Positions 1 through 64,000 of a stretch of DNA of 64,000 bases are shown piece after piece (position 1 is the first letter of the stretch; each line of letters starts with the position of its first letter). The DNA is from a virus, in the IMG/VR virus record IMGVR_UViG_3300021961_000037, positions 1 through 64,000 of that record. One strand, written 5' to 3'. A model generated the notes under the pieces. The model did not search any database. It had not been told where the DNA came from and saw nothing but the letters and a program-made list of their open reading frames with translations. The translations under genes and the position numbers were made by a program.

Positions 1-37
1 GATCATCTCCTACATCCAACGTCGACACGGATGGGAT

Positions 38-265
38 ATGGAGATTCTGGCCGATCGACGCGAAGTCGAAGAAATGCTTTTCAAACGGTTCAGCCGGTAC
101 GACGAAGAAATGTGGGAAAAAGTCCTCAACACGGATGCTATTTCCGACCTACACCATGAGGTGTACAAACTGTCCCAAACCTACATCGGTTATGCGATAG
201 ATGAAGTCTTGTCAGAGGAGGATGTTGATGGCGAAGAAGACGGGAATCACCCAGAGTTTGATTAG
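38..265 (+). CDS. Hypothetical acidic protein (probably 5'-truncated by window edge)
   Basis: Frame is open back to the window start; converges on the 262-525 gene. Confidence 0.5.
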   Translation: MEILADRREVEEMLFKRFSRYDEEMWEKVLNTDAISDLHHEVYKLSQTYIGYAIDEVLSEEDVDGEEDGNHPEFD

Positions 266-525
266 TCTTCCGAATCCAAAGAATCCAGAGGGTCGCCCTC
301 AATAATCTGAAGTTTCGCCGTAAACTCGTTGTTTTCGGGGTTATCAACGGAAAGAATCTGAAGACCGAGAGCCTCAATCATCAGGTCTGCCACCTCACCC
401 ATATCTTCCTCAAATACCGCAACTTCCTCATCGGTTGTCTCGTCGTCAACCGCCAGGGAAACCATGATTTCGGTCAAAACTTCGTGGATTAGCAAACGTG
501 CTTCTGCCGGGGTTTTTGTAGCCAT
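262..525 (-). CDS. Hypothetical acidic protein (87 aa, MATKTPAEAR...)
   Basis: ATG at 525 lies 7 nt after a TAGAAT -10 box (leaderless); the track's longer start overlaps ssb. Confidence 0.65.
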   Translation of the reverse strand: MATKTPAEARLLIHEVLTEIMVSLAVDDETTDEEVAVFEEDMGEVADLMIEALGLQILSVDNPENNEFTAKLQIIEGDPLDSLDSED

Positions 526-611
526 GCTTGTGATTCTAACCAGGGTTGGGTAGTATGACCGTAAGTCCGTTCCGATTGGCGGGACGGCAAAACACACTAG
601 GAGGATCCGAA

Positions 612-1082
612 GTGTCAGCATCACCGGTAACCCTGGTCGGCAACATAACAGCCGACCCGAAGTTGGAGTTCCTTGCAAATGGAAGTGCCAAACTTTCATT
701 CAGCATCGCCTGCAACCATTATTGGACAGACCAAAGCGGCGAAAAGCAGGAGAAGACGTCGTTCTTCAACATCGTCGCATGGCGCACCCTCGCAGAAGAC
801 GGCGGTAACACGCTGGCCAAGGGAAGCAAAGTTGTTGTGACTGGTCGTCTGGAACAGCGTTCGTATGAGGATAAGGAAGGCAACAAGAAGTCGATCATCG
901 AGGTTGTCGCGGACAACATCGGTTTGTCGGTTTACGGTGTCGAGTCGTACCAGAAGAAGGAACGTTCCCAGGGAGTCCCGTCTTCCGCCACTCCGCGCGC
1001 AAAGACCGCAACCCGTCCGAGTGTTCCGATGAAGAAGGTTCCCGCCCAGCAGACGTTGGCTGAAGAGGAAGAGCCGTTCTGA
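612..1082 (+). CDS. ssb: Single-stranded DNA-binding protein
   Basis: VTLVGNITADP...AW...KGSKVVVTGRLEQRSY OB-fold motifs, acidic C-terminal EEEPF; AGGAGG RBS before GTG 612. Confidence 0.95.
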   Translation: MSASPVTLVGNITADPKLEFLANGSAKLSFSIACNHYWTDQSGEKQEKTSFFNIVAWRTLAEDGGNTLAKGSKVVVTGRLEQRSYEDKEGNKKSIIEVVADNIGLSVYGVESYQKKERSQGVPSSATPRAKTATRPSVPMKKVPAQQTLAEEEEPF

Positions 1083-1213
1083 TGTCGTTCATGCTGGATT
1101 ATGGCGACGACCAGCCTGAGGAAAACGACGACTGGTTTAGTGAAGCAAAGCAGAGGTGGGCTGTTGTTGCCATCTTTGTGGTGGCAATCGTTATTGTTCT
1201 TCGCTTCGTCTGA
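1082..1213 (+). CDS. Small membrane protein (43 aa, MSFMLDYGDDQPEENDDWFSEAKQRWAVVAIFVVAIVIVLRFV)
   Basis: Hand-translated; TGATG overlap with ssb stop; C-terminal hydrophobic helix; below track length cut-off. Confidence 0.6.
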   Translation: MSFMLDYGDDQPEENDDWFSEAKQRWAVVAIFVVAIVIVLRFV

Positions 1214-1231
1214 CCAACAGGTGAAAGGAGA

Positions 1232-1276
1232 AAGCCCCCCGATAAACGCATCCCGTGAGATGCTTCGGGGGACTTC
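1232..1276. terminator. Probable bidirectional terminator between convergent genes
   Basis: Nested stem CCCCCGA/TCGGGGG with inner GCATC/GATGC. Confidence 0.55.
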
Positions 1277-1279
1277 TTC

Positions 1280-1684
1280 TTATTTGATTACTTGAACTTG
1301 CATCGGTTGTGATGCAATCTTGTCTCGCAACTGTGCGAGTTCTGCGTTCATCGCAGGTTTGTTGTTCATTGAGTGTGCGTAGTTTGCGAACTCCGGTTCA
1401 AAGAACATTTCGTGCAAGTCAAGGTGATCGCCTTCTTCGTCGGTTGCACCGCAGATTACGATGTCGCCAACGAGGAGTTGGTTGAAGATTGCGCTCACGC
1501 ACGCATTGGGGTCTAACTTGTCAATGAGTCCTGTGTCGTGTACGTATGCGGAGATGTTCATGTCTGGTTGACGGACAACATCGAACCATCCACCAACGAC
1601 TTCCCAGATTTTTTCACCCGCCTTGTCGCCAAGTTCAATGGGTTCTGTTTTGCCGTTTGCCCTGACAACGATTGCTTTGCTCAT
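1280..1684 (-). CDS. Hypothetical protein, DUF3846-like
   Basis: VGGW...G....LDPN......LVGDIVICG...EEGD pattern. Confidence 0.6.
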   Translation of the reverse strand: MSKAIVVRANGKTEPIELGDKAGEKIWEVVGGWFDVVRQPDMNISAYVHDTGLIDKLDPNACVSAIFNQLLVGDIVICGATDEEGDHLDLHEMFFEPEFANYAHSMNNKPAMNAELAQLRDKIASQPMQVQVIK

Positions 1685-1774
1685 GTTTGCTCCTAGTTGA
1701 TAAGTAGGTTTATTGTTCTGATTATCTGGAAGATGATTGCGATTATGGATACCGCAAGCATCGTGTAGAAGATT

Positions 1775-2074
1775 TTACGCATTGGGTGTAACAGACTTAG
1801 AGAACTCAACGTCAAGGTTGAGTTGCCCGTCGGGTGCGTAGAACTCTTGGTATCCACGCTTCACTTTGGGGTTGCGTAGTGCCACGAAGTTCACCCGAAG
1901 GTTCATGGGTAGGGTTGCGACCCAATCGCATGCTTCTTTGCCGTTCATGAACGGCCCGTACAACTTGTCTCCGTGCATGCCTGGTTGCGGAACTCGTGCG
2001 ATGAGAACAGTATTTGGGTACTGTGCTTCCATTTGTGCACGGAACTCGTCGAAGGTTGGTTGGTTTTCAGACAT
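1775..2074 (-). CDS. Hypothetical protein
   Basis: ORF overlapping the stop of the upstream phosphoesterase gene. Confidence 0.6.
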   Translation of the reverse strand: MSENQPTFDEFRAQMEAQYPNTVLIARVPQPGMHGDKLYGPFMNGKEACDWVATLPMNLRVNFVALRNPKVKRGYQEFYAPDGQLNLDVEFSKSVTPNA

Positions 2075-2792
2075 CGTAAATCAAAATGCTTTCTTGACCC
2101 ATCCCGTCTCTACCGAGGACGTTTACCTCGGTTTCGCCGATGTGCCATGTTGCTCGTGTGTGATGGTGACCACATACTACGACATCCGGTTGAACTTTGT
2201 CAACGATTTCGCTGACTAGTGCGCGTTGTGAGACGCTTACTGGGATGTCGTCTTTGTATGAGATTTCTTTGCCGAGTGGTGCCTCGTGGGTGACGAGGAT
2301 GTCTACATGCTGGTCGGTGAGAAGGTCAACATGGTATGGGTTGATTAGTTCACCTCTCCACCATGACATGCCTTCTTCTCGTTGTTTCCAGTCAACGCTG
2401 TACGCACCGCCGTATCCCATGAAGGTTGTGTCGCCGATCTTGAAACGACATCCACGAGGTATCCATCGCACCCACTTATTGGGGGTGTCAATCGGTTCGT
2501 TGTCTCCGTGTTCTTCTTTGAGTTCGTGGAGAATGTCGTGGTTTTCATGGTTGCCGTCTACCCACAGGATGTGGATGTTGTGCTGTTCTGCCATGCGTGC
2601 GACGTTGTTTACGAACTTGCGTCCACGAGGAAGGTGTACCCAGTATCCGAAGTCACCACACGCAATGATGTGTGTGCAGTCAGACTTGTGTGCGGTTTCA
2701 ATGACCCATTGTGCGTGGTCAATGTCTCCGTGTATGTCTCCTGCGAAGAGAACTCGTTGGTTCTCTTGTATTGGGTTGTGTAGTTTCTTCAT
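2067..2792 (-). CDS. Calcineurin-like metallophosphoesterase
   Basis: GDIHG, GDFG, GNHE, THEAP, GHHH motifs; leaderless ATG at 2792. Confidence 0.9.
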   Translation of the reverse strand: MKKLHNPIQENQRVLFAGDIHGDIDHAQWVIETAHKSDCTHIIACGDFGYWVHLPRGRKFVNNVARMAEQHNIHILWVDGNHENHDILHELKEEHGDNEPIDTPNKWVRWIPRGCRFKIGDTTFMGYGGAYSVDWKQREEGMSWWRGELINPYHVDLLTDQHVDILVTHEAPLGKEISYKDDIPVSVSQRALVSEIVDKVQPDVVVCGHHHTRATWHIGETEVNVLGRDGMGQESILIYDV

Positions 2793-2799
2793 AGGTATC

Positions 2800-2828
2800 A
2801 TTTTATCGGCTCCACAGATAAATGTCAA
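2800..2828 (-). promoter_or_regulatory. SigA-type promoter, leaderless
   Basis: TTGACA-17nt-TAAAAT-7nt-ATG. Confidence 0.75.
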
Positions 2829-2898
2829 CCTATCCCCAAAGAGTGTAAGGGGAGCCTAACTACCCGCCAGAGCAAGCAAATACGGCTAATCTTGACAC

Positions 2899-3321
2899 AT
2901 GGCAACAAATCTCACAGACAAAATCATCGCCACCCAAATACCCGAAGAAATCATTGCCCTCATCGTCGCCGTCGGATCAGACAAAACAATCGACAAAAAC
3001 AACCAGGAAGTCAAAGAACTCCTGCCACATCCGGCAGTCGTACGTGCAGTAATGGCAGAAGCGGGACTCGCAGCAGCATCACCGGCACAAGACCTCGACC
3101 AGGCTGACGCGTGGATCCGGGAACAACGCGACTGGCAAACACGTGCAATGCTCGTGCAAGCCCAACTCCAAGAACAGTTCCCCTTCACCAAAGAACAAGC
3201 AACAAAAGGAAACCTTCCCGTTTGGGCAGTAGAACCGTGGGCAACCAAACTCCTTTACCAATGGGCAGACGGACTGCAAGAAGCAGTACTTCAAGCCGAA
3301 ACATTCCTCCTCAACAAATAA
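2899..3321 (+). CDS. Hypothetical protein
   Basis: ORF; TAATCT-6nt-ATG leaderless start. Confidence 0.65.
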   Translation: MATNLTDKIIATQIPEEIIALIVAVGSDKTIDKNNQEVKELLPHPAVVRAVMAEAGLAAASPAQDLDQADAWIREQRDWQTRAMLVQAQLQEQFPFTKEQATKGNLPVWAVEPWATKLLYQWADGLQEAVLQAETFLLNK

Positions 3322-3331
3322 GGCGACAAAC

Positions 3332-3694
3332 ATGAGTGACTTCCCGGAAGACAACATCGAAGCAGCAATGGATCGAGTAGCAGAATCAATAGTCCCGACT
3401 CGATCGAAAAACACCGGCACGGCAAAAGGCGAAACGGCCCAAAGCCAAATCCTGATACGTGCATCTTCAGAGGATCACGAGTTAATCAAGAAAGCCGCAG
3501 CCTTCCTCGGAATCTCAATGTCGGAGTTCGTCCGAAAGACAGCAGTTGAGAAATCCCGTGAACTTATTGAGTGCCAACACCCTCGGTCACACAGAAAGTC
3601 ATACCCGTGGAGCGAAGTCTGCCTCAAGTGCGGTCAACGACTCAGGGACGGCGACGGTCATACATACATGACAGCCAAAACAAAAAAGAAGTGA
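3332..3694 (+). CDS. Ribbon-helix-helix (DUF1778/TacA-like) DNA-binding protein with C-terminal Cys/His finger
   Basis: QILIRASSEDHELIKKAAAFLGISMSEFVR; C-x-H...CxxC tail. Confidence 0.7.
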   Translation: MSDFPEDNIEAAMDRVAESIVPTRSKNTGTAKGETAQSQILIRASSEDHELIKKAAAFLGISMSEFVRKTAVEKSRELIECQHPRSHRKSYPWSEVCLKCGQRLRDGDGHTYMTAKTKKK

Positions 3695-4050
3695 AGAAGC
3701 AGAGAAAACCACTAAAAAGAACACCCCTCAAACGGTCGAGCAAACGGATCAACCAACGTTCAGCGAAACGCGAGAAACTGTACGAATCCCGGAGGCCGTT
3801 CGTGGCGGGACTTCTGGCGGAGTTCCCCTGGTGTCAAGCCTGCCCGGTGTTTGCCGGACACGACGGAAAAATCACATTCGTTCGACGCAAAGCAGTTGAC
3901 GTACACGAGTTGATTCGCAGGTCTCAAGGGGGAAGCATCTTGGACAGGGAGAACTGCATCACCGTATGCCGTCCTTGCCACAGGCGCATCGGAGAGCACC
4001 CACAGTTGGCTGTTGACCTCGGTTTGGCGAAACGGTCGTGGGACAAATGA
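3691..4050 (+). CDS. HNH endonuclease
   Basis: CQAC...DVHE..RRSQGG....N...VCRPCH; GTG start overlapping upstream stop (GTGA). Confidence 0.85.
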   Translation: MKKQRKPLKRTPLKRSSKRINQRSAKREKLYESRRPFVAGLLAEFPWCQACPVFAGHDGKITFVRRKAVDVHELIRRSQGGSILDRENCITVCRPCHRRIGEHPQLAVDLGLAKRSWDK

Positions 4051-4562
4051 ACACGATGGGGTTGGACTTATCCCTCACATCTACAGGTGTGTCTATCGGA
4101 GGGGTCACTCAAAGTATCCAATCGGATACCCGTGGCGTTCACCGGCTGCAGCACATCAGAAATCGAATAATCGAACTTGTTGTCGAACATCAGATCACAT
4201 TGGCCGCTGTCGAAGGTTACTCTTATGCGTCCCGCCACTCGCAAGCACATTCGCTTGGCGAACTCGGCGGCGTCATCCGGCTGGCCCTGTTCGAGAACGA
4301 CGTAACATTCATCGTCATTCCCCCTACATCCAGAGCGAAGTTCGCTACAGGTAAAGGAAACGCAGGCAAACCCGAGGTGTTGTCAGCGATTTCCGCTAAA
4401 ACAGGCATCGTTTGGGCTGGTGGCGACGGGTCGGACAGATGCGACGCCTGGGTTATGGAGCAAATGCTTCTTGTAAAACTGGGGCAAAGCAGTTACGATT
4501 GGTCGAAAGAGCAACTCGATGCTCTCGACAAGGTGGACTGGACGGGACTCACAGATGGCTAG
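4047..4562 (+). CDS. ruvC: RuvC-like Holliday junction resolvase
   Basis: GLDLSLTSTG, AVEGY, LGELGGV, ATGKGNA.K, DRCDA catalytic motifs. Confidence 0.88.
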   Translation: MNTMGLDLSLTSTGVSIGGVTQSIQSDTRGVHRLQHIRNRIIELVVEHQITLAAVEGYSYASRHSQAHSLGELGGVIRLALFENDVTFIVIPPTSRAKFATGKGNAGKPEVLSAISAKTGIVWAGGDGSDRCDAWVMEQMLLVKLGQSSYDWSKEQLDALDKVDWTGLTDG

Positions 4563-4899
4563 ATTGCAACCAATCTCACAAATCGAAATTGAATCAGAAA
4601 TAATGCGACTTATGGGGATGCTCGAAGAGGAAACCGAAGCATTCGAAACGTTGGCTACAGACTGCGCCAAAAAGGAGGCGTTGATGAAGGCGAACTGGGC
4701 TAAGGAATACCTGTCTGCGAAGGGCTCCATCAAGGAACGGGAAGCGTGGGCTGACTACAAACTGTCAGACGAAGCCTACGCATACAAGATTGCCGAAGCA
4801 CTCGTCAAAGCCAAACGAGAAAAGTTGCTTTCCGTCCGCACATCACTTGACGCACTCCGGACATTGAACGCGAACGTACGTGTGCAGGTGAACCCGTGA
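4555..4899 (+). CDS. Hypothetical helical protein
   Basis: Coupled ORF MARLQPISQ...; coiled-coil character. Confidence 0.65.
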   Translation: MARLQPISQIEIESEIMRLMGMLEEETEAFETLATDCAKKEALMKANWAKEYLSAKGSIKEREAWADYKLSDEAYAYKIAEALVKAKREKLLSVRTSLDALRTLNANVRVQVNP

Positions 4900-5660
4900 G
4901 CAACATCCACGAATCAATCCGGCATCTGGCCACCCCTATCGACAAGTTAGTCCCGCTTCCCGGCAATCCCCGGAAGGGCGCAGTCGAAGCAATCATGGCT
5001 TCGTACCGGGAGTTCGGCCAAGTGAAACCTGTCGTAGTGAAAGCGAACGATGATGGCACCTCAACGGTTATTGCTGGCAACCATCAAGTTGAAGCGTGCA
5101 GACGGCTCGGCTGGACAGAGGTGGCGGTCGTACAGTTCGCTGGTAGCGACGTGGACGCAATCGCATTCGCTCTCGCAGACAACAGGACAACAGAACTCGG
5201 CACAACAGACAACACTCTTCTCTTTGAAATGATTGACATGGCTGAAGAGCACATGGAACTGTTTGAATCACTCGGCTGGGACGACTTTGAGTTCGCCTCC
5301 ATGGAAGACAACTACACATCCACAGACGACGGCACATACACCCCGCCTGTGATGCAGACAATAGACACAGCACCTGTCGCACCACAACCATCACCCGTAG
5401 TCACCCGTGACGCTGACGGCGAAACCACCCTCTCAGCACCTGAATCAGTTGACACAAACACAGCAGTCACACAAGGCGCACCTGCAGTAGTCAACAACCC
5501 CTCAAAAGCGGTAGTCCAATACACGCTTGTATTTGACTCAGCAGAGCAGCAACGCAAATGGTATGACTTCATACGCTGGCTGAAAGCAGACGCAGGCTAT
5601 GACGGCAACACCACCGCTGAACGGCTACTCAACTTCCTAGACAGTCACGCAAACTATTGA
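4896..5660 (+). CDS. ParB/Srx-like N-terminal domain protein
   Basis: NPRKG...SYREFGQVKPVVV...IAGNH..EA..LGW...ALADNRT. Confidence 0.85.
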   Translation: MSNIHESIRHLATPIDKLVPLPGNPRKGAVEAIMASYREFGQVKPVVVKANDDGTSTVIAGNHQVEACRRLGWTEVAVVQFAGSDVDAIAFALADNRTTELGTTDNTLLFEMIDMAEEHMELFESLGWDDFEFASMEDNYTSTDDGTYTPPVMQTIDTAPVAPQPSPVVTRDADGETTLSAPESVDTNTAVTQGAPAVVNNPSKAVVQYTLVFDSAEQQRKWYDFIRWLKADAGYDGNTTAERLLNFLDSHANY

Positions 5661-5685
5661 CATCCGTACACCCCCAAAGTAATAT
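5657..5685 (+). promoter_or_regulatory. SigA-type promoter, leaderless
   Basis: TTGACA-17nt-TAATAT-6nt-ATG(5692). Confidence 0.75.
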
Positions 5686-5691
5686 GAGGGT

Positions 5692-5952
5692 ATGGCAAAC
5701 AACGACTACTACTGGTCAGGCGCATTCGACTGCAAAGACTGCGGAATCCACACAGGCGAAGCACACGAGTACTACATGGTCAACAACGACCTATGGAAAC
5801 AACACGGCACAGAACAAGGAATGCTATGCATCGGATGTCTAGAAAACCGGATGCAACGACAACTCACAGCAGACGACTTCACAGACTGCGCACTCAACAA
5901 CGGAATCTACGGTCAATCACCACGACTACAACAACGACTAGGGCACCCATAA
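5692..5952 (+). CDS. Small Zn-binding hypothetical protein
   Basis: CKDC...YYMV..DLW...LCIGCLE.R..R.L..DDF. Confidence 0.75.
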   Translation: MANNDYYWSGAFDCKDCGIHTGEAHEYYMVNNDLWKQHGTEQGMLCIGCLENRMQRQLTADDFTDCALNNGIYGQSPRLQQRLGHP

Positions 5953-5992
5953 ACCACCCGTAAGCCTCAAAACGAGGCAACACAACAATCAA

Positions 5993-6547
5993 CTAATCGT
6001 TCTCAGGGAAAACCTGCACAGGTGCAACCTTACAAAAAGTCACATACGAATCAAGAATCGCCTTCACCAAACCACCAATCCTCTCACCAGACTCAACAAC
6101 AGTCTCACTAGGGTCAAAGAACACAGGATGACCAACATCATCCAACTTATACTGCACAACCTTCACCCGTGACTCACCCGACCACGACATCGTAAACACA
6201 CACAACGCCTCAACAACATCAGTAAACGGATTAGACGCAAACTCCCTCGCCAAATCCCCACGCACATACTCACCAACACCATCAACAGGACGCTCACGAA
6301 AATACACGTCAGTCACAAACGACAACGAATCAAACCTCTTCACCCCAGACCGATACGCCAAACGCAACGCCTCAGGAAGATTCTCAACAGGATTACCATC
6401 CAAACCAGACTGCAAACCAACCATCTCATCACCATGCTCAAACACAAGAAACGACTTCAAATCAGACGAAACAGAATCCTTACAAGACTCCAACTTCATC
6501 GCCTTCGCCACACCACAAACACGCTCAACAGTCACATCAATATCCAT
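5993..6547 (-). CDS. Hypothetical protein (apparent distant paralog of 14772-15407)
   Basis: ORF with own promoter; shared sequence blocks. Confidence 0.7.
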   Translation of the reverse strand: MDIDVTVERVCGVAKAMKLESCKDSVSSDLKSFLVFEHGDEMVGLQSGLDGNPVENLPEALRLAYRSGVKRFDSLSFVTDVYFRERPVDGVGEYVRGDLAREFASNPFTDVVEALCVFTMSWSGESRVKVVQYKLDDVGHPVFFDPSETVVESGERIGGLVKAILDSYVTFCKVAPVQVFPEND

Positions 6548-6553
6548 AAAAAC

Positions 6554-6582
6554 AGTCTACAAAAAGAAACCTAACCTGTCAA
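6554..6582 (-). promoter_or_regulatory. SigA-type promoter, leaderless
   Basis: TTGACA-17nt-TAGACT-6nt-ATG(6547). Confidence 0.75.
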
Positions 6583-6631
6583 CCCCCACCACCACAAACA
6601 CCCCCCCCACCCAACCAAAACCAGAAACCAT

Positions 6632-6660
6632 CGACAACAAGCAGCGACAACAAGCAGCGA
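6632..6660. repeat. 13-bp tandem repeat CGACAACAAGCAG x2.2
   Basis: Seen directly; next to the skew switch point. Confidence 0.8.
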
Positions 6661-6693
6661 AATAAACGGGACTGCAACCCCTGGAACCGGAGA

Positions 6694-6909
6694 TCAGGCC
6701 GTGGGCGGTACTGCGCTATTTTTTGGGGGTGTTGGTTTTGTTTTAGTTTTTCTGTTTGGGGTGGTGAGTTTGTCTGCTTGTTTGATTGCTGTGTCGAGGA
6801 TTTTTTGGGCTTGTTCTAGTTGTTTGATTTCTTTGGTGAGTTGGGTGATTTCTTTGTCTAGTTGTTTGATTTCTTTTGTGATTTGGGTGATGTCGGTGTT
6901 TGTTGTCAT
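6694..6909 (-). CDS. Small coiled-coil protein
   Basis: Heptad repeat ITQITKEIKQL/ITQLTKEIKQL; TAGCAT-6nt-ATG. Confidence 0.55.
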   Translation of the reverse strand: MTTNTDITQITKEIKQLDKEITQLTKEIKQLEQAQKILDTAIKQADKLTTPNRKTKTKPTPPKNSAVPPTA

Positions 6910-7012
6910 GGGTTGATGCTAGTTGGTGTTTTGTTGTTTTGGGTGGTTTGGGGTGGGTGTTTTTTGTGGGTGTGTTGTGTTTGGTTTAGTTTATCTAGGT
7001 GGGGAGGGGTGA

Positions 7013-7288
7013 GTGATTGCCCGCCGTTTTAAAAATTTTTTTTGGGGTCTTGTTGTCGGTACGCTTTTGGTTATGCCGTTTAAGGATGTTGCGCGTAGGC
7101 GGGAGTGGGAGCGGGATAGGGCATGGAAGCGTCGAACGCAGGCTCGTCGTGATTATGAGCGGGAGAGGCGTAATAGGAAGCGTGTGGAGGTGTACATGTT
7201 GTTGCCTGAGCCTGAGCGTTCAAGAAGGTTGGAGGCGAATGCCCGTCGTCGTGCGTTGAATATGCGTTGGGGTGGGCGAGATTGTTAG
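7013..7288 (+). CDS. Hypothetical basic protein with N-terminal hydrophobic segment
   Basis: ORF with GGAGG upstream. Confidence 0.5.
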   Translation: MIARRFKNFFWGLVVGTLLVMPFKDVARRREWERDRAWKRRTQARRDYERERRNRKRVEVYMLLPEPERSRRLEANARRRALNMRWGGRDC

Positions 7289-7773
7289 GGCTGGTTGAGT
7301 TGGTTTATGTGGATGAGGCGTGTGTTTTGGGGGTCGTAGTCTGAGGGGGTTCCTTGTTCCCATGCGTCGGTTTGTTTTATCCATCCGTAGATGGTGACTT
7401 CTCGGAATTCGGGTGGGGTGGGTTTTGCTACGAAGAGTACGAGGTTGGGGATGTTGTTTTGGTGTTGTCTGACGGCGGCGGTTTCTCGTGTTCTGAGGCG
7501 TCGGACTTCTATGTTGGCGCCTACGTCGGCGATGTGGCGGTATTTTTGGTGTTCGGTGTGGTGCCATACGTGTCCGGACCAGTAGCGGTTTGTGTGTTTG
7601 GCTACGGCTAGTTCGCAGATGGCGGCTGCTACTAGGGCGGTTCGGTTGTCTTCTTGGAGTTGTTTGTTGCCGTAGTGGGGTGCGTCGTGTTTTCCCCAGT
7701 TTGCGGTGTATCGGCGTATGCCTATGTTGCAGGCGTGTTCGTATTCCCAGGGTTCTAGTGTGATTGTGATCAT
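7285..7773 (-). CDS. Hypothetical protein, possibly PD-(D/E)xK-like fold
   Basis: Protein-like part begins MITITLEPWEY; CELAVAK...ADVG.NIEVR...GW pattern; ATGA overlap with upstream gene. Confidence 0.7.
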   Translation of the reverse strand: MITITLEPWEYEHACNIGIRRYTANWGKHDAPHYGNKQLQEDNRTALVAAAICELAVAKHTNRYWSGHVWHHTEHQKYRHIADVGANIEVRRLRTRETAAVRQHQNNIPNLVLFVAKPTPPEFREVTIYGWIKQTDAWEQGTPSDYDPQNTRLIHINQLNQP

Positions 7774-8180
7774 TTGTGGCGTTTTTTGTGGGTTTGTGTT
7801 ACTTGGTTGATGGCGTGGAGTCCTAGTAATGTGATTTTGTATTCGAAGATTTTTCCTTGTTGTTGGCGGTGTTCGGTGTGGGGTAGGGGTTTGCGGGTGA
7901 GGTAGCCGAGTTTGTGGAGTTTGGTGCACCAGTTGCTGATTTGTCTGCTGGTGTAGCGGTGTTCTTGGAATTTGCGGTAGTCGTTGATGGGGAACCATTC
8001 TTGGTTGGTCATTCTGGAGCGCATGGAGGCGTAGCAGAGGACGGTGTAGGTGCCTTTTCCGTAGGCGACGAAGGTGGAGGGGTGGGTTAGTGGGGTTTTG
8101 GGTTGTGTGTTTTTGGGTTGTGTCTTTTTTTTGCTTTTTTTTCGTGGTTTTGGTTTTAGGGTTTCGCTGAGGTTTATCAT
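7770..8180 (-). CDS. Putative winged-helix DNA-binding protein
   Basis: ISNWCTKLHKLGYL...YKITLLG wHTH-like ending. Confidence 0.55.
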   Translation of the reverse strand: MINLSETLKPKPRKKSKKKTQPKNTQPKTPLTHPSTFVAYGKGTYTVLCYASMRSRMTNQEWFPINDYRKFQEHRYTSRQISNWCTKLHKLGYLTRKPLPHTEHRQQQGKIFEYKITLLGLHAINQVTQTHKKRHK

Positions 8181-8232
8181 GTTGGTTTGAGTGTATTGCT
8201 TTGTGGTGGGTTTTGCTACTAGTGTGGCGGTT

Positions 8233-8751
8233 ATGACTGATCATGTTTTTGAGAAATTTAATGGTGTTGTTGTTTGGGATGATGCGGCGCGTGTGGCGAC
8301 TGCGGATATTTTTGGGTATGCGTCGGGGTTTAAGCGGTCTTCTGCGGTGATTGCTGATTTGCGTTCGTTTTTGGATGCTGCGATTGGGTTGGATTTTGAT
8401 GCTGGTAATCGTACGTATGAGGCTCGTTATGGTTCGTGGCGTGAGGTTGGGGCTGTTGCGGTGTTGTTGGCGAAGAATCTTGGTGTGGTGTTGGATGTTG
8501 ATGTTGTGTCTGGGACGTTGGTTCGTAAGCAACGTGATTATGGGCATGAGAATATTCGACGGTTTGGGTCGCAGGGTTTGTTTGTGCGGTTGCATGACAA
8601 GGTTGCCCGGTTGGAGAATTTGTTGTTGTCGGGTGCTGTTCCTGAGAATGAGTCGTTGCAGGATAATGTGATGGATGTGGTTGGGTATTGTGCGATTGGG
8701 TGTATGTGGGAGGCTCGGGTATTTTTGTTGCCTTTGGATAGGGCGGCGTAG
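8233..8751 (+). CDS. Nucleotide modification associated domain 1 (DUF1599-like, MazG/dUTPase fold)
   Basis: KQRDYG.ENI..FG..G..VRLHDKVARLENL...ESLQD...D..GY; TAGTGT-7nt-ATG. Confidence 0.8.
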   Translation: MTDHVFEKFNGVVVWDDAARVATADIFGYASGFKRSSAVIADLRSFLDAAIGLDFDAGNRTYEARYGSWREVGAVAVLLAKNLGVVLDVDVVSGTLVRKQRDYGHENIRRFGSQGLFVRLHDKVARLENLLLSGAVPENESLQDNVMDVVGYCAIGCMWEARVFLLPLDRAA

Positions 8752-9002
8752 TGTCGCATCATAAGAAGAAGGCGACGAATAAGCGGACTTTGGATAGGGT
8801 TCGTTTGGCTGGTACTCCGATTGTTCCGAAGGGTTTTAAGCCGTTTGTGTTGTCTGGTATGTCATCTGAGGATGATGTTGTGGAGTTTTTGCGTAAGGGG
8901 GTTGAGGCTGGTGATAAGGATGCCGAACTTCTTTTGGATTTATTGAAAGTGTTGACAGTTAATGATTTGATTGTTGAGGGTGTTATTCGTATACAGAAAT
9001 AG
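8751..9002 (+). CDS. Hypothetical protein
   Basis: Coupled ORF. Confidence 0.55.
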   Translation: MSHHKKKATNKRTLDRVRLAGTPIVPKGFKPFVLSGMSSEDDVVEFLRKGVEAGDKDAELLLDLLKVLTVNDLIVEGVIRIQK

Positions 9003-9056
9003 GCCCTTGGTTCTGTTTAGTTTTTAGGGTTGGGGTGTGTGGGGTAAACTTGGTGG

Positions 9057-9653
9057 GTGGCTGATGAGATTGTTGATGATGCGTCGGTGAAGTATCCCGG
9101 CGAGTTTATTTTGGGTGTTGTGCGTAATTCTTTGCGTCGTCGTCGGAGACGGAAGCGTTTTTCGTTTAAGTCAACTGGTTTGGATGCGAATGCTTCTGTG
9201 CATGACTATTTTTATATCCAAAGCAATAGTCATAGTAAAAGCGCTTCTCCTTATACGAATGATGCGTTGCGTGAACGGTTGAAGAATCGAATCATGGCTG
9301 GTTCTGAGGGTGGTCGCCCTGGTCAGTGGTCTGCTCGTAAGGCTCAGTTGTTGGCTGTTCGTTATCGTGCTGCTGGTGGCGGGTATAAGAAGGGTAAGAA
9401 GCCGACGAAAGCGCAGAGGTCTTTGCGTAAGTGGACTCGTGAGAAGTGGCGTACTTCTGATGGGAAACCGGCTTTGAGGGATGGTCAGATGCGCCGTTAT
9501 CTGCCTGATAAGGTTTGGGGTAAGTTGACGCCTGCCCAGAGGTCTGCCACGAACCGTAAGAAGATTCAGGGTGATGGGCAGGGTCGGCAGTTTGTCCCTA
9601 ATACGGAAGTTGCACGAAAGAAGGGTAAGGCGTACCGCAGTCGGACACGCTGA
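9057..9653 (+). CDS. Basic conserved phage protein (recalled as DUF5872-like)
   Basis: YT...LRER.K.RIMAG..GG.PGQWSARKAQ...GGGY...W..EKW motif. Confidence 0.7.
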   Translation: MADEIVDDASVKYPGEFILGVVRNSLRRRRRRKRFSFKSTGLDANASVHDYFYIQSNSHSKSASPYTNDALRERLKNRIMAGSEGGRPGQWSARKAQLLAVRYRAAGGGYKKGKKPTKAQRSLRKWTREKWRTSDGKPALRDGQMRRYLPDKVWGKLTPAQRSATNRKKIQGDGQGRQFVPNTEVARKKGKAYRSRTR

Positions 9654-9659
9654 TGTTTA

Positions 9660-10112
9660 GTGGTAAATAAGAAATCCGCCCCACAACATGACATTCTTGA
9701 AATCAAGAGGGTTGGGGAATGGGGCAAACTTGAATATCACCACCGTTTGACTTGTGGTCATGTGGAGGTGCGTAAACGCCCGTCTAAGGCCCCTAGGATC
9801 GCTTGTGCGTGGTGTGTGGTGGCTTCCGAGAAGCAGAGGGAGTTGAAGGCTTTAACGATTGTTCAGCCTCCGGTTTTGGAGGAGGTGTGGGATTTTTATG
9901 ATGATTCTGTCGTTGATGAGGTGATGGTCGCCGATTTGCGTTCTGGGGTGGCTAATGCTTTGGGTTGTCCACAGGAGAATGTGGAAGTTGTCGCAACTAT
10001 TGACGACGACGGTAATTTGCGAGTTAATTACGTGTCGGTGTTTTTAGATTATTCGCAAGCAAAAAATATTGCTTCTAGCGGTGCCTCTGTTGTTGACATT
10101 TCTGGGGGCTGA
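9660..10112 (+). CDS. Hypothetical protein with Zn-ribbon-like Cys motifs
   Basis: LTCGH...CAWC. Confidence 0.65.
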   Translation: MVNKKSAPQHDILEIKRVGEWGKLEYHHRLTCGHVEVRKRPSKAPRIACAWCVVASEKQRELKALTIVQPPVLEEVWDFYDDSVVDEVMVADLRSGVANALGCPQENVEVVATIDDDGNLRVNYVSVFLDYSQAKNIASSGASVVDISGG

Positions 10113-10122
10113 CCAGTAACCT
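10093..10122 (+). promoter_or_regulatory. SigA-type promoter for whiB-primase operon
   Basis: TTGACA-18nt-TAACCT. Confidence 0.55.
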
Positions 10123-10143
10123 GATTCCACACAAGGGGGTTCT

Positions 10144-10503
10144 GTGGAACAGTCAATTTATCGGGCTCTTAATTTTGATGTGAATCAAGCGGCCTGTCGT
10201 GGTTCTGACATCAATCTTTTTTATCCGAATACGGCATACAAGAACAGTCGTGGTGGTTCGCGGTTTTATCAAAATCAGGCTATTGCGATTTGTTCTGGTT
10301 GTTCAGTGAAAGATGAGTGTCTTGAATATTCTCTTCATTATGAACCGTGTGGTGTGTGGGGTGGGAAAACAGAAATTGAGCGTGACATCATCAGACGCCA
10401 GCGAGGTATTTCTTTGCCGGCTGATTGTTATCTTCCTGATTCGGTTAAGCGGGAACGCAGGCGTTATAGAATCCCCGTCATGAATCAGCGGGTTGAAGAG
10501 TGA
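10144..10503 (+). CDS. whiB: WhiB family Fe-S transcription factor
   Basis: AAC...FYP...AICSGC.V..ECL...GVWGG..E.ER. Confidence 0.92.
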   Translation: MEQSIYRALNFDVNQAACRGSDINLFYPNTAYKNSRGGSRFYQNQAIAICSGCSVKDECLEYSLHYEPCGVWGGKTEIERDIIRRQRGISLPADCYLPDSVKRERRRYRIPVMNQRVEE

Positions 10504-12257
10504 GCGACATAGTCGCTTCGCAGACCGTTGAGTCTTTTCTTTCTCGATTGAATGGTGTTCGCCGTACTGGTACTGGTTGGCAGGCACGATGCCCTTGCCG
10601 TAACGATGACGATAATCCATCTCTGTCTATTGGTCAGGGCAAGGACGGTCGTGTTCTTGTTAACTGTCACCGTGGTAACGGGTGTGATGCTATTGAGATT
10701 TGTTCATCTTTGGGGATGAAGGTGACTGATTTGTATCCTCCGAGGCAAGAGGAACGAAAACTTACGCTTGTCGCAACATACGACTACCGTGACGAAACTG
10801 GTGCGATTGTTTTTCAGAAACAGCGTTTTGTTGACCAGTGGGGTAAGAAAACTTTTAAGCAGCGTCGTCCAGACCCTACGAATGCAAAGAAGTGGGTGTA
10901 CAGCCTTGATGGTGTGGACAAGATTTTGTATCGGTTGCCTCAGGTTGCGCAGGCTAGGCGAGATGGTGAAGTTATTTGGTTGGTGGAGGGTGAGAAAGAT
11001 GCGGACACGCTTGTTGGGCTCGGTTTGTGTGCGACGACTCCACCGAACGGTGCGGGTAAGTGGCTTGACATCCACACCAAAGCGCTTGAGGGCGCAAATG
11101 TGTTTATCATCGCCGACAACGATGAGGTTGGCAGGGAGCACGCTGTTGATGTCGGAAATGTTCTTGTCAAGAACGGATGCACTGTATCCACTTGGATACC
11201 TCCAAAGGGATTTAAAGATGTAACCGATTTGATTGAGGCTGGCAACACGATCGATGATTTGGTTGAGTTGAAAGATGCCGAGCCTGTTGAGTCAGCGTCA
11301 AAGGAAGTTGAGACAGAAGAGGTAAGTGATGTTGCGGTGGAGAACGCAACAACCAAGATGTCTTCTCTTGCTGAACAGATTGACAAGGTGTTGAATCGTG
11401 ATGATTTGTCGGAGGACACCAGAATTTCTCGTGCCTCAATGTTGTTGTTGCAGTACAACAGGGAAGACGACTACGACAGAGGGAAACTTGTTAACTGGCA
11501 AGAGTTCCTCATGGAGGAAGTTGATGAGGGTTTTGATTGGGTTATCCCAAATCTGATTGAGCGTGGTGAGCGAATCATGGTTGTCGCCGCTGAGGGTGTC
11601 GGTAAAACGATGTTGGCTCGGCAGGTTGCGATTTGTAGTGCCGCTGGAATCAACCCGTTCACTATGTCAAGGATTAAGCCGATTAGAACTTTGACTATTG
11701 ACCTTGAAAACCCGGAGCGGATTATTAGGCGAACATCCACTTCAATTATGGGTGCGGCTAAACGTTTCGGCTATGCGGATTCTATTGATGCACATATTTT
11801 GATTAAACCTGCTGGTGTTGACCTTCTTCGTGCGTCAGATAAGGCAATCATTGAGGAAGCGGTGGACAAGGTAAGACCAGACCTTTTGCTTATTGGTCCC
11901 GTGTATAAGGCTTTCATTGACCCTGGTGGCAGGACTTCTGAGGCTGTAGCCGTTGAGGTTGCGAAGTATTTTGACATGATTCGCGACTATTACAACTGTG
12001 CTCTTTGGCTTGAGCATCACGCCCCCTTGGGTTCTTCGATGGCTACCCGTGATTTGCGCCCGTTTGGTTCTGCGGTATGGTCACGCTGGCCAGAGTTTGG
12101 TATCGCTCTTCAGCCAGACCCAACATCAGTTGGTGAATATGTTTACGATGTTCGTCACTTCCGTGGGGCGAGAGACCAACGCCAGTTCCCCATCAAGATG
12201 AAGCGAGGTAAGGTCTTCCCGTTTGAGGTCATTGAATTCAATAAGATGTCTACATGA
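10500..12257 (+). CDS. DNA primase-helicase (Zn finger + Toprim + RecA/AAA_25-type helicase)
   Basis: RCPC..D..PSLS; VEGEKD, ADNDEVG Toprim; AAEGVGKT Walker A; EHH, GS..W motifs. Confidence 0.9.
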   Translation: MSDIVASQTVESFLSRLNGVRRTGTGWQARCPCRNDDDNPSLSIGQGKDGRVLVNCHRGNGCDAIEICSSLGMKVTDLYPPRQEERKLTLVATYDYRDETGAIVFQKQRFVDQWGKKTFKQRRPDPTNAKKWVYSLDGVDKILYRLPQVAQARRDGEVIWLVEGEKDADTLVGLGLCATTPPNGAGKWLDIHTKALEGANVFIIADNDEVGREHAVDVGNVLVKNGCTVSTWIPPKGFKDVTDLIEAGNTIDDLVELKDAEPVESASKEVETEEVSDVAVENATTKMSSLAEQIDKVLNRDDLSEDTRISRASMLLLQYNREDDYDRGKLVNWQEFLMEEVDEGFDWVIPNLIERGERIMVVAAEGVGKTMLARQVAICSAAGINPFTMSRIKPIRTLTIDLENPERIIRRTSTSIMGAAKRFGYADSIDAHILIKPAGVDLLRASDKAIIEEAVDKVRPDLLLIGPVYKAFIDPGGRTSEAVAVEVAKYFDMIRDYYNCALWLEHHAPLGSSMATRDLRPFGSAVWSRWPEFGIALQPDPTSVGEYVYDVRHFRGARDQRQFPIKMKRGKVFPFEVIEFNKMST

Positions 12258-12895
12258 CGGAAAAGGGTTTGACGCGCGAGTTTCTTGCGGAACGTGATGT
12301 CCGCATCTTCAAGATGCGTCAGGCTGGTGTGCCCATCACGGAGATTGCCCGAAGGTTTGGGGTTACATCAAATTCGGTTAACTCGTCAATTAAGAGGCAG
12401 TTGAACAAGTTGAGCCAAGAAGCGCTTCTTGCCTACCCTGAGGTGCTACAGATGGAATTGGAGCGTCTGGACGCGTTACAGCAGGCAATCTGGCCCCTTA
12501 CGCAGCACCGCAAGGTGAAGATGGATGATGGCACCGAGGTTTCTGTTGAGCCAGACATCAAAGCGGTTTCAACTGTTTTGTCAATTATTGACAGGCGTGC
12601 AAAGTTGCTTGGTATGGAGCAAACCAGTGTCCACGTGAATATGGACGTTCGTGATTCCACTCAGAATATTCGTGCTGCGTTTGCGAATGCGCCGGGTGTT
12701 AAGGAAGTGGAAAAATTTGATCCAGAGTCAGAGGCTAAGAAGTTGCTTGCCGTGATGCGGGAGGCTGGGGTATTGCCAGAAAATGTTGTCAACGAGTTGT
12801 TGGGCAATATTCCTGCTTTGAGCGAGTCATATATTGAAGATGCGGAGGTCATTGAGGATGACGAATCATCTGACTCTGGCGATTCGGGCGCTTAA
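12254..12895 (+). CDS. HTH protein, terminase-small-subunit-like
   Basis: N-terminal HTH (ITEIARRFGV); ELERLD.L...W...AV..VL.IIDRRAKLLG. Confidence 0.6.
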   Translation: MTEKGLTREFLAERDVRIFKMRQAGVPITEIARRFGVTSNSVNSSIKRQLNKLSQEALLAYPEVLQMELERLDALQQAIWPLTQHRKVKMDDGTEVSVEPDIKAVSTVLSIIDRRAKLLGMEQTSVHVNMDVRDSTQNIRAAFANAPGVKEVEKFDPESEAKKLLAVMREAGVLPENVVNELLGNIPALSESYIEDAEVIEDDESSDSGDSGA

Positions 12896-13127
12896 TCTTT
12901 ATCCTGTTTCAATTCATCAGACTCGTTATGGCGGTACTTACGAGGGTGATGATGCTCTTTGGTTCGCTGTTTCGGGAGATGTCCCCGAGGATGCTGTCGG
13001 TGACGATTGCGAGTGTTTGGATTTTTGGCTTTCTGACGATTCACTGCTCGTGGGTCGAGGCAGGACACCGAATGAAGCCCTTGTCAATCTGATTCAGCGA
13101 GTAAAAGGTTTCGCTGAACTTCCATAA
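12858..13127 (+). CDS. Hypothetical protein
   Basis: YPV.I...RYGG.YEG..W...G.G.TPNEA ORF with GGAGG upstream. Confidence 0.6.
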   Translation: MTNHLTLAIRALNLYPVSIHQTRYGGTYEGDDALWFAVSGDVPEDAVGDDCECLDFWLSDDSLLVGRGRTPNEALVNLIQRVKGFAELP

Positions 13128-13219
13128 ATCAATTATAGATTATTGCCGTGTAGCAGATGGCACATATCATTTTGACCGATTGTGCAACGGTTCACTATCA
13201 TTTATGTAATAATATTCGG

Positions 13220-13381
13220 ATGCCTATTTTAGTACTTTTAATAACTGTTGGAATTGTTGCAGTATCACATGCTTTTCTGATGAAGTCTGTTAGCGAATAC
13301 AGTGAGTACGGGTCAAACCCGACACAGGACTGGCGTAATTTCGAAGCCAGCAAGACTGGTTCCCGAGTTAACTTTTTTTAG
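13220..13381 (+). CDS. Small membrane protein
   Basis: MPILVLLITVGIVAVSHAFL hydrophobic N-terminus. Confidence 0.45.
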   Translation: MPILVLLITVGIVAVSHAFLMKSVSEYSEYGSNPTQDWRNFEASKTGSRVNFF

Positions 13382-14209
13382 TTACTTTCTACCCCAGTTA
13401 TATGGGTGTTGGTTGAAAAAGACTTCTTCGCTGAAGTCGGTGGTGATAATCATGTGCTCATCAAATATCTGTTGCGATGTTGGCGGACATCTATCTACCA
13501 CTAGCGTTCTGAGTAGCCACCTGTCGGTTCCGTCGTAGCGTGGTTGAAAAGACTTGCGACCATGGATAGTTTTCCGGTTGTCAAGAACTAGAACATCTGC
13601 GGTTTTTAGAGCAATCTGTTGAATATGATTCGGGATTTCTGTTTTTAGATTTATCAAAGCAACTTCTGCGTCATCATCAATCCCGCGCATCAGGAACTCA
13701 TCAAAACACATTTCAAAACCATCTTCGGTTATTTTCAGAATTGGCATTGTGATGACCTGGTCCGGCTCTCCGTTCTGCCGGAAACTGTCATCAACTGATG
13801 TTATGTATGCATTCCGACATAGTTGACTGATTGTCCAATCGTCAAGACCAGCGACAATATCTTCAACGATTGCATATGTCGTAAACGCTTTTGAATCACC
13901 CCTCAGGCACATCAGCAAAAGATGTGATGGCTTGAACGGGTGAAATGCTGTTTCCGTGTGAAGTTGCAAATCTATTTTGGACGATGAAGATATTTGAGAA
14001 AACTCAGTCCTTGGATTCGGACAAATTGATTGAACCAATCGACCATTTTGTTCCTGTTTATACCCAGTCGGTATTCCGTAATGTCTGGAGAACTTAACAA
14101 GTAAATCGGTTGCCTGCTTTATCTCATCTAACTTTGTCAACGGGGTTATCGGGGTCGGCGGGATGTCACCTATTAGCGCACCCTCAATCAGAGTTACGGG
14201 ATTCATCAC
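13382..14209 (-). CDS. Fe(II)/2-oxoglutarate dioxygenase, clavaminate synthase/AsnO/VioC-like (TauD clan)
   Basis: LHTETAF (HxE), LLMCLR, DN...HGR..F.PRYDGTDRWL.R. Confidence 0.9.
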   Translation of the reverse strand: MMNPVTLIEGALIGDIPPTPITPLTKLDEIKQATDLLVKFSRHYGIPTGYKQEQNGRLVQSICPNPRTEFSQISSSSKIDLQLHTETAFHPFKPSHLLLMCLRGDSKAFTTYAIVEDIVAGLDDWTISQLCRNAYITSVDDSFRQNGEPDQVITMPILKITEDGFEMCFDEFLMRGIDDDAEVALINLKTEIPNHIQQIALKTADVLVLDNRKTIHGRKSFQPRYDGTDRWLLRTLVVDRCPPTSQQIFDEHMIITTDFSEEVFFNQHPYNWGRK

Positions 14210-14418
14210 CTCTCTCCGCGTGATTTACCTTTGCTTGGTTGCTTCTTGCCGACTGGACCATGCAAATCATGAGTACGGAGAGGGTGACCGAACGGCAAAC
14301 GTGTTCGTTTGCGCCCAGCCTTCGTTCCGGGAACAATCTCAACTTCTTTTGTGATTGGGTTTATCCGTTCACGCTGTTGTGGGCCTCGTGAGAGCCCCTT
14401 TCCACGTTTCTTTCCCAT
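14206..14418 (-). CDS. Small highly basic protein
   Basis: Coupled on both sides (TAATG, ATGA overlaps). Confidence 0.6.
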   Translation of the reverse strand: MGKKRGKGLSRGPQQRERINPITKEVEIVPGTKAGRKRTRLPFGHPLRTHDLHGPVGKKQPSKGKSRGER

Positions 14419-14759
14419 TACCTATTGTCCCCGCTTCCGTGGAGAGTGTTTGCTTCTTGCCGCTTTGACAACTTGTCAATGTTGGTTCTCGCAACAGTCG
14501 CCATGTTGACTTTTAGTAATGTGCAGAGTTCTGATATATACCAAAGAACATCACCGATTTCAGCCTGAAGCATGAGGCTCTGTTCATCTGTCAGTTCCGA
14601 ATTGTGGTCACGAATAAGTTTCTTAACCTTGCCAGCAACTTCACCAGCCTCAGAAACTAAACCGAGAGTTAGATACTCAAGAGCCTGCTCTTTGGGGTAT
14701 ACGGCTGTAAGTTTCGTCCTGAATTGGTAGTTTGCAAAATCCATGTCGTCCACTTCCAT
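14418..14759 (-). CDS. MazG-like nucleotide pyrophosphohydrolase
   Basis: LGL.SEAGEVA.KVKK..RD...EIGDVLWY...N..KL..R......GSGDNR. Confidence 0.9.
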   Translation of the reverse strand: MEVDDMDFANYQFRTKLTAVYPKEQALEYLTLGLVSEAGEVAGKVKKLIRDHNSELTDEQSLMLQAEIGDVLWYISELCTLLKVNMATVARTNIDKLSKRQEANTLHGSGDNR

Positions 14760-14771
14760 GATGTTTTCCTA

Positions 14772-15407
14772 CTAAATGTCGTCCCTATAAAAAATTTCAA
14801 AACCAGTATCAATCAGACCAGATGCGAGGGATGAGAAATACGATTCCCGATCAATCGTTTCCTCGTCCAGCGGAACTGGGTCAAGTTTGAGCGATGCCTT
14901 TAATGTTGCAGGATATGTTAAATCACGGAACACATCAAGACCTGCATACCAAAGCGGGCTATTAAATGTCACCTTTCTGCCAAGTTCAATTTTGTAAGGC
15001 AGGGAAATAAATGTTGCGTCTTCTGATGAAATCTGAGTAAAAGAAATACATTCTTTTACAGGGGAGTCTGGTTCTGCAAAAAGTTCTGCGAGATTCTGGT
15101 CTTTCGTGTCTGAGGGGCTCATTGAGCAGTATGCCTCAGCAATAAACGTGAACTGATCCACGCCCCATCCACGCCTCATGATGCATGCAGCCTTTGTGAG
15201 AGCCTCAATCCGCTTGTCTCGTTCCATCTGGTGCGTTTCTCGTAACTGCATGATGCAGACAAGTTCGTCATTTTTCCAGCAGAAGAGGTTGATATTTAGG
15301 TCTTCGCCAATCCCCTCTTCTTTGATTGTCAATGATTTTGCGACTTTCGTGGATTCGACGGCAAGCGCCAATTTGTCAAACTCTGTGGCGTATTTACCTG
15401 TCTGCAT
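14772..15407 (-). CDS. Hypothetical protein (apparent distant paralog of 5993-6547)
   Basis: ORF from MQTGKY; shared blocks. Confidence 0.7.
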   Translation of the reverse strand: MQTGKYATEFDKLALAVESTKVAKSLTIKEEGIGEDLNINLFCWKNDELVCIMQLRETHQMERDKRIEALTKAACIMRRGWGVDQFTFIAEAYCSMSPSDTKDQNLAELFAEPDSPVKECISFTQISSEDATFISLPYKIELGRKVTFNSPLWYAGLDVFRDLTYPATLKASLKLDPVPLDEETIDRESYFSSLASGLIDTGFEIFYRDDI

Positions 15408-15493
15408 ACAGGAATACGGTACTCCATCTGCATGCCCACCAACGGGAAGGGGGTTGCATTTTGGTGGTATCTCTCTCAACTAGTGTCTTCACT

Positions 15494-15760
15494 ATGGCAT
15501 CAAAGAAAAAGACACCAACAAAGAGCAACAAAAAGAAGACAACAACCAAGAAGAAGGCTGCTCCCAAGAAGAGCCGCCCTGCCTCAACATCGACAGCCAA
15601 GGCTTCGGTCGCTAAGGCACAGGTTGAGGTCGCTGCTGCTGTCTCCAGTGTTGAGCCGGTCGCTAAGGAAGTGGCAGGGAATGTAGTCGTTTACGCAAAC
15701 GATGTGAAGTCCAAGTCGCTCCGCCAGCGCGTCCTCGCCTGGTTCCGCAACGCACAGTAA
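15494..15760 (+). CDS. Lys/Ala-rich protein (histone H1-like N-terminus)
   Basis: MASKKKTPTKSNKKKTTTKKKAAPKK; TAGTGT-7nt-ATG. Confidence 0.7.
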   Translation: MASKKKTPTKSNKKKTTTKKKAAPKKSRPASTSTAKASVAKAQVEVAAAVSSVEPVAKEVAGNVVVYANDVKSKSLRQRVLAWFRNAQ

Positions 15761-15803
15761 CTTTTCCTATCGCAGATAGGCAAGGTACATTTGCTGTTTT
15801 GTG

Positions 15804-16160
15804 CTACCCCGAAATGGGTTGCCGCACAACGGAAATATCTATTCTGTCGGCCAGTTGACGTAAAAGTTTTACGCCCTGTGCTGTCTCATGCATAGAGCAC
15901 CAGTCCTCTAGCCCGCTATCAATCATTGCTTCAAGGTACTCAACACCAACTAAAAATTTGGCGATGTTCGCTTTAGGAACACCATACTTTTCGATATCGG
16001 TTTCTTCCTTGTTCAATAGTTTCTCTGATGCTCCGCAGGCAAGCAACAGTGCGCCGACAATATCTACAGACTTTGTGTATGGGTCATATGTCAGCGTTTT
16101 GGACATCCCGCGGTTCTGCAGGATGTCAGACGCCTGTCTGTATATGCCATGCACGCCCAT
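15804..16160 (-). CDS. Hypothetical protein
   Basis: ORF downstream of nrdJ; start uncertain. Confidence 0.6.
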   Translation of the reverse strand: MGVHGIYRQASDILQNRGMSKTLTYDPYTKSVDIVGALLLACGASEKLLNKEETDIEKYGVPKANIAKFLVGVEYLEAMIDSGLEDWCSMHETAQGVKLLRQLADRIDISVVRQPISG

Positions 16161-16183
16161 GTCGTGTAAGCAGAAAAACATGA

Positions 16184-18115
16184 TTAACGAATTGGGCAAG
16201 CCCCAGAAGCGCAAGCATCCATATCCAAATCGTCACCCGATGTGTTGCTGAGTTTGATGCTCATGTCAATCTTCTTTGACATTGCGTTGTATTCGTCCTC
16301 CGTTATTTCCTCATATGGGGGCAACGGGAAGTTGTGGTCGCTATGCAAAAGGAATGAAACTGACTTTACATTCTCGTCGTAGTTCTTGGACAACCATTCC
16401 TTGATGGAGTCAAGTTCGTCCTTCTTGTAATAAACAGTTACGGACACAGCATTGTCTGCCCATACCCTCTGCATTTTTGCGACCCACTCCAACTGTTCAA
16501 TGGCGGTCATGTTCTTGGCAAGAATGGCGTTATCTGGCGACTTGCACGGGAACTCCACGACGTACTTGGTGTGATCTTCACGACCATCCAATCCGATATC
16601 CCACACCACTTTGTGCCCACGCTTGCGCAGCGAGTCAACTAGAGCGTCAGCGGCCCCAAAGCGCACTCGCCGAATGTAGAAAGGTGCAAATGCTGGGTGA
16701 ATACCCGGTGTGACCCCTGGGAGAAGGGAAAGCGTTCCAGACGGCTGAACAGTGGTCAAACGAACAGACTTCGGCAAATTGTTTTTCGCTGAATACGTTT
16801 CGTCATATTCTTCAAGAGCCTTATACGCATTTGACAGCCACCCAATCTGCTGTTCAGTGCACTGGAGGATTCCAGTGATGCTCTGACCTAGGCGTGCATT
16901 CTTTCGAACGATGTTTGTCGTCTTTTCGTATGGGTATTCCAGTCTGGTGATTTGCTTCTGGAGCATGTAGAGCAAACGGGAAATTTCTCGTAGTTCTTTC
17001 TCCGAGCGAACATTCGGAAGGAATATGGTTGCGAGGTTGCATGATTCTCCGTCACCCAATGCAATCTCTGCACATGGGTTGAATCCCTCAACTGTGTTAT
17101 CAGCCTTCGCTTCCCCAGTTCGCCCATACTTTCTTGCTAGACGGCGGTTGACAAGACCATAGGGCTCACCATTGCCCGTGTAGCCCTTCCAGAGTTCTGG
17201 TTGGATGTGCTCGTAGTAATCGGCATAAATGCTGTTGTTGCTGTTTGCTCGCCATGCTGGGATGTCGCCAGATGCCCAGTTTTTTGCTCGCAAAAACAGC
17301 ACATCGTCCGGGTCTCCGATAGCGATTTGGGCAGAACGGCGAGACGACCCAGAAACAACAATTCGTCCAATGATGTTGCATATGTCAAGAACATCAATGG
17401 AACGCAACTTCTTGCCTTCACGGTTGTGGAACACCTTGGAAATGTCTTCAATGCCCTCCACTAGTGCGCCAGGTCCGCTTGCGGTTCCACCAAACGTCTT
17501 CAGTGGGGCACCAAACTCACGAATCAGAATCGTTGAGTACGAGAAAGACTTTCCCGTTTCAAAGAATGATTTCAGGACACTGTGTAGAAGTCGTCGCCAC
17601 CCTTGGCGGGAGTCTGGGACGATGATGTCAGCATCGTTTGACCGCTCGTGTGTGATTCGTACACCTGGCTTCACTTTTGGAAGGTCGTGAATCTTCGATC
17701 GCTCAACGGAAAAACCAACACCTCCACCGAGCATCAAGTAATCGAAAAGAAGTTCAAAATCTTCAATTGATTCAATGTTTGTGAAATAGCAGTTGTTCAG
17801 CGATGAGGCGTTGAATTTTTTGATTAGTGGAGTTCCGAGTTGCCATAGTGCGCGACCAGAGAAAGAGCAACGCAGGTTGTAGACATGGTCAAAGATTGAT
17901 TCCAAATCTTTTTGTGTCCATTGGACGCCGATGTCTACCGCACCGTTTACGCATCGTGAAACTGTTTCAATCCATGTTTCATTTCGATCAAGACCTTCAA
18001 TTGGTCGAGAGTACGTGCGGAGGTAAACGATTTCTCCAAGCCCACTAAAACCCCACGGAGGTGTTACATGACGGTATTGTTCCAAAAATTCTGGGGTTAG
18101 TGATGCCTTGGACAT
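16184..18115 (-). CDS. nrdJ: Class II (adenosylcobalamin-dependent) ribonucleotide reductase, monomeric RTPR type
   Basis: RTYSR, GRALW, NNC, LMLGGGVGF, RRSAQIA.GD, NPCAEI, CNL, TTVQPSGTLS, W.DNAVSVT, C-terminal CASGACP. Confidence 0.95.
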   Translation of the reverse strand: MSKASLTPEFLEQYRHVTPPWGFSGLGEIVYLRTYSRPIEGLDRNETWIETVSRCVNGAVDIGVQWTQKDLESIFDHVYNLRCSFSGRALWQLGTPLIKKFNASSLNNCYFTNIESIEDFELLFDYLMLGGGVGFSVERSKIHDLPKVKPGVRITHERSNDADIIVPDSRQGWRRLLHSVLKSFFETGKSFSYSTILIREFGAPLKTFGGTASGPGALVEGIEDISKVFHNREGKKLRSIDVLDICNIIGRIVVSGSSRRSAQIAIGDPDDVLFLRAKNWASGDIPAWRANSNNSIYADYYEHIQPELWKGYTGNGEPYGLVNRRLARKYGRTGEAKADNTVEGFNPCAEIALGDGESCNLATIFLPNVRSEKELREISRLLYMLQKQITRLEYPYEKTTNIVRKNARLGQSITGILQCTEQQIGWLSNAYKALEEYDETYSAKNNLPKSVRLTTVQPSGTLSLLPGVTPGIHPAFAPFYIRRVRFGAADALVDSLRKRGHKVVWDIGLDGREDHTKYVVEFPCKSPDNAILAKNMTAIEQLEWVAKMQRVWADNAVSVTVYYKKDELDSIKEWLSKNYDENVKSVSFLLHSDHNFPLPPYEEITEDEYNAMSKKIDMSIKLSNTSGDDLDMDACASGACPIR

Positions 18116-18194
18116 TGATTGCGCCTTTTCTTTCGTAGATAGAATTAGATAAGAGGATAATTATACGCCAGCCCCCTCTTTCAGTAAATTGGAC

Positions 18195-18497
18195 TTACTG
18201 ATTAATTAGACCAAGTTCACGTGCTGTGGATAAAGGGATTGCTTGCCCTTTTCTGTACTTGAGAACTTTGATTGTTTGTCTGGGCGCAATTTGCTTTTCC
18301 TCGTAGATATTTTCTTCCACAACAAACATTTGGTCTTTGTCAAGCGACGGGAATACACCCACTCCGAAAATGCGTTCTGGTGGGATATGGTTTTCTGGAA
18401 TGCAGTCACCAGTCGGGTGCCCACAAACTGGGCATGGTGAGCGATCTGCTCGAATTAGGCGGATATCTCCGTAGATGTACTCTTCTGACTCGCCCAT
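18195..18497 (-). CDS. Hypothetical protein (CPVCGHPTGDC)
   Basis: ORF; TAACAT-6nt-ATG. Confidence 0.65.
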   Translation of the reverse strand: MGESEEYIYGDIRLIRADRSPCPVCGHPTGDCIPENHIPPERIFGVGVFPSLDKDQMFVVEENIYEEKQIAPRQTIKVLKYRKGQAIPLSTARELGLINQ

Positions 18498-18517
18498 TTC
18501 AAGATGTTACTACACAG

Positions 18518-18546
18518 CAAAAGGGCGGCACCTTTCGGTGCCGCCC
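18518..18546 (-). terminator. Rho-independent terminator
   Basis: GGGCGGCACC-GAAA-GGTGCCGCCC followed by TTTT on minus strand. Confidence 0.85.
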
Positions 18547-18564
18547 AATCCGCCAGAAGGGGGT

Positions 18565-18801
18565 TTATTTGTTGGCGAATTTCTTGCTTTTCTTGAGGTT
18601 TTCGTACTCTTCCTCAAAAAGTTTCTTGAACTCGGCGCTGTACTTGTTCTCTAGTACGAACCATGCGCGACGCTTTGCTTCCATCCGGCGACGGACTTCT
18701 GCCTTGCGCTCTTCCTTACGGCGCTCTCGCTCTTCTGGGGATAGCGGTTTACGTCCTCGGCGTGTTCCGAGTTTCTTTCGCATTTCTTGATATGTAGTCA
18801 T
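18565..18801 (-). CDS. Small basic helical protein (RRGRKP AT-hook-like)
   Basis: Own promoter, GAAAG RBS and terminator. Confidence 0.7.
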   Translation of the reverse strand: MTTYQEMRKKLGTRRGRKPLSPEERERRKEERKAEVRRRMEAKRRAWFVLENKYSAEFKKLFEEEYENLKKSKKFANK

Positions 18802-18848
18802 AGTTTGCTTTCTTGAGTGTTTTTATTTGGCCCTATCGGGTTAGTAAA

Positions 18849-18963
18849 ATAATACGGTGTTAAAAATCTAATTGCAACCCCCAAAAACTCAGATTCTCTA
18901 ATTACATCCCTGAAATTTGCCGTTCGGGGTGGGGTTGTGTATCGGTGAGCCACTGGTTAGAAT
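18849..18963. promoter_or_regulatory. Divergent SigA-type promoter pair
   Basis: Minus: TTGCAA-17-TATTAT (18877-18849); plus: TTGTGT-17-TAGAAT-6nt-ATG (18935-18963). Confidence 0.65.
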
Positions 18964-18969
18964 AACACC

Positions 18970-19476
18970 ATGAGTTATACACCATTAAAAACACTAGAAA
19001 TGCCCACTGTACGTAGCCTCAAAGAATCAGCCATAATCTGCAAAGATTTTGATGCAGTTCTTACTGTAGGACCTTCTCCTGTTGAGGTGAAGAAATTCAA
19101 TCACCCCAACCACAAGATTGTCTCTTTCGCAGATACGGCAAGCCCCCACTATCCGGATTCACCGAAACTGAGCCAAATTCTTGATGCGGTCACATGGGGG
19201 ATTGGGCAAAGCAATCTTCTTGTCCACTGCCATGCGGGTATATCCCGCTCCACCGCAACAGCGTGGGGCATCGCTATCGGCAACGGGGTGCACCCAGAGC
19301 AAGCAATTAAGATGCTATGCGAAGCACACCCAAATGATTTGTCCCTATGGTCAAATAAGGGAGATAAGCGACCCTTTGCACCAAACCTTCTAATCGTGGA
19401 ACACCTTCAAACTATTTTTGGGTTTAAAAACAACGAACTTAAAACCATTGTCCACAAGTATTCAAGTTGGTACTAA
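18970..19476 (+). CDS. Protein tyrosine/dual-specificity phosphatase-like protein
   Basis: F.D acid loop; VHCHAGISRSTA CX5R P-loop; PN motif. Confidence 0.9.
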   Translation: MSYTPLKTLEMPTVRSLKESAIICKDFDAVLTVGPSPVEVKKFNHPNHKIVSFADTASPHYPDSPKLSQILDAVTWGIGQSNLLVHCHAGISRSTATAWGIAIGNGVHPEQAIKMLCEAHPNDLSLWSNKGDKRPFAPNLLIVEHLQTIFGFKNNELKTIVHKYSSWY

Positions 19477-19478
19477 AC

Positions 19479-20462
19479 ATGAGCAAACTAAATGTTTTCT
19501 ATAACAACGATTACACGGCTTCTCCTGAATCTTTTGAGACCACTCGAAAGTCAAAGTTTGTAGCCAAGAGGCTTGCCAAGCATCACGCAAATGATGTCAA
19601 TGTCGTTGATCCTCGTCATTTTGTACATCAAAGCACAATTGATGAACTCATCACCGCAACACACACCAAACAGTATGTTGACGCACTGAAAACTGGAAAA
19701 CCATTACACCTTGCAGCATCAAGCGGGTTTGAGTGGGGAGCATCAACATACGATTTTGCCCTTGCGCATGCGCATGGCGTCGTAGCATCAGTTGACTTAG
19801 TTATTGAGAACGGTGGTCGTGCTGGGACTCTTTCCTCGGGTCTTCACCATGCATCGCCGGAACATGGTTCTGGTTTTTGCACCGTGAACGGTCTTGCTGT
19901 CGGAGCGTTACGCGCCGTGCAACAAGGACGAAAAGTAATGATTCTTGACTTTGATGCACATTGCGGTGGCGGAACAATGAAGCATCTCAATCGAATGATT
20001 GAAAATGGACAAATCAATAGCGGAGACATCGTTCAGGTTGACCTGAGTGTTTCTGGATTTGATATGTACGAAACAAATACAGCCAACTACAGGCGTGTCG
20101 TTTCACTTCACTCAGACAGCAATATGGGTGACGATGGCGAAGAATCAATATCTGATTCTGGTGACGAATATATTGAGTGGATTACCGATGCTTTGGTGGC
20201 TGCTGAACTTCGTTACCAAGACGACATGATTGTTATCTATAATGCTGGAATTGACCCAATAAATGTTGTTGATTTCGGTGACCCAATGGGAGTTTTGGAG
20301 CGCAGAGAGGAACTGGTATCAAGTTGGATTGCCGATAAGCCATCAGTGTTCACACTGGCTGGTGGCTACAAGTGGAATGATTTTACGCTTGACGACATTG
20401 CGGATGGACATATCATTAACATCGCAATCTGGGCACGACACCTTGCACGGGTAAGCGCATGA
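19479..20462 (+). CDS. Zn-dependent histone-deacetylase family protein (AcuC/AphA-like)
   Basis: GLHHA....GSGFC..N, ILDFDAHCGGGT, YNAGID, LAGGY. Confidence 0.9.
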   Translation: MSKLNVFYNNDYTASPESFETTRKSKFVAKRLAKHHANDVNVVDPRHFVHQSTIDELITATHTKQYVDALKTGKPLHLAASSGFEWGASTYDFALAHAHGVVASVDLVIENGGRAGTLSSGLHHASPEHGSGFCTVNGLAVGALRAVQQGRKVMILDFDAHCGGGTMKHLNRMIENGQINSGDIVQVDLSVSGFDMYETNTANYRRVVSLHSDSNMGDDGEESISDSGDEYIEWITDALVAAELRYQDDMIVIYNAGIDPINVVDFGDPMGVLERREELVSSWIADKPSVFTLAGGYKWNDFTLDDIADGHIINIAIWARHLARVSA

Positions 20463-20719
20463 TTAAACACGGAACATATAACGCCTATACGAATGGTGGA
20501 TGTAGGTGCGACAAGTGTCGGAAGGCTGCGTCTGACTACATGCGCCAGTATCGGTCAACTGCAAAAGGCAGAGAAACGCAACGGTACTACACTGTTTTAG
20601 GAAACAAAAAAGCACAACTAGCATCTCAGTGGGTACAAAAAAATAGACCAGATATTTGGGATGCTATAAGTAAAAAAGCGACAACAATCATTCAGGAAAA
20701 ACAAGGTAAAGGTGGTTGA
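20459..20719 (+). CDS. Small Zn-finger-like phage protein
   Basis: HGT..AY...GCRCDKC. Confidence 0.7.
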   Translation: MIKHGTYNAYTNGGCRCDKCRKAASDYMRQYRSTAKGRETQRYYTVLGNKKAQLASQWVQKNRPDIWDAISKKATTIIQEKQGKGG

Positions 20720-20722
20720 CCA

Positions 20723-20986
20723 ATGAAAAACTCCTACAATCCACAAGAGGAAATAAGTGATATTTCACAGCGCCTAACTGAACTTGCGGAGACCTACGAA
20801 AAACGAATCAAAGCGCTTGAGGAAATGGTCATCTCCATGGAAAAACTTCTCAAAGATATGGCGACAAAAAGTGCTTACTTTGAACGCGGTCAACACCGAC
20901 TGGGCACTAAGATTGACAACATTGAAGGAACCATTGGGAAAACATTTCCCTCTATTGGAGATACGACGAAATGGACAAAACAGTAA
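20723..20986 (+). CDS. Hypothetical coiled-coil protein
   Basis: ORF in operon. Confidence 0.6.
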   Translation: MKNSYNPQEEISDISQRLTELAETYEKRIKALEEMVISMEKLLKDMATKSAYFERGQHRLGTKIDNIEGTIGKTFPSIGDTTKWTKQ

Positions 20987-22854
20987 ACACTAAGCCAAAA
21001 CTGTTAAGCCTCTTTTCTGGCGTTGGTGGGTTTGATCTTGGTTTAGAAAATGCTGGCATGGAAACCGTTTTCCAGTGCGAATGGGACAAGCACGCTGCGG
21101 ATATCCTTCATGCACACTGGCGGGATGTTCCCAAATGGGGAGATATTTCAACCCTAACCGGGAAACACATTCTTGATTGTGCCCCAATCATAGATGTTGT
21201 TGCATGGGGGTCGCCATGCCAAGACCTTTCCGTGGCTGGCAAACGTGCGGGGTTGGGTGGCGAACGCTCAGGATTGTTCCACGAAGGTATTCGAATCATC
21301 AAAGAAATAAGGGAGTTGACAAATGGAAAATACCCAAGAATCTCTATTTGGGAAAACGTCGCCGGAGCCCTATCGTCCAGCAATGGTGCCGACTTCGGGC
21401 AAGTCCTCTACGAAATGGATGAAGCAGGGGCGTGTTTCTCGGAGTGGCGAATGTTGGATGCGCAATACTTCGGAGTCCCACAACGGCGTCGAAGAGTGTT
21501 CCTCGTCTCTGTCTTCGATTCTTCAATCGCCCAAAAGTGTCCAGACCCGTTACTACCTGTCAGCGAAGGCGTGCGCTGGGATTCTGCGGCGAGCCGACCG
21601 ACGGGGGAAGACGCTACCCGAGCGACTGAGCAAAGCCTTGGAAGCGGTAGTGAAGTCGCAAACACCATCTCTGCCAGCCTCTACCACCACGGAACAGTAG
21701 TCAATCAAGATGCAAATAATGGGCATGTAGTTGTCAACGAACCGTATACGGTGACAAGTTTTGCCAAATACGAACAAGGTGTTGGAACATTGCGTTCCAA
21801 TGGTGGCGATTTGGCTGGCGGGTCGGAAACCATACTCGTGGAAAATATTGTGTCCGACGAAAACCAAGAGCGTGTCCAAAAAGCAATCATCATGCGTCAG
21901 CGCGAAGGCAAACCCGGTGGTGGCAAGGGGCCGCTATTGTCCGTAGACAAATCGCTTACGCTGGCGGCTAATGCGAATGATCAAACATTGTTCGTAGAGG
22001 AACCGATGCTTATTGACGGTCGCCGTATTGATGATGTTCGTGTCTATGAACCTCCAGTGCAAACCTTGCAAGCACGCATGGGTACTGGTGGGAATAATGT
22101 TCCTGTCATAGGTTTTTCCCACACTCAAGGTTTGTCTGCACAACCATCCGAATCAGCGTGGCCAACCTTACGGACTCAGGGGGCAGGGATGGCGGTGGCT
22201 ATCCCAATTCAGGATGGGCGAGATATGGAGAAACACCAAAATGGTATTGGAATCGGTGAAGAAGGCGCCCCTTCCTACACAATTGACCAGACTGGTGCGC
22301 AAGCAGTTGCGTATTCAATTCGCGAGGACGCAAAAGCCAATACATTCTCTGCAACGGAACTTGACAAAGCGAACGCCTTGGGTGCGCTAAGACCATCACC
22401 CCAATCACATCATGCCCAAATGTTCATTGTTGAAAACACTGGTGGCAACTCGGTTATTCAATACGACGGCTACAACCAAAAAGTAAACGAAGATGATGTG
22501 TCTGTGACAATCAGAATTGGTCGTGACTCATCTGACTGTATTGCCCAACCACAAGAAGTCGTTGGGACTCTTCGCAGTGGAGGAGATGGCGGTGTCCCTT
22601 CAAGCCGTGGCGAACATCTGGTCATTGACAATCAGGTTCAGGAAGAGCCACTTATGGCGGTGCGGAGGCTGACCCCGCTGGAATGCGAACGACTCATGGG
22701 ATGGCCAGATGAATGGACCAGATGGAAGTCGGATGGCAGTGAGCAATCTGATACGCACCGATACAAGCAGTGCGGCAACGGTGTCGCTTCTCCGGTCGCC
22801 CAATGGATTGGCGAAACTATTGTTCGGATTATCGGCTCTGCCGACGAAAACTAG
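20971..22854 (+). CDS. DNA (cytosine-5) methyltransferase with long variable region
   Basis: LSLFSGVGG (I), GSPCQDLS (IV), ENV (VI), PQRRRR (VIII), RRLTPLECERLMG (IX), YKQCGNG (X). Confidence 0.95.
   Translation: MDKTVNTKPKLLSLFSGVGGFDLGLENAGMETVFQCEWDKHAADILHAHWRDVPKWGDISTLTGKHILDCAPIIDVVAWGSPCQDLSVAGKRAGLGGERSGLFHEGIRIIKEIRELTNGKYPRISIWENVAGALSSSNGADFGQVLYEMDEAGACFSEWRMLDAQYFGVPQRRRRVFLVSVFDSSIAQKCPDPLLPVSEGVRWDSAASRPTGEDATRATEQSLGSGSEVANTISASLYHHGTVVNQDANNGHVVVNEPYTVTSFAKYEQGVGTLRSNGGDLAGGSETILVENIVSDENQERVQKAIIMRQREGKPGGGKGPLLSVDKSLTLAANANDQTLFVEEPMLIDGRRIDDVRVYEPPVQTLQARMGTGGNNVPVIGFSHTQGLSAQPSESAWPTLRTQGAGMAVAIPIQDGRDMEKHQNGIGIGEEGAPSYTIDQTGAQAVAYSIREDAKANTFSATELDKANALGALRPSPQSHHAQMFIVENTGGNSVIQYDGYNQKVNEDDVSVTIRIGRDSSDCIAQPQEVVGTLRSGGDGGVPSSRGEHLVIDNQVQEEPLMAVRRLTPLECERLMGWPDEWTRWKSDGSEQSDTHRYKQCGNGVASPVAQWIGETIVRIIGSADEN
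21323..21700 (+). CDS. Overprinted alternate-frame ORF within the methyltransferase (M.EcoHK31I beta-polypeptide-like arrangement)
   Basis: 125 aa, GGGAG RBS 7 nt upstream; protein-like ...SLSSIL...YYLSAKACAGILRRADRRGKTLP..L..AL. Confidence 0.65.
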   Translation: MENTQESLFGKTSPEPYRPAMVPTSGKSSTKWMKQGRVSRSGECWMRNTSESHNGVEECSSSLSSILQSPKSVQTRYYLSAKACAGILRRADRRGKTLPERLSKALEAVVKSQTPSLPASTTTEQ

Positions 22855-23255
22855 TTCTTTTTAAATTCGGCCCAGGTCTTATCTCCAACACCGAAATATT
22901 CTCTGGCGTAGCCAGATTCGATGATGTCTTTATTTAGACAAGCAGTTTTGGGGTCGTTGATATCTTCCGAAGAATAGATGCGAGCCAAAATTCGCCCGTA
23001 TTTATCGTTTTTGTCGGGGATTGTGTTCACATACACCCATTTGTGATTAGTCAACCAATCCTTTGTGAAGGCTTTGGCTTTCAAACCTAGTTCTTTTTCA
23101 GCCAAATCTTTTGTTCGTGATTCGGGCGTGTTGACACCATAAAGACGAACGCGAATCTTGTGATGGATGTTGAATCCAAGGTCAACCATTAGGTCAACCG
23201 TATCGCCATCAACTACATGCAAAACTGTTGCGCCGTACCAAAACCGTTCGCTCAT
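22851..23255 (-). CDS. Thermonuclease (SNase-like)
   Basis: VVDGDT, RVRLYGVNTPE, DKYGRILA. Confidence 0.9.
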   Translation of the reverse strand: MSERFWYGATVLHVVDGDTVDLMVDLGFNIHHKIRVRLYGVNTPESRTKDLAEKELGLKAKAFTKDWLTNHKWVYVNTIPDKNDKYGRILARIYSSEDINDPKTACLNKDIIESGYAREYFGVGDKTWAEFKKN

Positions 23256-23596
23256 TAGGATTGTTCCTTAATCAAATTTTCTTTGATAATCCACAACTTG
23301 CAAATTGCGTCAGCCTCAATCTCACCTTCAACAATTTCGCAGCCTTTGCCACCCTCAAAGAATTCACAATTTGAGCAAATCATCCCCTCTGCTTTGAATG
23401 GTGACTTTGCCACATAATGTGCGCCATCTGAACCTGTTCCTTGATTCCATTTCCCAAACTTCTTTGAGATTGCTTCGTACATTTCATACATTGCCTTTTG
23501 ACGAGGATTCAAGTCGGCGTTGTCTTCTTCGTCAGGCTTCGCAATTACTATGCGGGCATTCTGTAAAAGCGCTCGCATTAGTTCGTGGTTATGCAT
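23255..23596 (-). CDS. Protein with HiPIP-like 4-Cys domain
   Basis: HY...CSNCEFF.....CEIVEGEI....ICKLW. Confidence 0.6.
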   Translation of the reverse strand: MHNHELMRALLQNARIVIAKPDEEDNADLNPRQKAMYEMYEAISKKFGKWNQGTGSDGAHYVAKSPFKAEGMICSNCEFFEGGKGCEIVEGEIEADAICKLWIIKENLIKEQS

Positions 23597-23614
23597 ATCT
23601 CTATTATCCCATAC

Positions 23615-23664
23615 AAAGCAAAACCCCCGCCTCAACCCCATGTTTCGGGGTCTTGGCGGGGGTT
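23615..23664 (-). terminator. Terminator after major capsid gene
   Basis: AACCCCCGCC/GGCGGGGGTT stem followed by T-rich tail on minus strand. Confidence 0.75.
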
Positions 23665-23689
23665 ACGCTTCAAACGGCGTTAGCCGTTA

Positions 23690-24997
23690 TCAGGCAGGTG
23701 CTCCGTCGAACGTGACAGCAACGAACGCCTCAGGGCGCTTGACGGCGAGCGCAAGGCGCTGCTCGGCAAGAACCACGATTGCGTTACGGACGAAGAAGTC
23801 CGCATGCTGTTCGCTGATTCGGATGGACGCTTGCTCGCGGTCGTACAACTGCGCGCCGGTTCCGAACGCACCGACGAGAGCGGTGCCCTCGGCGATGGCA
23901 GGAGTGTCCACGACGGGGATGCGCCACAAACGTGGCTGACCACCGAGTGCAACCGAGACAGCAACGAGGTACTGACCGTTGTTGTCCTTCGACAGTTCGA
24001 TGTCTTCCCAGTCGTTCGGGTGCAAAACGACACCCGTCGGCTCGTAGTACGCAAGGAACGACAGCGTGGCAGCGCGACGAATCGCGTCAGCCTTGAGGTC
24101 GCCCACTGCGCCAGAAGACCAGTCGTAGGTCTGGATGCCCGATGTCTGAAGAACGCCAGTCAGGTTCTCGCCGGTGCCATCACCGTTGAGAATCTGCTCG
24201 TCTTCCTGCAGACGGAGACCGTACATCAACTCGTTGTCGATGATCGAGCGCAACTGCGGCTCGTCAGCAAGAACGTTGCGGTGTGCGGCTTCCCAGTGGG
24301 CGAGTGTGCGGACAGGAGCCTGCTCACCAACGAATGTGAAGCCAGACTGCGGCTTCGCTGCGAAGGTTGCCGGCGAACCACCACGCTCAGCAACTGCTGC
24401 GGCGTTGTTGGTGAAGCCCGTCATGCGGAAGTACTCGATCACTGCTGCAGTGGTCGTGCGGGTTGGGAACAGGTCACGAACGCGACGTGTGCGCATCGGC
24501 GGAACGACGATGGCGTCACGCTGAACCGAGCCGAAAGAACCAGGGGTGCCACTCGGCAGTGCCGAGTAGATGTCCTTGGTGCCCCAAGCGCCGGTCACAT
24601 CGGCACGGTTGACCATGTAAGGCGAAGGCATGTTCGCGCCGTTACGACCCTGGTTCAGAGCCTTGAACTCGTCGGATGTTGTGAACATCTCGCCGAGGCT
24701 CTTGGCCTGATACGGAGCCGGAGCGGACTGCGAAGCGACGGCGGCTGCCTGAGCGACGGACTCAGCCGACGACTCCGAACCCCAGCGCTCTGCATCGCGC
24801 ATTCCCTCAAGACCCTCAATGAGTCCCTTGATTTCGCGAATGTCCGACATGTTGCGGTCAAACGCACTCTTCTGTTCTGCGGAAACAACAACTGTTCCAT
24901 CTTCGACCTTGAAAGAGTCGGCAATGGTCTTGTTGTCCGCCATCTTTGCGCGAAGTGCACCTTGCAGTTCGCGGAGACGACTGTCATCGAATGACAT
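23690..24997 (-). CDS. Major capsid protein, HK97 fold with N-terminal delta domain
   Basis: AAAVAE....KP, VRTLAHW, L.D.PQL.S.I, QILNGDG, LHPNDW..I...KD.NG.Y, RLALAV.RPEAF; AGGAGG RBS. Confidence 0.95.
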   Translation of the reverse strand: MSFDDSRLRELQGALRAKMADNKTIADSFKVEDGTVVVSAEQKSAFDRNMSDIREIKGLIEGLEGMRDAERWGSESSAESVAQAAAVASQSAPAPYQAKSLGEMFTTSDEFKALNQGRNGANMPSPYMVNRADVTGAWGTKDIYSALPSGTPGSFGSVQRDAIVVPPMRTRRVRDLFPTRTTTAAVIEYFRMTGFTNNAAAVAERGGSPATFAAKPQSGFTFVGEQAPVRTLAHWEAAHRNVLADEPQLRSIIDNELMYGLRLQEDEQILNGDGTGENLTGVLQTSGIQTYDWSSGAVGDLKADAIRRAATLSFLAYYEPTGVVLHPNDWEDIELSKDNNGQYLVAVSVALGGQPRLWRIPVVDTPAIAEGTALVGAFGTGAQLYDREQASIRISEQHADFFVRNAIVVLAEQRLALAVKRPEAFVAVTFDGAPA

Positions 24998-25161
24998 ATT
25001 ATTCCTCCTACGGAATAGTTTGGATGGGTGATTTGTATTTCTTGTCGCGACTTAGGTAAGCACCCAGTCCAGTAACGTTTAAATTACTGTACTAATGAGA
25101 ATAACACTTTGGTAGTACTTTAAAATGCAACCCCCATAACGGGCAGTTGTATTTGATATCT

Positions 25162-26295
25162 TTACAGCCTTTTATACCGTTTAACTACTTGGGGGCAGCA
25201 CGCAGATTTGTATTTGATACCAAACTCTCCATCATCAAAATTGCCATCTTTCTTGGCATTTTTGGGGTCTTTGGATGGATGATTTGCGGGAATAAGGTCA
25301 AAATCTTTCCGCGTTCCCTTCGGCATGGGGGCAGATGAACTCATTGCTTTCAGAAATGTTCCAACCCTTTTCATCGCCTCTTTTTCATCACCAACAGACA
25401 AACCACGTAGATAGACAGTCTTCAAATCACGAAGATTTGTTCTGAACAATGGGTTGTCAACATCGGCATTATGACGCCTAACACGGATAGCGAGAGCATT
25501 CACTGCCTCGCTGTCAATTGTCGGTATTTTTCGTTTCGGACGGTTTATTTCCTTCTTCTGAATAAAAGAATCCGCTAGTTCTTTCTTCCTCCCACGACGA
25601 CGACCACGAGGCGAGTTATCGCCACGAATGTTCATCACACGGTTATAGTCGGATCCGTTTGAGCACGGCAACCAAACAATCTTGCCGTCGCGTGCCGTAT
25701 ATCTCCTGATTCCTATACATCCGAGGTTTCTTGAGCGGACACGAGCAGAATCGGGGTTGGTGAATACATCAGGGTCGGTTGATCGACTTACAAAGTTGAC
25801 AAATCCTTTATGGTCAATGTCTGTTACGTCTTCATCTTTTCCTGCAACTGGTGCAGACATAAGACCGCCACCGTCAATAGTCTCAATCCCAATTACGCCA
25901 CGCTGACCCAAATTTTCAAACTTGTCGGTTGCAACACATGGTGCGTAGTACCGTTCTCCGCCAAGGATAACTACACGTACTTTTGAGCATCCATTGCGCT
26001 TTGATGCAGCAAGAGCCATCCCTCTGTCTTTGTAATATTCTGAAGATTTTGATTCCATTCTCAGCGACCTGTGAACAATCTCGGCCTCTGAGACAAAACG
26101 GCTTTTTGCCCCCGCCTTCAGATATTCAGACTTACCTTTTCGGATAGCGACAAACTCGTCGTGAGACGCACAGGGCATCCACGACCCGTCAGCCTCGTGT
26201 GCACCACGGCATCCGAGTTGGCGGGCTACACGAAGAGCCTGTTCACGAGAGACTTTCGGTTTTTCACCTTTTGAAGAAAAGGAAACAGATTTCAT
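25162..26295 (-). CDS. Head-module protein with three A...A...GC...W/Y.PC repeats (DUF3721-like) and a C-terminal LK.VY.RG...DL.P..HP domain
   Basis: LGCRGAH...WMPC; NGCSKV...YAPC; LGCIGI...WLPC. Confidence 0.7.
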   Translation of the reverse strand: MKSVSFSSKGEKPKVSREQALRVARQLGCRGAHEADGSWMPCASHDEFVAIRKGKSEYLKAGAKSRFVSEAEIVHRSLRMESKSSEYYKDRGMALAASKRNGCSKVRVVILGGERYYAPCVATDKFENLGQRGVIGIETIDGGGLMSAPVAGKDEDVTDIDHKGFVNFVSRSTDPDVFTNPDSARVRSRNLGCIGIRRYTARDGKIVWLPCSNGSDYNRVMNIRGDNSPRGRRRGRKKELADSFIQKKEINRPKRKIPTIDSEAVNALAIRVRRHNADVDNPLFRTNLRDLKTVYLRGLSVGDEKEAMKRVGTFLKAMSSSAPMPKGTRKDFDLIPANHPSKDPKNAKKDGNFDDGEFGIKYKSACCPQVVKRYKRL

Positions 26296-26537
26296 TAATC
26301 TTCTATTTCTATATTTTCCATGGATGAACCCATGAACTCATCGTAAAGTTCATCAATCTTGTCTCTATTCTCTGGCTGGGAAAGGTACCACGCCATCATG
26401 TCTGACGCATTTTCATCGTCTGATTCATTTGCGAAGGCAACAGCAATCGTCAAAATACGTTGGCGAAGTTCCGGTGACTCCACATTGTCAAAAAATTCTG
26501 CGCGCATTGCAACAATGTCTTCATCTGAAAGTTTCAT
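26295..26537 (-). CDS. Small acidic protein, candidate immunity/partner of the GNAT effector
   Basis: TAATG-coupled directly after the 1018-aa gene. Confidence 0.6.
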   Translation of the reverse strand: MKLSDEDIVAMRAEFFDNVESPELRQRILTIAVAFANESDDENASDMMAWYLSQPENRDKIDELYDEFMGSSMENIEIED

Positions 26538-29500
26538 TATGCCCTGACCCTTCTGTTGCGACGCCTAACTGGTGTCAATGATGTCCTCAAAAGTCTACGG
26601 GGATCAGACTCAACTTTTTCTCTAGCGAATGTCAAAATACCGCCACCAATTGGTGCATTAGCAAGGAACCACCCTTTAACCTGAGCATCACGAACCTTAT
26701 CTTTGCCGCTTCCCGAGACGGCAAAAATCATTTCTTGGTGTGAAACCCGTGGCTTGGTGAGCAATTTCCTCACTAGTGCATATTCTTGGTCGTTGCGAAT
26801 AAGCCCACCGCCACCAAATTTCTCATAGAAACGAACTTCTTCAAGAAACGATTCAACCGGGAATGCTGATCTTGGCTTATAGCCAACTTTTGCCCAAACA
26901 AACTGACCATCCTGAGCGGCTGTAACTTTTGCTTTGGTTACGCCAATTGCTTGGAGACCCATGAAGGCATAGTTGTTGTAAATGGTTGCAATACCATTGT
27001 TTTTGTCGGCATCATTGGTGATGAAAAGTGTTCCGTTGTACACCTGCTTGTTGTTCAAAGTTATTGACCTTGACGATGAGCCGACTTTTCGAAGTATCCG
27101 ACCGTTACTGTCAATTTCATTGAAATTAACCTCAACACTGAAACTTGAACCAGAGCCCCTAACAGAGGCAACGGCGTTGTAGAGTTTCCCGTTTTCTCCA
27201 ACAATTTTGTCATGCTGATAGAGATTTTTGATATAAGCCTGCTGCTCGGAAGGTTGCAACATGCGGAATGCTTCAGGCGTCATGTCCTTCCACGGCAGGT
27301 CGCCATCGCCATGTCGTTGTCTTAGGTATTCACCGATTTTTTTCTTGCGTCGCACAATTCCATCACCAATAACATTTTTGATGTTGTCCGCCACACCCTG
27401 CCCGAGTTTCGCTGCTTTTTCATCAAGTTTGAAATCTGGTCGTTGCTGAGCAAAACGAACAGCAGCAATCAAATCGTCTTTGCGTGACTGATACGCACGG
27501 TATTGGGCGAGGTTTCCATACTCGCTACTTAGCGACGCAAGGAATTGAAGAACATTTTCGTTTTGGGGAGAATTTTTTATCCTATCTTTTAGTTGTGTAA
27601 TGCGTTCTAGTATCTGATTTTCGTTCTGTGGAATTGCAAGACGAAGATTCTGGTTAACCCTGTCTGCTATTTCTTGGTTGGTCGCATTTGCATTGATGGA
27701 AGCCAGAACTCTCAGCAGTGATCTTTGCATGGCTCTATTTGCAGAATGAACACCCTTCAAATGTTGACCATCCAACCCGTCAACCCAAGCAAATGCCTTT
27801 GCCCGCAACTGCTCATCTTGAATTCGATTAACAAAACCTTTAATTTCGTCAATTTCCTTCTTGTCAATACCTTTGATTTCCGCAGCAGCAAATGCTTTCG
27901 GTTTTACCCCACCAGCATTTACCTGTGGTGCGTTTGGAACAGTAGGAGGCTCTGGGGCGTTGGGCGCCTGTGGCTCTTTCGGTGCCTTTGGTGCTTGTGG
28001 CTTAGGCGCATTGCGTCGCTCATCACGCTCACGAATCAGCCTATTGATCCGGTTTGTTCGCTCGTTATAGTTGATTCGCGCAATTTCGTACTCTTCATTG
28101 CGGAGGACAACTAATTCTGCGAGAAGACCTATTTGTTCTTTGCGTTGGTCGTTATCTGGTTGGTTATTTATTAAATCTGCAATGCGATTAAGTGCTGATC
28201 GCCTATCCCCACTTCGTCCAGTCATCCTGTTGAGGTCGGCATCTCTTTGTTGATTGAGAAGAGGGATACGGTCTTCACCATACTGTCCAACAACACCAAT
28301 TACACGAGACTCAATCTCGTTTAGTCTTCCATCAAGTCCACGCAATCGTTGGAGGACGACTGAACGCCTATCTTCGCTCATCGGAAGACCTTCAACAAAC
28401 TTGCGGACTTTCTCTTCGTTCGCGGCGTTGCCACGCTCTGGAATGTCCGAAAGCAAATCAGTCGCTTTGATTCTTTTTCTGGGCGCAGGTTTTGGCGGTT
28501 GCGCACCAGCATCTGGAACCGCATCAGCGTTGGGTCGTTGTGTTGCAACACGCTCGGCCCTCTGCTCCGAAGCAACGCGACGACGCTGGCGCCTCGGCCT
28601 TGGCGTAGGCTGAACTGGTTGAGCCTCTGGAGCGTCAACTCTTGGCGCATTTTCATCCGTTCTTGGAGCACCAGGCTGAACAATCTCCCGCTGCATTCGT
28701 CGTTGTTCCGATGGACGAAGATTTCCACGGCTTTGGCGTCGGCGTCTTGCTGGTGCTGCTGGTTGTTCAACTACCCGCTCTACACGGTTGCGCCTACCAG
28801 CGTTAGCCCCACGGGGTCGTCGTGGTGGGTTGACTACCTCAGTTGACCTGTCATCATCTCGTCCTTCAAGCCGTTCTGCAACTCCTCGAAGACCACGCTC
28901 AAGACGACCTGCCCCTCGTTCGGCGTTTTGTAAACGGTTCACCATTCGTTCGTTGCGGCGATTTACTCTCCTGCCGCGGCGACCATCATCAATATTTTCA
29001 AGACGTTCACCGATATTTGTTATTGCATTAGCAATACGTCGCGCCACTCCCCAGCCACAGTTTCGTCCAAAGCGATCCGTAATTTGACCGCCATACCGCG
29101 TACCGACTGGGCACCGCCAACCTCCACGCCGGTTCGTTCCCGGAATTGACAGATTGGGGTCCCACATTGCCCGTACACGCTTTACCTCATAATTAAATGT
29201 TGTTTTGTGTCTTTCCGAAATGAATGCGGACGCTTTGTAGGCAATGATTGATTTTGCTTCTTCTGTTGAAAAAACCGATATTGGGGTGTCAGAAATTGAA
29301 ACAATAGGGAGCATCTTTTCTTGTTCTTGTGACTCAGATGCTTCTGCTTTCGCTTTTTCTATTGCCGCTGGAAGCAAATTCTGTGGCATTGGGCCGTCAA
29401 TCCTCATGCCTCTATCTAGTGAAACTGCAAGTTCTGATTTGGGTATTGGGGAATCCTCATATTCGTCAACAAGGGCGCTGACAAGTTCTTTCGCATTCTC

Positions 29501-29593
29501 TGTTAGGGGCGTGAATTTTGAGCCTTGGCTGGATACAAGCACGGAGAAGAAAGGCTTGTTGTCTCGTGTCCTAACCAGAAAAGCAGTGTTCAT
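26537..29593 (-). CDS. Putative virion-associated polymorphic effector with C-terminal GNAT acetyltransferase-like domain
   Basis: Shared RCPVGTRYGGQITDRFGRNC module; C-terminal LFI....KNNGIAT...GVTKAKVTAAQDGQFVWAKVGY (GNAT motifs A/B). Confidence 0.7.
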   Translation of the reverse strand: MNTAFLVRTRDNKPFFSVLVSSQGSKFTPLTENAKELVSALVDEYEDSPIPKSELAVSLDRGMRIDGPMPQNLLPAAIEKAKAEASESQEQEKMLPIVSISDTPISVFSTEEAKSIIAYKASAFISERHKTTFNYEVKRVRAMWDPNLSIPGTNRRGGWRCPVGTRYGGQITDRFGRNCGWGVARRIANAITNIGERLENIDDGRRGRRVNRRNERMVNRLQNAERGAGRLERGLRGVAERLEGRDDDRSTEVVNPPRRPRGANAGRRNRVERVVEQPAAPARRRRQSRGNLRPSEQRRMQREIVQPGAPRTDENAPRVDAPEAQPVQPTPRPRRQRRRVASEQRAERVATQRPNADAVPDAGAQPPKPAPRKRIKATDLLSDIPERGNAANEEKVRKFVEGLPMSEDRRSVVLQRLRGLDGRLNEIESRVIGVVGQYGEDRIPLLNQQRDADLNRMTGRSGDRRSALNRIADLINNQPDNDQRKEQIGLLAELVVLRNEEYEIARINYNERTNRINRLIRERDERRNAPKPQAPKAPKEPQAPNAPEPPTVPNAPQVNAGGVKPKAFAAAEIKGIDKKEIDEIKGFVNRIQDEQLRAKAFAWVDGLDGQHLKGVHSANRAMQRSLLRVLASINANATNQEIADRVNQNLRLAIPQNENQILERITQLKDRIKNSPQNENVLQFLASLSSEYGNLAQYRAYQSRKDDLIAAVRFAQQRPDFKLDEKAAKLGQGVADNIKNVIGDGIVRRKKKIGEYLRQRHGDGDLPWKDMTPEAFRMLQPSEQQAYIKNLYQHDKIVGENGKLYNAVASVRGSGSSFSVEVNFNEIDSNGRILRKVGSSSRSITLNNKQVYNGTLFITNDADKNNGIATIYNNYAFMGLQAIGVTKAKVTAAQDGQFVWAKVGYKPRSAFPVESFLEEVRFYEKFGGGGLIRNDQEYALVRKLLTKPRVSHQEMIFAVSGSGKDKVRDAQVKGWFLANAPIGGGILTFAREKVESDPRRLLRTSLTPVRRRNRRVRA

Positions 29594-29750
29594 TGATTTG
29601 CATCTTTCTAGATTGCAGAATAGTGCGTGCGTAGCATCAAAAACGCTATAGAAATCTTACCACTATGTGATATGCGCCGTAGAGCAAGCACGGGGAGACA
29701 GATTTTCGGTCAACCCAACACTGGATATGTAACCAATTTCAGAAGTTGTA

Positions 29751-30089
29751 TTATTCTGCCTTTGGTGTTGCCCACGCACTTGCTGTTGCCACTGACTTTT
29801 TTGCTCCGTCCGATTCTGGCTCAAAGAAATCAGATGGATTTGGTGAATATCCGTTTGACTCCCAGAATTTCCCTAAGTAGATATAGGCGATGTCTTCGTA
29901 TTCGTTTGTAGATGTCGCTTTTTCCAATTTTTCAGCGACATTGTTGAGATATGTTTTCGTCTCATCGTCGGTAGAAGGGTTAATCATTATGTTGACTTTC
30001 CCATCTTCAATCACAACAACAGAACGAGGCGCTTTACGCTTGTCTACATCATCAAGAAAATAACTTACATATGTTCCATCTTCAAACAT
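29751..30089 (-). CDS. Small protein, candidate immunity/partner of the kinase effector
   Basis: Starts 2 nt after the 948-aa gene stop, GGGAG RBS. Confidence 0.6.
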   Translation of the reverse strand: MFEDGTYVSYFLDDVDKRKAPRSVVVIEDGKVNIMINPSTDDETKTYLNNVAEKLEKATSTNEYEDIAYIYLGKFWESNGYSPNPSDFFEPESDGAKKSVATASAWATPKAE

Positions 30090-30091
30090 TT

Positions 30092-32938
30092 CTACTCCCT
30101 TGATGCTTGAGCGATATTGCGCAATGTTGCTTGGATGTTGTCCCTATTCGCTCTGATTCTATCTTGTGGCATGCCAATCGCTCGCCAATAACGAACCATT
30201 TCTGTAACCACATTTGCAATTGTGGCGTCAGACAGATTGCGGAAATTTTGTCTAATTGCCGCCGAATCAACCCTTTCCAGTATTCGTCTAGCATCGTCAA
30301 GAGACCTCTGTGGCACGATCCCACGCCCTCCTGCCATAATTCCATGGTCAATCGGCAGTTTCTGATTTCCCGCCCACATGTAGTTGTTGATATGCCTGTC
30401 TGGATTTCCAAGAATCTCATCAATAAACTTGACATGTTTTGATGCTTGGCGGTCAGGGCTGTTTGGAGCATTGCGCCCTTCGGTAACATCCATGCCATGA
30501 ACATCGCCAAAATGTTCAACAAGAATACTGTGGTTCATATTCCGTCTATTTCGCTCTCGATTTACACGCTCTTCTCTTGCTCCAATAATGCGAACACGCG
30601 CCATTGGGCGGCCAGACAACTGACCAATAAGAGCAGCCAACTGTTCACCCACCGCTTCATCTTCCACAAATGACGGAGATTTAATGATGTAGCGCTTTCC
30701 AGTTACCTGATCAACCACAAGATATGTTTTATGTCTGTCGGATGCGGCACCCCTATTATTGATACCGTTCCCAGGGTCTCCAAGTAGTTGAAATCTTTTT
30801 CCATTGACTGGAGTTCCCGGCATTGCTGCATTATCAAATATTGCGTCTTTGACCAAGAGGTCTGGGACATCATCAAGCGACCCGCCATTCGCTAAATGAT
30901 TTTTTGCATCAGTAGCATTATTGATTCCCACATTTCCACTTGCAACATGCTTTGGAACGAGGACGCCATCAACGACGGTGTGTCCCATGTTTTGCTCAAA
31001 TCGCTTATTGCCATGCCCGTGAATGCCAGTATTAACTGACCTGAGGTCAGAAGCCTTTATTTTGTCCCCATCAGCCCCTCGGCGTCGCCGTGTTTTACGA
31101 ACTGGTGTTTGTGGTTCTGGTAGCGGTTCTTCAGCCGGAGGTGGCTGTGGCGGTTGTGATGGGAGTCTGCGAGCAGGAGGCTCAGGCGGTGCCTGTCTTT
31201 GATTTGGGGCAGCAGCACCACGGTTGCGCTCTTGAATCATTCGGTTCACATAATCACCACGGGCATTGCGCTGATTGTTGTTGTCGTAGTAGCGACCGAA
31301 ACGGCGCTCAAGTTCGGCTTTTTCTTCGCCTTCAGGGAAATCTGGTTCACGCCAATACGCAGTGTCTGGAAGACCATTCTGGCGGAAGCGGTTATATACA
31401 TTTCTCTCTGAACGTGCATCGGGAAGACTTCCACCCAAATCTGGTGGTTGTGGTGGTGCGGGTGGTGCGGGTGGTGCTTCTGGAACAACTCGTGTTGGTC
31501 TAGCCGCAGGACGTTGCTGTGGAATCGGTTGGTCGGCAGGACGAGGACGGCGATTAGCGCCCTGACCAGCCTGTGCATCTGAAGCATTCACCCTGCGACG
31601 ACGCGGGGCTCGGGGTTGAGGTCGACGCTCTGGTCGTGGAGCAACATTCCTCTCGTCAGGAACTTCACCACCATTTGCGCGACCCCATGCTTCACGCAGA
31701 TTGTTGCGGTTGAATTTGTACCACTCATCTCGGGTGAGTAAACCAGCCCGACCGCCACGACGCTGAATTTCTTGCACACGATTCTCGTACTCGGCGTATT
31801 TGCGATTTACGTAGTCGTCGTACCTTTCGCCCGCTCGTGGTGCATCACCAATATCGCTGGCTGTTTCGTCCACTCGTTCTGCTGCTGCTCCTCGGCGTCG
31901 AGGTTGCCTTGGTGGGCGAGGTGGCTCCTCTGTGCGCGGAGCGCCAGGCTCTCGGACTTCTCGTTCCATTCTCCGCTGTTCAGATTCACGAAGATTGGGT
32001 CGCCGTCTCCTCGGCGGGCGAGGTGGTGTTTCTCTATCTTCTGGAACATCGATTTCTTGTTGCCGTTGCGGTGCGACACGACGAACAGGACCAACACGAA
32101 GCGGACCATCTTCGCCGAATACCTGCGCTAAACGACCCCTCCTGCGTCCGCCAGTTGTTGGTTCTGCAACGCCATCACCTTCAAGACGTTCTGCGATACC
32201 ACGCAATCCACGCTCAACACGTCCACCAGCGCCAGCATCTCGCCGGAGTCTGCTAGCCATTCTTTCATTTCTGCGATTTACTCGCCGACCACGACGACCG
32301 TCGTCAATGTTTTCCAATCGTTCGCCAATGTTGGTTATTGCATTTGCAATCCGTCGTGCTACACCCCATCCACAGTTACGACCAAAGCGGTCAGTTATTT
32401 GACCACCGTATCGTGTACCTACCGGGCACCTCCAACCGCCACGGCGATTTGTTCCTGGGATTGCCAAATTGGGATCCCATAGCGCACGGACACGCTTAAC
32501 CTCATAGTTGAATGTTGTTTTGGTTTGGTCAGCGATAAAGGCGAGCGCTTTGTATTCAATGATGTTGTGGCGAATTTCGCTTGGGAAGTCATCAATTACG
32601 CGGTCGGCAACATCTGATGAATATACGGTTTTTGAAATCATTGCTGGCGGCTTTGTTCCGCTTTCATATTGCGGAATGTTTGCTTCCTCTAGAAATGATG
32701 CAATCCGTGTTCGTGTTTCCCTATTGACTTGCAATGGACCCTCTATGCTCAGGTCATCATCAAGCGCCCCATCAAGTTCGTTTTTCTTTATCGGCTTGTT
32801 TTTGTAGGCTTCATCAAGCGCATTTGTGACATCGTCGGCATCTTCGGAAAGTGGCTGAAAGTCTGTTGACCCAGCAGAAACCGTTACGAGGATATACGGA
32901 CGGTTGTCTCGTGTGCGGATGAAGTAAACGGATTTCAT
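30092..32938 (-). CDS. Putative virion-associated polymorphic effector with C-terminal HipA/PI3-4-kinase-like domain
   Basis: Shared N-terminal module; YIIK...EAVGE.LA...ILGNPDRHINNY...PIDHG kinase motifs. Confidence 0.75.
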   Translation of the reverse strand: MKSVYFIRTRDNRPYILVTVSAGSTDFQPLSEDADDVTNALDEAYKNKPIKKNELDGALDDDLSIEGPLQVNRETRTRIASFLEEANIPQYESGTKPPAMISKTVYSSDVADRVIDDFPSEIRHNIIEYKALAFIADQTKTTFNYEVKRVRALWDPNLAIPGTNRRGGWRCPVGTRYGGQITDRFGRNCGWGVARRIANAITNIGERLENIDDGRRGRRVNRRNERMASRLRRDAGAGGRVERGLRGIAERLEGDGVAEPTTGGRRRGRLAQVFGEDGPLRVGPVRRVAPQRQQEIDVPEDRETPPRPPRRRRPNLRESEQRRMEREVREPGAPRTEEPPRPPRQPRRRGAAAERVDETASDIGDAPRAGERYDDYVNRKYAEYENRVQEIQRRGGRAGLLTRDEWYKFNRNNLREAWGRANGGEVPDERNVAPRPERRPQPRAPRRRRVNASDAQAGQGANRRPRPADQPIPQQRPAARPTRVVPEAPPAPPAPPQPPDLGGSLPDARSERNVYNRFRQNGLPDTAYWREPDFPEGEEKAELERRFGRYYDNNNQRNARGDYVNRMIQERNRGAAAPNQRQAPPEPPARRLPSQPPQPPPAEEPLPEPQTPVRKTRRRRGADGDKIKASDLRSVNTGIHGHGNKRFEQNMGHTVVDGVLVPKHVASGNVGINNATDAKNHLANGGSLDDVPDLLVKDAIFDNAAMPGTPVNGKRFQLLGDPGNGINNRGAASDRHKTYLVVDQVTGKRYIIKSPSFVEDEAVGEQLAALIGQLSGRPMARVRIIGAREERVNRERNRRNMNHSILVEHFGDVHGMDVTEGRNAPNSPDRQASKHVKFIDEILGNPDRHINNYMWAGNQKLPIDHGIMAGGRGIVPQRSLDDARRILERVDSAAIRQNFRNLSDATIANVVTEMVRYWRAIGMPQDRIRANRDNIQATLRNIAQASRE

Positions 32939-34221
32939 TTCTTTGCTTTTGCCTTAAGTGATTCCTTGATGAAAGCCTCATAAACCCATTTGCGCACTGT
33001 TCGCTCAACACCATCCGGACCAGTAAATGTCACTAGTTCAAGCGGTTCTGGGACATTGCCGAAGTCTTCTGTGTATTTGAATGCGCCTTTTGTTGCGTCC
33101 GCAAATTCTTTTATGTTTGCGCCGACATCATATGGATTCTTATTCACTGCACTGTTTAGTTGTCGCCCAAATTTCCGGCGTTCACCAACGGTCAGTGGTC
33201 GCTGTCTTTCAATGCTGATAGAAGCACCATTGGGTGCAACAAACGCAATCCTACTCATTGATGGGCCAGCGAGAAGCGCAAGATCATCGGAGGATATTGC
33301 TTGTGGCGTTCTTGCTGCGCGAATCATTGCTCCATCCAGCATGTCTTTGTTTCCGCTGAACTGGCGGAGAACAGACGATGGAACAACTGGACGAAGAACG
33401 ATTCCGTCACGACGAATCATCCGACCTTCACCATCCTCTGCGCTCTTCAGCACTTTGATTGCATCAAGAACCGACTTGTTGAAAGCCTTCCTATTCGGGG
33501 CGGCATTTCTTGGTATTTTTGCAAGACGCTGAATTTGAAGAGTTCTCTCACGCGTGTTTTGTCCCTGCACAACTTCAGAAAGACTTTCTGCGCGTGCAGT
33601 TGGTGGCTTATTGTTTGCACGTCGGATTGCTCGTGCAATCAAAGCCAAGGGTCCTGGGATGTCAAACAATTGGGCTCCACATGTTGAGAATTGGTTGTCT
33701 GTGAATCTGCCACCAAACTCAAATCCTGCAGGGCATCGTGAAATCTTGTCATTGACATTAGGGATGAAGCGACGAACCCCGCCACCACCACCTGGAGTGA
33801 GGGCGCGATAAATACCCGAACGTATCGGGTTCCTTGCCGGAGATACGTTTCCAGGTGTTACATATGAACCAATGCCTTGAATAGTCCTTCCAATTGTTGA
33901 ACCAGAACTAACAAGTCCTACTTTTTCGTTAATTGGGTCACCGCCAACAACTCCCCTGCTGATTGTTGAGCCAAGGCGTGACATTCTTTGACGAAGATAA
34001 AGATGTGCTTTAAGATTCAGCAAATCCCTGTTCCCGTTAAGTGGGGTTGAACGAATGTTGGAATGACTGGTTGCAAGTTGTTTAGATTCGTTGATTTTTA
34101 TGGTCATTTCCGTTCCGAGCGGGATGATTGTCCGTTTCACTGAACTTCCAGTACGGCATCGACTCTTCACCCTGCGTGTCCGCAGAAAGCGGTCAATTGT
34201 TTGATTTATGAAACTGCTCAT
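32935..34221 (-). CDS. Head-module protein with RCP..GG.FTD..C module and degenerate JAB/MPN-like domain
   Basis: RCPAGFEFGGRFTDNQFSTCG; GAMIRAARTPQAISSDDL...RIAFVAPNG (SxxD kept, HxH lost). Confidence 0.6.
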   Translation of the reverse strand: MSSFINQTIDRFLRTRRVKSRCRTGSSVKRTIIPLGTEMTIKINESKQLATSHSNIRSTPLNGNRDLLNLKAHLYLRQRMSRLGSTISRGVVGGDPINEKVGLVSSGSTIGRTIQGIGSYVTPGNVSPARNPIRSGIYRALTPGGGGGVRRFIPNVNDKISRCPAGFEFGGRFTDNQFSTCGAQLFDIPGPLALIARAIRRANNKPPTARAESLSEVVQGQNTRERTLQIQRLAKIPRNAAPNRKAFNKSVLDAIKVLKSAEDGEGRMIRRDGIVLRPVVPSSVLRQFSGNKDMLDGAMIRAARTPQAISSDDLALLAGPSMSRIAFVAPNGASISIERQRPLTVGERRKFGRQLNSAVNKNPYDVGANIKEFADATKGAFKYTEDFGNVPEPLELVTFTGPDGVERTVRKWVYEAFIKESLKAKAKK

Positions 34222-34281
34222 CGGTGCCCTTTATTAGGTCGCAACTTATTTGAGGCTGAAATAATTGTACATTACTGAATA

Positions 34282-34533
34282 TCACTCCGATTCCTTCGGT
34301 TTGTCACCAATTCCGACGGATTCACGCCACTGTTCAATGTTTTTGTCGTTGATAACGACTTTGCCGTTTCTTGGCCGAGTACTCAGCATTACATCAATAT
34401 CCGTCGGCATTACGGATTCAGTAACAATTGTATACCAGATTTCCCCGTCGTATCCATGAACATAGGTTGCGCCAAGAAAACTGGTGACCCTTTCGCCACT
34501 GTGCCCGGTGTAGTCAGGTACTTTTAACGCCAT
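34282..34533 (-). CDS. Small protein, candidate immunity/partner of the zincin effector
   Basis: TGATG-coupled after the 761-aa gene, GGAGG-like RBS. Confidence 0.6.
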   Translation of the reverse strand: MALKVPDYTGHSGERVTSFLGATYVHGYDGEIWYTIVTESVMPTDIDVMLSTRPRNGKVVINDKNIEQWRESVGIGDKPKESE

Positions 34534-36818
34534 CAGAAAATAACCTCTTCCTTTGGAAGGTCTGGCATCCGACCAGAAACCGCTCTCAATTTACGAACCC
34601 ATGCTTTCGCTTCTGGGGTCATGATAGTTGAACTGACCTGAGAATTTTGCGGAACAATCAAACGTGTCATCCGACTAATATCATCAATAACCTTGTCATC
34701 AATTACATTGGCATCAGGGAAATGTTGCACATATTTGCTAATCGTGATTCCCTCTGCAACGGACTCCCAAATGTTGGTTCTTGCGTAGTCGGACGATTGC
34801 CCAAGGTTCGGCAAAACATCCCTAAATGTTTGACCTTTGCTTTGTATGCGCATTGAGTCAAATCCAAGAACACCACTGAATGCCTGACGGCCTTCCTCCA
34901 TGAAATCCTCAATACTTTGTCCGTCAAGCGCTGTCTCAATGACTCGTCTGATGCCGTCAATTTCTTTGAAATCTTCAACATCATCTGTTTTGTAACCAAA
35001 CATCTTATTTCGGTTAGAGCCAACAGAATCCAGCGCCTGATAAAGGATGTTGTCCTTATCCCTCAATACTGTCTCTTTCGGAGAATAAAACTGGTTCAAG
35101 TTTTGAAGAGCATTTGAATCACTGTCAACCGCAAAACTGTGAAGAGTTCTAGTCGTGTAGTTACCAAAATATTCATCAAGATTCTTTGCTCCGGTGTAAC
35201 CGAAGTTTACTCGTCTTTCTTTTTCATCAGTAAAAAGTTTCGTAATATCAGACCATTTGGCATCAGGGTCAATACCGTGGTCAAGTGCAAAACGTGAGCC
35301 AAGATATGTGTCTCCAACATTTTCACCTTTGGAAATAATCTGTTGAAGCGCCGGCTTTGCGCTCGCATCCGGGTCAATGCCAACAGACCTTAGGATTTCA
35401 ACATAGTGCGATGCGTGAGCAACTTCGTGGATAGCGAGATTCACCTGATTATCGTCTGCGCCAATAATTCTCACCGTATGATCCAGCATGTCTCCTGCCC
35501 TGCCGACATCATCACTCAGTTTGGAATTATCCATCACCAAAGAATCTGGCACGATGCGCACAGCAGGAATTACTTTTCCATCACTATGAGCGGCCATCCA
35601 TGCGTAACCACCAGCACCGTCCAAACCCCTATCGCTTGAACGATGTACCTCAAAGGTGAATGTTCCTCTTAAGGATGGGTTATCGGCAAGAGAAATCTCG
35701 ACACCGACAAGAGACTCAATTATTCCTTTGGCAACCTCATTGCGGACGGCATTTTTGCCTTCTTCGGTTTGCATAATGTCAATGATTTTCTGTAATTGAC
35801 CTGCAAGTTCCTTGCGTCTTGCATCTCTTTGCGGCTCAAGCCCGTCAATTGCTTCAGTTATGAGAGCAATTCGCTTAGCGCCATCTTTTTCAAGATAGTC
35901 AAGTGAATCATCAATCATTTCCTTTGCACTTCTTGACTGTGGTATCCCCATCTTCAGCATCAATTCGTCGCCAAATTCTTCAAAACTTCTTTCCCCACGG
36001 TCTGGGACATATTTTGCGAGGAGTTTCTCCGACTTCGCCTCAAGTTCGGTATTGAAAGAATCGGCATCAAATGTGACTTTTGCGAGTAGCGGGCTACGAT
36101 CAGAATCTGCTGGTGGTGAAGCATCAGCCAAATCCATCTGCGGGGTTTCAAGTCTCCTATTTTCTTTTCTGTTCTTTTTTCGGATTGACGCAAGTACGCC
36201 AGTTGAATACCTTGCGGTACCAAAAAGATTGAGTCTGTCAATAAGTTCATTGGCCTCTGACCGCTGTTCTGCTGTCAGTTTCCCACTCTTCTCCAAACGA
36301 TTAAGCGCTAGTTCAGCCACATCTCGTCCTGCAGAACGAACCAAATCAACACCAAGAAGAGTCATTGCGGAAAGCGTCCCAGAACCGTCAACATTCAAGT
36401 AATCCAAAGCGTCAAGAGTTGCGAGCGAAGCCATTACTGCAACACGTGCAGCACCGCGAACTTCTTTCTTATCTAGGACTGCTTTTGCTTGAGAAAGCAG
36501 TTGACCAACTTCTCTCCTGCTAGCACGAACCGCACGTTTTGCGAGCGCCAAGCCAGGAACCATGCAGTTGGACATCTGCATGTCGGTAAACTGATTGGCG
36601 TTTGGCGTACCCGGCGGGCAACGAAGTTTCCCCAACTCGTCAACAATCACTCCAGCGGCACGCGCAGCACGAGAGCCAACAGATGAAATGTTTGGGTTGT
36701 CCCTCAGCGAAGGACCAAGAAAGCCCTTGAACAAAAGGACATTTTCGTGAACAGAAGATACAGATTTTCTGTATGCCTCCACCCTCTCGTTTGCATCCCA
36801 AGCAAGAGACGACTTCAT
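34533..36818 (-). CDS. Putative virion-associated effector with zincin metallopeptidase domain
   Basis: RCPPGTPNANQFTDMQMSNC module; AIHEVAHASH (HExxH) and downstream SDYARTNIWESVAE. Confidence 0.7.
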   Translation of the reverse strand: MKSSLAWDANERVEAYRKSVSSVHENVLLFKGFLGPSLRDNPNISSVGSRAARAAGVIVDELGKLRCPPGTPNANQFTDMQMSNCMVPGLALAKRAVRASRREVGQLLSQAKAVLDKKEVRGAARVAVMASLATLDALDYLNVDGSGTLSAMTLLGVDLVRSAGRDVAELALNRLEKSGKLTAEQRSEANELIDRLNLFGTARYSTGVLASIRKKNRKENRRLETPQMDLADASPPADSDRSPLLAKVTFDADSFNTELEAKSEKLLAKYVPDRGERSFEEFGDELMLKMGIPQSRSAKEMIDDSLDYLEKDGAKRIALITEAIDGLEPQRDARRKELAGQLQKIIDIMQTEEGKNAVRNEVAKGIIESLVGVEISLADNPSLRGTFTFEVHRSSDRGLDGAGGYAWMAAHSDGKVIPAVRIVPDSLVMDNSKLSDDVGRAGDMLDHTVRIIGADDNQVNLAIHEVAHASHYVEILRSVGIDPDASAKPALQQIISKGENVGDTYLGSRFALDHGIDPDAKWSDITKLFTDEKERRVNFGYTGAKNLDEYFGNYTTRTLHSFAVDSDSNALQNLNQFYSPKETVLRDKDNILYQALDSVGSNRNKMFGYKTDDVEDFKEIDGIRRVIETALDGQSIEDFMEEGRQAFSGVLGFDSMRIQSKGQTFRDVLPNLGQSSDYARTNIWESVAEGITISKYVQHFPDANVIDDKVIDDISRMTRLIVPQNSQVSSTIMTPEAKAWVRKLRAVSGRMPDLPKEEVIF

Positions 36819-36830
36819 CGTCTCACCTAC

Positions 36831-37061
36831 TTAGAACGATTCGGCTTCGGCAGGCTTCTCTTCTGTTGACTCAACCACCGCTTCTGTCACATCGGACTCG
36901 GCAACCGGCTCAGCAACGACTGCTTCTGCTTCATGTGCAACGGACTCTTCAGCCTTCTTTGATGAACGCTTCTTTGGTTTTGGCTGGGCGGAATCCTTCA
37001 CTTCTGAAGATTCTGCTCCGCCGATAAATCCAGCGCTGTTGGGTTGACGAACTTTCTTCAC
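36831..37061 (-). CDS. Small low-complexity protein
   Basis: GTGA overlap with upstream gene. Confidence 0.55.
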   Translation of the reverse strand: MKKVRQPNSAGFIGGAESSEVKDSAQPKPKKRSSKKAEESVAHEAEAVVAEPVAESDVTEAVVESTEEKPAEAESF

Positions 37062-38569
37062 TTTGTTTCTCCATCTTGCTCAATTTCCAATGCGAGCATC
37101 TCAAACTCCATCAGGGAACCGATGAGATTCTTTGCTTCGTCGTCAGAAAGTTTCTCTTCATCTGTTTCGACCAGAGACTTCTCTCCGTCCATCCAGTTTT
37201 CAGGAATCATTTCTTCCTTGCCAAGGTCGCGGGCACGCTTCATGATGTGCTTCTTTGCCGCTTCCTTATCGCCTGCGCGACCGAAAGCCTGAATTGCGTT
37301 CTGCAAGTCCGCCTCATCAACGATTGGGAATGATCCGTCTGGAAGAGCCATGCCTTCTTTGGCAAGTTCTTCACGGCGGTCGTCGCTATACATGCGCTTC
37401 AGGGCAAGGTCAGCAACTTCCTCATCAATATCCGATGCTTCTTCGGCATCGTACTCGTCATATCCGAGTACTTCTCCGTCAACACCAACGAAGACATCGT
37501 AAGACTTGCCGTCCGTGCCCTCAATTTCAACGGCGTATGCGTCGTAGCCCTCGAACATGTCTGCATCAACGGCAACAACTTCGCCCTCAATGGACTTCGT
37601 TGCAATTGACGCTGCTTCGTCAAACGAGATGACTTTCTCGCCAGGGACTGTGGCAACTTCGCCAATCAAATCCTCATTCAGGAGGTGCCATCCCATGCAC
37701 TCGCCGGTAGTTCCGTCAAAGTAAGCCTCAATCGGCTTTCCATCTTTGCGCTGAACATCAACAACGAAGATATCCGTCTTGTCTGCGTATCCAGAGTCAA
37801 GGATTTTTCCGCTGAACATATCTTCGGCGATACCTTCAACTTCAAGAAGTGTCGGCATATTTTCGTGTGGTTCGCATCCGCCAGGGCAGTTTGCGCAAAT
37901 GTCACTTCCACCAGGGTACATTTTGCGCTCAATCGCGCAAACGAACGCCTGCTCGTCACCATCGAACTGCTCGCTCTTCACGCCCATGCTTTCCATGCGC
38001 TTCTTGCGTGCATTCTTGCGGTTCTTGAGCATTTCCTCAAGTTGACCCCACATCTTTTCTTCTTCTTCGTCGTCCATTTGGTCGTCGCCATCAACTGCTG
38101 TGACAGCGTCTTCCTTCATGTCGTCTTCTTCTTCGTCGTCCTCTTCGTCGGCGACTGCTGCGGCCATTACTTCCATCGGGGAAGTTGGCTTGGCTGCTGA
38201 CGCCTTCTCTTCAACATCCTCAACATTCTCTGTTGTCTCAGTTGTTGAGTCTTCAACCCAGTCGGACTCAAATTCATCATCCTTGACTGCGACGGCGGTA
38301 GCACCGCACTTGCCGCAGACTTTTGCGCCTGGCTTGTATCCGCACTCAGAGATATCAAGACCCTTTGCGCACTTAATATCGCCGTTGGCGAGAAGTTGGA
38401 CTGTCGGTGTATCTGCCATGTCTTCTGACTCCTTGTATTGCATCGTCTTCACGATGCAACCCGCTGGATTGGTACAACCACTACATGGCGTAAGGCGTTT
38501 AACGCCCGAAACCATGCAGTGATATTTTGCTGATTTTTCTGGTAAACCTGTATTAGAAGTATAACCCAT
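37058..38569 (-). CDS. Acidic head-module (scaffold-like) protein with Cys clusters and tandem PepSY-like domains
   Basis: Three Cys clusters; ISFDEAASIA....GEVV.VD......YAVEI...DGK.YDV.V..DGEVL; C-terminal LPDGSFPI...DLQNAIQAFGRA domain. Confidence 0.7.
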   Translation of the reverse strand: MGYTSNTGLPEKSAKYHCMVSGVKRLTPCSGCTNPAGCIVKTMQYKESEDMADTPTVQLLANGDIKCAKGLDISECGYKPGAKVCGKCGATAVAVKDDEFESDWVEDSTTETTENVEDVEEKASAAKPTSPMEVMAAAVADEEDDEEEDDMKEDAVTAVDGDDQMDDEEEEKMWGQLEEMLKNRKNARKKRMESMGVKSEQFDGDEQAFVCAIERKMYPGGSDICANCPGGCEPHENMPTLLEVEGIAEDMFSGKILDSGYADKTDIFVVDVQRKDGKPIEAYFDGTTGECMGWHLLNEDLIGEVATVPGEKVISFDEAASIATKSIEGEVVAVDADMFEGYDAYAVEIEGTDGKSYDVFVGVDGEVLGYDEYDAEEASDIDEEVADLALKRMYSDDRREELAKEGMALPDGSFPIVDEADLQNAIQAFGRAGDKEAAKKHIMKRARDLGKEEMIPENWMDGEKSLVETDEEKLSDDEAKNLIGSLMEFEMLALEIEQDGETK

Positions 38570-38613
38570 AATAGTGTTTGCTTTCTGTTAGCAACGCGAC
38601 ATCATGCAAGTTG

Positions 38614-41130
38614 CTACTTTTTGCTTTCAATATTTTGGATTACATTGGTGAGAGCATCATATGCATCGCTAGGAATATCTGCGATGTCAAATATTTCAAC
38701 ACCAAATTCATTTGCTTCTGACTTGATTCCGTAGTGTTCAAGAACGGGGTCAAGTATTTCCTTAATGCCAAAGACGCTCTGTGTCTTGGCTTTCACGAGG
38801 AAACTTCCGCTTTTGAGTTCAAGTTCATTGACCCCTCCAGCGAGAAGAACTTCCTGCATCAACTTGTATGCGTCACGCAATTTCTGCATATTTCGTGCAT
38901 TTATTACGCGACCAGCCTTAACTTCAACATCTTCCTCAAGTTCTTTGACCATCTCAGCAAGCGCTGCGGCTAGGGCAGCAATCATTTCCCTGCCCCCACC
39001 ACCACAACTTCCGCCACAACCGCAACCACCACCAGGCTTTGACATGAGAGGCATCTCAATGGTTTGCCCATCTTCGTCTTCACCCTCAATAACCCAGTTG
39101 TCGTCACCAGTCATCTGCGAGATGAACTCTGGTTCTGCGTTCATGAACTCACGAAGAGCCTCGTATGCCTGCTTGTTTGCGTCCTCTTCGTCATCTGTCT
39201 CAAAGTCCGGCAAGGAACCAACAGCCATCCGTTCTGCTACTTCTTCCATCATCATTGCGTTCTTTTCCTCAGTTCCCTGATCTCCAAAAACCTCAATAAT
39301 GTCTTCCACCGTGAACGAGCCATCATCTTTGCGCCCTGCCAAGCGACGAAGTCGGTCATTCCACTCTGAGTCATTCCAAATTGAGCCGTTGGCGATTCCA
39401 CGAATCTTCTTGCGGCAATTCTTCATCCCAGGATGATGGCATCCTTCGTTCGGCCAGAGACCAGTCGTTTCGTGGTGAAGCCATGCACAGATGTTGTTCA
39501 ATGGGTACAACTCTGGATGGTTAGCAAGAATCACTCGGCATCTGCGGAATCCACCTGGCTTACGCATGATTGGACGCCAGTAGCGGAGCAAGCGCTCAAG
39601 GTTGCCTCGACGAGGACCGTACCCACGGAAACGAGCAGTGACCACTTCCTGCGGAATCAAGCCGCCAAGCGGGTCAGCCTTTTCTGGCGACTTCGGCTTC
39701 ACACCAACGGGAACCTGCGGGTCTTCATCCATGTCGTAGCGGTCTTCAAAACGACGTTCTTCGTCTGTGGTGGAAGGACCTTCGTCGCCGTTCATATTGA
39801 GAAATACCAACTTTGGCTTGACCCGTGTCGGGTCGCCGAACATGAACTTGCCGTCTTCGTAGTGGTAGGAAACGCGGAGTGTGGTGACACCCTGCTCGCC
39901 ACGGTGGTCAAAGATGACCTGGTTGGCGTCTGATTCACGAACACGAACAGCACCACCAAACCGTTTTGCAAGCGCACTTGCGAGGTTCGCCGCACGACCT
40001 AGTTCTGGCTTTGTTGCTGGAACGCTGTCGTCGTTTTCCTCGTCTGATTCTTTTTCTTTTGCTTGTTCCATCAGTCGGCTAATCATTTCCATAACGCGGC
40101 GCTTCTTAAACTGCTCCATTGCGCGGGCACGCATCATCCGCTCCACTTCGGAGCGATTCATCGCCTTCGGTGTCGGCTCCATACCCTTTGACCGGAGTTC
40201 GGCGTAGACAAACTGCTGGCATTCCTTTTTGAAAGACGGATCTGATGTCACAGCCTCAATTGCTTTGGCTTGTATGTCACCAATTTCTTCAGTCTTCTTG
40301 GAGTTTTGATAACGCTCCAGCAGCCTTCTGCCTTTTGCGGCAAGTTTGGATGCATCTTCCATGTTCTGGGGAACAGGTTCACCCCAAGCGGCTGCCGACA
40401 GTGCGAGACGTGTCGGTTTGCCGTTGTCGTCCTTCATTGGACCACTTGGGTTTGTAAAGAAACGAGTAAGGAATGAGCCCTTGCGACGCATCTTTTCTGG
40501 TGTGTCGGCGGGTCCCTTTACCCCGGGCTTGAGGTTTGAGCCCTGCGTGCGATTGAAGTGTCGTCGACCAGCGGCGGTCAAACCACCCTTGGGGTCTTTG
40601 AGTGGCTGGTCTTGCTTGATGCTGATTGTTCCCGTGAGTTGGTTTGCGCCATGCAAAACGGGTGAAACTTCGTAAAGTTCAACTTTCTTGAGAATGTTTG
40701 CTTGCCGTGCTGGGTCAAAGTCTGCCTCAAGTGTTTTGTAGCCAATTGACCATTCTTGTTCTTCCCCAAAGAACGAAACATCTGCAAATGCTTGACGTCC
40801 ACGCTCTGACTTGAGGTTGAACTGAACTCGGGCGTACATTCCGCCGATTCCAGCATTTTTCATTTTTGCTGGCAGTCTCGGGTCGGACTTCGGAACCTCG
40901 TAGATTTCTAGAACTTTTCCAATCGGTTCATTCCAGTTGTGGCCCCAAACTACGCGAGGCTTACGGCGCTTAAGGCTTTCCGTGAATGCGCCAGAGATAA
41001 TGATGTCCCCGACTGAGTCTTTGTTGCCGATACCCGCTACAAAGGCTTCAACAATTCCTTGGGCTTCGTCAACATTTACTTGCCCTTGGACTGCCTTATA
41101 TTCCGTAAGTTCGATTGCTGTGTTTGGCAT
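38614..41130 (-). CDS. HK97-type prohead protease (S78) with long multidomain C-terminal extension
   Basis: DSVGDII..GAF, WGHNWNEPIG, WSIGY, LYEVSPV..GAN. Confidence 0.92.
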   Translation of the reverse strand: MPNTAIELTEYKAVQGQVNVDEAQGIVEAFVAGIGNKDSVGDIIISGAFTESLKRRKPRVVWGHNWNEPIGKVLEIYEVPKSDPRLPAKMKNAGIGGMYARVQFNLKSERGRQAFADVSFFGEEQEWSIGYKTLEADFDPARQANILKKVELYEVSPVLHGANQLTGTISIKQDQPLKDPKGGLTAAGRRHFNRTQGSNLKPGVKGPADTPEKMRRKGSFLTRFFTNPSGPMKDDNGKPTRLALSAAAWGEPVPQNMEDASKLAAKGRRLLERYQNSKKTEEIGDIQAKAIEAVTSDPSFKKECQQFVYAELRSKGMEPTPKAMNRSEVERMMRARAMEQFKKRRVMEMISRLMEQAKEKESDEENDDSVPATKPELGRAANLASALAKRFGGAVRVRESDANQVIFDHRGEQGVTTLRVSYHYEDGKFMFGDPTRVKPKLVFLNMNGDEGPSTTDEERRFEDRYDMDEDPQVPVGVKPKSPEKADPLGGLIPQEVVTARFRGYGPRRGNLERLLRYWRPIMRKPGGFRRCRVILANHPELYPLNNICAWLHHETTGLWPNEGCHHPGMKNCRKKIRGIANGSIWNDSEWNDRLRRLAGRKDDGSFTVEDIIEVFGDQGTEEKNAMMMEEVAERMAVGSLPDFETDDEEDANKQAYEALREFMNAEPEFISQMTGDDNWVIEGEDEDGQTIEMPLMSKPGGGCGCGGSCGGGGREMIAALAAALAEMVKELEEDVEVKAGRVINARNMQKLRDAYKLMQEVLLAGGVNELELKSGSFLVKAKTQSVFGIKEILDPVLEHYGIKSEANEFGVEIFDIADIPSDAYDALTNVIQNIESKK

Positions 41131-41185
41131 GAGTCTCTCCTGTGCTCATACCACAATAAACTATTTAGGTCTTCAAAAATGCAAC

Positions 41186-41219
41186 ACTTTCAGTAAAGTG
41201 TCTTTGGTTTACTGAAAGT
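41186..41219. repeat. 12-bp inverted repeat ACTTTCAGTAAA-N10-TTTACTGAAAGT between portal and protease
   Basis: Seen directly; half-site recurs at 18178-18188 and partially at 52025-52033. Confidence 0.75.
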
Positions 41220-43441
41220 CAGTCAAACCTGAAGCGCAAACGGCATCTGCAGTTGTATGTAAGTGACGGCGGAGCAAGTGGGTCGCCAGGGAAGCGAAGC
41301 ATTGTTCCACCGACAGCGAAGCCTTCACCAAAGTCAACTGTCTTGCCCTCAAGGAACTGGTGAGCGGTCCTGACCTTGGAATCTTTGCGTGTGATCCATG
41401 TCTTGGTTAAACCACCAGATTCTTTTCCGGAAAGGTAGACACCAGCATTGAATGCGCTCTGTGCTTCGTGTTCCGCCATTGCGCGGCGGCGCTTGCGTAG
41501 GAGATTAATGAAAATGGCAGCCAAAGCCAGTCGTAGCAATTGCGATTTGTCTTCATCATCCCCAGATGCAAGAGCCACGAGAACCGCTGCCGCAATTTCC
41601 TCAAAAGTTGACTGATTCGCCTGTTGCATTCGCTCAATCTGCTGTTCGGCGAGTTTTTCCAGTTCTTCTTGGTCAATATTCACCGGCATGTTTGTTTTTG
41701 ATGACACATAGTCTTTTGCTTCGTTGCAGATGGCGATAATGACTGGCTTCACATCATCCGACAGTTGCTTGTTCCATACGTCAATGTCAAAGAACATGTC
41801 TGCGGTTAGAACGCCAGAAGAAAGTGCTTTGAGTGACTTCTTCCCAAATGCTTTTTCTACAACTACTCGTTGCTGTCGCTCAAAGAGACGCTCAAGTGTG
41901 CGGTCAAGAATTTCCGTCCACCTATCGGTGTCTGTGTCTGCTTTTGTTTCAACTTCTTCCATGAACTTTTGGTGGAGTTGAGATTGGATTTCCTCAAAAG
42001 CGCTGAGTTGCTGTTCTGCTGGTAGTGCGCCAGTTTCCATCGGTTGTTCTGCGCCAGTTGCGGGAGCCTCTCCTTCTGGTGCTGGAATTGGTGCTGGCGG
42101 TGCCGGCTGTGGCATTTCCGCTGCTCCGTCTTGTGGTGGTAATCCAGCCACGGGAGCATTTTGCTCGGTTCCGACCATGTCAACTGGTTGCTGTTGCTCT
42201 GGTTTGAACGCCTTCTCGGTATTTGCAATCGGAGTAAGGTTCGGATTGGAGAGAAGAGAATCCGCAAGTTCCGACTCAACTTTTTTGCGACCAGTTGACG
42301 ATCGGTACTCGTTGACAGAAATCAAACCTTGCTGGAATTCATCCATCGTGTACCGCTCTCGTTCCTGCTTCGCAAGAATGAGAATCGGAATATCCGCCGT
42401 GTCAAAGTCAACATAGTAATTGTCATCAAGTTCATCTAGCGCACGACTCAATGTATGCAGATGGGGAACCATTGTTTCCATCCAGAAAACACGAAGTTCT
42501 TCTGAGGCATTGCTGAATGTTCTTCCAGCAGCATTTCCTATAACAGACTCTGGAACTCCGAATGCTGAGAGGATTTCTTCTTTCTGGATTTGACGCAACT
42601 GAATGTACGCAGCGTCTCTCGGAGAAGCAGAAGTATCCACATAGTCAACGCCGTCTGTTGACGCAATGACACTTGTGTATCCGACACGGGAAAGATTTCC
42701 GCGGAAACGAGCCTTTAATTCTTGCTTGTCGTCTTCTTCCATGTCGCCACGAACAACGATGAGACCGCCTGGTCTGCCGTCGTTCAACAGATAGTTGCGG
42801 TTGTACAACTTCGCAAGGTTCTCAAGTTCAATTGCGATTCCCGCCGATTCCATTGGCGTGATTGACAGATATGGGTCAAGCGGATGTGGTCGTCGAACCC
42901 AACAAACATCTTCTGGCTTGAGGGTTACCTTTGTTCCGTTGCGCATATCAACTTCATAGCCAGAAACAAATTTCCTGGGGTCTGGAATTGGTGCTGTGTG
43001 TTGTGGGGGGAGGAGATGGAGACCAATGATGCGACCATCACGTCCCCGAACTTTTTCTATGAAGGCACCCCTACTGCTCATGAGCAGTTGCGATGAAAGT
43101 CTGTATCTAAAGACGAACGAGTTTTCGCCCATGTTTGTTTTTGAGTTCAGTAGTTCAACAATTGTTTCGTCTGTTGTGACTATTTCTCCACGCTGATCAT
43201 TGTCTTTGCGAAGCATGACTGGCAGGCGAGCCTGATTGCCGGCGATTGCATCAATACAGCGGAAAACCCATGTGACTTTTTGGATTCCCTCTCGGTATGC
43301 ACGCTCGATATCCCAGCCATCCCGATACGGCTTTCCAGCACGACCAGCATCAAATGCGATTGGGGCACCAGCGTTCAAAATTGATTTTTCTTCAATTCCG
43401 CTACGGATGTCCTTATTGGCGAACCCACTATTCCATGCCAT
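41219..43441 (-). CDS. HK97-family portal protein fused to C-terminal MuF (gp7/Mu F head morphogenesis) domain
   Basis: WVFRCIDAIA...LP, N.GRPGG, I.SAFGVP..V.G...FSN; C-terminal KTW.T.KD.KVR.AH...G.F......FPGDP......NCRC. Confidence 0.92.
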   Translation of the reverse strand: MAWNSGFANKDIRSGIEEKSILNAGAPIAFDAGRAGKPYRDGWDIERAYREGIQKVTWVFRCIDAIAGNQARLPVMLRKDNDQRGEIVTTDETIVELLNSKTNMGENSFVFRYRLSSQLLMSSRGAFIEKVRGRDGRIIGLHLLPPQHTAPIPDPRKFVSGYEVDMRNGTKVTLKPEDVCWVRRPHPLDPYLSITPMESAGIAIELENLAKLYNRNYLLNDGRPGGLIVVRGDMEEDDKQELKARFRGNLSRVGYTSVIASTDGVDYVDTSASPRDAAYIQLRQIQKEEILSAFGVPESVIGNAAGRTFSNASEELRVFWMETMVPHLHTLSRALDELDDNYYVDFDTADIPILILAKQERERYTMDEFQQGLISVNEYRSSTGRKKVESELADSLLSNPNLTPIANTEKAFKPEQQQPVDMVGTEQNAPVAGLPPQDGAAEMPQPAPPAPIPAPEGEAPATGAEQPMETGALPAEQQLSAFEEIQSQLHQKFMEEVETKADTDTDRWTEILDRTLERLFERQQRVVVEKAFGKKSLKALSSGVLTADMFFDIDVWNKQLSDDVKPVIIAICNEAKDYVSSKTNMPVNIDQEELEKLAEQQIERMQQANQSTFEEIAAAVLVALASGDDEDKSQLLRLALAAIFINLLRKRRRAMAEHEAQSAFNAGVYLSGKESGGLTKTWITRKDSKVRTAHQFLEGKTVDFGEGFAVGGTMLRFPGDPLAPPSLTYNCRCRLRFRFD

Positions 43442-43617
43442 TATTCAGACCCCAACAAATATCCGAAAATTCCGCAAGTGACCCCTCCAACTATGAAGCC
43501 CGCTGGTGGGAAAATTAGAAATGAACCGACTGTCGTCCCACCAACAAATAAAACCATTAGACCATTTGCTGCGGATGAGCGGGTCAAGTACTTCCCGAGT
43601 TTTGATAATTTGTCCAT
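43441..43617 (-). CDS. Small two-TM membrane protein upstream of portal (58 aa, MDKLSKLGKYLTRSSAANGLMVLFVGGTTVGSFLIFPPAGFIVGGVTCGIFGYLLGSE)
   Basis: Hand-translated; TAATG coupling to portal; typical position. Confidence 0.7.
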   Translation of the reverse strand: MDKLSKLGKYLTRSSAANGLMVLFVGGTTVGSFLIFPPAGFIVGGVTCGIFGYLLGSE

Positions 43618-43690
43618 CTAGACCGTCACCCTAGCAAAAGTAAGACTCAAACCATAGTACATTATTGGTGTTCACGAGATTGCGGAAACC

Positions 43691-44995
43691 ATGACAGACT
43701 GGAAATCAATTTTAGAATACCTCCAGCCCAAAGAACCGTCATTCTGCCCTGAGCAACCTTCCATAACTCAAAAAGTGTTTTTGAGAACATACGCATTGGA
43801 AGCATTGTTCGGTGGTGCTGCCGGTGGAGGTAAATCTTCTGCGTTGTTGATGGCTGCGTTGCAATATGTCGATGTGCCTGGCTATTCGGCGATTCTTTTC
43901 CGCCGTACTTACGCAGACCTCGCCCTTCCGGGAGCGTTGATGGATCGTTTCAGGTCGTGGATTTCGCAATATGACGATGTCCACTGGAATGCAAACAGTT
44001 ATGTTGCGACATTCCCATCTGGTGCACGTATTTCGTTTGGCTACTTGAACAATCAAAATGACTTTCTTCGTTATAAAGGTTCAGAATTTCAGTTCGTTGG
44101 CATGGATGAGGTGACGGAAATTCGTGAATCTGATTACAGGTATTTGTTCTCTCGGCTCCGCCGTCCTGCCAGTGGCGAACTTTCCAAAGTCCCCCTACGG
44201 ATGAGGGCGGCGTCAAACCCAGCCCCCAACTGGGTGAGGCAACGGTTTATCGTTGAGGGCAAGCAAGAAAGTAGAATTTTTGTACCTTCCTTCCTTACTG
44301 ATAACCCTGGAATTGATGCAGAGTCATATCGTCAGGCGCTTTCTGCTCTAGATCCGATTGAACGGCGAAGGCTTGAAATGGGTGACTGGTGGGCTACAAC
44401 GCTCGGAACCCTATTTGACAGAGCCAATTTCCCGATAATTGATTACACGGAGTTGCCCCAGATGACCAGTTCCACACGGGTGGTCAGGTACTGGGATTTG
44501 GCTTCAACTGAGCCATCAAGCAGTAATCCTGACCCCGACTGGACGGTTGGGACGATGATGCTGTTTGATAATGGAATTGCTTATGTCTTGGATGTCCGTA
44601 AAATTCGGGCAAAAGCAGACAAAGTTGAGGCATTTATTGCAAGAACAGCGGAAGAAGATGGCAAAACAGTGGCGATTCGCATGGAACAGGAGCCTGGTTC
44701 TTCGGGCAAGGCTTTGGTTGACCAGTACGCCAGATATGTGGTTCCGGGCTGGGATTTGCAGGGGGTCAGGCCGACTGGTGACAAGGTGACGAGAGCAAGA
44801 CCTTTCGCTGCCGCCGTAGCCAACGGTAATGTTCGACTGGTTAGGGGTCCGTGGATTACCGACTGGTTGGATGAGTTTTCCTCCTTTCCCGAGGCATCCA
44901 GCCATGACGACCAAGTTGACTCCGCTGTTGGGGCATTCGTATTTTTAACGGGATTGGGGTTGCCACAAAGGGGACGCGTCAGTATCATCGTCTAG
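43691..44995 (+). CDS. terL: Terminase large subunit
   Basis: GGAAGGGKS Walker A, GMDE Walker B, ASNP, RYWDLA, HDDQVD nuclease. Confidence 0.95.
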   Translation: MTDWKSILEYLQPKEPSFCPEQPSITQKVFLRTYALEALFGGAAGGGKSSALLMAALQYVDVPGYSAILFRRTYADLALPGALMDRFRSWISQYDDVHWNANSYVATFPSGARISFGYLNNQNDFLRYKGSEFQFVGMDEVTEIRESDYRYLFSRLRRPASGELSKVPLRMRAASNPAPNWVRQRFIVEGKQESRIFVPSFLTDNPGIDAESYRQALSALDPIERRRLEMGDWWATTLGTLFDRANFPIIDYTELPQMTSSTRVVRYWDLASTEPSSSNPDPDWTVGTMMLFDNGIAYVLDVRKIRAKADKVEAFIARTAEEDGKTVAIRMEQEPGSSGKALVDQYARYVVPGWDLQGVRPTGDKVTRARPFAAAVANGNVRLVRGPWITDWLDEFSSFPEASSHDDQVDSAVGAFVFLTGLGLPQRGRVSIIV

Positions 44996-45035
44996 CGAGT
45001 ACCAATGTTGCCCGAAAGGGCAGAAAGGCTAGAAG

Positions 45036-45290
45036 ATGAAAATCAAGAAAGTATCCAAGACGCAACTACGCAAAGCGTCAGAAAATAGCAGTGCTGTTAT
45101 TGCAAATTGGTTGCGAACAAATCGCCTGAAGGCTGACTTGTCGCAGGCCCAACTTGCAGACCTTGCTGGAATTGACAGGAAGACTGTCAATCGTATTGAG
45201 AACGGTCATTTTTCTCCGAACATTGACACGATGACACGCGTCGCTGTAGTCTTGGGCAAGAAAACACCATCCATCCCACTACATATCTAG
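45036..45290 (+). CDS. XRE-family HTH regulator
   Basis: LSQAQLADLAGIDRKTVNRIENG...P. Confidence 0.9.
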   Translation: MKIKKVSKTQLRKASENSSAVIANWLRTNRLKADLSQAQLADLAGIDRKTVNRIENGHFSPNIDTMTRVAVVLGKKTPSIPLHI

Positions 45291-45306
45291 ACCAAGCGAG
45301 GCAACT

Positions 45307-45825
45307 ATGACTATTGAACCGTGGGAACAGTCTGACGCAACAGCGCCACTGACTGACTTCCGTCGGGCAATCATGGACTTGGGTGACCATGTGCGGAAAA
45401 TTGCTGACAGCGACAACGAGAACGATGTTATTGATGTTCTCGTGTTGCTTCATGCAATCAAAGCGGAAATCGGATTTGTTTTTTCTGAGTACCAAACATT
45501 GGTGACAGACAAAATTCCAGATTCTTCTATGGTTCGTGCCTCGAACGGTCAGACGATTGAAAAGAAGATTGGCAATGACCGCCGTTCATGGGAACATGAA
45601 AAACTTACTAGCGAAGTTTTGCGTCGTCTAAACGAAATGTCTATTGACATGGATACCGGCGAGGTAGTCATGTCCTCACAGCAAATAGCACTCAAACTGC
45701 TTGACTATCTGCAACCTTCGTATTGGCGAGTTAAGGAACTGGCAAAACTCGGAATTAACGCAGACCAATACTGTGAACTTGGAGAACTCAAGAGCAGCAT
45801 CATCATCAGAAAGGTTGATAAGTAA
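45307..45825 (+). CDS. Hypothetical protein in recombination operon
   Basis: ORF ...PSYWRV..L..LGI.AD.YC. Confidence 0.7.
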   Translation: MTIEPWEQSDATAPLTDFRRAIMDLGDHVRKIADSDNENDVIDVLVLLHAIKAEIGFVFSEYQTLVTDKIPDSSMVRASNGQTIEKKIGNDRRSWEHEKLTSEVLRRLNEMSIDMDTGEVVMSSQQIALKLLDYLQPSYWRVKELAKLGINADQYCELGELKSSIIIRKVDK

Positions 45826-46514
45826 TGAGTAACCTATACCAGCAACTTTCCGAGGCATTTCCTCAGGAAATGGAAAAGACCGTAAATAAGAGCGGTACGG
45901 TTTTGACATATGTGCCAGTTAGCGAAATCATTAATCGACTAAACAAAGTTCTCGGTGTTGATAAGTGGTCATTCACCATCGTCCGTTGCGAGCGTGATGC
46001 AAACGACCCAGACTTTGTCGTTGCACATGTCCGCATTGACTGGTACCAAACCGAGTCCGCCTGCGTGTCTCGTGATGGTTTCGGTGGACAGAAAATCAAG
46101 CGCAAGAAGGATGGAACCATTATTGATCTTGGTGACGAGTTCAAGGGCGCCATCTCTGATGCATTGAAGAAGTCAGCACAAACACTCGGTGTCGGTTTGT
46201 ACCTTGCCAGAAGCGAGGATGCAATGGAAATTGAGCAGGCTATTGAGGCAAGCGCCCAAGCACAAAAAGAAACTGGGTCGCCAAAGTATTTCCAAGTAAA
46301 GGAAATGTTTGATGGTTTGAGCGAGGAAAAGAAACGAGACGTCAAAAAGTTCTGGTCCGATTACAGCGGTGGAACATCAAAGCCGTTGTCCAAAATGGTT
46401 GACGATGAACTTGATGTAATTCTGTCTGAAATAGTCCGATTGCAGTTTGACGGAGCAACCCGCATTGACCCAGCGAATGGTGCAGGCACGGACGAAAAAG
46501 CAAACGACGACTGA
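45825..46514 (+). CDS. Rad52/Sak-like ssDNA annealing protein
   Basis: LTYV....II.RLNKVLG...WSF...FKGAISDALKK.A..LGVG.YL. Confidence 0.88.
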   Translation: MSNLYQQLSEAFPQEMEKTVNKSGTVLTYVPVSEIINRLNKVLGVDKWSFTIVRCERDANDPDFVVAHVRIDWYQTESACVSRDGFGGQKIKRKKDGTIIDLGDEFKGAISDALKKSAQTLGVGLYLARSEDAMEIEQAIEASAQAQKETGSPKYFQVKEMFDGLSEEKKRDVKKFWSDYSGGTSKPLSKMVDDELDVILSEIVRLQFDGATRIDPANGAGTDEKANDD

Positions 46515-46515
46515 C

Positions 46516-47271
46516 GTGCTGACTGCTCCGGATTACCTATCGCCTAGTTCTATTTCAACATTTCATCAATGCCCACTGAAGTACAAGTACTCACGGATTG
46601 ACGGGATAAAGGAGCCGCCGACAGAAGCGACGCTTATGGGCACATTTGTCCACGAAGTATTGGAGGGTTTTTATTCACTTGCTCCGAGTGATAGAACCGT
46701 CCACTCCGCCAGAACGCTTGCGTCATCGGCATGGCAGAACTACGAGAAGGATGCATCAATAGTTCTTCGTGGCAATGTTGATTCCATCAGGGCTATGCGG
46801 TGGAGGGCATGGTGGTGTATTGAGAAGTTGATGGCGATGGAAGATGTCGCCGAGGTTCATTTTGATGGGATTGAAACTGAACTAAACGCCGAAATTGATG
46901 GAGTCAAAATCAAGGGTTTTGTTGACCGCTGGCATTTTGATGGGGATTCGATTGTCATTGGGGATTATAAAACTGGGAAAGTTCCCCGAGAACCGTACAG
47001 AGATGACAAGTTTGACCAATTGTTGATTTACGGAATTATTTTGAGTGAATCAATGGGTAAGGAGTTGAAGTCCGTTGAACTTCTGTACATAGGGCATGGT
47101 CAGAAACTTTCCAAAACCCCAACCGGCGAAGATATCGCAAGAGTTAAAAAAATGATTGTTGATACACGGGCAGAGATTGACAAACGGTGCCAAACGGAGG
47201 TATTTGAGGCTCGTCCGAGTATGCTGTGCAACTGGTGTTATTTTAAAAAAACATGTCCTGAGTGGAGTTAG
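46516..47271 (+). CDS. PD-(D/E)xK RecB/Cas4-like exonuclease
   Basis: LSPSS...F..CP..Y, GT.VH, E, GFVDR, DYKTG, QL.IY, CNWCYF...C; start uncertain. Confidence 0.88.
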   Translation: MLTAPDYLSPSSISTFHQCPLKYKYSRIDGIKEPPTEATLMGTFVHEVLEGFYSLAPSDRTVHSARTLASSAWQNYEKDASIVLRGNVDSIRAMRWRAWWCIEKLMAMEDVAEVHFDGIETELNAEIDGVKIKGFVDRWHFDGDSIVIGDYKTGKVPREPYRDDKFDQLLIYGIILSESMGKELKSVELLYIGHGQKLSKTPTGEDIARVKKMIVDTRAEIDKRCQTEVFEARPSMLCNWCYFKKTCPEWS

Positions 47272-47278
47272 TTAAAAA

Positions 47279-47803
47279 ATGAATGATGATGCATTTGCGC
47301 GTTTGGTCGCTGATGAGGTCAAAAACAAAGCAACCGGTGAGGAAGTTGCCTATCTGTTGTTGCCAGAGAACTGGTCTAGGTGGCAACGTGCGCTTAAATC
47401 ACTTATTGACAATCTGAACTCGCAGCGAAATTCCATTATTGAAAGCGAACGCTCAGCAATCAATAAATACAAGCACCTTGGAGATGAGGGCGTTGTCATC
47501 ATTTCTGAACTGAACGCAAACTTTGAAGATCGCCGCAGGAAGATTGAGCGCTTTACTTTCTTCGTTGAGCAAAAATACGATGAAGTAACCCGAAAGATTG
47601 CCACAAATACTGAAGAGATTGATAAGCGTGTCGGTATGGTCGGTTTCTATCGCCGAGCAATAGAGAAGCATCGAGAGTTGATGAAAGAGTACGAACTTGA
47701 CTCAACGGACATTGATGATGCTCTTTGGGCTGCGCTTGATGGACGCTGGGAATTTGACGACATTACAGAAGAAAGCGCATACGAATCCCTAGACAGGGAC
47801 TAA
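47279..47803 (+). CDS. Hypothetical helical protein
   Basis: ORF in operon. Confidence 0.7.
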   Translation: MNDDAFARLVADEVKNKATGEEVAYLLLPENWSRWQRALKSLIDNLNSQRNSIIESERSAINKYKHLGDEGVVIISELNANFEDRRRKIERFTFFVEQKYDEVTRKIATNTEEIDKRVGMVGFYRRAIEKHRELMKEYELDSTDIDDALWAALDGRWEFDDITEESAYESLDRD

Positions 47804-47812
47804 TGTTTCTTC

Positions 47813-48946
47813 GTGACACGTCAACGACTATTCCTTGACATTTCATGTGTTGATGCGGCAAGGCAACGGATTCGCCATGTTTACGACACATTTGACACTG
47901 TTTGTGTTCAGTTTTCTGGCGGTAAAGATTCGACTGCCATTCTTTATCTGGCGAAAGAAGTTCACGAAGAACGAAATCTGGGTCCTGTAAAAGTTATTTT
48001 TCGTGACGAAGAGATGGTCAGTCCGTCGGTTGTTCGTTTCGTTGAGAAGGTAAAGAATTATGACTGGGTTGATATGGAGTGGTATTGCCTTCCGTCCGGT
48101 CAGGAGGTGTGGGTTCTTGGTCGCCGTGAGTACGCGATGCTCTGGTCTCAGGCACGGAAAGAAGACGGTCGGCTAGTAAGAGATATGCCCGAGTGGGCTA
48201 TCAGGGCTGAGCATTTCGGTTTGGATCCAGCAAAACCCTCGCCAAAACTTGTTGACCATTACACGATGCAGGGGAAGAAGGGGAGGACGGCGTTTATTAC
48301 TGGTGTGCGCGCCAATGAGTCAATGGTTCGCTACAGGTCGTGTGTTCAAAAGTTGCATGAGAACTATATAGTCGCACCGTTCATGATGCCGAAATCAATT
48401 CCCCTGAGGTTTGCAAAAGTTATTTACGACTGGACAACCGAAGATGTTATGAAGTTTCTGATTCACGAACATAACGCCGAGTACTGCGAATACTACGACC
48501 TTGCCGAAATGACTGGAAGTAATTCTCGTGTTGGCATTCCACTTCACTCTGTCGCTATTAGGAGGATTGGGGATGTTGTCGCCACGGAGCCAGAATTTTA
48601 CGATGACCTTGTCAGGTGTTTCCCGCAAATTGATGCGCAGAGGAGATATTGGAAGTATTTTGACATTGAGAGTTTGATTGCGAACTATGCGTCAAACGGA
48701 TGGGACGGAGTGCGTGATTGCATTGAAGATAACATGTTGACTCCGGGGCTGAAGCAGGATGCTATGAAGTTTGCTTCTGATTTTAGGAAGAAGCGCGCAG
48801 TTGACCCGTTTGGTTTTCCGCTTGAGTATTTGATTCGAACACTTTTGTTGAATGAGTTTCATCAATCAACCCCTACGCCAGTAGGTCCGAAAACAAGGGC
48901 ACACACAATGAGAATGAAGGCAATTGAGTCTGGGGAGGACTATTAG
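47813..48946 (+). CDS. PAPS-reductase-family PP-loop protein (IbrA-like)
   Basis: AARQRI...FD...V.FSGGKDS, F.DEE, GVRANES..R, IYDW...DV. Confidence 0.88.
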   Translation: MTRQRLFLDISCVDAARQRIRHVYDTFDTVCVQFSGGKDSTAILYLAKEVHEERNLGPVKVIFRDEEMVSPSVVRFVEKVKNYDWVDMEWYCLPSGQEVWVLGRREYAMLWSQARKEDGRLVRDMPEWAIRAEHFGLDPAKPSPKLVDHYTMQGKKGRTAFITGVRANESMVRYRSCVQKLHENYIVAPFMMPKSIPLRFAKVIYDWTTEDVMKFLIHEHNAEYCEYYDLAEMTGSNSRVGIPLHSVAIRRIGDVVATEPEFYDDLVRCFPQIDAQRRYWKYFDIESLIANYASNGWDGVRDCIEDNMLTPGLKQDAMKFASDFRKKRAVDPFGFPLEYLIRTLLLNEFHQSTPTPVGPKTRAHTMRMKAIESGEDY

Positions 48947-49494
48947 TGAATGTCGTAACTGTTCCGCTTAGTTCGTTGAGGGCACCGAGTTGGGGGTCAA
49001 CATATCTTCTTCGTCCTGACAAAACGCTTCTTCGTATATCGCTCGTTGAATCTGGGTGGTTACAACCTTTGGTTGTGCGACTTGATGACCAGACAATAAT
49101 TGATGGAACGAAAAGGTGGGATATTGCCTGCTCGGACGACAAGTTTTTGTCCAAGTTTGGTTCCGATGTCCCCGTTGTTTACCATGATGTTGACGAGATT
49201 GATGCGATGATTCTTCATGTGCGCCTGAATAGGGCTAGGGGGAATGTTCACCCGGTCGGTCTTAGCGCAATCATGAAGAAGATTGTTTACTCAGGGAAAT
49301 ACGACGATAAAGATTTGTCAAATATCTTCGTAATGGGTGATGACGAGGTTGACCTTTTGCTTTCAAGCGGTTTGCTCAAGAATAAGAACTGGGCAAAGTA
49401 TGAGTATTCCCGAGCATGGGTTCCGATTGAGGTTCCGAAGGGGGCTGATGCTGGAACATCGTTTATAGAGCGACCACCTAATCCCGATAGGTAG
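48946..49494 (+). CDS. ParB-like protein (IbrB-like)
   Basis: L..SL...GWLQPLVV....IIDG..R...RLNRARG. Confidence 0.82.
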   Translation: MNVVTVPLSSLRAPSWGSTYLLRPDKTLLRISLVESGWLQPLVVRLDDQTIIDGTKRWDIACSDDKFLSKFGSDVPVVYHDVDEIDAMILHVRLNRARGNVHPVGLSAIMKKIVYSGKYDDKDLSNIFVMGDDEVDLLLSSGLLKNKNWAKYEYSRAWVPIEVPKGADAGTSFIERPPNPDR

Positions 49495-49554
49495 TTTTAG
49501 ACCCACTTTCTTGAAATGTGGTAAAGTCGTTGTAGTTTCTTTTCAGGGGTGAGT

Positions 49555-49935
49555 ATGCCACGACCGCGTTTCACGGAAGATATTGAATTCCGCACAGATG
49601 TCAATACGGCTGGTGATGTAATTCGTCGTGCCCGGTTTGTTGCGCGTCCTAGGCGTGTTGGCGGAAGGACTGTTCCTGGAAATGCGCGATACTACCGCCG
49701 ACGACAGCAGGAACTGTTGGCTGGCCGTCGTGCCGCCCAACGAGCAGCAAGGGGTGCAAGACGGACACGTGCGACTGCACAAAGGGCTGGGCGTCGCGCT
49801 GGTAATCCTCGTGCCGCTGGTGGTGGTCGTCGCACTGTTACGCCTCGTGGTCGGGGTGGTGTGCGTGGAGCGCTGGCTCGTGTTGCTCGGGGTATTGCCA
49901 ACCGTCTTGAGAGACGCCGTACCCGCCGTCGTTGA
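49555..49935 (+). CDS. Arg-rich (about 30%) protamine-like protein
   Basis: 39 Arg counted in the 128-aa ORF; first gene of the neck/tail operon. Confidence 0.7.
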   Translation: MPRPRFTEDIEFRTDVNTAGDVIRRARFVARPRRVGGRTVPGNARYYRRRQQELLAGRRAAQRAARGARRTRATAQRAGRRAGNPRAAGGGRRTVTPRGRGGVRGALARVARGIANRLERRRTRRR

Positions 49936-49949
49936 TCGGGAGGTGAACC

Positions 49950-50576
49950 GTGCTGGTTACGGTTTCTGAGTTACAAAAATATATGGACATCCGGTTTTCA
50001 AGCCGTCAGGAAGAGGCTGCCGAGTATGTCATAGAAGGCTTGCAAAGTGAGTTAGAGGCATATTTGCGTCGACCAGTTGAAGTTAACAACTATGTCGAAA
50101 CATATGTGATGGACAACAATCATGTTGGTGTTCCAATGTCATCTTTCCTTTACAACTATGACGATGTCGGAACGCATGAAATGATGAATGTTGCCCAACC
50201 GCCAGTGACTGTTTATTTGGACAACTCTCCAGTTGCATCTGTTAACTCGGTTAAAATTGTGCACCCGAACGATGCAACCGAAATAACACAGGTTGAAGGT
50301 CGTGACTACATTGTCCGTAAATACGGGATTGATTTGTATACCGCTTTTTCGAACGACAAAGTTATTGTTGATTATGAGGCTGGTCTTGATGGGGAAAACA
50401 TCAAGATGTTCAAGTTGATGATTCTGCGTGCTGGGACACGAGAGATGCAAAATATGCATGACGATGTTGTCGGAGTGAAAGACCTTGAAACACGAAATGT
50501 TGCTCCACTTGAAACGGGATTTTTGGAAAAAGAACTTCTCGCAGTTAAGCGGTGGCGTCGAAACAGAATAGCCTGA
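49950..50576 (+). CDS. Head-tail adaptor
   Basis: LVTVSEL..Y...EAYL.R...PV.SV...Y.AG; GGAGG RBS; position. Confidence 0.75.
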   Translation: MLVTVSELQKYMDIRFSSRQEEAAEYVIEGLQSELEAYLRRPVEVNNYVETYVMDNNHVGVPMSSFLYNYDDVGTHEMMNVAQPPVTVYLDNSPVASVNSVKIVHPNDATEITQVEGRDYIVRKYGIDLYTAFSNDKVIVDYEAGLDGENIKMFKLMILRAGTREMQNMHDDVVGVKDLETRNVAPLETGFLEKELLAVKRWRRNRIA

Positions 50577-50577
50577 C

Positions 50578-51036
50578 ATGACTGTTGAAGTGCGTGTACG
50601 AGTTTTTGCTGAAGCGGCTATCCGGCGTATGCGCGATATGGAGCGCAGGTCTAAGGATTTCAGACCAGTTCTCAGATGGGCGAAGCGTGAAATTGAAAAA
50701 GCAAACGCCCGAAACTTTGCTGCCAGCGGACTTCCTGTTGGTGGGTGGGCACCGCTTGATGCAAGGTACGCAGCGTGGAAAGCAACAAACTTTCCTGGAC
50801 GCCCAATCATGGAAGTGAACGGCAGGTTGGCGGACAGTCTTACGAGGCTGGATGGTCCGGTGAACAAAATACGGTTGAAGTCGGCAGAGTTTGGCACCGA
50901 TGTGGAATACGCAAAGTTTCATCAGTACGGAACAAGCAGGATGCCGAAGCGTCAAATTGTTTATGAGCCAAAGGGTTTTGCGAGGACATTGGCAGAGCAC
51001 ACTGGCGAGTATGTTGTTTATGGGCGGTTCCGATGA
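50578..51036 (+). CDS. Virion morphogenesis / neck protein (Mu gpG / P2 gpS-like)
   Basis: WAPL...Y, G.L..SL, GTDVEYA.FHQYGT..MP.R. Confidence 0.85.
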   Translation: MTVEVRVRVFAEAAIRRMRDMERRSKDFRPVLRWAKREIEKANARNFAASGLPVGGWAPLDARYAAWKATNFPGRPIMEVNGRLADSLTRLDGPVNKIRLKSAEFGTDVEYAKFHQYGTSRMPKRQIVYEPKGFARTLAEHTGEYVVYGRFR

Positions 51037-51620
51037 CAGAGTTAATGCAGGGCGCACAATTCGCCAAAGCGTATGTAAATAATTACCTAAACGCTGACTT
51101 ACCGTCTCGTTTAGTTAAGTATCGCAGCGGGTGGAATCTTGACGACCGTGAACTGCCGAATCCAGAACTTTTCCTCACATACGAGCCGATTGCTTTGGAT
51201 CACTGGCCGACGGTAATAACTGTCGCTATTTCAACGAATCGCTTTGAGAGGTTGATGCTTGGCGCGGAGGGCGACCCCCTTTACAGAGTTAATTACAACA
51301 TGAGGACATATATCTGGACGAAAACAGAGGGTTCAGAAGAAGTGACCCTTATGCGAGACAGATTGACAACCGTACTTCGTTCGGCATTGCTTGACAGACC
51401 CTCTCTTAATCGTCATGACGCGACATATGGATGTGATGCCCAGATTGATGAAGAAAGTCTCACCGAAGAATTTTCCGACTTGACCCTAATCAAGGGCGAC
51501 CGCGTCTTGGCGGGAGCATATTTAGGGTATGATTTAATGTTGACAGAAGTTATTTATAGAGACCAAGTTGGTAGTCTCTCGGAAATCAGTACAGAAGTAT
51601 ATAACCTTCGTGGAGAGTAG
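51033..51620 (+). CDS. Putative tail terminator/completion protein
   Basis: Position and size between neck and sheath genes. Confidence 0.55.
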   Translation: MTELMQGAQFAKAYVNNYLNADLPSRLVKYRSGWNLDDRELPNPELFLTYEPIALDHWPTVITVAISTNRFERLMLGAEGDPLYRVNYNMRTYIWTKTEGSEEVTLMRDRLTTVLRSALLDRPSLNRHDATYGCDAQIDEESLTEEFSDLTLIKGDRVLAGAYLGYDLMLTEVIYRDQVGSLSEISTEVYNLRGE

Positions 51621-51626
51621 TTTCAG

Positions 51627-52055
51627 ATGCGTGTTATAACGGATAAAACATTTGGTGGTGAAGACGGGATGGTTCGTATTTGGAACCAGACTGCTGGCCT
51701 CGTACAAGTTACGCCAGATGGTCATCTGTTGGGCGCCCATCAGTCTGCTTGGGTTGACGACAATGAGACTGTTCAGCACCTGATTGAAATCAACCATGTC
51801 GTAGTTACTGCTGGGACATCAAAGAAAACCGCAAAAAAAAATACAAAAGCCAAAGCAAAGCCGATAGACCAGCCCCAGAAAGATACCTCAGAGGTTCTTC
51901 CTGTTGTCCTGGAGCAAGACCCTGAGGTAACTCAGGTTAATGAAACACAGCAAGAAACAGCAACAACTGATAATACTGCAATACTTGACAGTTTTGTTTT
52001 GGATAGTTCGCCTATCGCAGACAATACTGAAAGTGTTTCAGTCGAGAACATCTAA
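51627..52055 (+). CDS. Hypothetical protein
   Basis: GGAG RBS; low-complexity C-terminus. Confidence 0.55.
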   Translation: MRVITDKTFGGEDGMVRIWNQTAGLVQVTPDGHLLGAHQSAWVDDNETVQHLIEINHVVVTAGTSKKTAKKNTKAKAKPIDQPQKDTSEVLPVVLEQDPEVTQVNETQQETATTDNTAILDSFVLDSSPIADNTESVSVENI

Positions 52056-52117
52056 CTAATGTATACTCGCTGTAAGCAATATTTCCTGAGTTGCATCAAG
52101 ACGACGGAGGATGCCGG

Positions 52118-53578
52118 ATGCCCGGAGTAACAATTTCCACAGCAGTTCGCACAGGTGCGGTTAATACAGGTGTGGCGCCAGCCGCTACCTTCTTCGTCGT
52201 CGGTGAGACGACACGAGGAATCGACACTGAAGCAGTTCTCGTTACATCACTTGAGGATTACGAGACCAAGTTTGGCGCTCATACCACTGGTCAATACACC
52301 TGGTACTCACTCCGAACATTCTTTGAAGAGGGCGGTGTCAACGCCTATGTTGGCCGCGCAACAGCAAGCGATGCGGTTGCTGCAAGTGCAGCCCTTCTTG
52401 ACAGCACATCTGGTGCTGGTCTGACGTTGACAGCGGTCGGCGATGGATCATGGGGAAATGACCTCGAAGCCGTCGTTACTGTTGACGGTTCTGAGTTCAC
52501 ACTAACTGTCTCATACGAAGGTAGTGAAATTTTCTCTGGCACATACACAAGTCTTTCGGGTGCGCTTACGGGAATCAACTTCTCAAGCGGTGCAGCAAAC
52601 TATTTCACCGCTGCTTACACGGTTGGTGCAGACCCGACTGAAACACTTGAAGCAAATGCTGGCGAGGCGTTCACATCTGGCGACAACGGAACAATTGCGA
52701 AGTCGGACTTTGTTTCTGCTCTTGATTTGTTCAGCGCCGAACTTGGCTCTGGCTGTGTTGCGGCACCTGGTGTCGTGACTGGTTCGTCGGACGACTCTGT
52801 GTACACGGGATTGCGTGAGCACGCAGTGGCAATGAACCGAATTGCGCTTTGCAGTTTCTCAACTGGGACATCGCTTTCTGGCGCACGTTCCGCTTCGGAG
52901 GCATACACCGGAACAGAGGGTCATGAGCACATGGCTTTCTATCACCCGTGGGTAGTGATTCCTTCTGGAACTGTTACCGTCAGCATTCCGCCCGAGGGCT
53001 ATGTCGCTGGCGCACGTTCGCGCTCGCACAACCAAGTTGGTCCGTGGCGAGCATTCGCTGGCGTGAACTCTGAGGCTCAGTTTGTCTCTGGTCTCGACAT
53101 GTCTGTCAGCCGATCCGAGGGAGACCTCATGGAGGCAGCACGTGTCAATCCGCTCCGTGTAATCAACGGACGCGTTCGTATCTACGGCGCACGGTCACAT
53201 TCAACTGTCACCGAGCAGTGGCGTTTCATCACTGCACGAGACACAATCAACTACATTGTTGTTGAGGCTGAGAAGCGTCTTGAGGATCTCGTGTTCTCCA
53301 CAATTGACGGACGTCAAACACTGTTTGCAAACATCATCAATGCTTGCCAAGCAGTTCTTGAGCCGGTTCGCATCAACGGTGGATTGTACGAGGGCTTTAC
53401 CGCCGATGGTCGCCGAATTGACTACGGATACACGGTCAAGTGTGATTCTTCAATCAACCCGCTTTCGCAACTTGAGGCTGGCACGGTGAGGTGCCGTGTT
53501 GGTGTACGAGTTTCGAGCGTCGGTGACAAGATTGAAGTTGAACTCATCAAGTCAAACCTCACAACAGCATTGGCATAA
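52118..53578 (+). CDS. Contractile tail sheath protein
   Basis: MPGV.I, FFEEGG..AYV.R, G.WGN, YHPWV, PPEGYVAG, VNPLR....RIYGAR. Confidence 0.93.
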   Translation: MPGVTISTAVRTGAVNTGVAPAATFFVVGETTRGIDTEAVLVTSLEDYETKFGAHTTGQYTWYSLRTFFEEGGVNAYVGRATASDAVAASAALLDSTSGAGLTLTAVGDGSWGNDLEAVVTVDGSEFTLTVSYEGSEIFSGTYTSLSGALTGINFSSGAANYFTAAYTVGADPTETLEANAGEAFTSGDNGTIAKSDFVSALDLFSAELGSGCVAAPGVVTGSSDDSVYTGLREHAVAMNRIALCSFSTGTSLSGARSASEAYTGTEGHEHMAFYHPWVVIPSGTVTVSIPPEGYVAGARSRSHNQVGPWRAFAGVNSEAQFVSGLDMSVSRSEGDLMEAARVNPLRVINGRVRIYGARSHSTVTEQWRFITARDTINYIVVEAEKRLEDLVFSTIDGRQTLFANIINACQAVLEPVRINGGLYEGFTADGRRIDYGYTVKCDSSINPLSQLEAGTVRCRVGVRVSSVGDKIEVELIKSNLTTALA

Positions 53579-53590
53579 CGGAGGAAGTAA

Positions 53591-54076
53591 ATGGCACGCC
53601 CAGTTCTTTTTAAGAACCTCGCTACACAGCGTCAGGTTGTCGCAAAGATTACACCGAGCAACGCTGGTGGTGACCTTCCGACGTTCCCCGACTACTTCAC
53701 ACAGGTGAGTGGTGGTGAAATCACAGCCGCTGTTGAAAAGGTTTACCACGGTGGCGACATTTTCCCAGAGACCCTGTGCGCTCCTTCGGAAATTGGTGAC
53801 GTAACACTTACTGGCTACCTGTCCGCAGATGCCGATTTCTTGAGCCGTCTCCAGCAGTTGCGCCAGATGGTCGGTCGTGTCCGCTACAACATTGATGTCC
53901 ATGTGTTTGACTGCGATATTGCTGTTCCTGGCGCTGACCGCTCTTACACGAATGCGCTTCTGGTTGGTTTGACAGAGCCCGACGGTGATGCCACCTCGGG
54001 AACCCCTGCAACCTTTGCGATGACTTTCAGCATCTCAACGGTTTCGGTGGCTCGTAACCCGCTCGCCGCTGGCTGA
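53591..54076 (+). CDS. Tail tube protein
   Basis: Follows sheath; F..VSGGE......Y.GG.......DVTLT. Confidence 0.8.
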   Translation: MARPVLFKNLATQRQVVAKITPSNAGGDLPTFPDYFTQVSGGEITAAVEKVYHGGDIFPETLCAPSEIGDVTLTGYLSADADFLSRLQQLRQMVGRVRYNIDVHVFDCDIAVPGADRSYTNALLVGLTEPDGDATSGTPATFAMTFSISTVSVARNPLAAG

Positions 54077-54078
54077 TA

Positions 54079-54103
54079 AACCCCCTTTCGGGGTTCCATT
54101 TTT
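54079..54103 (+). terminator. Possible terminator after tube gene
   Basis: AACCCC-CTTTC-GGGGTT then CCATTTTT. Confidence 0.5.
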
Positions 54104-54132
54104 GATGGCATGGCTGTGTTAGTGTTGCCCGC

Positions 54133-54642
54133 ATGAGCAACGACTTTACTTTCACAAGCGGAAATAATGCTGATGCCGAGGCTGCGGATAGCAATGTCCT
54201 GAATCAGTTGAAGGCGGTTATTCAGAAGACCACGAAGCGTGAGGATATCTTCATTCAGGTTCCTGAGCGTGACGGTGTTCTTGTCCGGGTTTCACCGAAT
54301 ATCACGCAGAACCAGTTGCGTGCATGGCGTCGTAACGCTGGAGATGACACGAAGAAGGGTTTGGATACCCTGAAGTTTTCGTGCAACGTTATTGCTGCCA
54401 CGTGCACTGGCATCATGATTAACGATGAGATTGTCACCAACGACATGGGTGTTGAGGTGACTTTTGCTTCTCAGGAAATCATGCAGATGACTGGTACTTC
54501 GCGTCCGCACCCAGATTGTGTTCAAGCATTTTTTGGTTTGGAGCCACACATTGAGGCGGCGGCTGTCGCCATCATTGAGGCTTCTGGATATGGTGACGCA
54601 GTTGAGGCTGTGGACCCTACGAAGAGGTCTTCGGAGAACTAG
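54133..54642 (+). CDS. Tail assembly chaperone (G)
   Basis: Between tube and tape measure; ends ...VDPT. Confidence 0.75.
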   Translation: MSNDFTFTSGNNADAEAADSNVLNQLKAVIQKTTKREDIFIQVPERDGVLVRVSPNITQNQLRAWRRNAGDDTKKGLDTLKFSCNVIAATCTGIMINDEIVTNDMGVEVTFASQEIMQMTGTSRPHPDCVQAFFGLEPHIEAAAVAIIEASGYGDAVEAVDPTKRSSEN

Positions 54643-54818
54643 TCAGCGACGACCGCATCAAAATTGCGGCTCGGCTCGGAGACCTCTTTCATTGCGACCC
54701 GATTAAGTTGCTTGACTGTGATATTGATGAATGGCTGATTCGCCTTGCCTGTGCTAAAGTTATAGAGCAGGATAGAGAAAAACAGGAAGCAGAAGCAAAG
54801 CGTCAATCCAAACGCTGA
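54615..54818 (+). CDS. Tail assembly chaperone frameshift extension (T segment, -1 frame)
   Basis: -1 frame PYEEVFGELVSDDRIKIAARLGDLFHCDPIKLL...EQDREKQEAEAKRQSKR with no early start codon. Confidence 0.65.
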   Translation, partial: PYEEVFGELVSDDRIKIAARLGDLFHCDPIKLLDCDIDEWLIRLACAKVIEQDREKQEAEAKRQSKR

Positions 54819-54862
54819 TTCCGCTGGAGCGCTCAATATCCGTCTAATCAACGGAGATATGT

Positions 54863-57800
54863 ATGGCACGAGAGCGCGTAGTTATCAATATCGAGGTCAA
54901 CTCGGATATTGCGACGATTGAGGCTACCCGTGCGGCTTTGGAGCGTCTTACTAAACAAAACCGTGACCTTAACGACGAGTATGACCGTCATAAGAAACGC
55001 ATCACGGAAGTAACTAAAGAGAACAAGCGCCTTAACCGTGATAGTGACATGGTTGGCAATTCGTTGCGCAATCTTGGTAAGCATACGGCGACATCCAGTA
55101 GGCGGTTTGCCGGTTTGCGTAAGTCTGTTTTGAGTTTGCGTAAGGATATTGGAACACTAATTAGCGCTTTTGGTGGAATGATTGGGGTTGTAAACAAACT
55201 TTCTTTGATTGAGATTCCTCTTCTCGCTCTCGGCATGGCTGGCATAACGTCCTTGTTTAAGAGTGGTACAGGGTTTGTGAACCTTTATAGAGCGGCGATG
55301 AGTTCGCTTGCGTACACCGCTGCTGGCGTCGGTGTTGCTGTCACCACGGTTATATCTGCATTGCGTGAGTTCCAGTCAGTTCAATTTGCGCCAATGTACG
55401 TGGATGGTGCGATAAATACCGAGGATCGTTTTGCTGCTGCGTCTGGGGCGATGCGAATGTTTGTTGATAATACGAGACTTGCTGTTGTTGGGTCCGAGTC
55501 GCTTCAGAAGGCTTTCGGTACTTTGAGTAAACAGAAGCCAGTGACTGGTGGAACTGTTGCTGCGTTTGAGGGCTTGATGAATATTGTCGCCGGTAGCGGT
55601 GGGGATATTGGGAAGGGAAGCGAGAAACTTGCAACATTTTTGGCGCAGGTTCAAAAGGGTGGACTCGGGAGTGCCGCTTCAGCAGCCAAAGACCTTGGTC
55701 CTGACTTTGAGAAAATCATTAAAGAAGCGCAAGCGCTTGGTTTAAAGACATCTGACGAGTTTTTTAAGGCGGCTGCTGACGGTGCTCTTGGTGAGACTTT
55801 TCAGAAGAAATATGCGGGCCAGTTGGATGCTCTTAACGACACCCTGATTGGTCGTTTTAAGACTGCTTTACAGAGCACAAAAAATCTTTTGGGCGATATT
55901 GGTGACCAGTTTCTGCAGCCTACTGGTGAAGCGGTAATCAAGATTCAGAGGATTATTGAGCGGACGATACTGCAACTTACTCCCATGTTGCGTCAGTTCG
56001 GAACCGACACATTTTTGGGTGATGTCGTTAATCTGATTGACAAGGTATCTGTCAAGTTTGTTGGTTTGATGAATAAATATCTTGGTACCACTCCAGGTTT
56101 GTTTGAAAAACTTGGCGAATACATGGATGCGATTGGTAAAAGGTTTGAGAAGGTTCAGGATTGGGCTCGACAGTTTGTTGATGCTGGTCAGTTAATTACA
56201 GACAATTTTATTAAACCGATTTTTGAAGGTTTGATGGACAAGTTTGGTGGAGGAATGAATGTTCTCGCTAGTTTGGTTGAGGCTAATGCGCCGTTGCTGA
56301 GGTCTCTCGCTGACAGCATTGTTGATGTTATTGCTGCAATTGGTGAGTACGGGAACATGCTTAAAGAGGCGTTTATTGCGGTCATTCCGCTTCTCAATGT
56401 TTTCTTGAAGGTCACTGAAAAGATTTTTTCTATTTGGACGAAAATAAGTAAAGGTTTGTTGAGTGTTTTCGGTGGTATCGGTGGTGGTATCGGTAAGGCT
56501 CTTGCTGCTGTTCCTGTTCTATATGGCTCACTTATTCTTTTCAGTCGTTTTTTCAAAGTTTTTGGCGGAATGTTCGGGAAAGATATGAGCATTAAGGCGA
56601 ACAATGTTTTCGTCAACGGTAGAGGTATTGGTGGTGGGCCGATGGGTGGACCTATGGGTGGCCCAGGCGGAAGGCCTATGGGTGGACCTGGGATACGAGG
56701 TCGAATGGGGTACTCATACAACCTTGCACGTAACAGTGGTGTGGGGATAGCGAGGTCTGCTCAGGCGGGTTTGCGATCTGGTTACGCTGGCGTAAAAGGT
56801 CTTGGTGGTTCTGGGGCATTCAACCAGTTGTACGGCTTGGGGAATATGGGTTTGATGCTCGGTGGAACTGCCTTGATGGGTGCTGGTCAAAAAATGGGTG
56901 GGACATCAACTGCTGGTGGAGCAGCGCTCACTGGTTTGGGTGCGGCAGCAAATCTTGGCGCAGCGGGTTCAATGCTTGGTTTGGGGGAATTGACATTTGG
57001 TACTGGAAGTGCAGTCGGTACCGGCGCAATTCTTGGTGGCGCTGCCGCTATCGGCGGAGGTTATGCGGCTGGCTCGTATATTGGTTCTAAATTCACAGAT
57101 GATTCCGTTAGGTCGCGCGCAATGTCAGCAGCGACATCAGCGGCAGTTGGCGCTGCAATCGGAAGTGTTGTTCCTGGAATCGGAACTGCGGTTGGTGCTG
57201 GATTGGGTGCTGTTGTCGGTGGTGCTGTTGGGTATTGGAAGGCTGGCGCGGCGCGTAGAGATGCACGCAAAGCAGCAAAAGGCGTCATGGACAACTTTTT
57301 CATGGAAACAGAAGACGCATTCGCGGCTGGAGATGTTGAGAAACTGAAGGCCCAACTTGAAGGATTGAACGCCGAAATCGCCAAAGCAGCAACTGGCGAT
57401 ATTGACTACTACAACAAAAAGATTGACGAGCAACGCAAAAAGATTGACGAAACAGCAAAACAGATTGATAACTATTCAAGGAACGCTGATCTTGCTGAAA
57501 GAATGTTTGGGAAGAGCACCGATGCGTTGAACAAACTAGCCGAAGAAGCCGGCATCAATGTGCGCGACAAGGTTCTTAATTTCACTGAAATGCTGAAACT
57601 TGTTGGGAAAACTTCCGAGGAGCAGACTCGACTGGTTAAGCAATTTTGGGGAACTCTCGGCGGTCAGGCTCTTGGTGGTGCGCTCGGAAAACTTGACAAA
57701 ATCAGGGAGCGTCGAGATACACAAAACGCTCTGGATGCTTCACAGGCGTCGCTTTTGGGTGGAAATGTTTCTGGCGAGAATCTTCTTTCTTTCGTTGAAA

Positions 57801-58342
57801 ATCAAATCAAGTTCTCTACGGCGGAGTACGGAGAATTGGGTGGTTTGGCTAATGCCTATGAATCAATCATTGCTGGTTTGTCTGGTGAAACCTTGGGCAA
57901 ACTTGATGATAAAACAAAAGAAAAGTTGATGGCGCTTGCCAACGACATACTTGACCCAACAGCGTTGGTCAAATCAATGGATCAGGAAATGCTTGCGACA
58001 ATGGTCGGCGGTGCGAGTGCGCTTGCTGGTATGTCTTCGTCAGACATACTTTCTTTGGTTAATCAAAAGATGAAGACAGATCCGAACTTCCTTGCGAATT
58101 TCGGCGCATATCAAAGTCGAAATAACATGACTCAAATGAATGCAATGATTACTGGTCAGGGTGGCATTGTTGGCGCTTCGTCTCCGTATGGTTTTATGCC
58201 TCAGATTACGGTGAATGTCAATGCTCCGGTAATTGACCCAGAAGTTGTTCGTCAGATTCGCCTAGAACTTGAAGCATCGTTGCGCACGGCAAGGGAAAAG
58301 GGTGGCACCTTCACTGGTGGTGCAGGGACGTTTAGGCGTTAA
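54863..58342 (+). CDS. Tape measure protein
   Basis: 1159 aa helical Ala/Gly-rich; position after chaperones. Confidence 0.88.
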   Translation: MARERVVINIEVNSDIATIEATRAALERLTKQNRDLNDEYDRHKKRITEVTKENKRLNRDSDMVGNSLRNLGKHTATSSRRFAGLRKSVLSLRKDIGTLISAFGGMIGVVNKLSLIEIPLLALGMAGITSLFKSGTGFVNLYRAAMSSLAYTAAGVGVAVTTVISALREFQSVQFAPMYVDGAINTEDRFAAASGAMRMFVDNTRLAVVGSESLQKAFGTLSKQKPVTGGTVAAFEGLMNIVAGSGGDIGKGSEKLATFLAQVQKGGLGSAASAAKDLGPDFEKIIKEAQALGLKTSDEFFKAAADGALGETFQKKYAGQLDALNDTLIGRFKTALQSTKNLLGDIGDQFLQPTGEAVIKIQRIIERTILQLTPMLRQFGTDTFLGDVVNLIDKVSVKFVGLMNKYLGTTPGLFEKLGEYMDAIGKRFEKVQDWARQFVDAGQLITDNFIKPIFEGLMDKFGGGMNVLASLVEANAPLLRSLADSIVDVIAAIGEYGNMLKEAFIAVIPLLNVFLKVTEKIFSIWTKISKGLLSVFGGIGGGIGKALAAVPVLYGSLILFSRFFKVFGGMFGKDMSIKANNVFVNGRGIGGGPMGGPMGGPGGRPMGGPGIRGRMGYSYNLARNSGVGIARSAQAGLRSGYAGVKGLGGSGAFNQLYGLGNMGLMLGGTALMGAGQKMGGTSTAGGAALTGLGAAANLGAAGSMLGLGELTFGTGSAVGTGAILGGAAAIGGGYAAGSYIGSKFTDDSVRSRAMSAATSAAVGAAIGSVVPGIGTAVGAGLGAVVGGAVGYWKAGAARRDARKAAKGVMDNFFMETEDAFAAGDVEKLKAQLEGLNAEIAKAATGDIDYYNKKIDEQRKKIDETAKQIDNYSRNADLAERMFGKSTDALNKLAEEAGINVRDKVLNFTEMLKLVGKTSEEQTRLVKQFWGTLGGQALGGALGKLDKIRERRDTQNALDASQASLLGGNVSGENLLSFVENQIKFSTAEYGELGGLANAYESIIAGLSGETLGKLDDKTKEKLMALANDILDPTALVKSMDQEMLATMVGGASALAGMSSSDILSLVNQKMKTDPNFLANFGAYQSRNNMTQMNAMITGQGGIVGASSPYGFMPQITVNVNAPVIDPEVVRQIRLELEASLRTAREKGGTFTGGAGTFRR

Positions 58343-58344
58343 TT

Positions 58345-59136
58345 ATGGCTACTACTGTAACTGCGTGGGTCCGCATAAACCCTGCCCTGACAAATGCTTC
58401 AGCATTAACACAAAATGATTCAGTGCAGAATGTTGTCCCACTTATTATTCGTCTTCTTCCAGCAACACCAGACCAAATTGCAGAAGATTTCCAACTTCCA
58501 TACAACCCGTTGCAGGTTACTTACGGTGATCTATCTGATGAGGTTACGCAAATTGCGCGACCTGGAACTACACCGATTATTGCTTTCAAGTCACATCGGT
58601 TGATGACTGTTGACTTTTCGTTCATAGTTGCGCAACCAGGCGACGGGCTTGCCACGAGTGTTGATAGTTCTTTGCAGAATTTGCGTAAATTTGCTGCGAG
58701 CAGTAATAGGGTTATTTCTTTACTCAATTTTGATTCGTTGACAAACACGCCTTTTGTTTTCCGTAATTCCACTCAGGAACGTCTTACTGATGGACTGTTT
58801 TTCAATATTGTTTCTCTTGAAATTCAGAGTGTCAGAAGGAACAAAAACAATGAGATAACTCAGGCGAATGTCAACATTAGTCTCGTTGAAAACAGGAACC
58901 CGCTGATTAATGTTGCGTTCATTCCGCCACTGAAGTACACAAAAAAACCAGAAAAATGTTCCAATAAAAAGTATCGGCGGAATAATCCGGGGAAATGCCC
59001 CAAGAAGACCGAGAAGGTTACCTCTCCTTCGCAGTCCGAATTGTCAAGAGCGACGGCTGCAAATAATGCCTATGCGCAAAAAGATGGATTTACGCGATGC
59101 TTCTTTAACGCAGATGGATCAATGGTCTGTTCCTGA
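58345..59136 (+). CDS. Tail tube initiator / baseplate hub-associated protein
   Basis: F.LPYNP..V.Y......QIARPG..P...A.V.ISL.E; position. Confidence 0.65.
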   Translation: MATTVTAWVRINPALTNASALTQNDSVQNVVPLIIRLLPATPDQIAEDFQLPYNPLQVTYGDLSDEVTQIARPGTTPIIAFKSHRLMTVDFSFIVAQPGDGLATSVDSSLQNLRKFAASSNRVISLLNFDSLTNTPFVFRNSTQERLTDGLFFNIVSLEIQSVRRNKNNEITQANVNISLVENRNPLINVAFIPPLKYTKKPEKCSNKKYRRNNPGKCPKKTEKVTSPSQSELSRATAANNAYAQKDGFTRCFFNADGSMVCS

Positions 59137-60122
59137 TGATTACTTCCGATGTTCTTTCAATACAAAACCACGATACTTTGCAGAAAGTGGAATTCGCACA
59201 AGCGGTGACTGAATTGCGTGTAAATTATGACATCAATGGGTGTTCGCAGTTAACCGTGAACGTCGCTGATTACAAAATGCGAATGTGGGATAACAACTAT
59301 TTCCAAGTGAGCACACCAGTTTTGTTTAAGGGTGAACGATTTCGCATAGCATCAACCGAAATTTCGCAGGCTGATGGTGAATATGTAAATGTTAAACTGG
59401 AAATTCGCACTGAGGCTGTGCAAAAAATGAAAGAAGACAAGACGCCACAGTCCTACAGATCGTCAACTGGTTTCGAATTTGCAAGAAAGGTAGCGAACAA
59501 GTTCGGACTTGAGCCGATAATTCAGGAGGTCGCTGGTGTAAAACAGGCGACAATCAAAGTAAAAGAAAAAAACAATAAAGAGTCTGTTTGGGATGTCCTG
59601 CAAAGATCAGCGCAAGATATCCAATTCATGTGCTTCGTTGCGGATGGAAGATTGTTTTATGCTTCACCGCAGTGGCTTCTCGGAAGATGGGGTTTGGAGT
59701 CAACGCCTGGGGCAACATTCGAGGTGTATAGGGGAAAAACGGAAAAACGAACTCTTCTGTATATTCCGTTGATTTATCCAGCAGACCCAAAGTTGAACTT
59801 TTTCTTGTTGCAAATGCCAAACATGCGAAGGTCTGAAGACTCGCCGAAGGAGTCGGAGGGGACAGCGCAATTGTGGGCTGGTGACCGCTACGAGGAGGGA
59901 ATTGGGAGCGCCTATAATATTCGTGCTGGGATGACAGTTGTTGTGTATGGGGTTAGTGGATTTAATCAAGCATATTTAGTTACTTCGGTTGATTATCAGT
60001 ATGGGCTTTCGGAACCTGTTGAGGTTGCTTTTGCTACTGTGGCTAAGTTGGCTCCCGCCGATAAAGCGAAGATTGATGAAAAGGTTTCTGAGGTAACTGT
60101 GATTTCGGGAACTGGAGGATGA
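59136..60122 (+). CDS. Baseplate hub protein (gp27/gpD-like)
   Basis: ESVWDVLQR.A....F......LF; G....YLVTSV.Y. Confidence 0.7.
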   Translation: MITSDVLSIQNHDTLQKVEFAQAVTELRVNYDINGCSQLTVNVADYKMRMWDNNYFQVSTPVLFKGERFRIASTEISQADGEYVNVKLEIRTEAVQKMKEDKTPQSYRSSTGFEFARKVANKFGLEPIIQEVAGVKQATIKVKEKNNKESVWDVLQRSAQDIQFMCFVADGRLFYASPQWLLGRWGLESTPGATFEVYRGKTEKRTLLYIPLIYPADPKLNFFLLQMPNMRRSEDSPKESEGTAQLWAGDRYEEGIGSAYNIRAGMTVVVYGVSGFNQAYLVTSVDYQYGLSEPVEVAFATVAKLAPADKAKIDEKVSEVTVISGTGG

Positions 60123-60123
60123 T

Positions 60124-60537
60124 GTGGTTGTAAATTTAAATGACGGTTTTGAAAACTTCCAGCGTGCAGATTCGCTTCAGAGAATTGATATTGATTTTTC
60201 GTCTATACACATCGGCGTCGTGACCGCTGTTGGGTCAGCCACGAACACTGTTTTTGTGAAGATTCCGGCAATCAACGAGAATGCCGAATTGGGTCCTTTT
60301 AAGTGTCTTCAACCTTTTACAAATGTTGTTGAAACACCAGTCCAGCAAACATTGACGACCACATCTGGCTCCGACCCTGATGGCGGAACATTTCTTACGA
60401 GTGCAAGTTTAAGTTCAACCACAACAGACATTCAGGGTGTCTACGGTACTCTTAATTTGCCGAGTGTGGGCAACCGTGTTTTGGTCGTATTAATGAATAA
60501 TTCGTTTGATGAAGGTGCGGTGATTGGGAAACTATGA
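60124..60537 (+). CDS. Baseplate spike OB-fold protein (gpV/gp5-N-like)
   Basis: GVVT.....V.V.IP...LPSVG.RVLV........VIG. Confidence 0.7.
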   Translation: MVVNLNDGFENFQRADSLQRIDIDFSSIHIGVVTAVGSATNTVFVKIPAINENAELGPFKCLQPFTNVVETPVQQTLTTTSGSDPDGGTFLTSASLSSTTTDIQGVYGTLNLPSVGNRVLVVLMNNSFDEGAVIGKL

Positions 60538-60836
60538 ACACTTTAAGACTCCCCATCCGTTTTAAGACAAATTATTCAATGGAAACCATTTCTGATGCCA
60601 CCGACGAATATTATGCAAAACTGTTGGCAGATTCGCTCCGCATTGAGCCTGGTGAACTCCCGATTAGTACATCATTCGGTGTTCTTGACCCGTCCTTTGA
60701 ATACCAGACACCGCTAAAAGCGGTTCAGAACGCTGCCCGCCATATCCCAGAAATTTCTGTAACAAATGTTTCGTCTAAACTGGATGATACGGGGAAAATC
60801 CTGCTCAAAGTTGATTTTACGATTAAGGAATCCTGA
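60534..60836 (+). CDS. Baseplate wedge gp25/W-like protein
   Basis: L.LP.RF...PGELP....FG..DP.F. Confidence 0.75.
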   Translation: MNTLRLPIRFKTNYSMETISDATDEYYAKLLADSLRIEPGELPISTSFGVLDPSFEYQTPLKAVQNAARHIPEISVTNVSSKLDDTGKILLKVDFTIKES

Positions 60837-62011
60837 TGGCTTCACCAGATTTTTCAGACTACGTTGACCTAACGCTTTTTGATACGACGGCGAACACTAT
60901 CTACAATGAGGCGATTGAGTACGCAAAGACAGCGTTCCCAGAGTTTTCTCCACGTGTCGGAACCGTTGAAAATGCAATTCTTGAAGCGTTTGCTCATGCT
61001 TCGTTCAATTTGACGACAACCATAAACAGGCTTCCTGATGGTTTGATGGAAGGTCTACTCAAACTCATGGGATTCTCCCGGATTGAAGCAACTCCAGCGG
61101 CTGGCGTAGTCAGTATTGAGGTGACGATAAATACTGGTGTAACAATTTCTGCTGGAACAATCGTTTCGTTTGATGTTTTTGACACTGGTGGCGTACTCAC
61201 ACAGTACCTATTTGAAACAACCGAGGATTTGATAATTTCATCCGGAAATACCAGTGGAACGGTAAATGTTGTCGCCGTTTCAGCAGAGGAATATCCGGAT
61301 ATACCAGTTCCCCAGGCGCTTACACTCGTTTCGACTACGCCATATATTTTTCAAGTTGAATTGCAAAGCGTGAGTACGGTCGGAACAAATACGGAATCAG
61401 ATGAAGAATATTTTAATCGTGCCTCCAGATACCTTGCATCGCTGTCAAGTGCTCTAGTTACAGCAAATCAGATGACCAACTACATTTCCACAATGTACCC
61501 AACGGTTTCACGATTCAAAGTGTACGACCTTACGGAATCTGTGGACATGGATTTCAGCGCTGCGGACGCCGCTGGAGAGGTCACCGTGGCAATGTGTGAC
61601 AGTATTGGCGACCCGATTGATAGTGCTCAAAAAACAATCATCCAAGACGATCTTGAATCAAAAGTTATTGCAGGTCTCAATGTGGGTCTGTATGACATGC
61701 AAATATTTGATGTTGATGTCGTAGCAGAGGTTGTTGTTGAGACAAATTATTCAACTGCAACAGTTTCTCTTGCCGTGTCCGCAGCAATCGAAAGTTATCT
61801 TTCAATCGCTGGTTGGGATTGGCAGGAAGGCGTTGCATCTAACAGACTTTCTGCTATCGCTGCCCGTGTTCCTGGTGTCAAGTATGTCGTTTCAATGTCG
61901 TCTACTTTGCCTACTTCCGTGCCTAGCCTTGCCTCTGAGTCGGCTGGAGAAATCACCATAATCGAAAAGGGAGCAATCCCAATAGGCTCGTGCACAACAA
62001 CAGCGGTTTAA
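60836..62011 (+). CDS. Baseplate J-like wedge protein
   Basis: G..R.EA..A, I.AGT, GT.TESDEEY..R, VPGV.YV. Confidence 0.88.
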   Translation: MASPDFSDYVDLTLFDTTANTIYNEAIEYAKTAFPEFSPRVGTVENAILEAFAHASFNLTTTINRLPDGLMEGLLKLMGFSRIEATPAAGVVSIEVTINTGVTISAGTIVSFDVFDTGGVLTQYLFETTEDLIISSGNTSGTVNVVAVSAEEYPDIPVPQALTLVSTTPYIFQVELQSVSTVGTNTESDEEYFNRASRYLASLSSALVTANQMTNYISTMYPTVSRFKVYDLTESVDMDFSAADAAGEVTVAMCDSIGDPIDSAQKTIIQDDLESKVIAGLNVGLYDMQIFDVDVVAEVVVETNYSTATVSLAVSAAIESYLSIAGWDWQEGVASNRLSAIAARVPGVKYVVSMSSTLPTSVPSLASESAGEITIIEKGAIPIGSCTTTAV

Positions 62012-62012
62012 T

Positions 62013-63299
62013 ATGCTCCCAACAGTAAACTATATTGATGAATCTGAGCGCAGATTTGTTGAGTCAGCGTACTTTGCAACGCTTTTGGGCGGAATATGGA
62101 AATCAGATGCGACTATTACCGAGGATCCGTTAACATATCAAGATTTTGCTTTTGGGTCAATTTTTGTTGACGCAGTTGCCGAATCGGAAACAACCTACAA
62201 CATCTGGTCAAACCCGTCAACAGATGTGCCGTCACAGTATGCAATCACAACAGACATAGAAAACACAGATTATATTGAGGCGTTTTGCTGGGTTCGTCCG
62301 ACAAAAAATTGCACAGTAAATATCAACACTCAGTTGACGGAGGTGTACCTTGATGAACCAACAAACAATTTCATGCTTTCATCTGACACAAACGATGTTT
62401 TTGAGGGCAATGTTGGTTCTCACATAATTGCTGTTGGTGGCGCCGACGAACCAATATGGCATTTGGTTAGAGCAAAACTGATTCAAATCCCGTCCGGTGA
62501 CGCGCAATATTCAATTGGTTTGAAAATAAATGTCGTATTTGATGATGATGCATCGCCTGGTGAATTGAACATTTCAAGGCCAACGATTATCAGAACTCAT
62601 GCCATCTTTGAAAACGAGGCACTACAGGAAACATATCTATTCATACCAGATGTGTTTTTGGAGCAAGACACCGCAGATTTCACCTCCAACGAGGTCACAT
62701 ATCCGCTAATGCGTTTAATTGACGTCGCCTCTGACACTGCGCATGATGTTGCACAAAAAATTGATGAAATCAAATATATGGATATTGAATCAGGGTTTGA
62801 CAGTACAGATACCGAAACATATAGCACCTTGATTAATCCTCTGTATTCGGATGTTCCGACACTCGGGTGGCTTTCTCAATTCCGAGGAAGAAATCTTGTC
62901 GTCACATATGAGCCATCTACCGATGGAGAAGAGTGGGAACAGTTTATTCTGGATTCATCAACTCTTGACGGAACTGATGTTATGGCAACATCATCAATTT
63001 CAACCTCTGGGATTTCGGGTGGAGTTGAAGAATATTTTCGCTGGCAGGTAGACACTGGGTATTACGGTCACAATGCCGGAACCATTTCATCAATGCTTTC
63101 AGCAATCCAACTATTTCTTACTGGCGATAAAACAATCAATTATGTAGCCACGCCAACAAGCATCCATTTTCAAACAAGTATCACAGAAACGTACGGATCA
63201 GATGCTTTGGCAATTGGTGACCCGAACCCGTACATTCTTGCGGTTATTGAACCAGCAAGACCACTTGGAATGATTGCGACCCACGAATTAGTTGCCTAG
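62013..63299 (+). CDS. Baseplate wedge/tail protein (gpI-like C-terminus)
   Basis: IP.V...D...PL.RL, L.WL.QF.G, GT, ARP.G; follows J. Confidence 0.65.
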   Translation: MLPTVNYIDESERRFVESAYFATLLGGIWKSDATITEDPLTYQDFAFGSIFVDAVAESETTYNIWSNPSTDVPSQYAITTDIENTDYIEAFCWVRPTKNCTVNINTQLTEVYLDEPTNNFMLSSDTNDVFEGNVGSHIIAVGGADEPIWHLVRAKLIQIPSGDAQYSIGLKINVVFDDDASPGELNISRPTIIRTHAIFENEALQETYLFIPDVFLEQDTADFTSNEVTYPLMRLIDVASDTAHDVAQKIDEIKYMDIESGFDSTDTETYSTLINPLYSDVPTLGWLSQFRGRNLVVTYEPSTDGEEWEQFILDSSTLDGTDVMATSSISTSGISGGVEEYFRWQVDTGYYGHNAGTISSMLSAIQLFLTGDKTINYVATPTSIHFQTSITETYGSDALAIGDPNPYILAVIEPARPLGMIATHELVA

Positions 63300-63366
63300 A
63301 TATTTACTTTCATATTTGGTTGGCATAAAAAGGTAAACTTGTAGTATCCCTAAAGACGGGAGAAAT

Positions 63367-63633
63367 ATGGACGATCAAGAAAACATTGACGATCCAGCAA
63401 TCGTTGAAGTTGACACCGAAATGGATGAATTGCGCAAGGTATTGCGTAATACCATGTCGGAAAAACTCATAACGAATTTCGTCATTATTGCCGAAGTTAC
63501 CGATGAGGATGGTCAATCGCTGTCCCTGTCCGTATCTGACAGCATTACGCCATGGCTGGCGTATGGGATGATTAACAGCGCTCTGGCGATGCTAGGGTCT
63601 GGAGAATACCAATTCCCTTCAACGGAAGAATGA
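63367..63633 (+). CDS. Hypothetical protein
   Basis: GGAG RBS; FVIIAEV...G..L......TPWLA.GM. Confidence 0.65.
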   Translation: MDDQENIDDPAIVEVDTEMDELRKVLRNTMSEKLITNFVIIAEVTDEDGQSLSLSVSDSITPWLAYGMINSALAMLGSGEYQFPSTEE

Positions 63634-63641
63634 GGCTAATA

Positions 63642-63878
63642 ATGGATAAAAACATCAAAATGAACCTTGGCGACCAGGCGGTTAAGGGTGCAGTTCTCGG
63701 CGCTCTTGCGTACTTTGGCGACGCTTTCGGTTTGGATGCCACGCAGGTTGCGGTCGCCATGCCGGTTGCACTGACAATCCTCGCTTGGGTTTCTACGAAG
63801 ATTGGTGACAAGGGCACGACAGTCTTGTTCCGTGTTGTCAAGCAAGCGGCAGCAGCACAGGCAAAGAAAAGCAAGTAG
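63642..63878 (+). CDS. Small membrane protein, holin-like
   Basis: Two hydrophobic segments, basic C-terminus. Confidence 0.5.
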   Translation: MDKNIKMNLGDQAVKGAVLGALAYFGDAFGLDATQVAVAMPVALTILAWVSTKIGDKGTTVLFRVVKQAAAAQAKKSK

Positions 63879-63891
63879 TTTCAAGCCACGC

Positions 63892-63956
63892 GCATTTGCT
63901 ACCTTATACTTGTAGACGACACAAAATGTCGTCTCCGAGTGTGGGGTAGTAAATGC
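63892..63956 (+). promoter_or_regulatory. Long RNA hairpin sequestering the next start codon, with an internal -10 box
   Basis: 29 of 30 positions pair (5 G-U), loop CAAAA; TATACT at 63905-63910. Confidence 0.7.
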
Positions 63957-64000
63957 TTGCTGGAAGGTACAACATAGTCTGTGACCAAGGGTCAACCTTT
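63953..64000 (+). CDS. 5' end of a probable virion structural protein (MLAGRYNIVCDQGSTF...), truncated by window
   Basis: YNI..DQG.TF is a common N-terminus of phage structural Ig-like proteins. Confidence 0.55.
   Translation, partial: MLAGRYNIVCDQGSTF

Follow-up and report, generated by a model that had tools for sequence, protein, structure and literature searches.

The head operon of an uncultured actinobacterial phage encodes four large proteins that carry the same short module with two cysteines. Three of them end in different enzyme-like domains, each followed by a small gene of its own. We consider it roughly 50% probable that these proteins are protein-modifying enzymes that are packaged in the head and injected, with a common incorporation module, cognate inhibitors, and erasers that act later. 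The array is a variation on the logic of polyvalent proteins and MuF toxins, combined with an undescribed two-cysteine module.

Results

Four head-operon proteins share the RCP module

The window, i.e. the whole 64,000-nt stretch of DNA analyzed, comprises positions 1 to 64,000 of the IMG/VR record IMGVR_UViG_3300021961_000037 (full record 114,094 bases). A WhiB marker assigns the host group to the actinobacteria, and no relative was found among cultured phages. No tyrosine or serine recombinase (integrase) was found in the record, which is 78% complete; given this and the absence of prophage copies, the phage appears to be lytic. The array belongs to the late head operon and lies between the S78 protease and the capsid gene, with co-oriented and translationally coupled genes (Table 1). 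All seven open reading frames were found where the initial annotation had placed them, on the minus strand. The acidic 503-aa protein and the ~76-aa ORF precede the array in nearly all relatives.

Table 1. Coordinates of the array and of neighboring features in the window.
Feature	Position	Strand	Remark
Portal with C-terminal MuF domain	41219-43441	(-)	upstream of array
S78 prohead protease with DUF6321	38614-41130	(-)	upstream of array
Acidic 503-aa protein (net -73) and ~76-aa ORF, both conserved	36831..38569	(-)	between protease and array
W_761, slot-1 RCP protein, 761 aa	34533..36818	(-)	RCP module 36459-36740
W_83, small partner gene of HExxH protein, 83 aa	34282..34533	(-)	start overlaps W_761 stop
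W_428, slot-2 RCP protein, 428 aa	32935..34221	(-)	RCP module 33559-33870; without partner gene
W_948: NT90, RCP module, Arg/Pro-rich basic linker, kinase	30092..32938	(-)	RCP module 32279-32563; kinase about 30095-31063
W_112, small acidic kinase partner, 112 aa	29751..30089	(-)	starts 2 nt after kinase stop
W_1018: NT90, RCP module, basic linker, middle region, GNAT-fold end	26537..29593	(-)	RCP module 28964-29248; GNAT-fold end 26540-27304
W_80, small GNAT partner, 80 aa	26295..26537	(-)	overlaps W_1018 stop
Basic 377-aa protein (DUF3721 motif) and HK97-type major capsid protein	23690..26295	(-)	downstream of array
HK97-type major capsid protein	23690-24997	(-)	downstream boundary of array
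Candidate erasers: DSP-like Cys phosphatase (18970-19476) and HDAC-family deacetylase (19467-20462)	18970..20462	(+)	

As previously described, the four co-oriented genes between prohead protease and capsid have a Cys-bounded module in common, and the motif strings were recovered exactly as quoted. The motif RCPxG..TD..C occupies residues 66-85 of the 761-aa, 162-181 of the 428-aa, 170-189 of the 948-aa, and 160-179 of the 1018-aa protein. When the complete record was searched with a profile of the module, exactly four places were found (E 1.9e-46 to 3.1e-25), indicating that the sharing is far beyond chance. About 40 aa are common to all four proteins. In W_948 and W_1018 the module extends over ~90 aa and is 92% identical between the two, which also share an additional N-terminal domain of ~90 aa (NT90).

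Relatives with only 55-77% identity in their other proteins still have an invariant or almost invariant motif in the orthologue of each slot. Few segments of these phages are as conserved as the module, whose identity is 74-85% versus 39-77% for the protease. A search of metagenomes, as proposed in the initial annotation, detected it in 499 protein clusters (50% identity) with proteins of 87-4629 aa, in which its position is frequently internal (residues 5-660 across different proteins). C-termini and downstream genes were tabulated, and the C-termini vary between relatives. The profile found the module neither in cultured phages nor in 185,579 prokaryote genomes (one genome per species).

The module had been said not to be a named domain, and it indeed has no recognized fold or family. 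AF2 confidence was only 59-72, and a resemblance to zinc ribbons was not significant (E 0.05). We propose that a short beta-hairpin with two invariant Cys, which may be a half-degenerate zinc ribbon, precedes a basic helix. A search for protease cleavage sites identified none. The postulated independence from MuF was confirmed: Pfam detected no MuF domain in the four proteins; it is found on the portal instead.

Three proteins end in enzyme-like domains

The end of W_948 has all catalytic residues, with the sequences DRHINN and PIDHG. The ATP-binding K, the helix-C E, DRHxxN, and the metal-binding D are invariant in six kinase copies that are only 20-26% identical to each other. Profile matches of the family in the PDB cover catalytic loops only, namely those of a Fam20-like kinase, PI3K, and mTOR (4kqa, E 5.6e-4; PI3K and mTOR, E about 0.02-0.07). 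The HipA_2 model (cut-off 27 bits) scored W_948 at 13 bits and a relative at 21.8 bits, and phrog_3162 matched weakly. The invariant residues and the profile matches support the earlier assignment of this end as a PI3/4-kinase/HipA-like kinase. In HipBA-type pairs an antitoxin with an HTH domain is encoded upstream of the kinase; here the partner gene follows the kinase, and neither Pfam nor PHROG gave a match for it.

For the end of W_1018, an AF2 model was obtained with a pLDDT of 82. All 26 Foldseek matches with E <= 1e-3 were acetyltransferases (prob up to 1.0), and VIA aligned the model to RimL, NatD, Elp3, PAT, and RimI with Z 6.8-7.8 over 105-144 residues. The predicted fold thus supports the GNAT assignment made from the sequence. 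Pfam and PDB sequence searches gave no match, and there was a weak Acetyltransf_1 lead (atlas). In our own reading, K-N-N-G-I-A before a conserved helix would fit the acetyl-CoA motif A (Q/R-x-x-G-x-G/A).

The C-terminal domain of W_761 contains HExxHxxH at residues 464-471. H464-E-x-x-H468-x-x-H471 and two later Glu are invariant in eight orthologues that are 25-43% identical to W_761, in agreement with the motif of zincin-like metallopeptidases (a helical HExxH with a Glu or His ligand further downstream). There was no Pfam or PDB sequence match, and we regard this end as a putative zincin-like metallopeptidase. Weak leads pointed to LPD23 and Phage_min_cap2 (atlas).

Small partner genes are specific for the enzyme class

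The three enzyme-ended genes are each followed by a coupled gene encoding 80-112 aa, as noted previously. Across 61 related loci, a small gene was found after 61 of 72 kinase ends, 15 of 15 GNAT ends, and 8 of 8 HExxH ends, and after none of the 24 MPN-like ends. BLAST clusters of the partners were 100% specific for the enzyme class, and the nearest kinase had the same partner family in 62 of 64 cases. Homologues of W_112 were found only after W_948-type kinases (loci L049, L032, and L020), those of W_83 only downstream of Z761-type proteins (L029, L003, L010, L015, and L004), and those of W_80 only downstream of CT2-type (GNAT-like) domains, in 12 loci.

Enzymes and linkers are basic and the partners acidic, W_80 being very acidic (net -16). 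The linkers comprise 160-400 aa with 20-24% Arg, 12-14% Pro, and a net charge of +19 to +23. Pfam and PHROG assign the partners to no known family, and the partner families are not detectably related to each other. Neither HTH nor RHH domains, as known from antitoxins of the HipB or TacA type, were detected by the Pfam scan.

Enzyme domain and partner are exchanged as a cassette

Among 236 family members of at least 600 aa, 146 have a kinase end and 68 a GNAT-like end (together 214 of 236). The ends had been called polymorphic; they are exchangeable between relatives, but the repertoire is narrow. In slot 1, relatives carry Z761, kinase, DUF3626, or unknown ends, and in slot 4 kinase or GNAT ends. 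The loci L034 and L036 are 94% identical at the DNA level up to the linker, the kinase domain and small gene are without detectable similarity, and similarity resumes at 81% exactly at the gene after the small gene. Likewise, the kinase and partner of the window are 69% and 63% identical to those of L049, though its backbone is distant, and about 45% and 44% identical to those of L032 and L020; in L003 and L004, the closest relatives by backbone, they are undetectable or at most 32% identical. These sequence comparisons show that enzyme domain and small gene are exchanged together. The combination of conserved N-terminal module, exchangeable C-terminus, and cognate small gene seen in the window is hence borne out by the cassette swaps and the class specificity of partners in relatives.

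W_428 is a conserved core protein without partner

The C-domain of W_428 (residues 230-428) gave a confidently folded model. In VIA, the top rows were JAMM/MPN proteins and the related deaminase fold, all with Z <= 4.8 (1r5x: Z 4.8, rmsd 3.7, 87 residues), and Foldseek against the PDB found nothing with E <= 0.001. As to the JAMM metal site (E...HxH...S..D), no His is present in the invariant or near-invariant columns of a 36-sequence alignment. For this end, earlier described as degenerate JAB-like, the model weakly suggests a non-catalytic MPN/JAB-like domain. In a structure search, the model matched several predicted viral proteins named 'Minor capsid protein' (E 7e-5 to 8e-4, prob 1.0). 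A comparison of the W_428 family with the portal MuF region by hhalign gave a prob of 0.1.

Rather than a decayed effector, W_428 is a partner-less core that is universally conserved among relatives, and in distant relatives its domain (C428) is fused to the front of giant proteins. There (L059-L068), one ~2400-aa protein with the order RCP-C428-RCP-(GNAT)-kinase is encoded at the same place beside the head genes. The kinase-like regions fused to C428 have neither a partner gene nor the D.H..N catalytic motif, a link that rests on one orthologous group and thus effectively on one evolutionary event.

The phage encodes a phosphatase and a deacetylase that co-occurs with the GNAT domain

The two candidate erasers, a phosphatase with the signature HCHAGISRST and an HDAC-family deacetylase, are encoded by overlapping genes in a separate operon. 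This operon is oriented opposite to the array, which suggests that the two sets of enzymes act at different times. The HDAC gene is present in this genome and in all six relatives with a GNAT domain and a completeness of at least 70%; it is absent from one 91%-complete relative without GNAT domain, the only such genome. The pair is more in line with a reversible modification of host proteins than with killing toxins.

Discussion

We propose that the array encodes four paralogous cargo proteins of the phage head, and that the RCP module is the common element that brings each of them into the procapsid or into one internal complex. W_428, consisting of the module and the non-catalytic MPN-like domain, would be the constant core, and the exchangeable enzymes (zincin-like HExxH, PI3/4-kinase/HipA-like, and GNAT) would be located at the ends of the long basic Arg/Pro-rich linkers. 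The enzymes would be produced late, together with the head proteins, and in the producing cell the activity of each enzyme would be blocked by its own acidic small-gene product, which would remain there. Entering the next host with the DNA, they may phosphorylate, acetylate, or cleave host proteins at once, and the separately transcribed phosphatase-deacetylase pair would later reverse these marks. Recombination anchored on the conserved modules would swap the enzyme-plus-partner cassettes between phages.

This explanation is supported by the position in the late head operon with translational coupling, by the giant relatives, which match a polyvalent architecture predicted to be packaged (PMC5512222), by the similarity of the C428 model to proteins named minor capsid proteins, and by the combination of class-specific partners, cassette exchange, and erasers. 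It has to be considered that genes of a head operon may merely be late-expressed, that the module has no recognized fold, that the partners belong to no known family, and that no protease cleavage site was identified.

The enzymes could be expressed late and remain unpackaged, acting in the producing cell on phage head or scaffold proteins or on late host functions, with the RCP module as an oligomerization or regulatory element and the small genes as regulators. Membership in the late head operon is the sole positional evidence, and the phage's own phosphatase and deacetylase could balance the activities within the same cell. We nevertheless consider this unlikely, since it would be difficult to see why otherwise unrelated enzymes have such an extremely conserved N-terminal module in common if they did not share a destination. 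Moreover, packaging is predicted for polyvalent proteins (PMC5512222), to which the giant single-protein relatives are similar, C428 has matches that bear the name of minor capsid proteins, and the eraser operon suggests a separation in time.

The conserved N-terminus, the exchangeable C-terminus, and the specific small downstream gene, swapped as units, are also what a classical polymorphic toxin/immunity system would display. The C-termini would then arrest growth of the host, of competitor bacteria, or of co-infecting phages, and the small genes would confer immunity, as in MuF toxins. The kinase is HipA-like, and toxin-antitoxin pairs are known in which a HipA-type kinase or a GNAT is the toxin. 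This explanation seems rather improbable to us in view of the narrow repertoire, in which two domain families make up nearly all C-termini, and of matched erasers that suggest reversible control rather than killing. In addition, the partners lack antitoxin-type DNA-binding domains, and with neither an integrase in the 78%-complete record nor a prophage copy in the 185,579 bacterial genomes there is no lysogen to protect or arm.

A mainly structural role, in which linkers and modules build an inner body, a DNA-associated core, or an ejection conduit and the enzyme domains are secondary additions, would account for the long basic linkers, the universal partner-less W_428 core, and the slot-specific, conserved module expected for a defined assembly. 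It is very unlikely, however, because the kinase catalytic residues are invariant across very divergent copies and the occurrence of partner and eraser genes follows that of the enzyme domains, which shows selection on enzymatic function. 'Trojan horse' effectors against eukaryotic grazers that eat infected cells, an idea published for ADP-ribosyltransferases of related freshwater actinophages (PMC6802176), would fit the best solved-structure matches of the kinase profile, which are eukaryotic-type kinases. They are highly improbable here, since these matches cover the catalytic loop only, the partners and the phage phosphatase and deacetylase fit a bacterial intracellular cycle, and the Pfam scan revealed no secretion or translocation domain.

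The head-cargo proteins proposed here resemble polyvalent proteins of phages and conjugative elements, which are predicted to be packaged in the capsid and contain two to 15 conflict-related domains per polypeptide encoded with virion/portal-terminase genes (Iyer, Burroughs, Anand, de Souza, Aravind 2017, PMC5512222). The window proteins have 2-4 recognizable parts each, and the family includes the ~2400-aa proteins of L059-L068 and members of up to 4629 aa. In both cases large proteins encoded with head/portal genes are predicted to travel with the DNA, and zincin-like peptidase, protein kinase, GNAT, and JAB-type domains occur. Here, however, four to five separate genes encode the domains, all with the same RCP tag, every active enzyme has a cognate small partner, and there are matched erasers. 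The kinase is PI3/4K/HipA-like, whereas theirs is of a truncated Ser/Thr/Tyr type (PMC5512222). A text search of that paper found no description of the RCP module.

With the MuF polymorphic toxins of temperate phages (Jamet et al. 2017, PMC5576092) the array has in common a conserved head-associated N-terminus, a variable enzymatic C-terminus, a small downstream gene, and a proposed delivery by the particle. It differs in that the RCP proteins lack MuF (PF04233), which is fused to the portal C-terminus, and in that the phage appears to be lytic, without prophage copies. Furthermore, the hosts are actinobacteria instead of Firmicutes, and each genome has several tagged proteins with a narrow enzyme repertoire.

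Capsid-targeting sequences of T4 internal proteins and encapsulin cargo-loading peptides are terminal peptides of about 10 aa, and those of T4 are removed by the prohead protease. Like them, the RCP module is a short sequence on unrelated proteins, encoded beside an HK97-fold shell gene, and loading into the shell is proposed for it; unlike them, it is a folded element of 40-90 aa, frequently internal and without known cleavage. T4 Alt, other virion-packaged enzymes, and the P1 Dar proteins (PMC5512222) are head-packaged as well and injected to modify host proteins or protect DNA, as we infer for the array. They have no sequence relation to it, and in place of ADP-ribosyltransferases the array encodes kinases and acetyltransferases with partner genes and erasers.

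A broader and more tentative proposal, for which we would give clearly less than even odds, is that a large clade of uncultured actinobacterial myoviruses uses the module as a general tag for cargo loading, like encapsulin cargo peptides. The module would plug interchangeable 'writers' (kinase, acetyltransferase, peptidase, or DUF3626) into the capsid, leaving the cognate inhibitor behind, and the marks would be reset by 'erasers'. If the module is a loading tag, lytic phages have a new mechanism, and a widespread one, for delivering a variable choice of enzymes along with the genome. Actinobacteria, the hosts indicated by the WhiB marker, are described as dominant in freshwater (PMC6802176). 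Tag-dependent packaging, inhibition by the partner, and the timing of writers and erasers are three separate testable predictions, and the module might serve in engineering to direct foreign proteins into phage heads. At the level of annotation, several large families of 'hypothetical proteins' can now be assigned as kinase, acetyltransferase, and partner families.

The phage and its RCP array

The source record is an uncultured virus of 114,094 bases with an estimated completeness of 78% (CheckV), and identical DNA is also present as IMG/VR contig UViG_3300044681_000629 (66,589 bases). A tail sheath and a baseplate wedge protein mark the phage as a myovirus. It also encodes a large terminase, an HK97-type capsid protein, an S78 prohead protease that carries DUF6321, and a portal whose C-terminus is a MuF domain. 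Along almost its entire length, the capsid protein is 47-49% identical to the capsid proteins of Gordonia phages, and it is 58% identical to that of Brevibacterium phage Cantare over 77% of the protein. Two genes encode WhiB domains (57 and 53 bits), which are confined to actinobacteria and their phages and have been used as a host marker (PMC6802176), so that the host is most likely an actinobacterium. Neither an integrase nor a resolvase was found in the 78%-complete record. One PAPS-reductase-like gene is located within the tail genes, and there is a long insertion in a cytosine-5 DNA methylase.

Four large minus-strand proteins, named here by their length in residues (W_761, W_428, W_948, and W_1018), share the RCP module (RCPxG..TD..C), and the motif strings quoted for them in the initial annotation are exact in all four. 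On the minus strand, the genes are ordered portal, protease, a very acidic 503-aa protein, a 76-aa ORF, W_761, W_83, W_428, W_948, W_112, W_1018, W_80, a basic 377-aa protein, and the capsid protein, where W_83, W_112, and W_80 are small partner genes. The head operon ends with a staphylococcal-nuclease-like gene. The stretch common to all four large proteins spans ~40 residues. W_948 and W_1018 have ~310-340 N-terminal residues in common (52% identity, 92% inside the module) and are both headed by a second common domain of ~90 residues (NT90), which in relatives heads an orthologue of the capsid-adjacent 377-aa protein or forms a 97-aa stand-alone gene (L004 20673-21260; L019, L043). The hexapeptide IKA(S/T)DL was rejected as a family-wide junction; it is present only in two genes of this phage and in 0 of ~120 relatives, and is a local similarity.

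We compared the anatomy of the array in 61 related loci from viruses. Most often, portal and protease come first, then a ~500-aa protein, an ~87-aa ORF, and the array, with a 370-560-aa protein and the capsid protein behind it. The first slot holds the module joined to the HExxH end of W_761 (Z761), a kinase, DUF3626, or an end without a known family, and then a small gene. The following slots hold the module with the W_428-type domain (C428), a kinase with a small gene, an NT90-headed kinase with a small gene, and a GNAT-like end with a small gene. In the distant relatives L059-L068, one ~2400-aa protein takes the place of the array (RCP-C428-RCP-kinase or RCP-C428-RCP-GNAT-kinase), which may represent an ancestral or fused state. 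From its place across arrays and giant fusions, the 428-aa protein is the core that stays constant in the system, rather than an effector in decay. Nearly all relatives have counterparts of the 503-aa protein and the 76-aa ORF ahead of the array; either is a candidate scaffold or a candidate partner for docking of the module.

Features of the array, its relatives and the remaining genome (window coordinates unless a locus is named; G000:C1 is the whole record)
Feature	Position	Strand	Remark
WhiB gene 1	10183-10386	+	WhiB domain, cut-off 23.6 bits
WhiB gene 2	G000:C1:112304-112495	+	WhiB domain, cut-off 23.6 bits
DSP-like Cys phosphatase	18970-19476	+	intact H-C-x5-R-S/T signature, HCHAGISRST
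HDAC-family deacetylase	19467-20462	+	84 bits, cut-off 27.9
Cytosine-5 DNA methylase	20971-22854	+	
Staphylococcal-nuclease-like gene	22851-23255	-	
Capsid protein	23690-24997	-	
IKA(S/T)DL hexapeptide	28454-28471 and 31045-31062 (approximate)	-	starts variable parts of W_948 and W_1018
NT90 of W_1018 and W_948	29309-29593 and 32609-32938	-	common ~90-aa N-terminal domain
76-aa ORF	36831-37061	-	directly before array
Very acidic 503-aa protein	37058-38569	-	net charge -73, weak PepSY match
PAPS-reductase-like gene	47813-48946	+	
First RCP gene ending in DUF3626 instead of HExxH	L028 6256-7941; L035 6249-7934		39-41 bits, above cut-off
~2400-aa giant protein	L059-L068, e.g. L059 6020-13249		followed by 150-, 112- and 117-aa genes

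An RCP module that is widespread and undescribed

A profile of the module (A1) matched exactly four places in the whole genome (E 1.9e-46 to 3.1e-25). G, R-C-P-x-G, T-D, C-G, and A are invariant across three paralogue types in four phages. Of the 8000 best word-sharing candidates in a collection of 5.8 billion proteins, 867 matched the same profile. The search of metagenome proteins that had been proposed at the outset, performed exhaustively with HMMER, yielded 499 clusters at 50% identity with protein lengths from 87 to 4629 aa. Within these proteins, it is located at residues 5-100, 110-230, 400-490, or 560-660, nearly all matches keep C-P-x-G...[TS]-D...C, and some proteins carry two copies. 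The module, which the initial annotation did not recognise as a named domain, is absent from Pfam and PHROGs and from 185,579 prokaryote species (one genome each); a full-text literature search retrieved no account of it. Among 50,697 records of cultured phages, neither megablast with 20 kb nor tblastn with W_1018 and W_428 gave a match even at E 1. Gordonia phage DalanDe, whose capsid protein is among the top-listed matches (48.9% identity over 98% of the capsid protein), lacks such an array in its head region.

In the AF2 model of W_428, the module motif forms a beta-hairpin of moderate confidence (pLDDT 59-72). Compared with PDB profiles, the module gave a single, non-significant match to the zinc ribbon of archaeal ribosomal protein eL37 (E 0.05), in which C-P-R-C and C-A-S-C-G-W-G pair with C-P-x-G and C-G-W-G of the module. 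As a lead only, this alignment suggests that the module may be a half-kept zinc ribbon retaining one cysteine per knuckle.

C-terminal domains form an exchangeable but narrow repertoire

The last 300 residues of 236 family proteins of at least 600 aa fell into 14 clusters. As expected of C-termini that vary across relatives, the ends are exchangeable, but the repertoire is narrow: 146 are kinases, 68 are GNAT-like, and 7 are of the W_761 type. Scanned against Pfam and PHROGs, the four large proteins and their three small partners gave no more than weak HipA_2 and phrog_3162 matches.

The assignment of W_948 as a HipA/PI3-4K-like kinase was strengthened. Six copies only 20-26% identical to it keep the ATP-binding Lys, the helix-C Glu, D-R-H-x-x-N, and the metal-binding Asp, and the kinase profile matches the catalytic loops of a Fam20-like kinase (4kqa, E 5.6e-4), PI3K, Vps34, mTOR, and DNA-PKcs. 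The Pfam matches, HipA_2 and PI3_PI4_kinase, are both sub-threshold; several relatives carry precomputed PF00454 assignments. For the W_1018 end, the GNAT call is likewise borne out by the AF2 model (pLDDT 82), which in Foldseek matched acetyltransferases only (p300/CBP, GCN5/PCAF, and bacterial GNATs; E from 7e-5, probability up to 1.0) and in VIA-align RimL, NatD, Elp3, PAT, RimI, and RimJ (Z 6.8-7.8). Stand-alone GNAT-like domains are essentially lacking, with only three short-contig fragments.

Sequence comparison of the GNAT-like and HExxH domains with PDB profiles found nothing. Eight orthologues of W_761 invariantly keep HExxHxxH and two glutamates further downstream; the motif stands, and the zincin class assigned from it is putative. 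Member-wise Pfam scans of the HExxH and W_428 families returned only DUF5872, on an insertion in longer orthologues. The C-domain of W_428 is confidently folded in the AF2 model (pLDDT 86-91). Its proposed likeness to a degenerate JAB domain is weakly supported: JAMM/MPN proteins are, together with deaminases, the best solved matches, but all at Z <=4.8, and no histidine is conserved; it amounts at most to an inactive MPN-like domain. In the comparison with predicted viral structures, the C-domain matched an orthologue and several 'Minor capsid protein' entries (E 7e-5 to 8e-4). A relation of W_428 to MuF was rejected, since hhalign against the MuF region of the portal found none.

Small partner genes follow the enzyme domains and move with them

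The partner genes are genuine and cognate. Counted over unique C-termini, an ORF of 45-170 aa begins no more than a few bases from the stop codon of 61/72 kinase, 15/15 GNAT-like, and 8/8 Z761 ends, and of 0/24 C428 ends, in agreement with the tight coupling to enzyme ends noted initially. BLAST clusters of these ORFs are each restricted to one enzyme class. In 62 of 64 cases, a kinase shares its partner family with the nearest other kinase (~0.29 expected by chance), a figure inflated by phage relatedness. Of the 11 partner-less kinase-like regions, eight are fused behind C428 in short proteins (~680-740 aa), and all eight lack the D.H..N motif; because they form one orthologous group, this link between a dead kinase and a missing partner counts as one event. 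The partner families have no detectable relation to one another, and a single superfamily of kinase partners was rejected (hhalign probabilities <20%). The partners are acidic (W_80 net -16, W_112 net -9), the enzymes and linkers basic. A packaging chaperone for the module would be expected next to W_428 as well, and would vary together with the N-terminus. Neither holds for the small genes, so their function is tied to the enzyme domain.

Between the loci L034 and L036, 14.5 kb of DNA match at 94% identity, ending at the linker of the fourth RCP gene. Nucleotide similarity is then undetectable through the kinase domain and the small gene behind it, and returns (81%) exactly from the first base of the next gene, which itself opens with an RCP module. 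The backbone of the window is nearest to L003 and L004 (portal 86 and 77%, protease 77 and 74%, W_428 C-domain 76 and 60%), in which the W_948 kinase and W_112 are undetectable or at most 32% identical. These two are 69% and 63% identical to their counterparts in L049, whose backbone is more distant (protease and W_428 C-domain, 51% each). The L034/L036 swap and the affinity of the window's kinase cassette to L049 thus show that enzyme domain and partner are exchanged together as one moving unit. The head module is itself mosaic: in a comparison with L049, L050, L054, and L042, the capsid protein is 82-85% identical to that of the L049 group and 76% identical to that of L042, whereas portal, protease, and W_428 have their closest counterparts in L003 and L004.

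A possible write-then-erase system

Nearest in logic are the polyvalent proteins (PMC5512222) and the MuF toxins (PMC5576092), the latter defined by a MuF domain and a temperate phage; the RCP system has neither feature. The initial description as a MuF-independent, capsid-loaded set holds for its first half, the MuF domain of this phage being on the portal; capsid loading we infer. In the best-supported reading, which we consider about as probable as not (roughly 50%), the module would be an incorporation element common to protein-modifying enzymes that are packaged in the head and injected, cognate partners would silence these enzymes in the producer cell, and erasers would act afterwards. 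The module could instead serve oligomerisation or regulation.

Possible erasers of the kinase and GNAT marks are the phosphatase and the HDAC-family deacetylase, which form an overlapping two-gene plus-strand operon (18970-20462) converging on the head operon. HDAC is present in 12 of 24 related records, all 12 of which contain the GNAT-like domain. Conversely, HDAC occurs in 5/5 records that are at least 70% complete and have this domain, as well as in this genome, and is absent from L004 (91% complete), the sole record of such completeness without it. This co-occurrence supports both a real acetyltransferase activity of the GNAT-like domain and a write-then-erase cycle.
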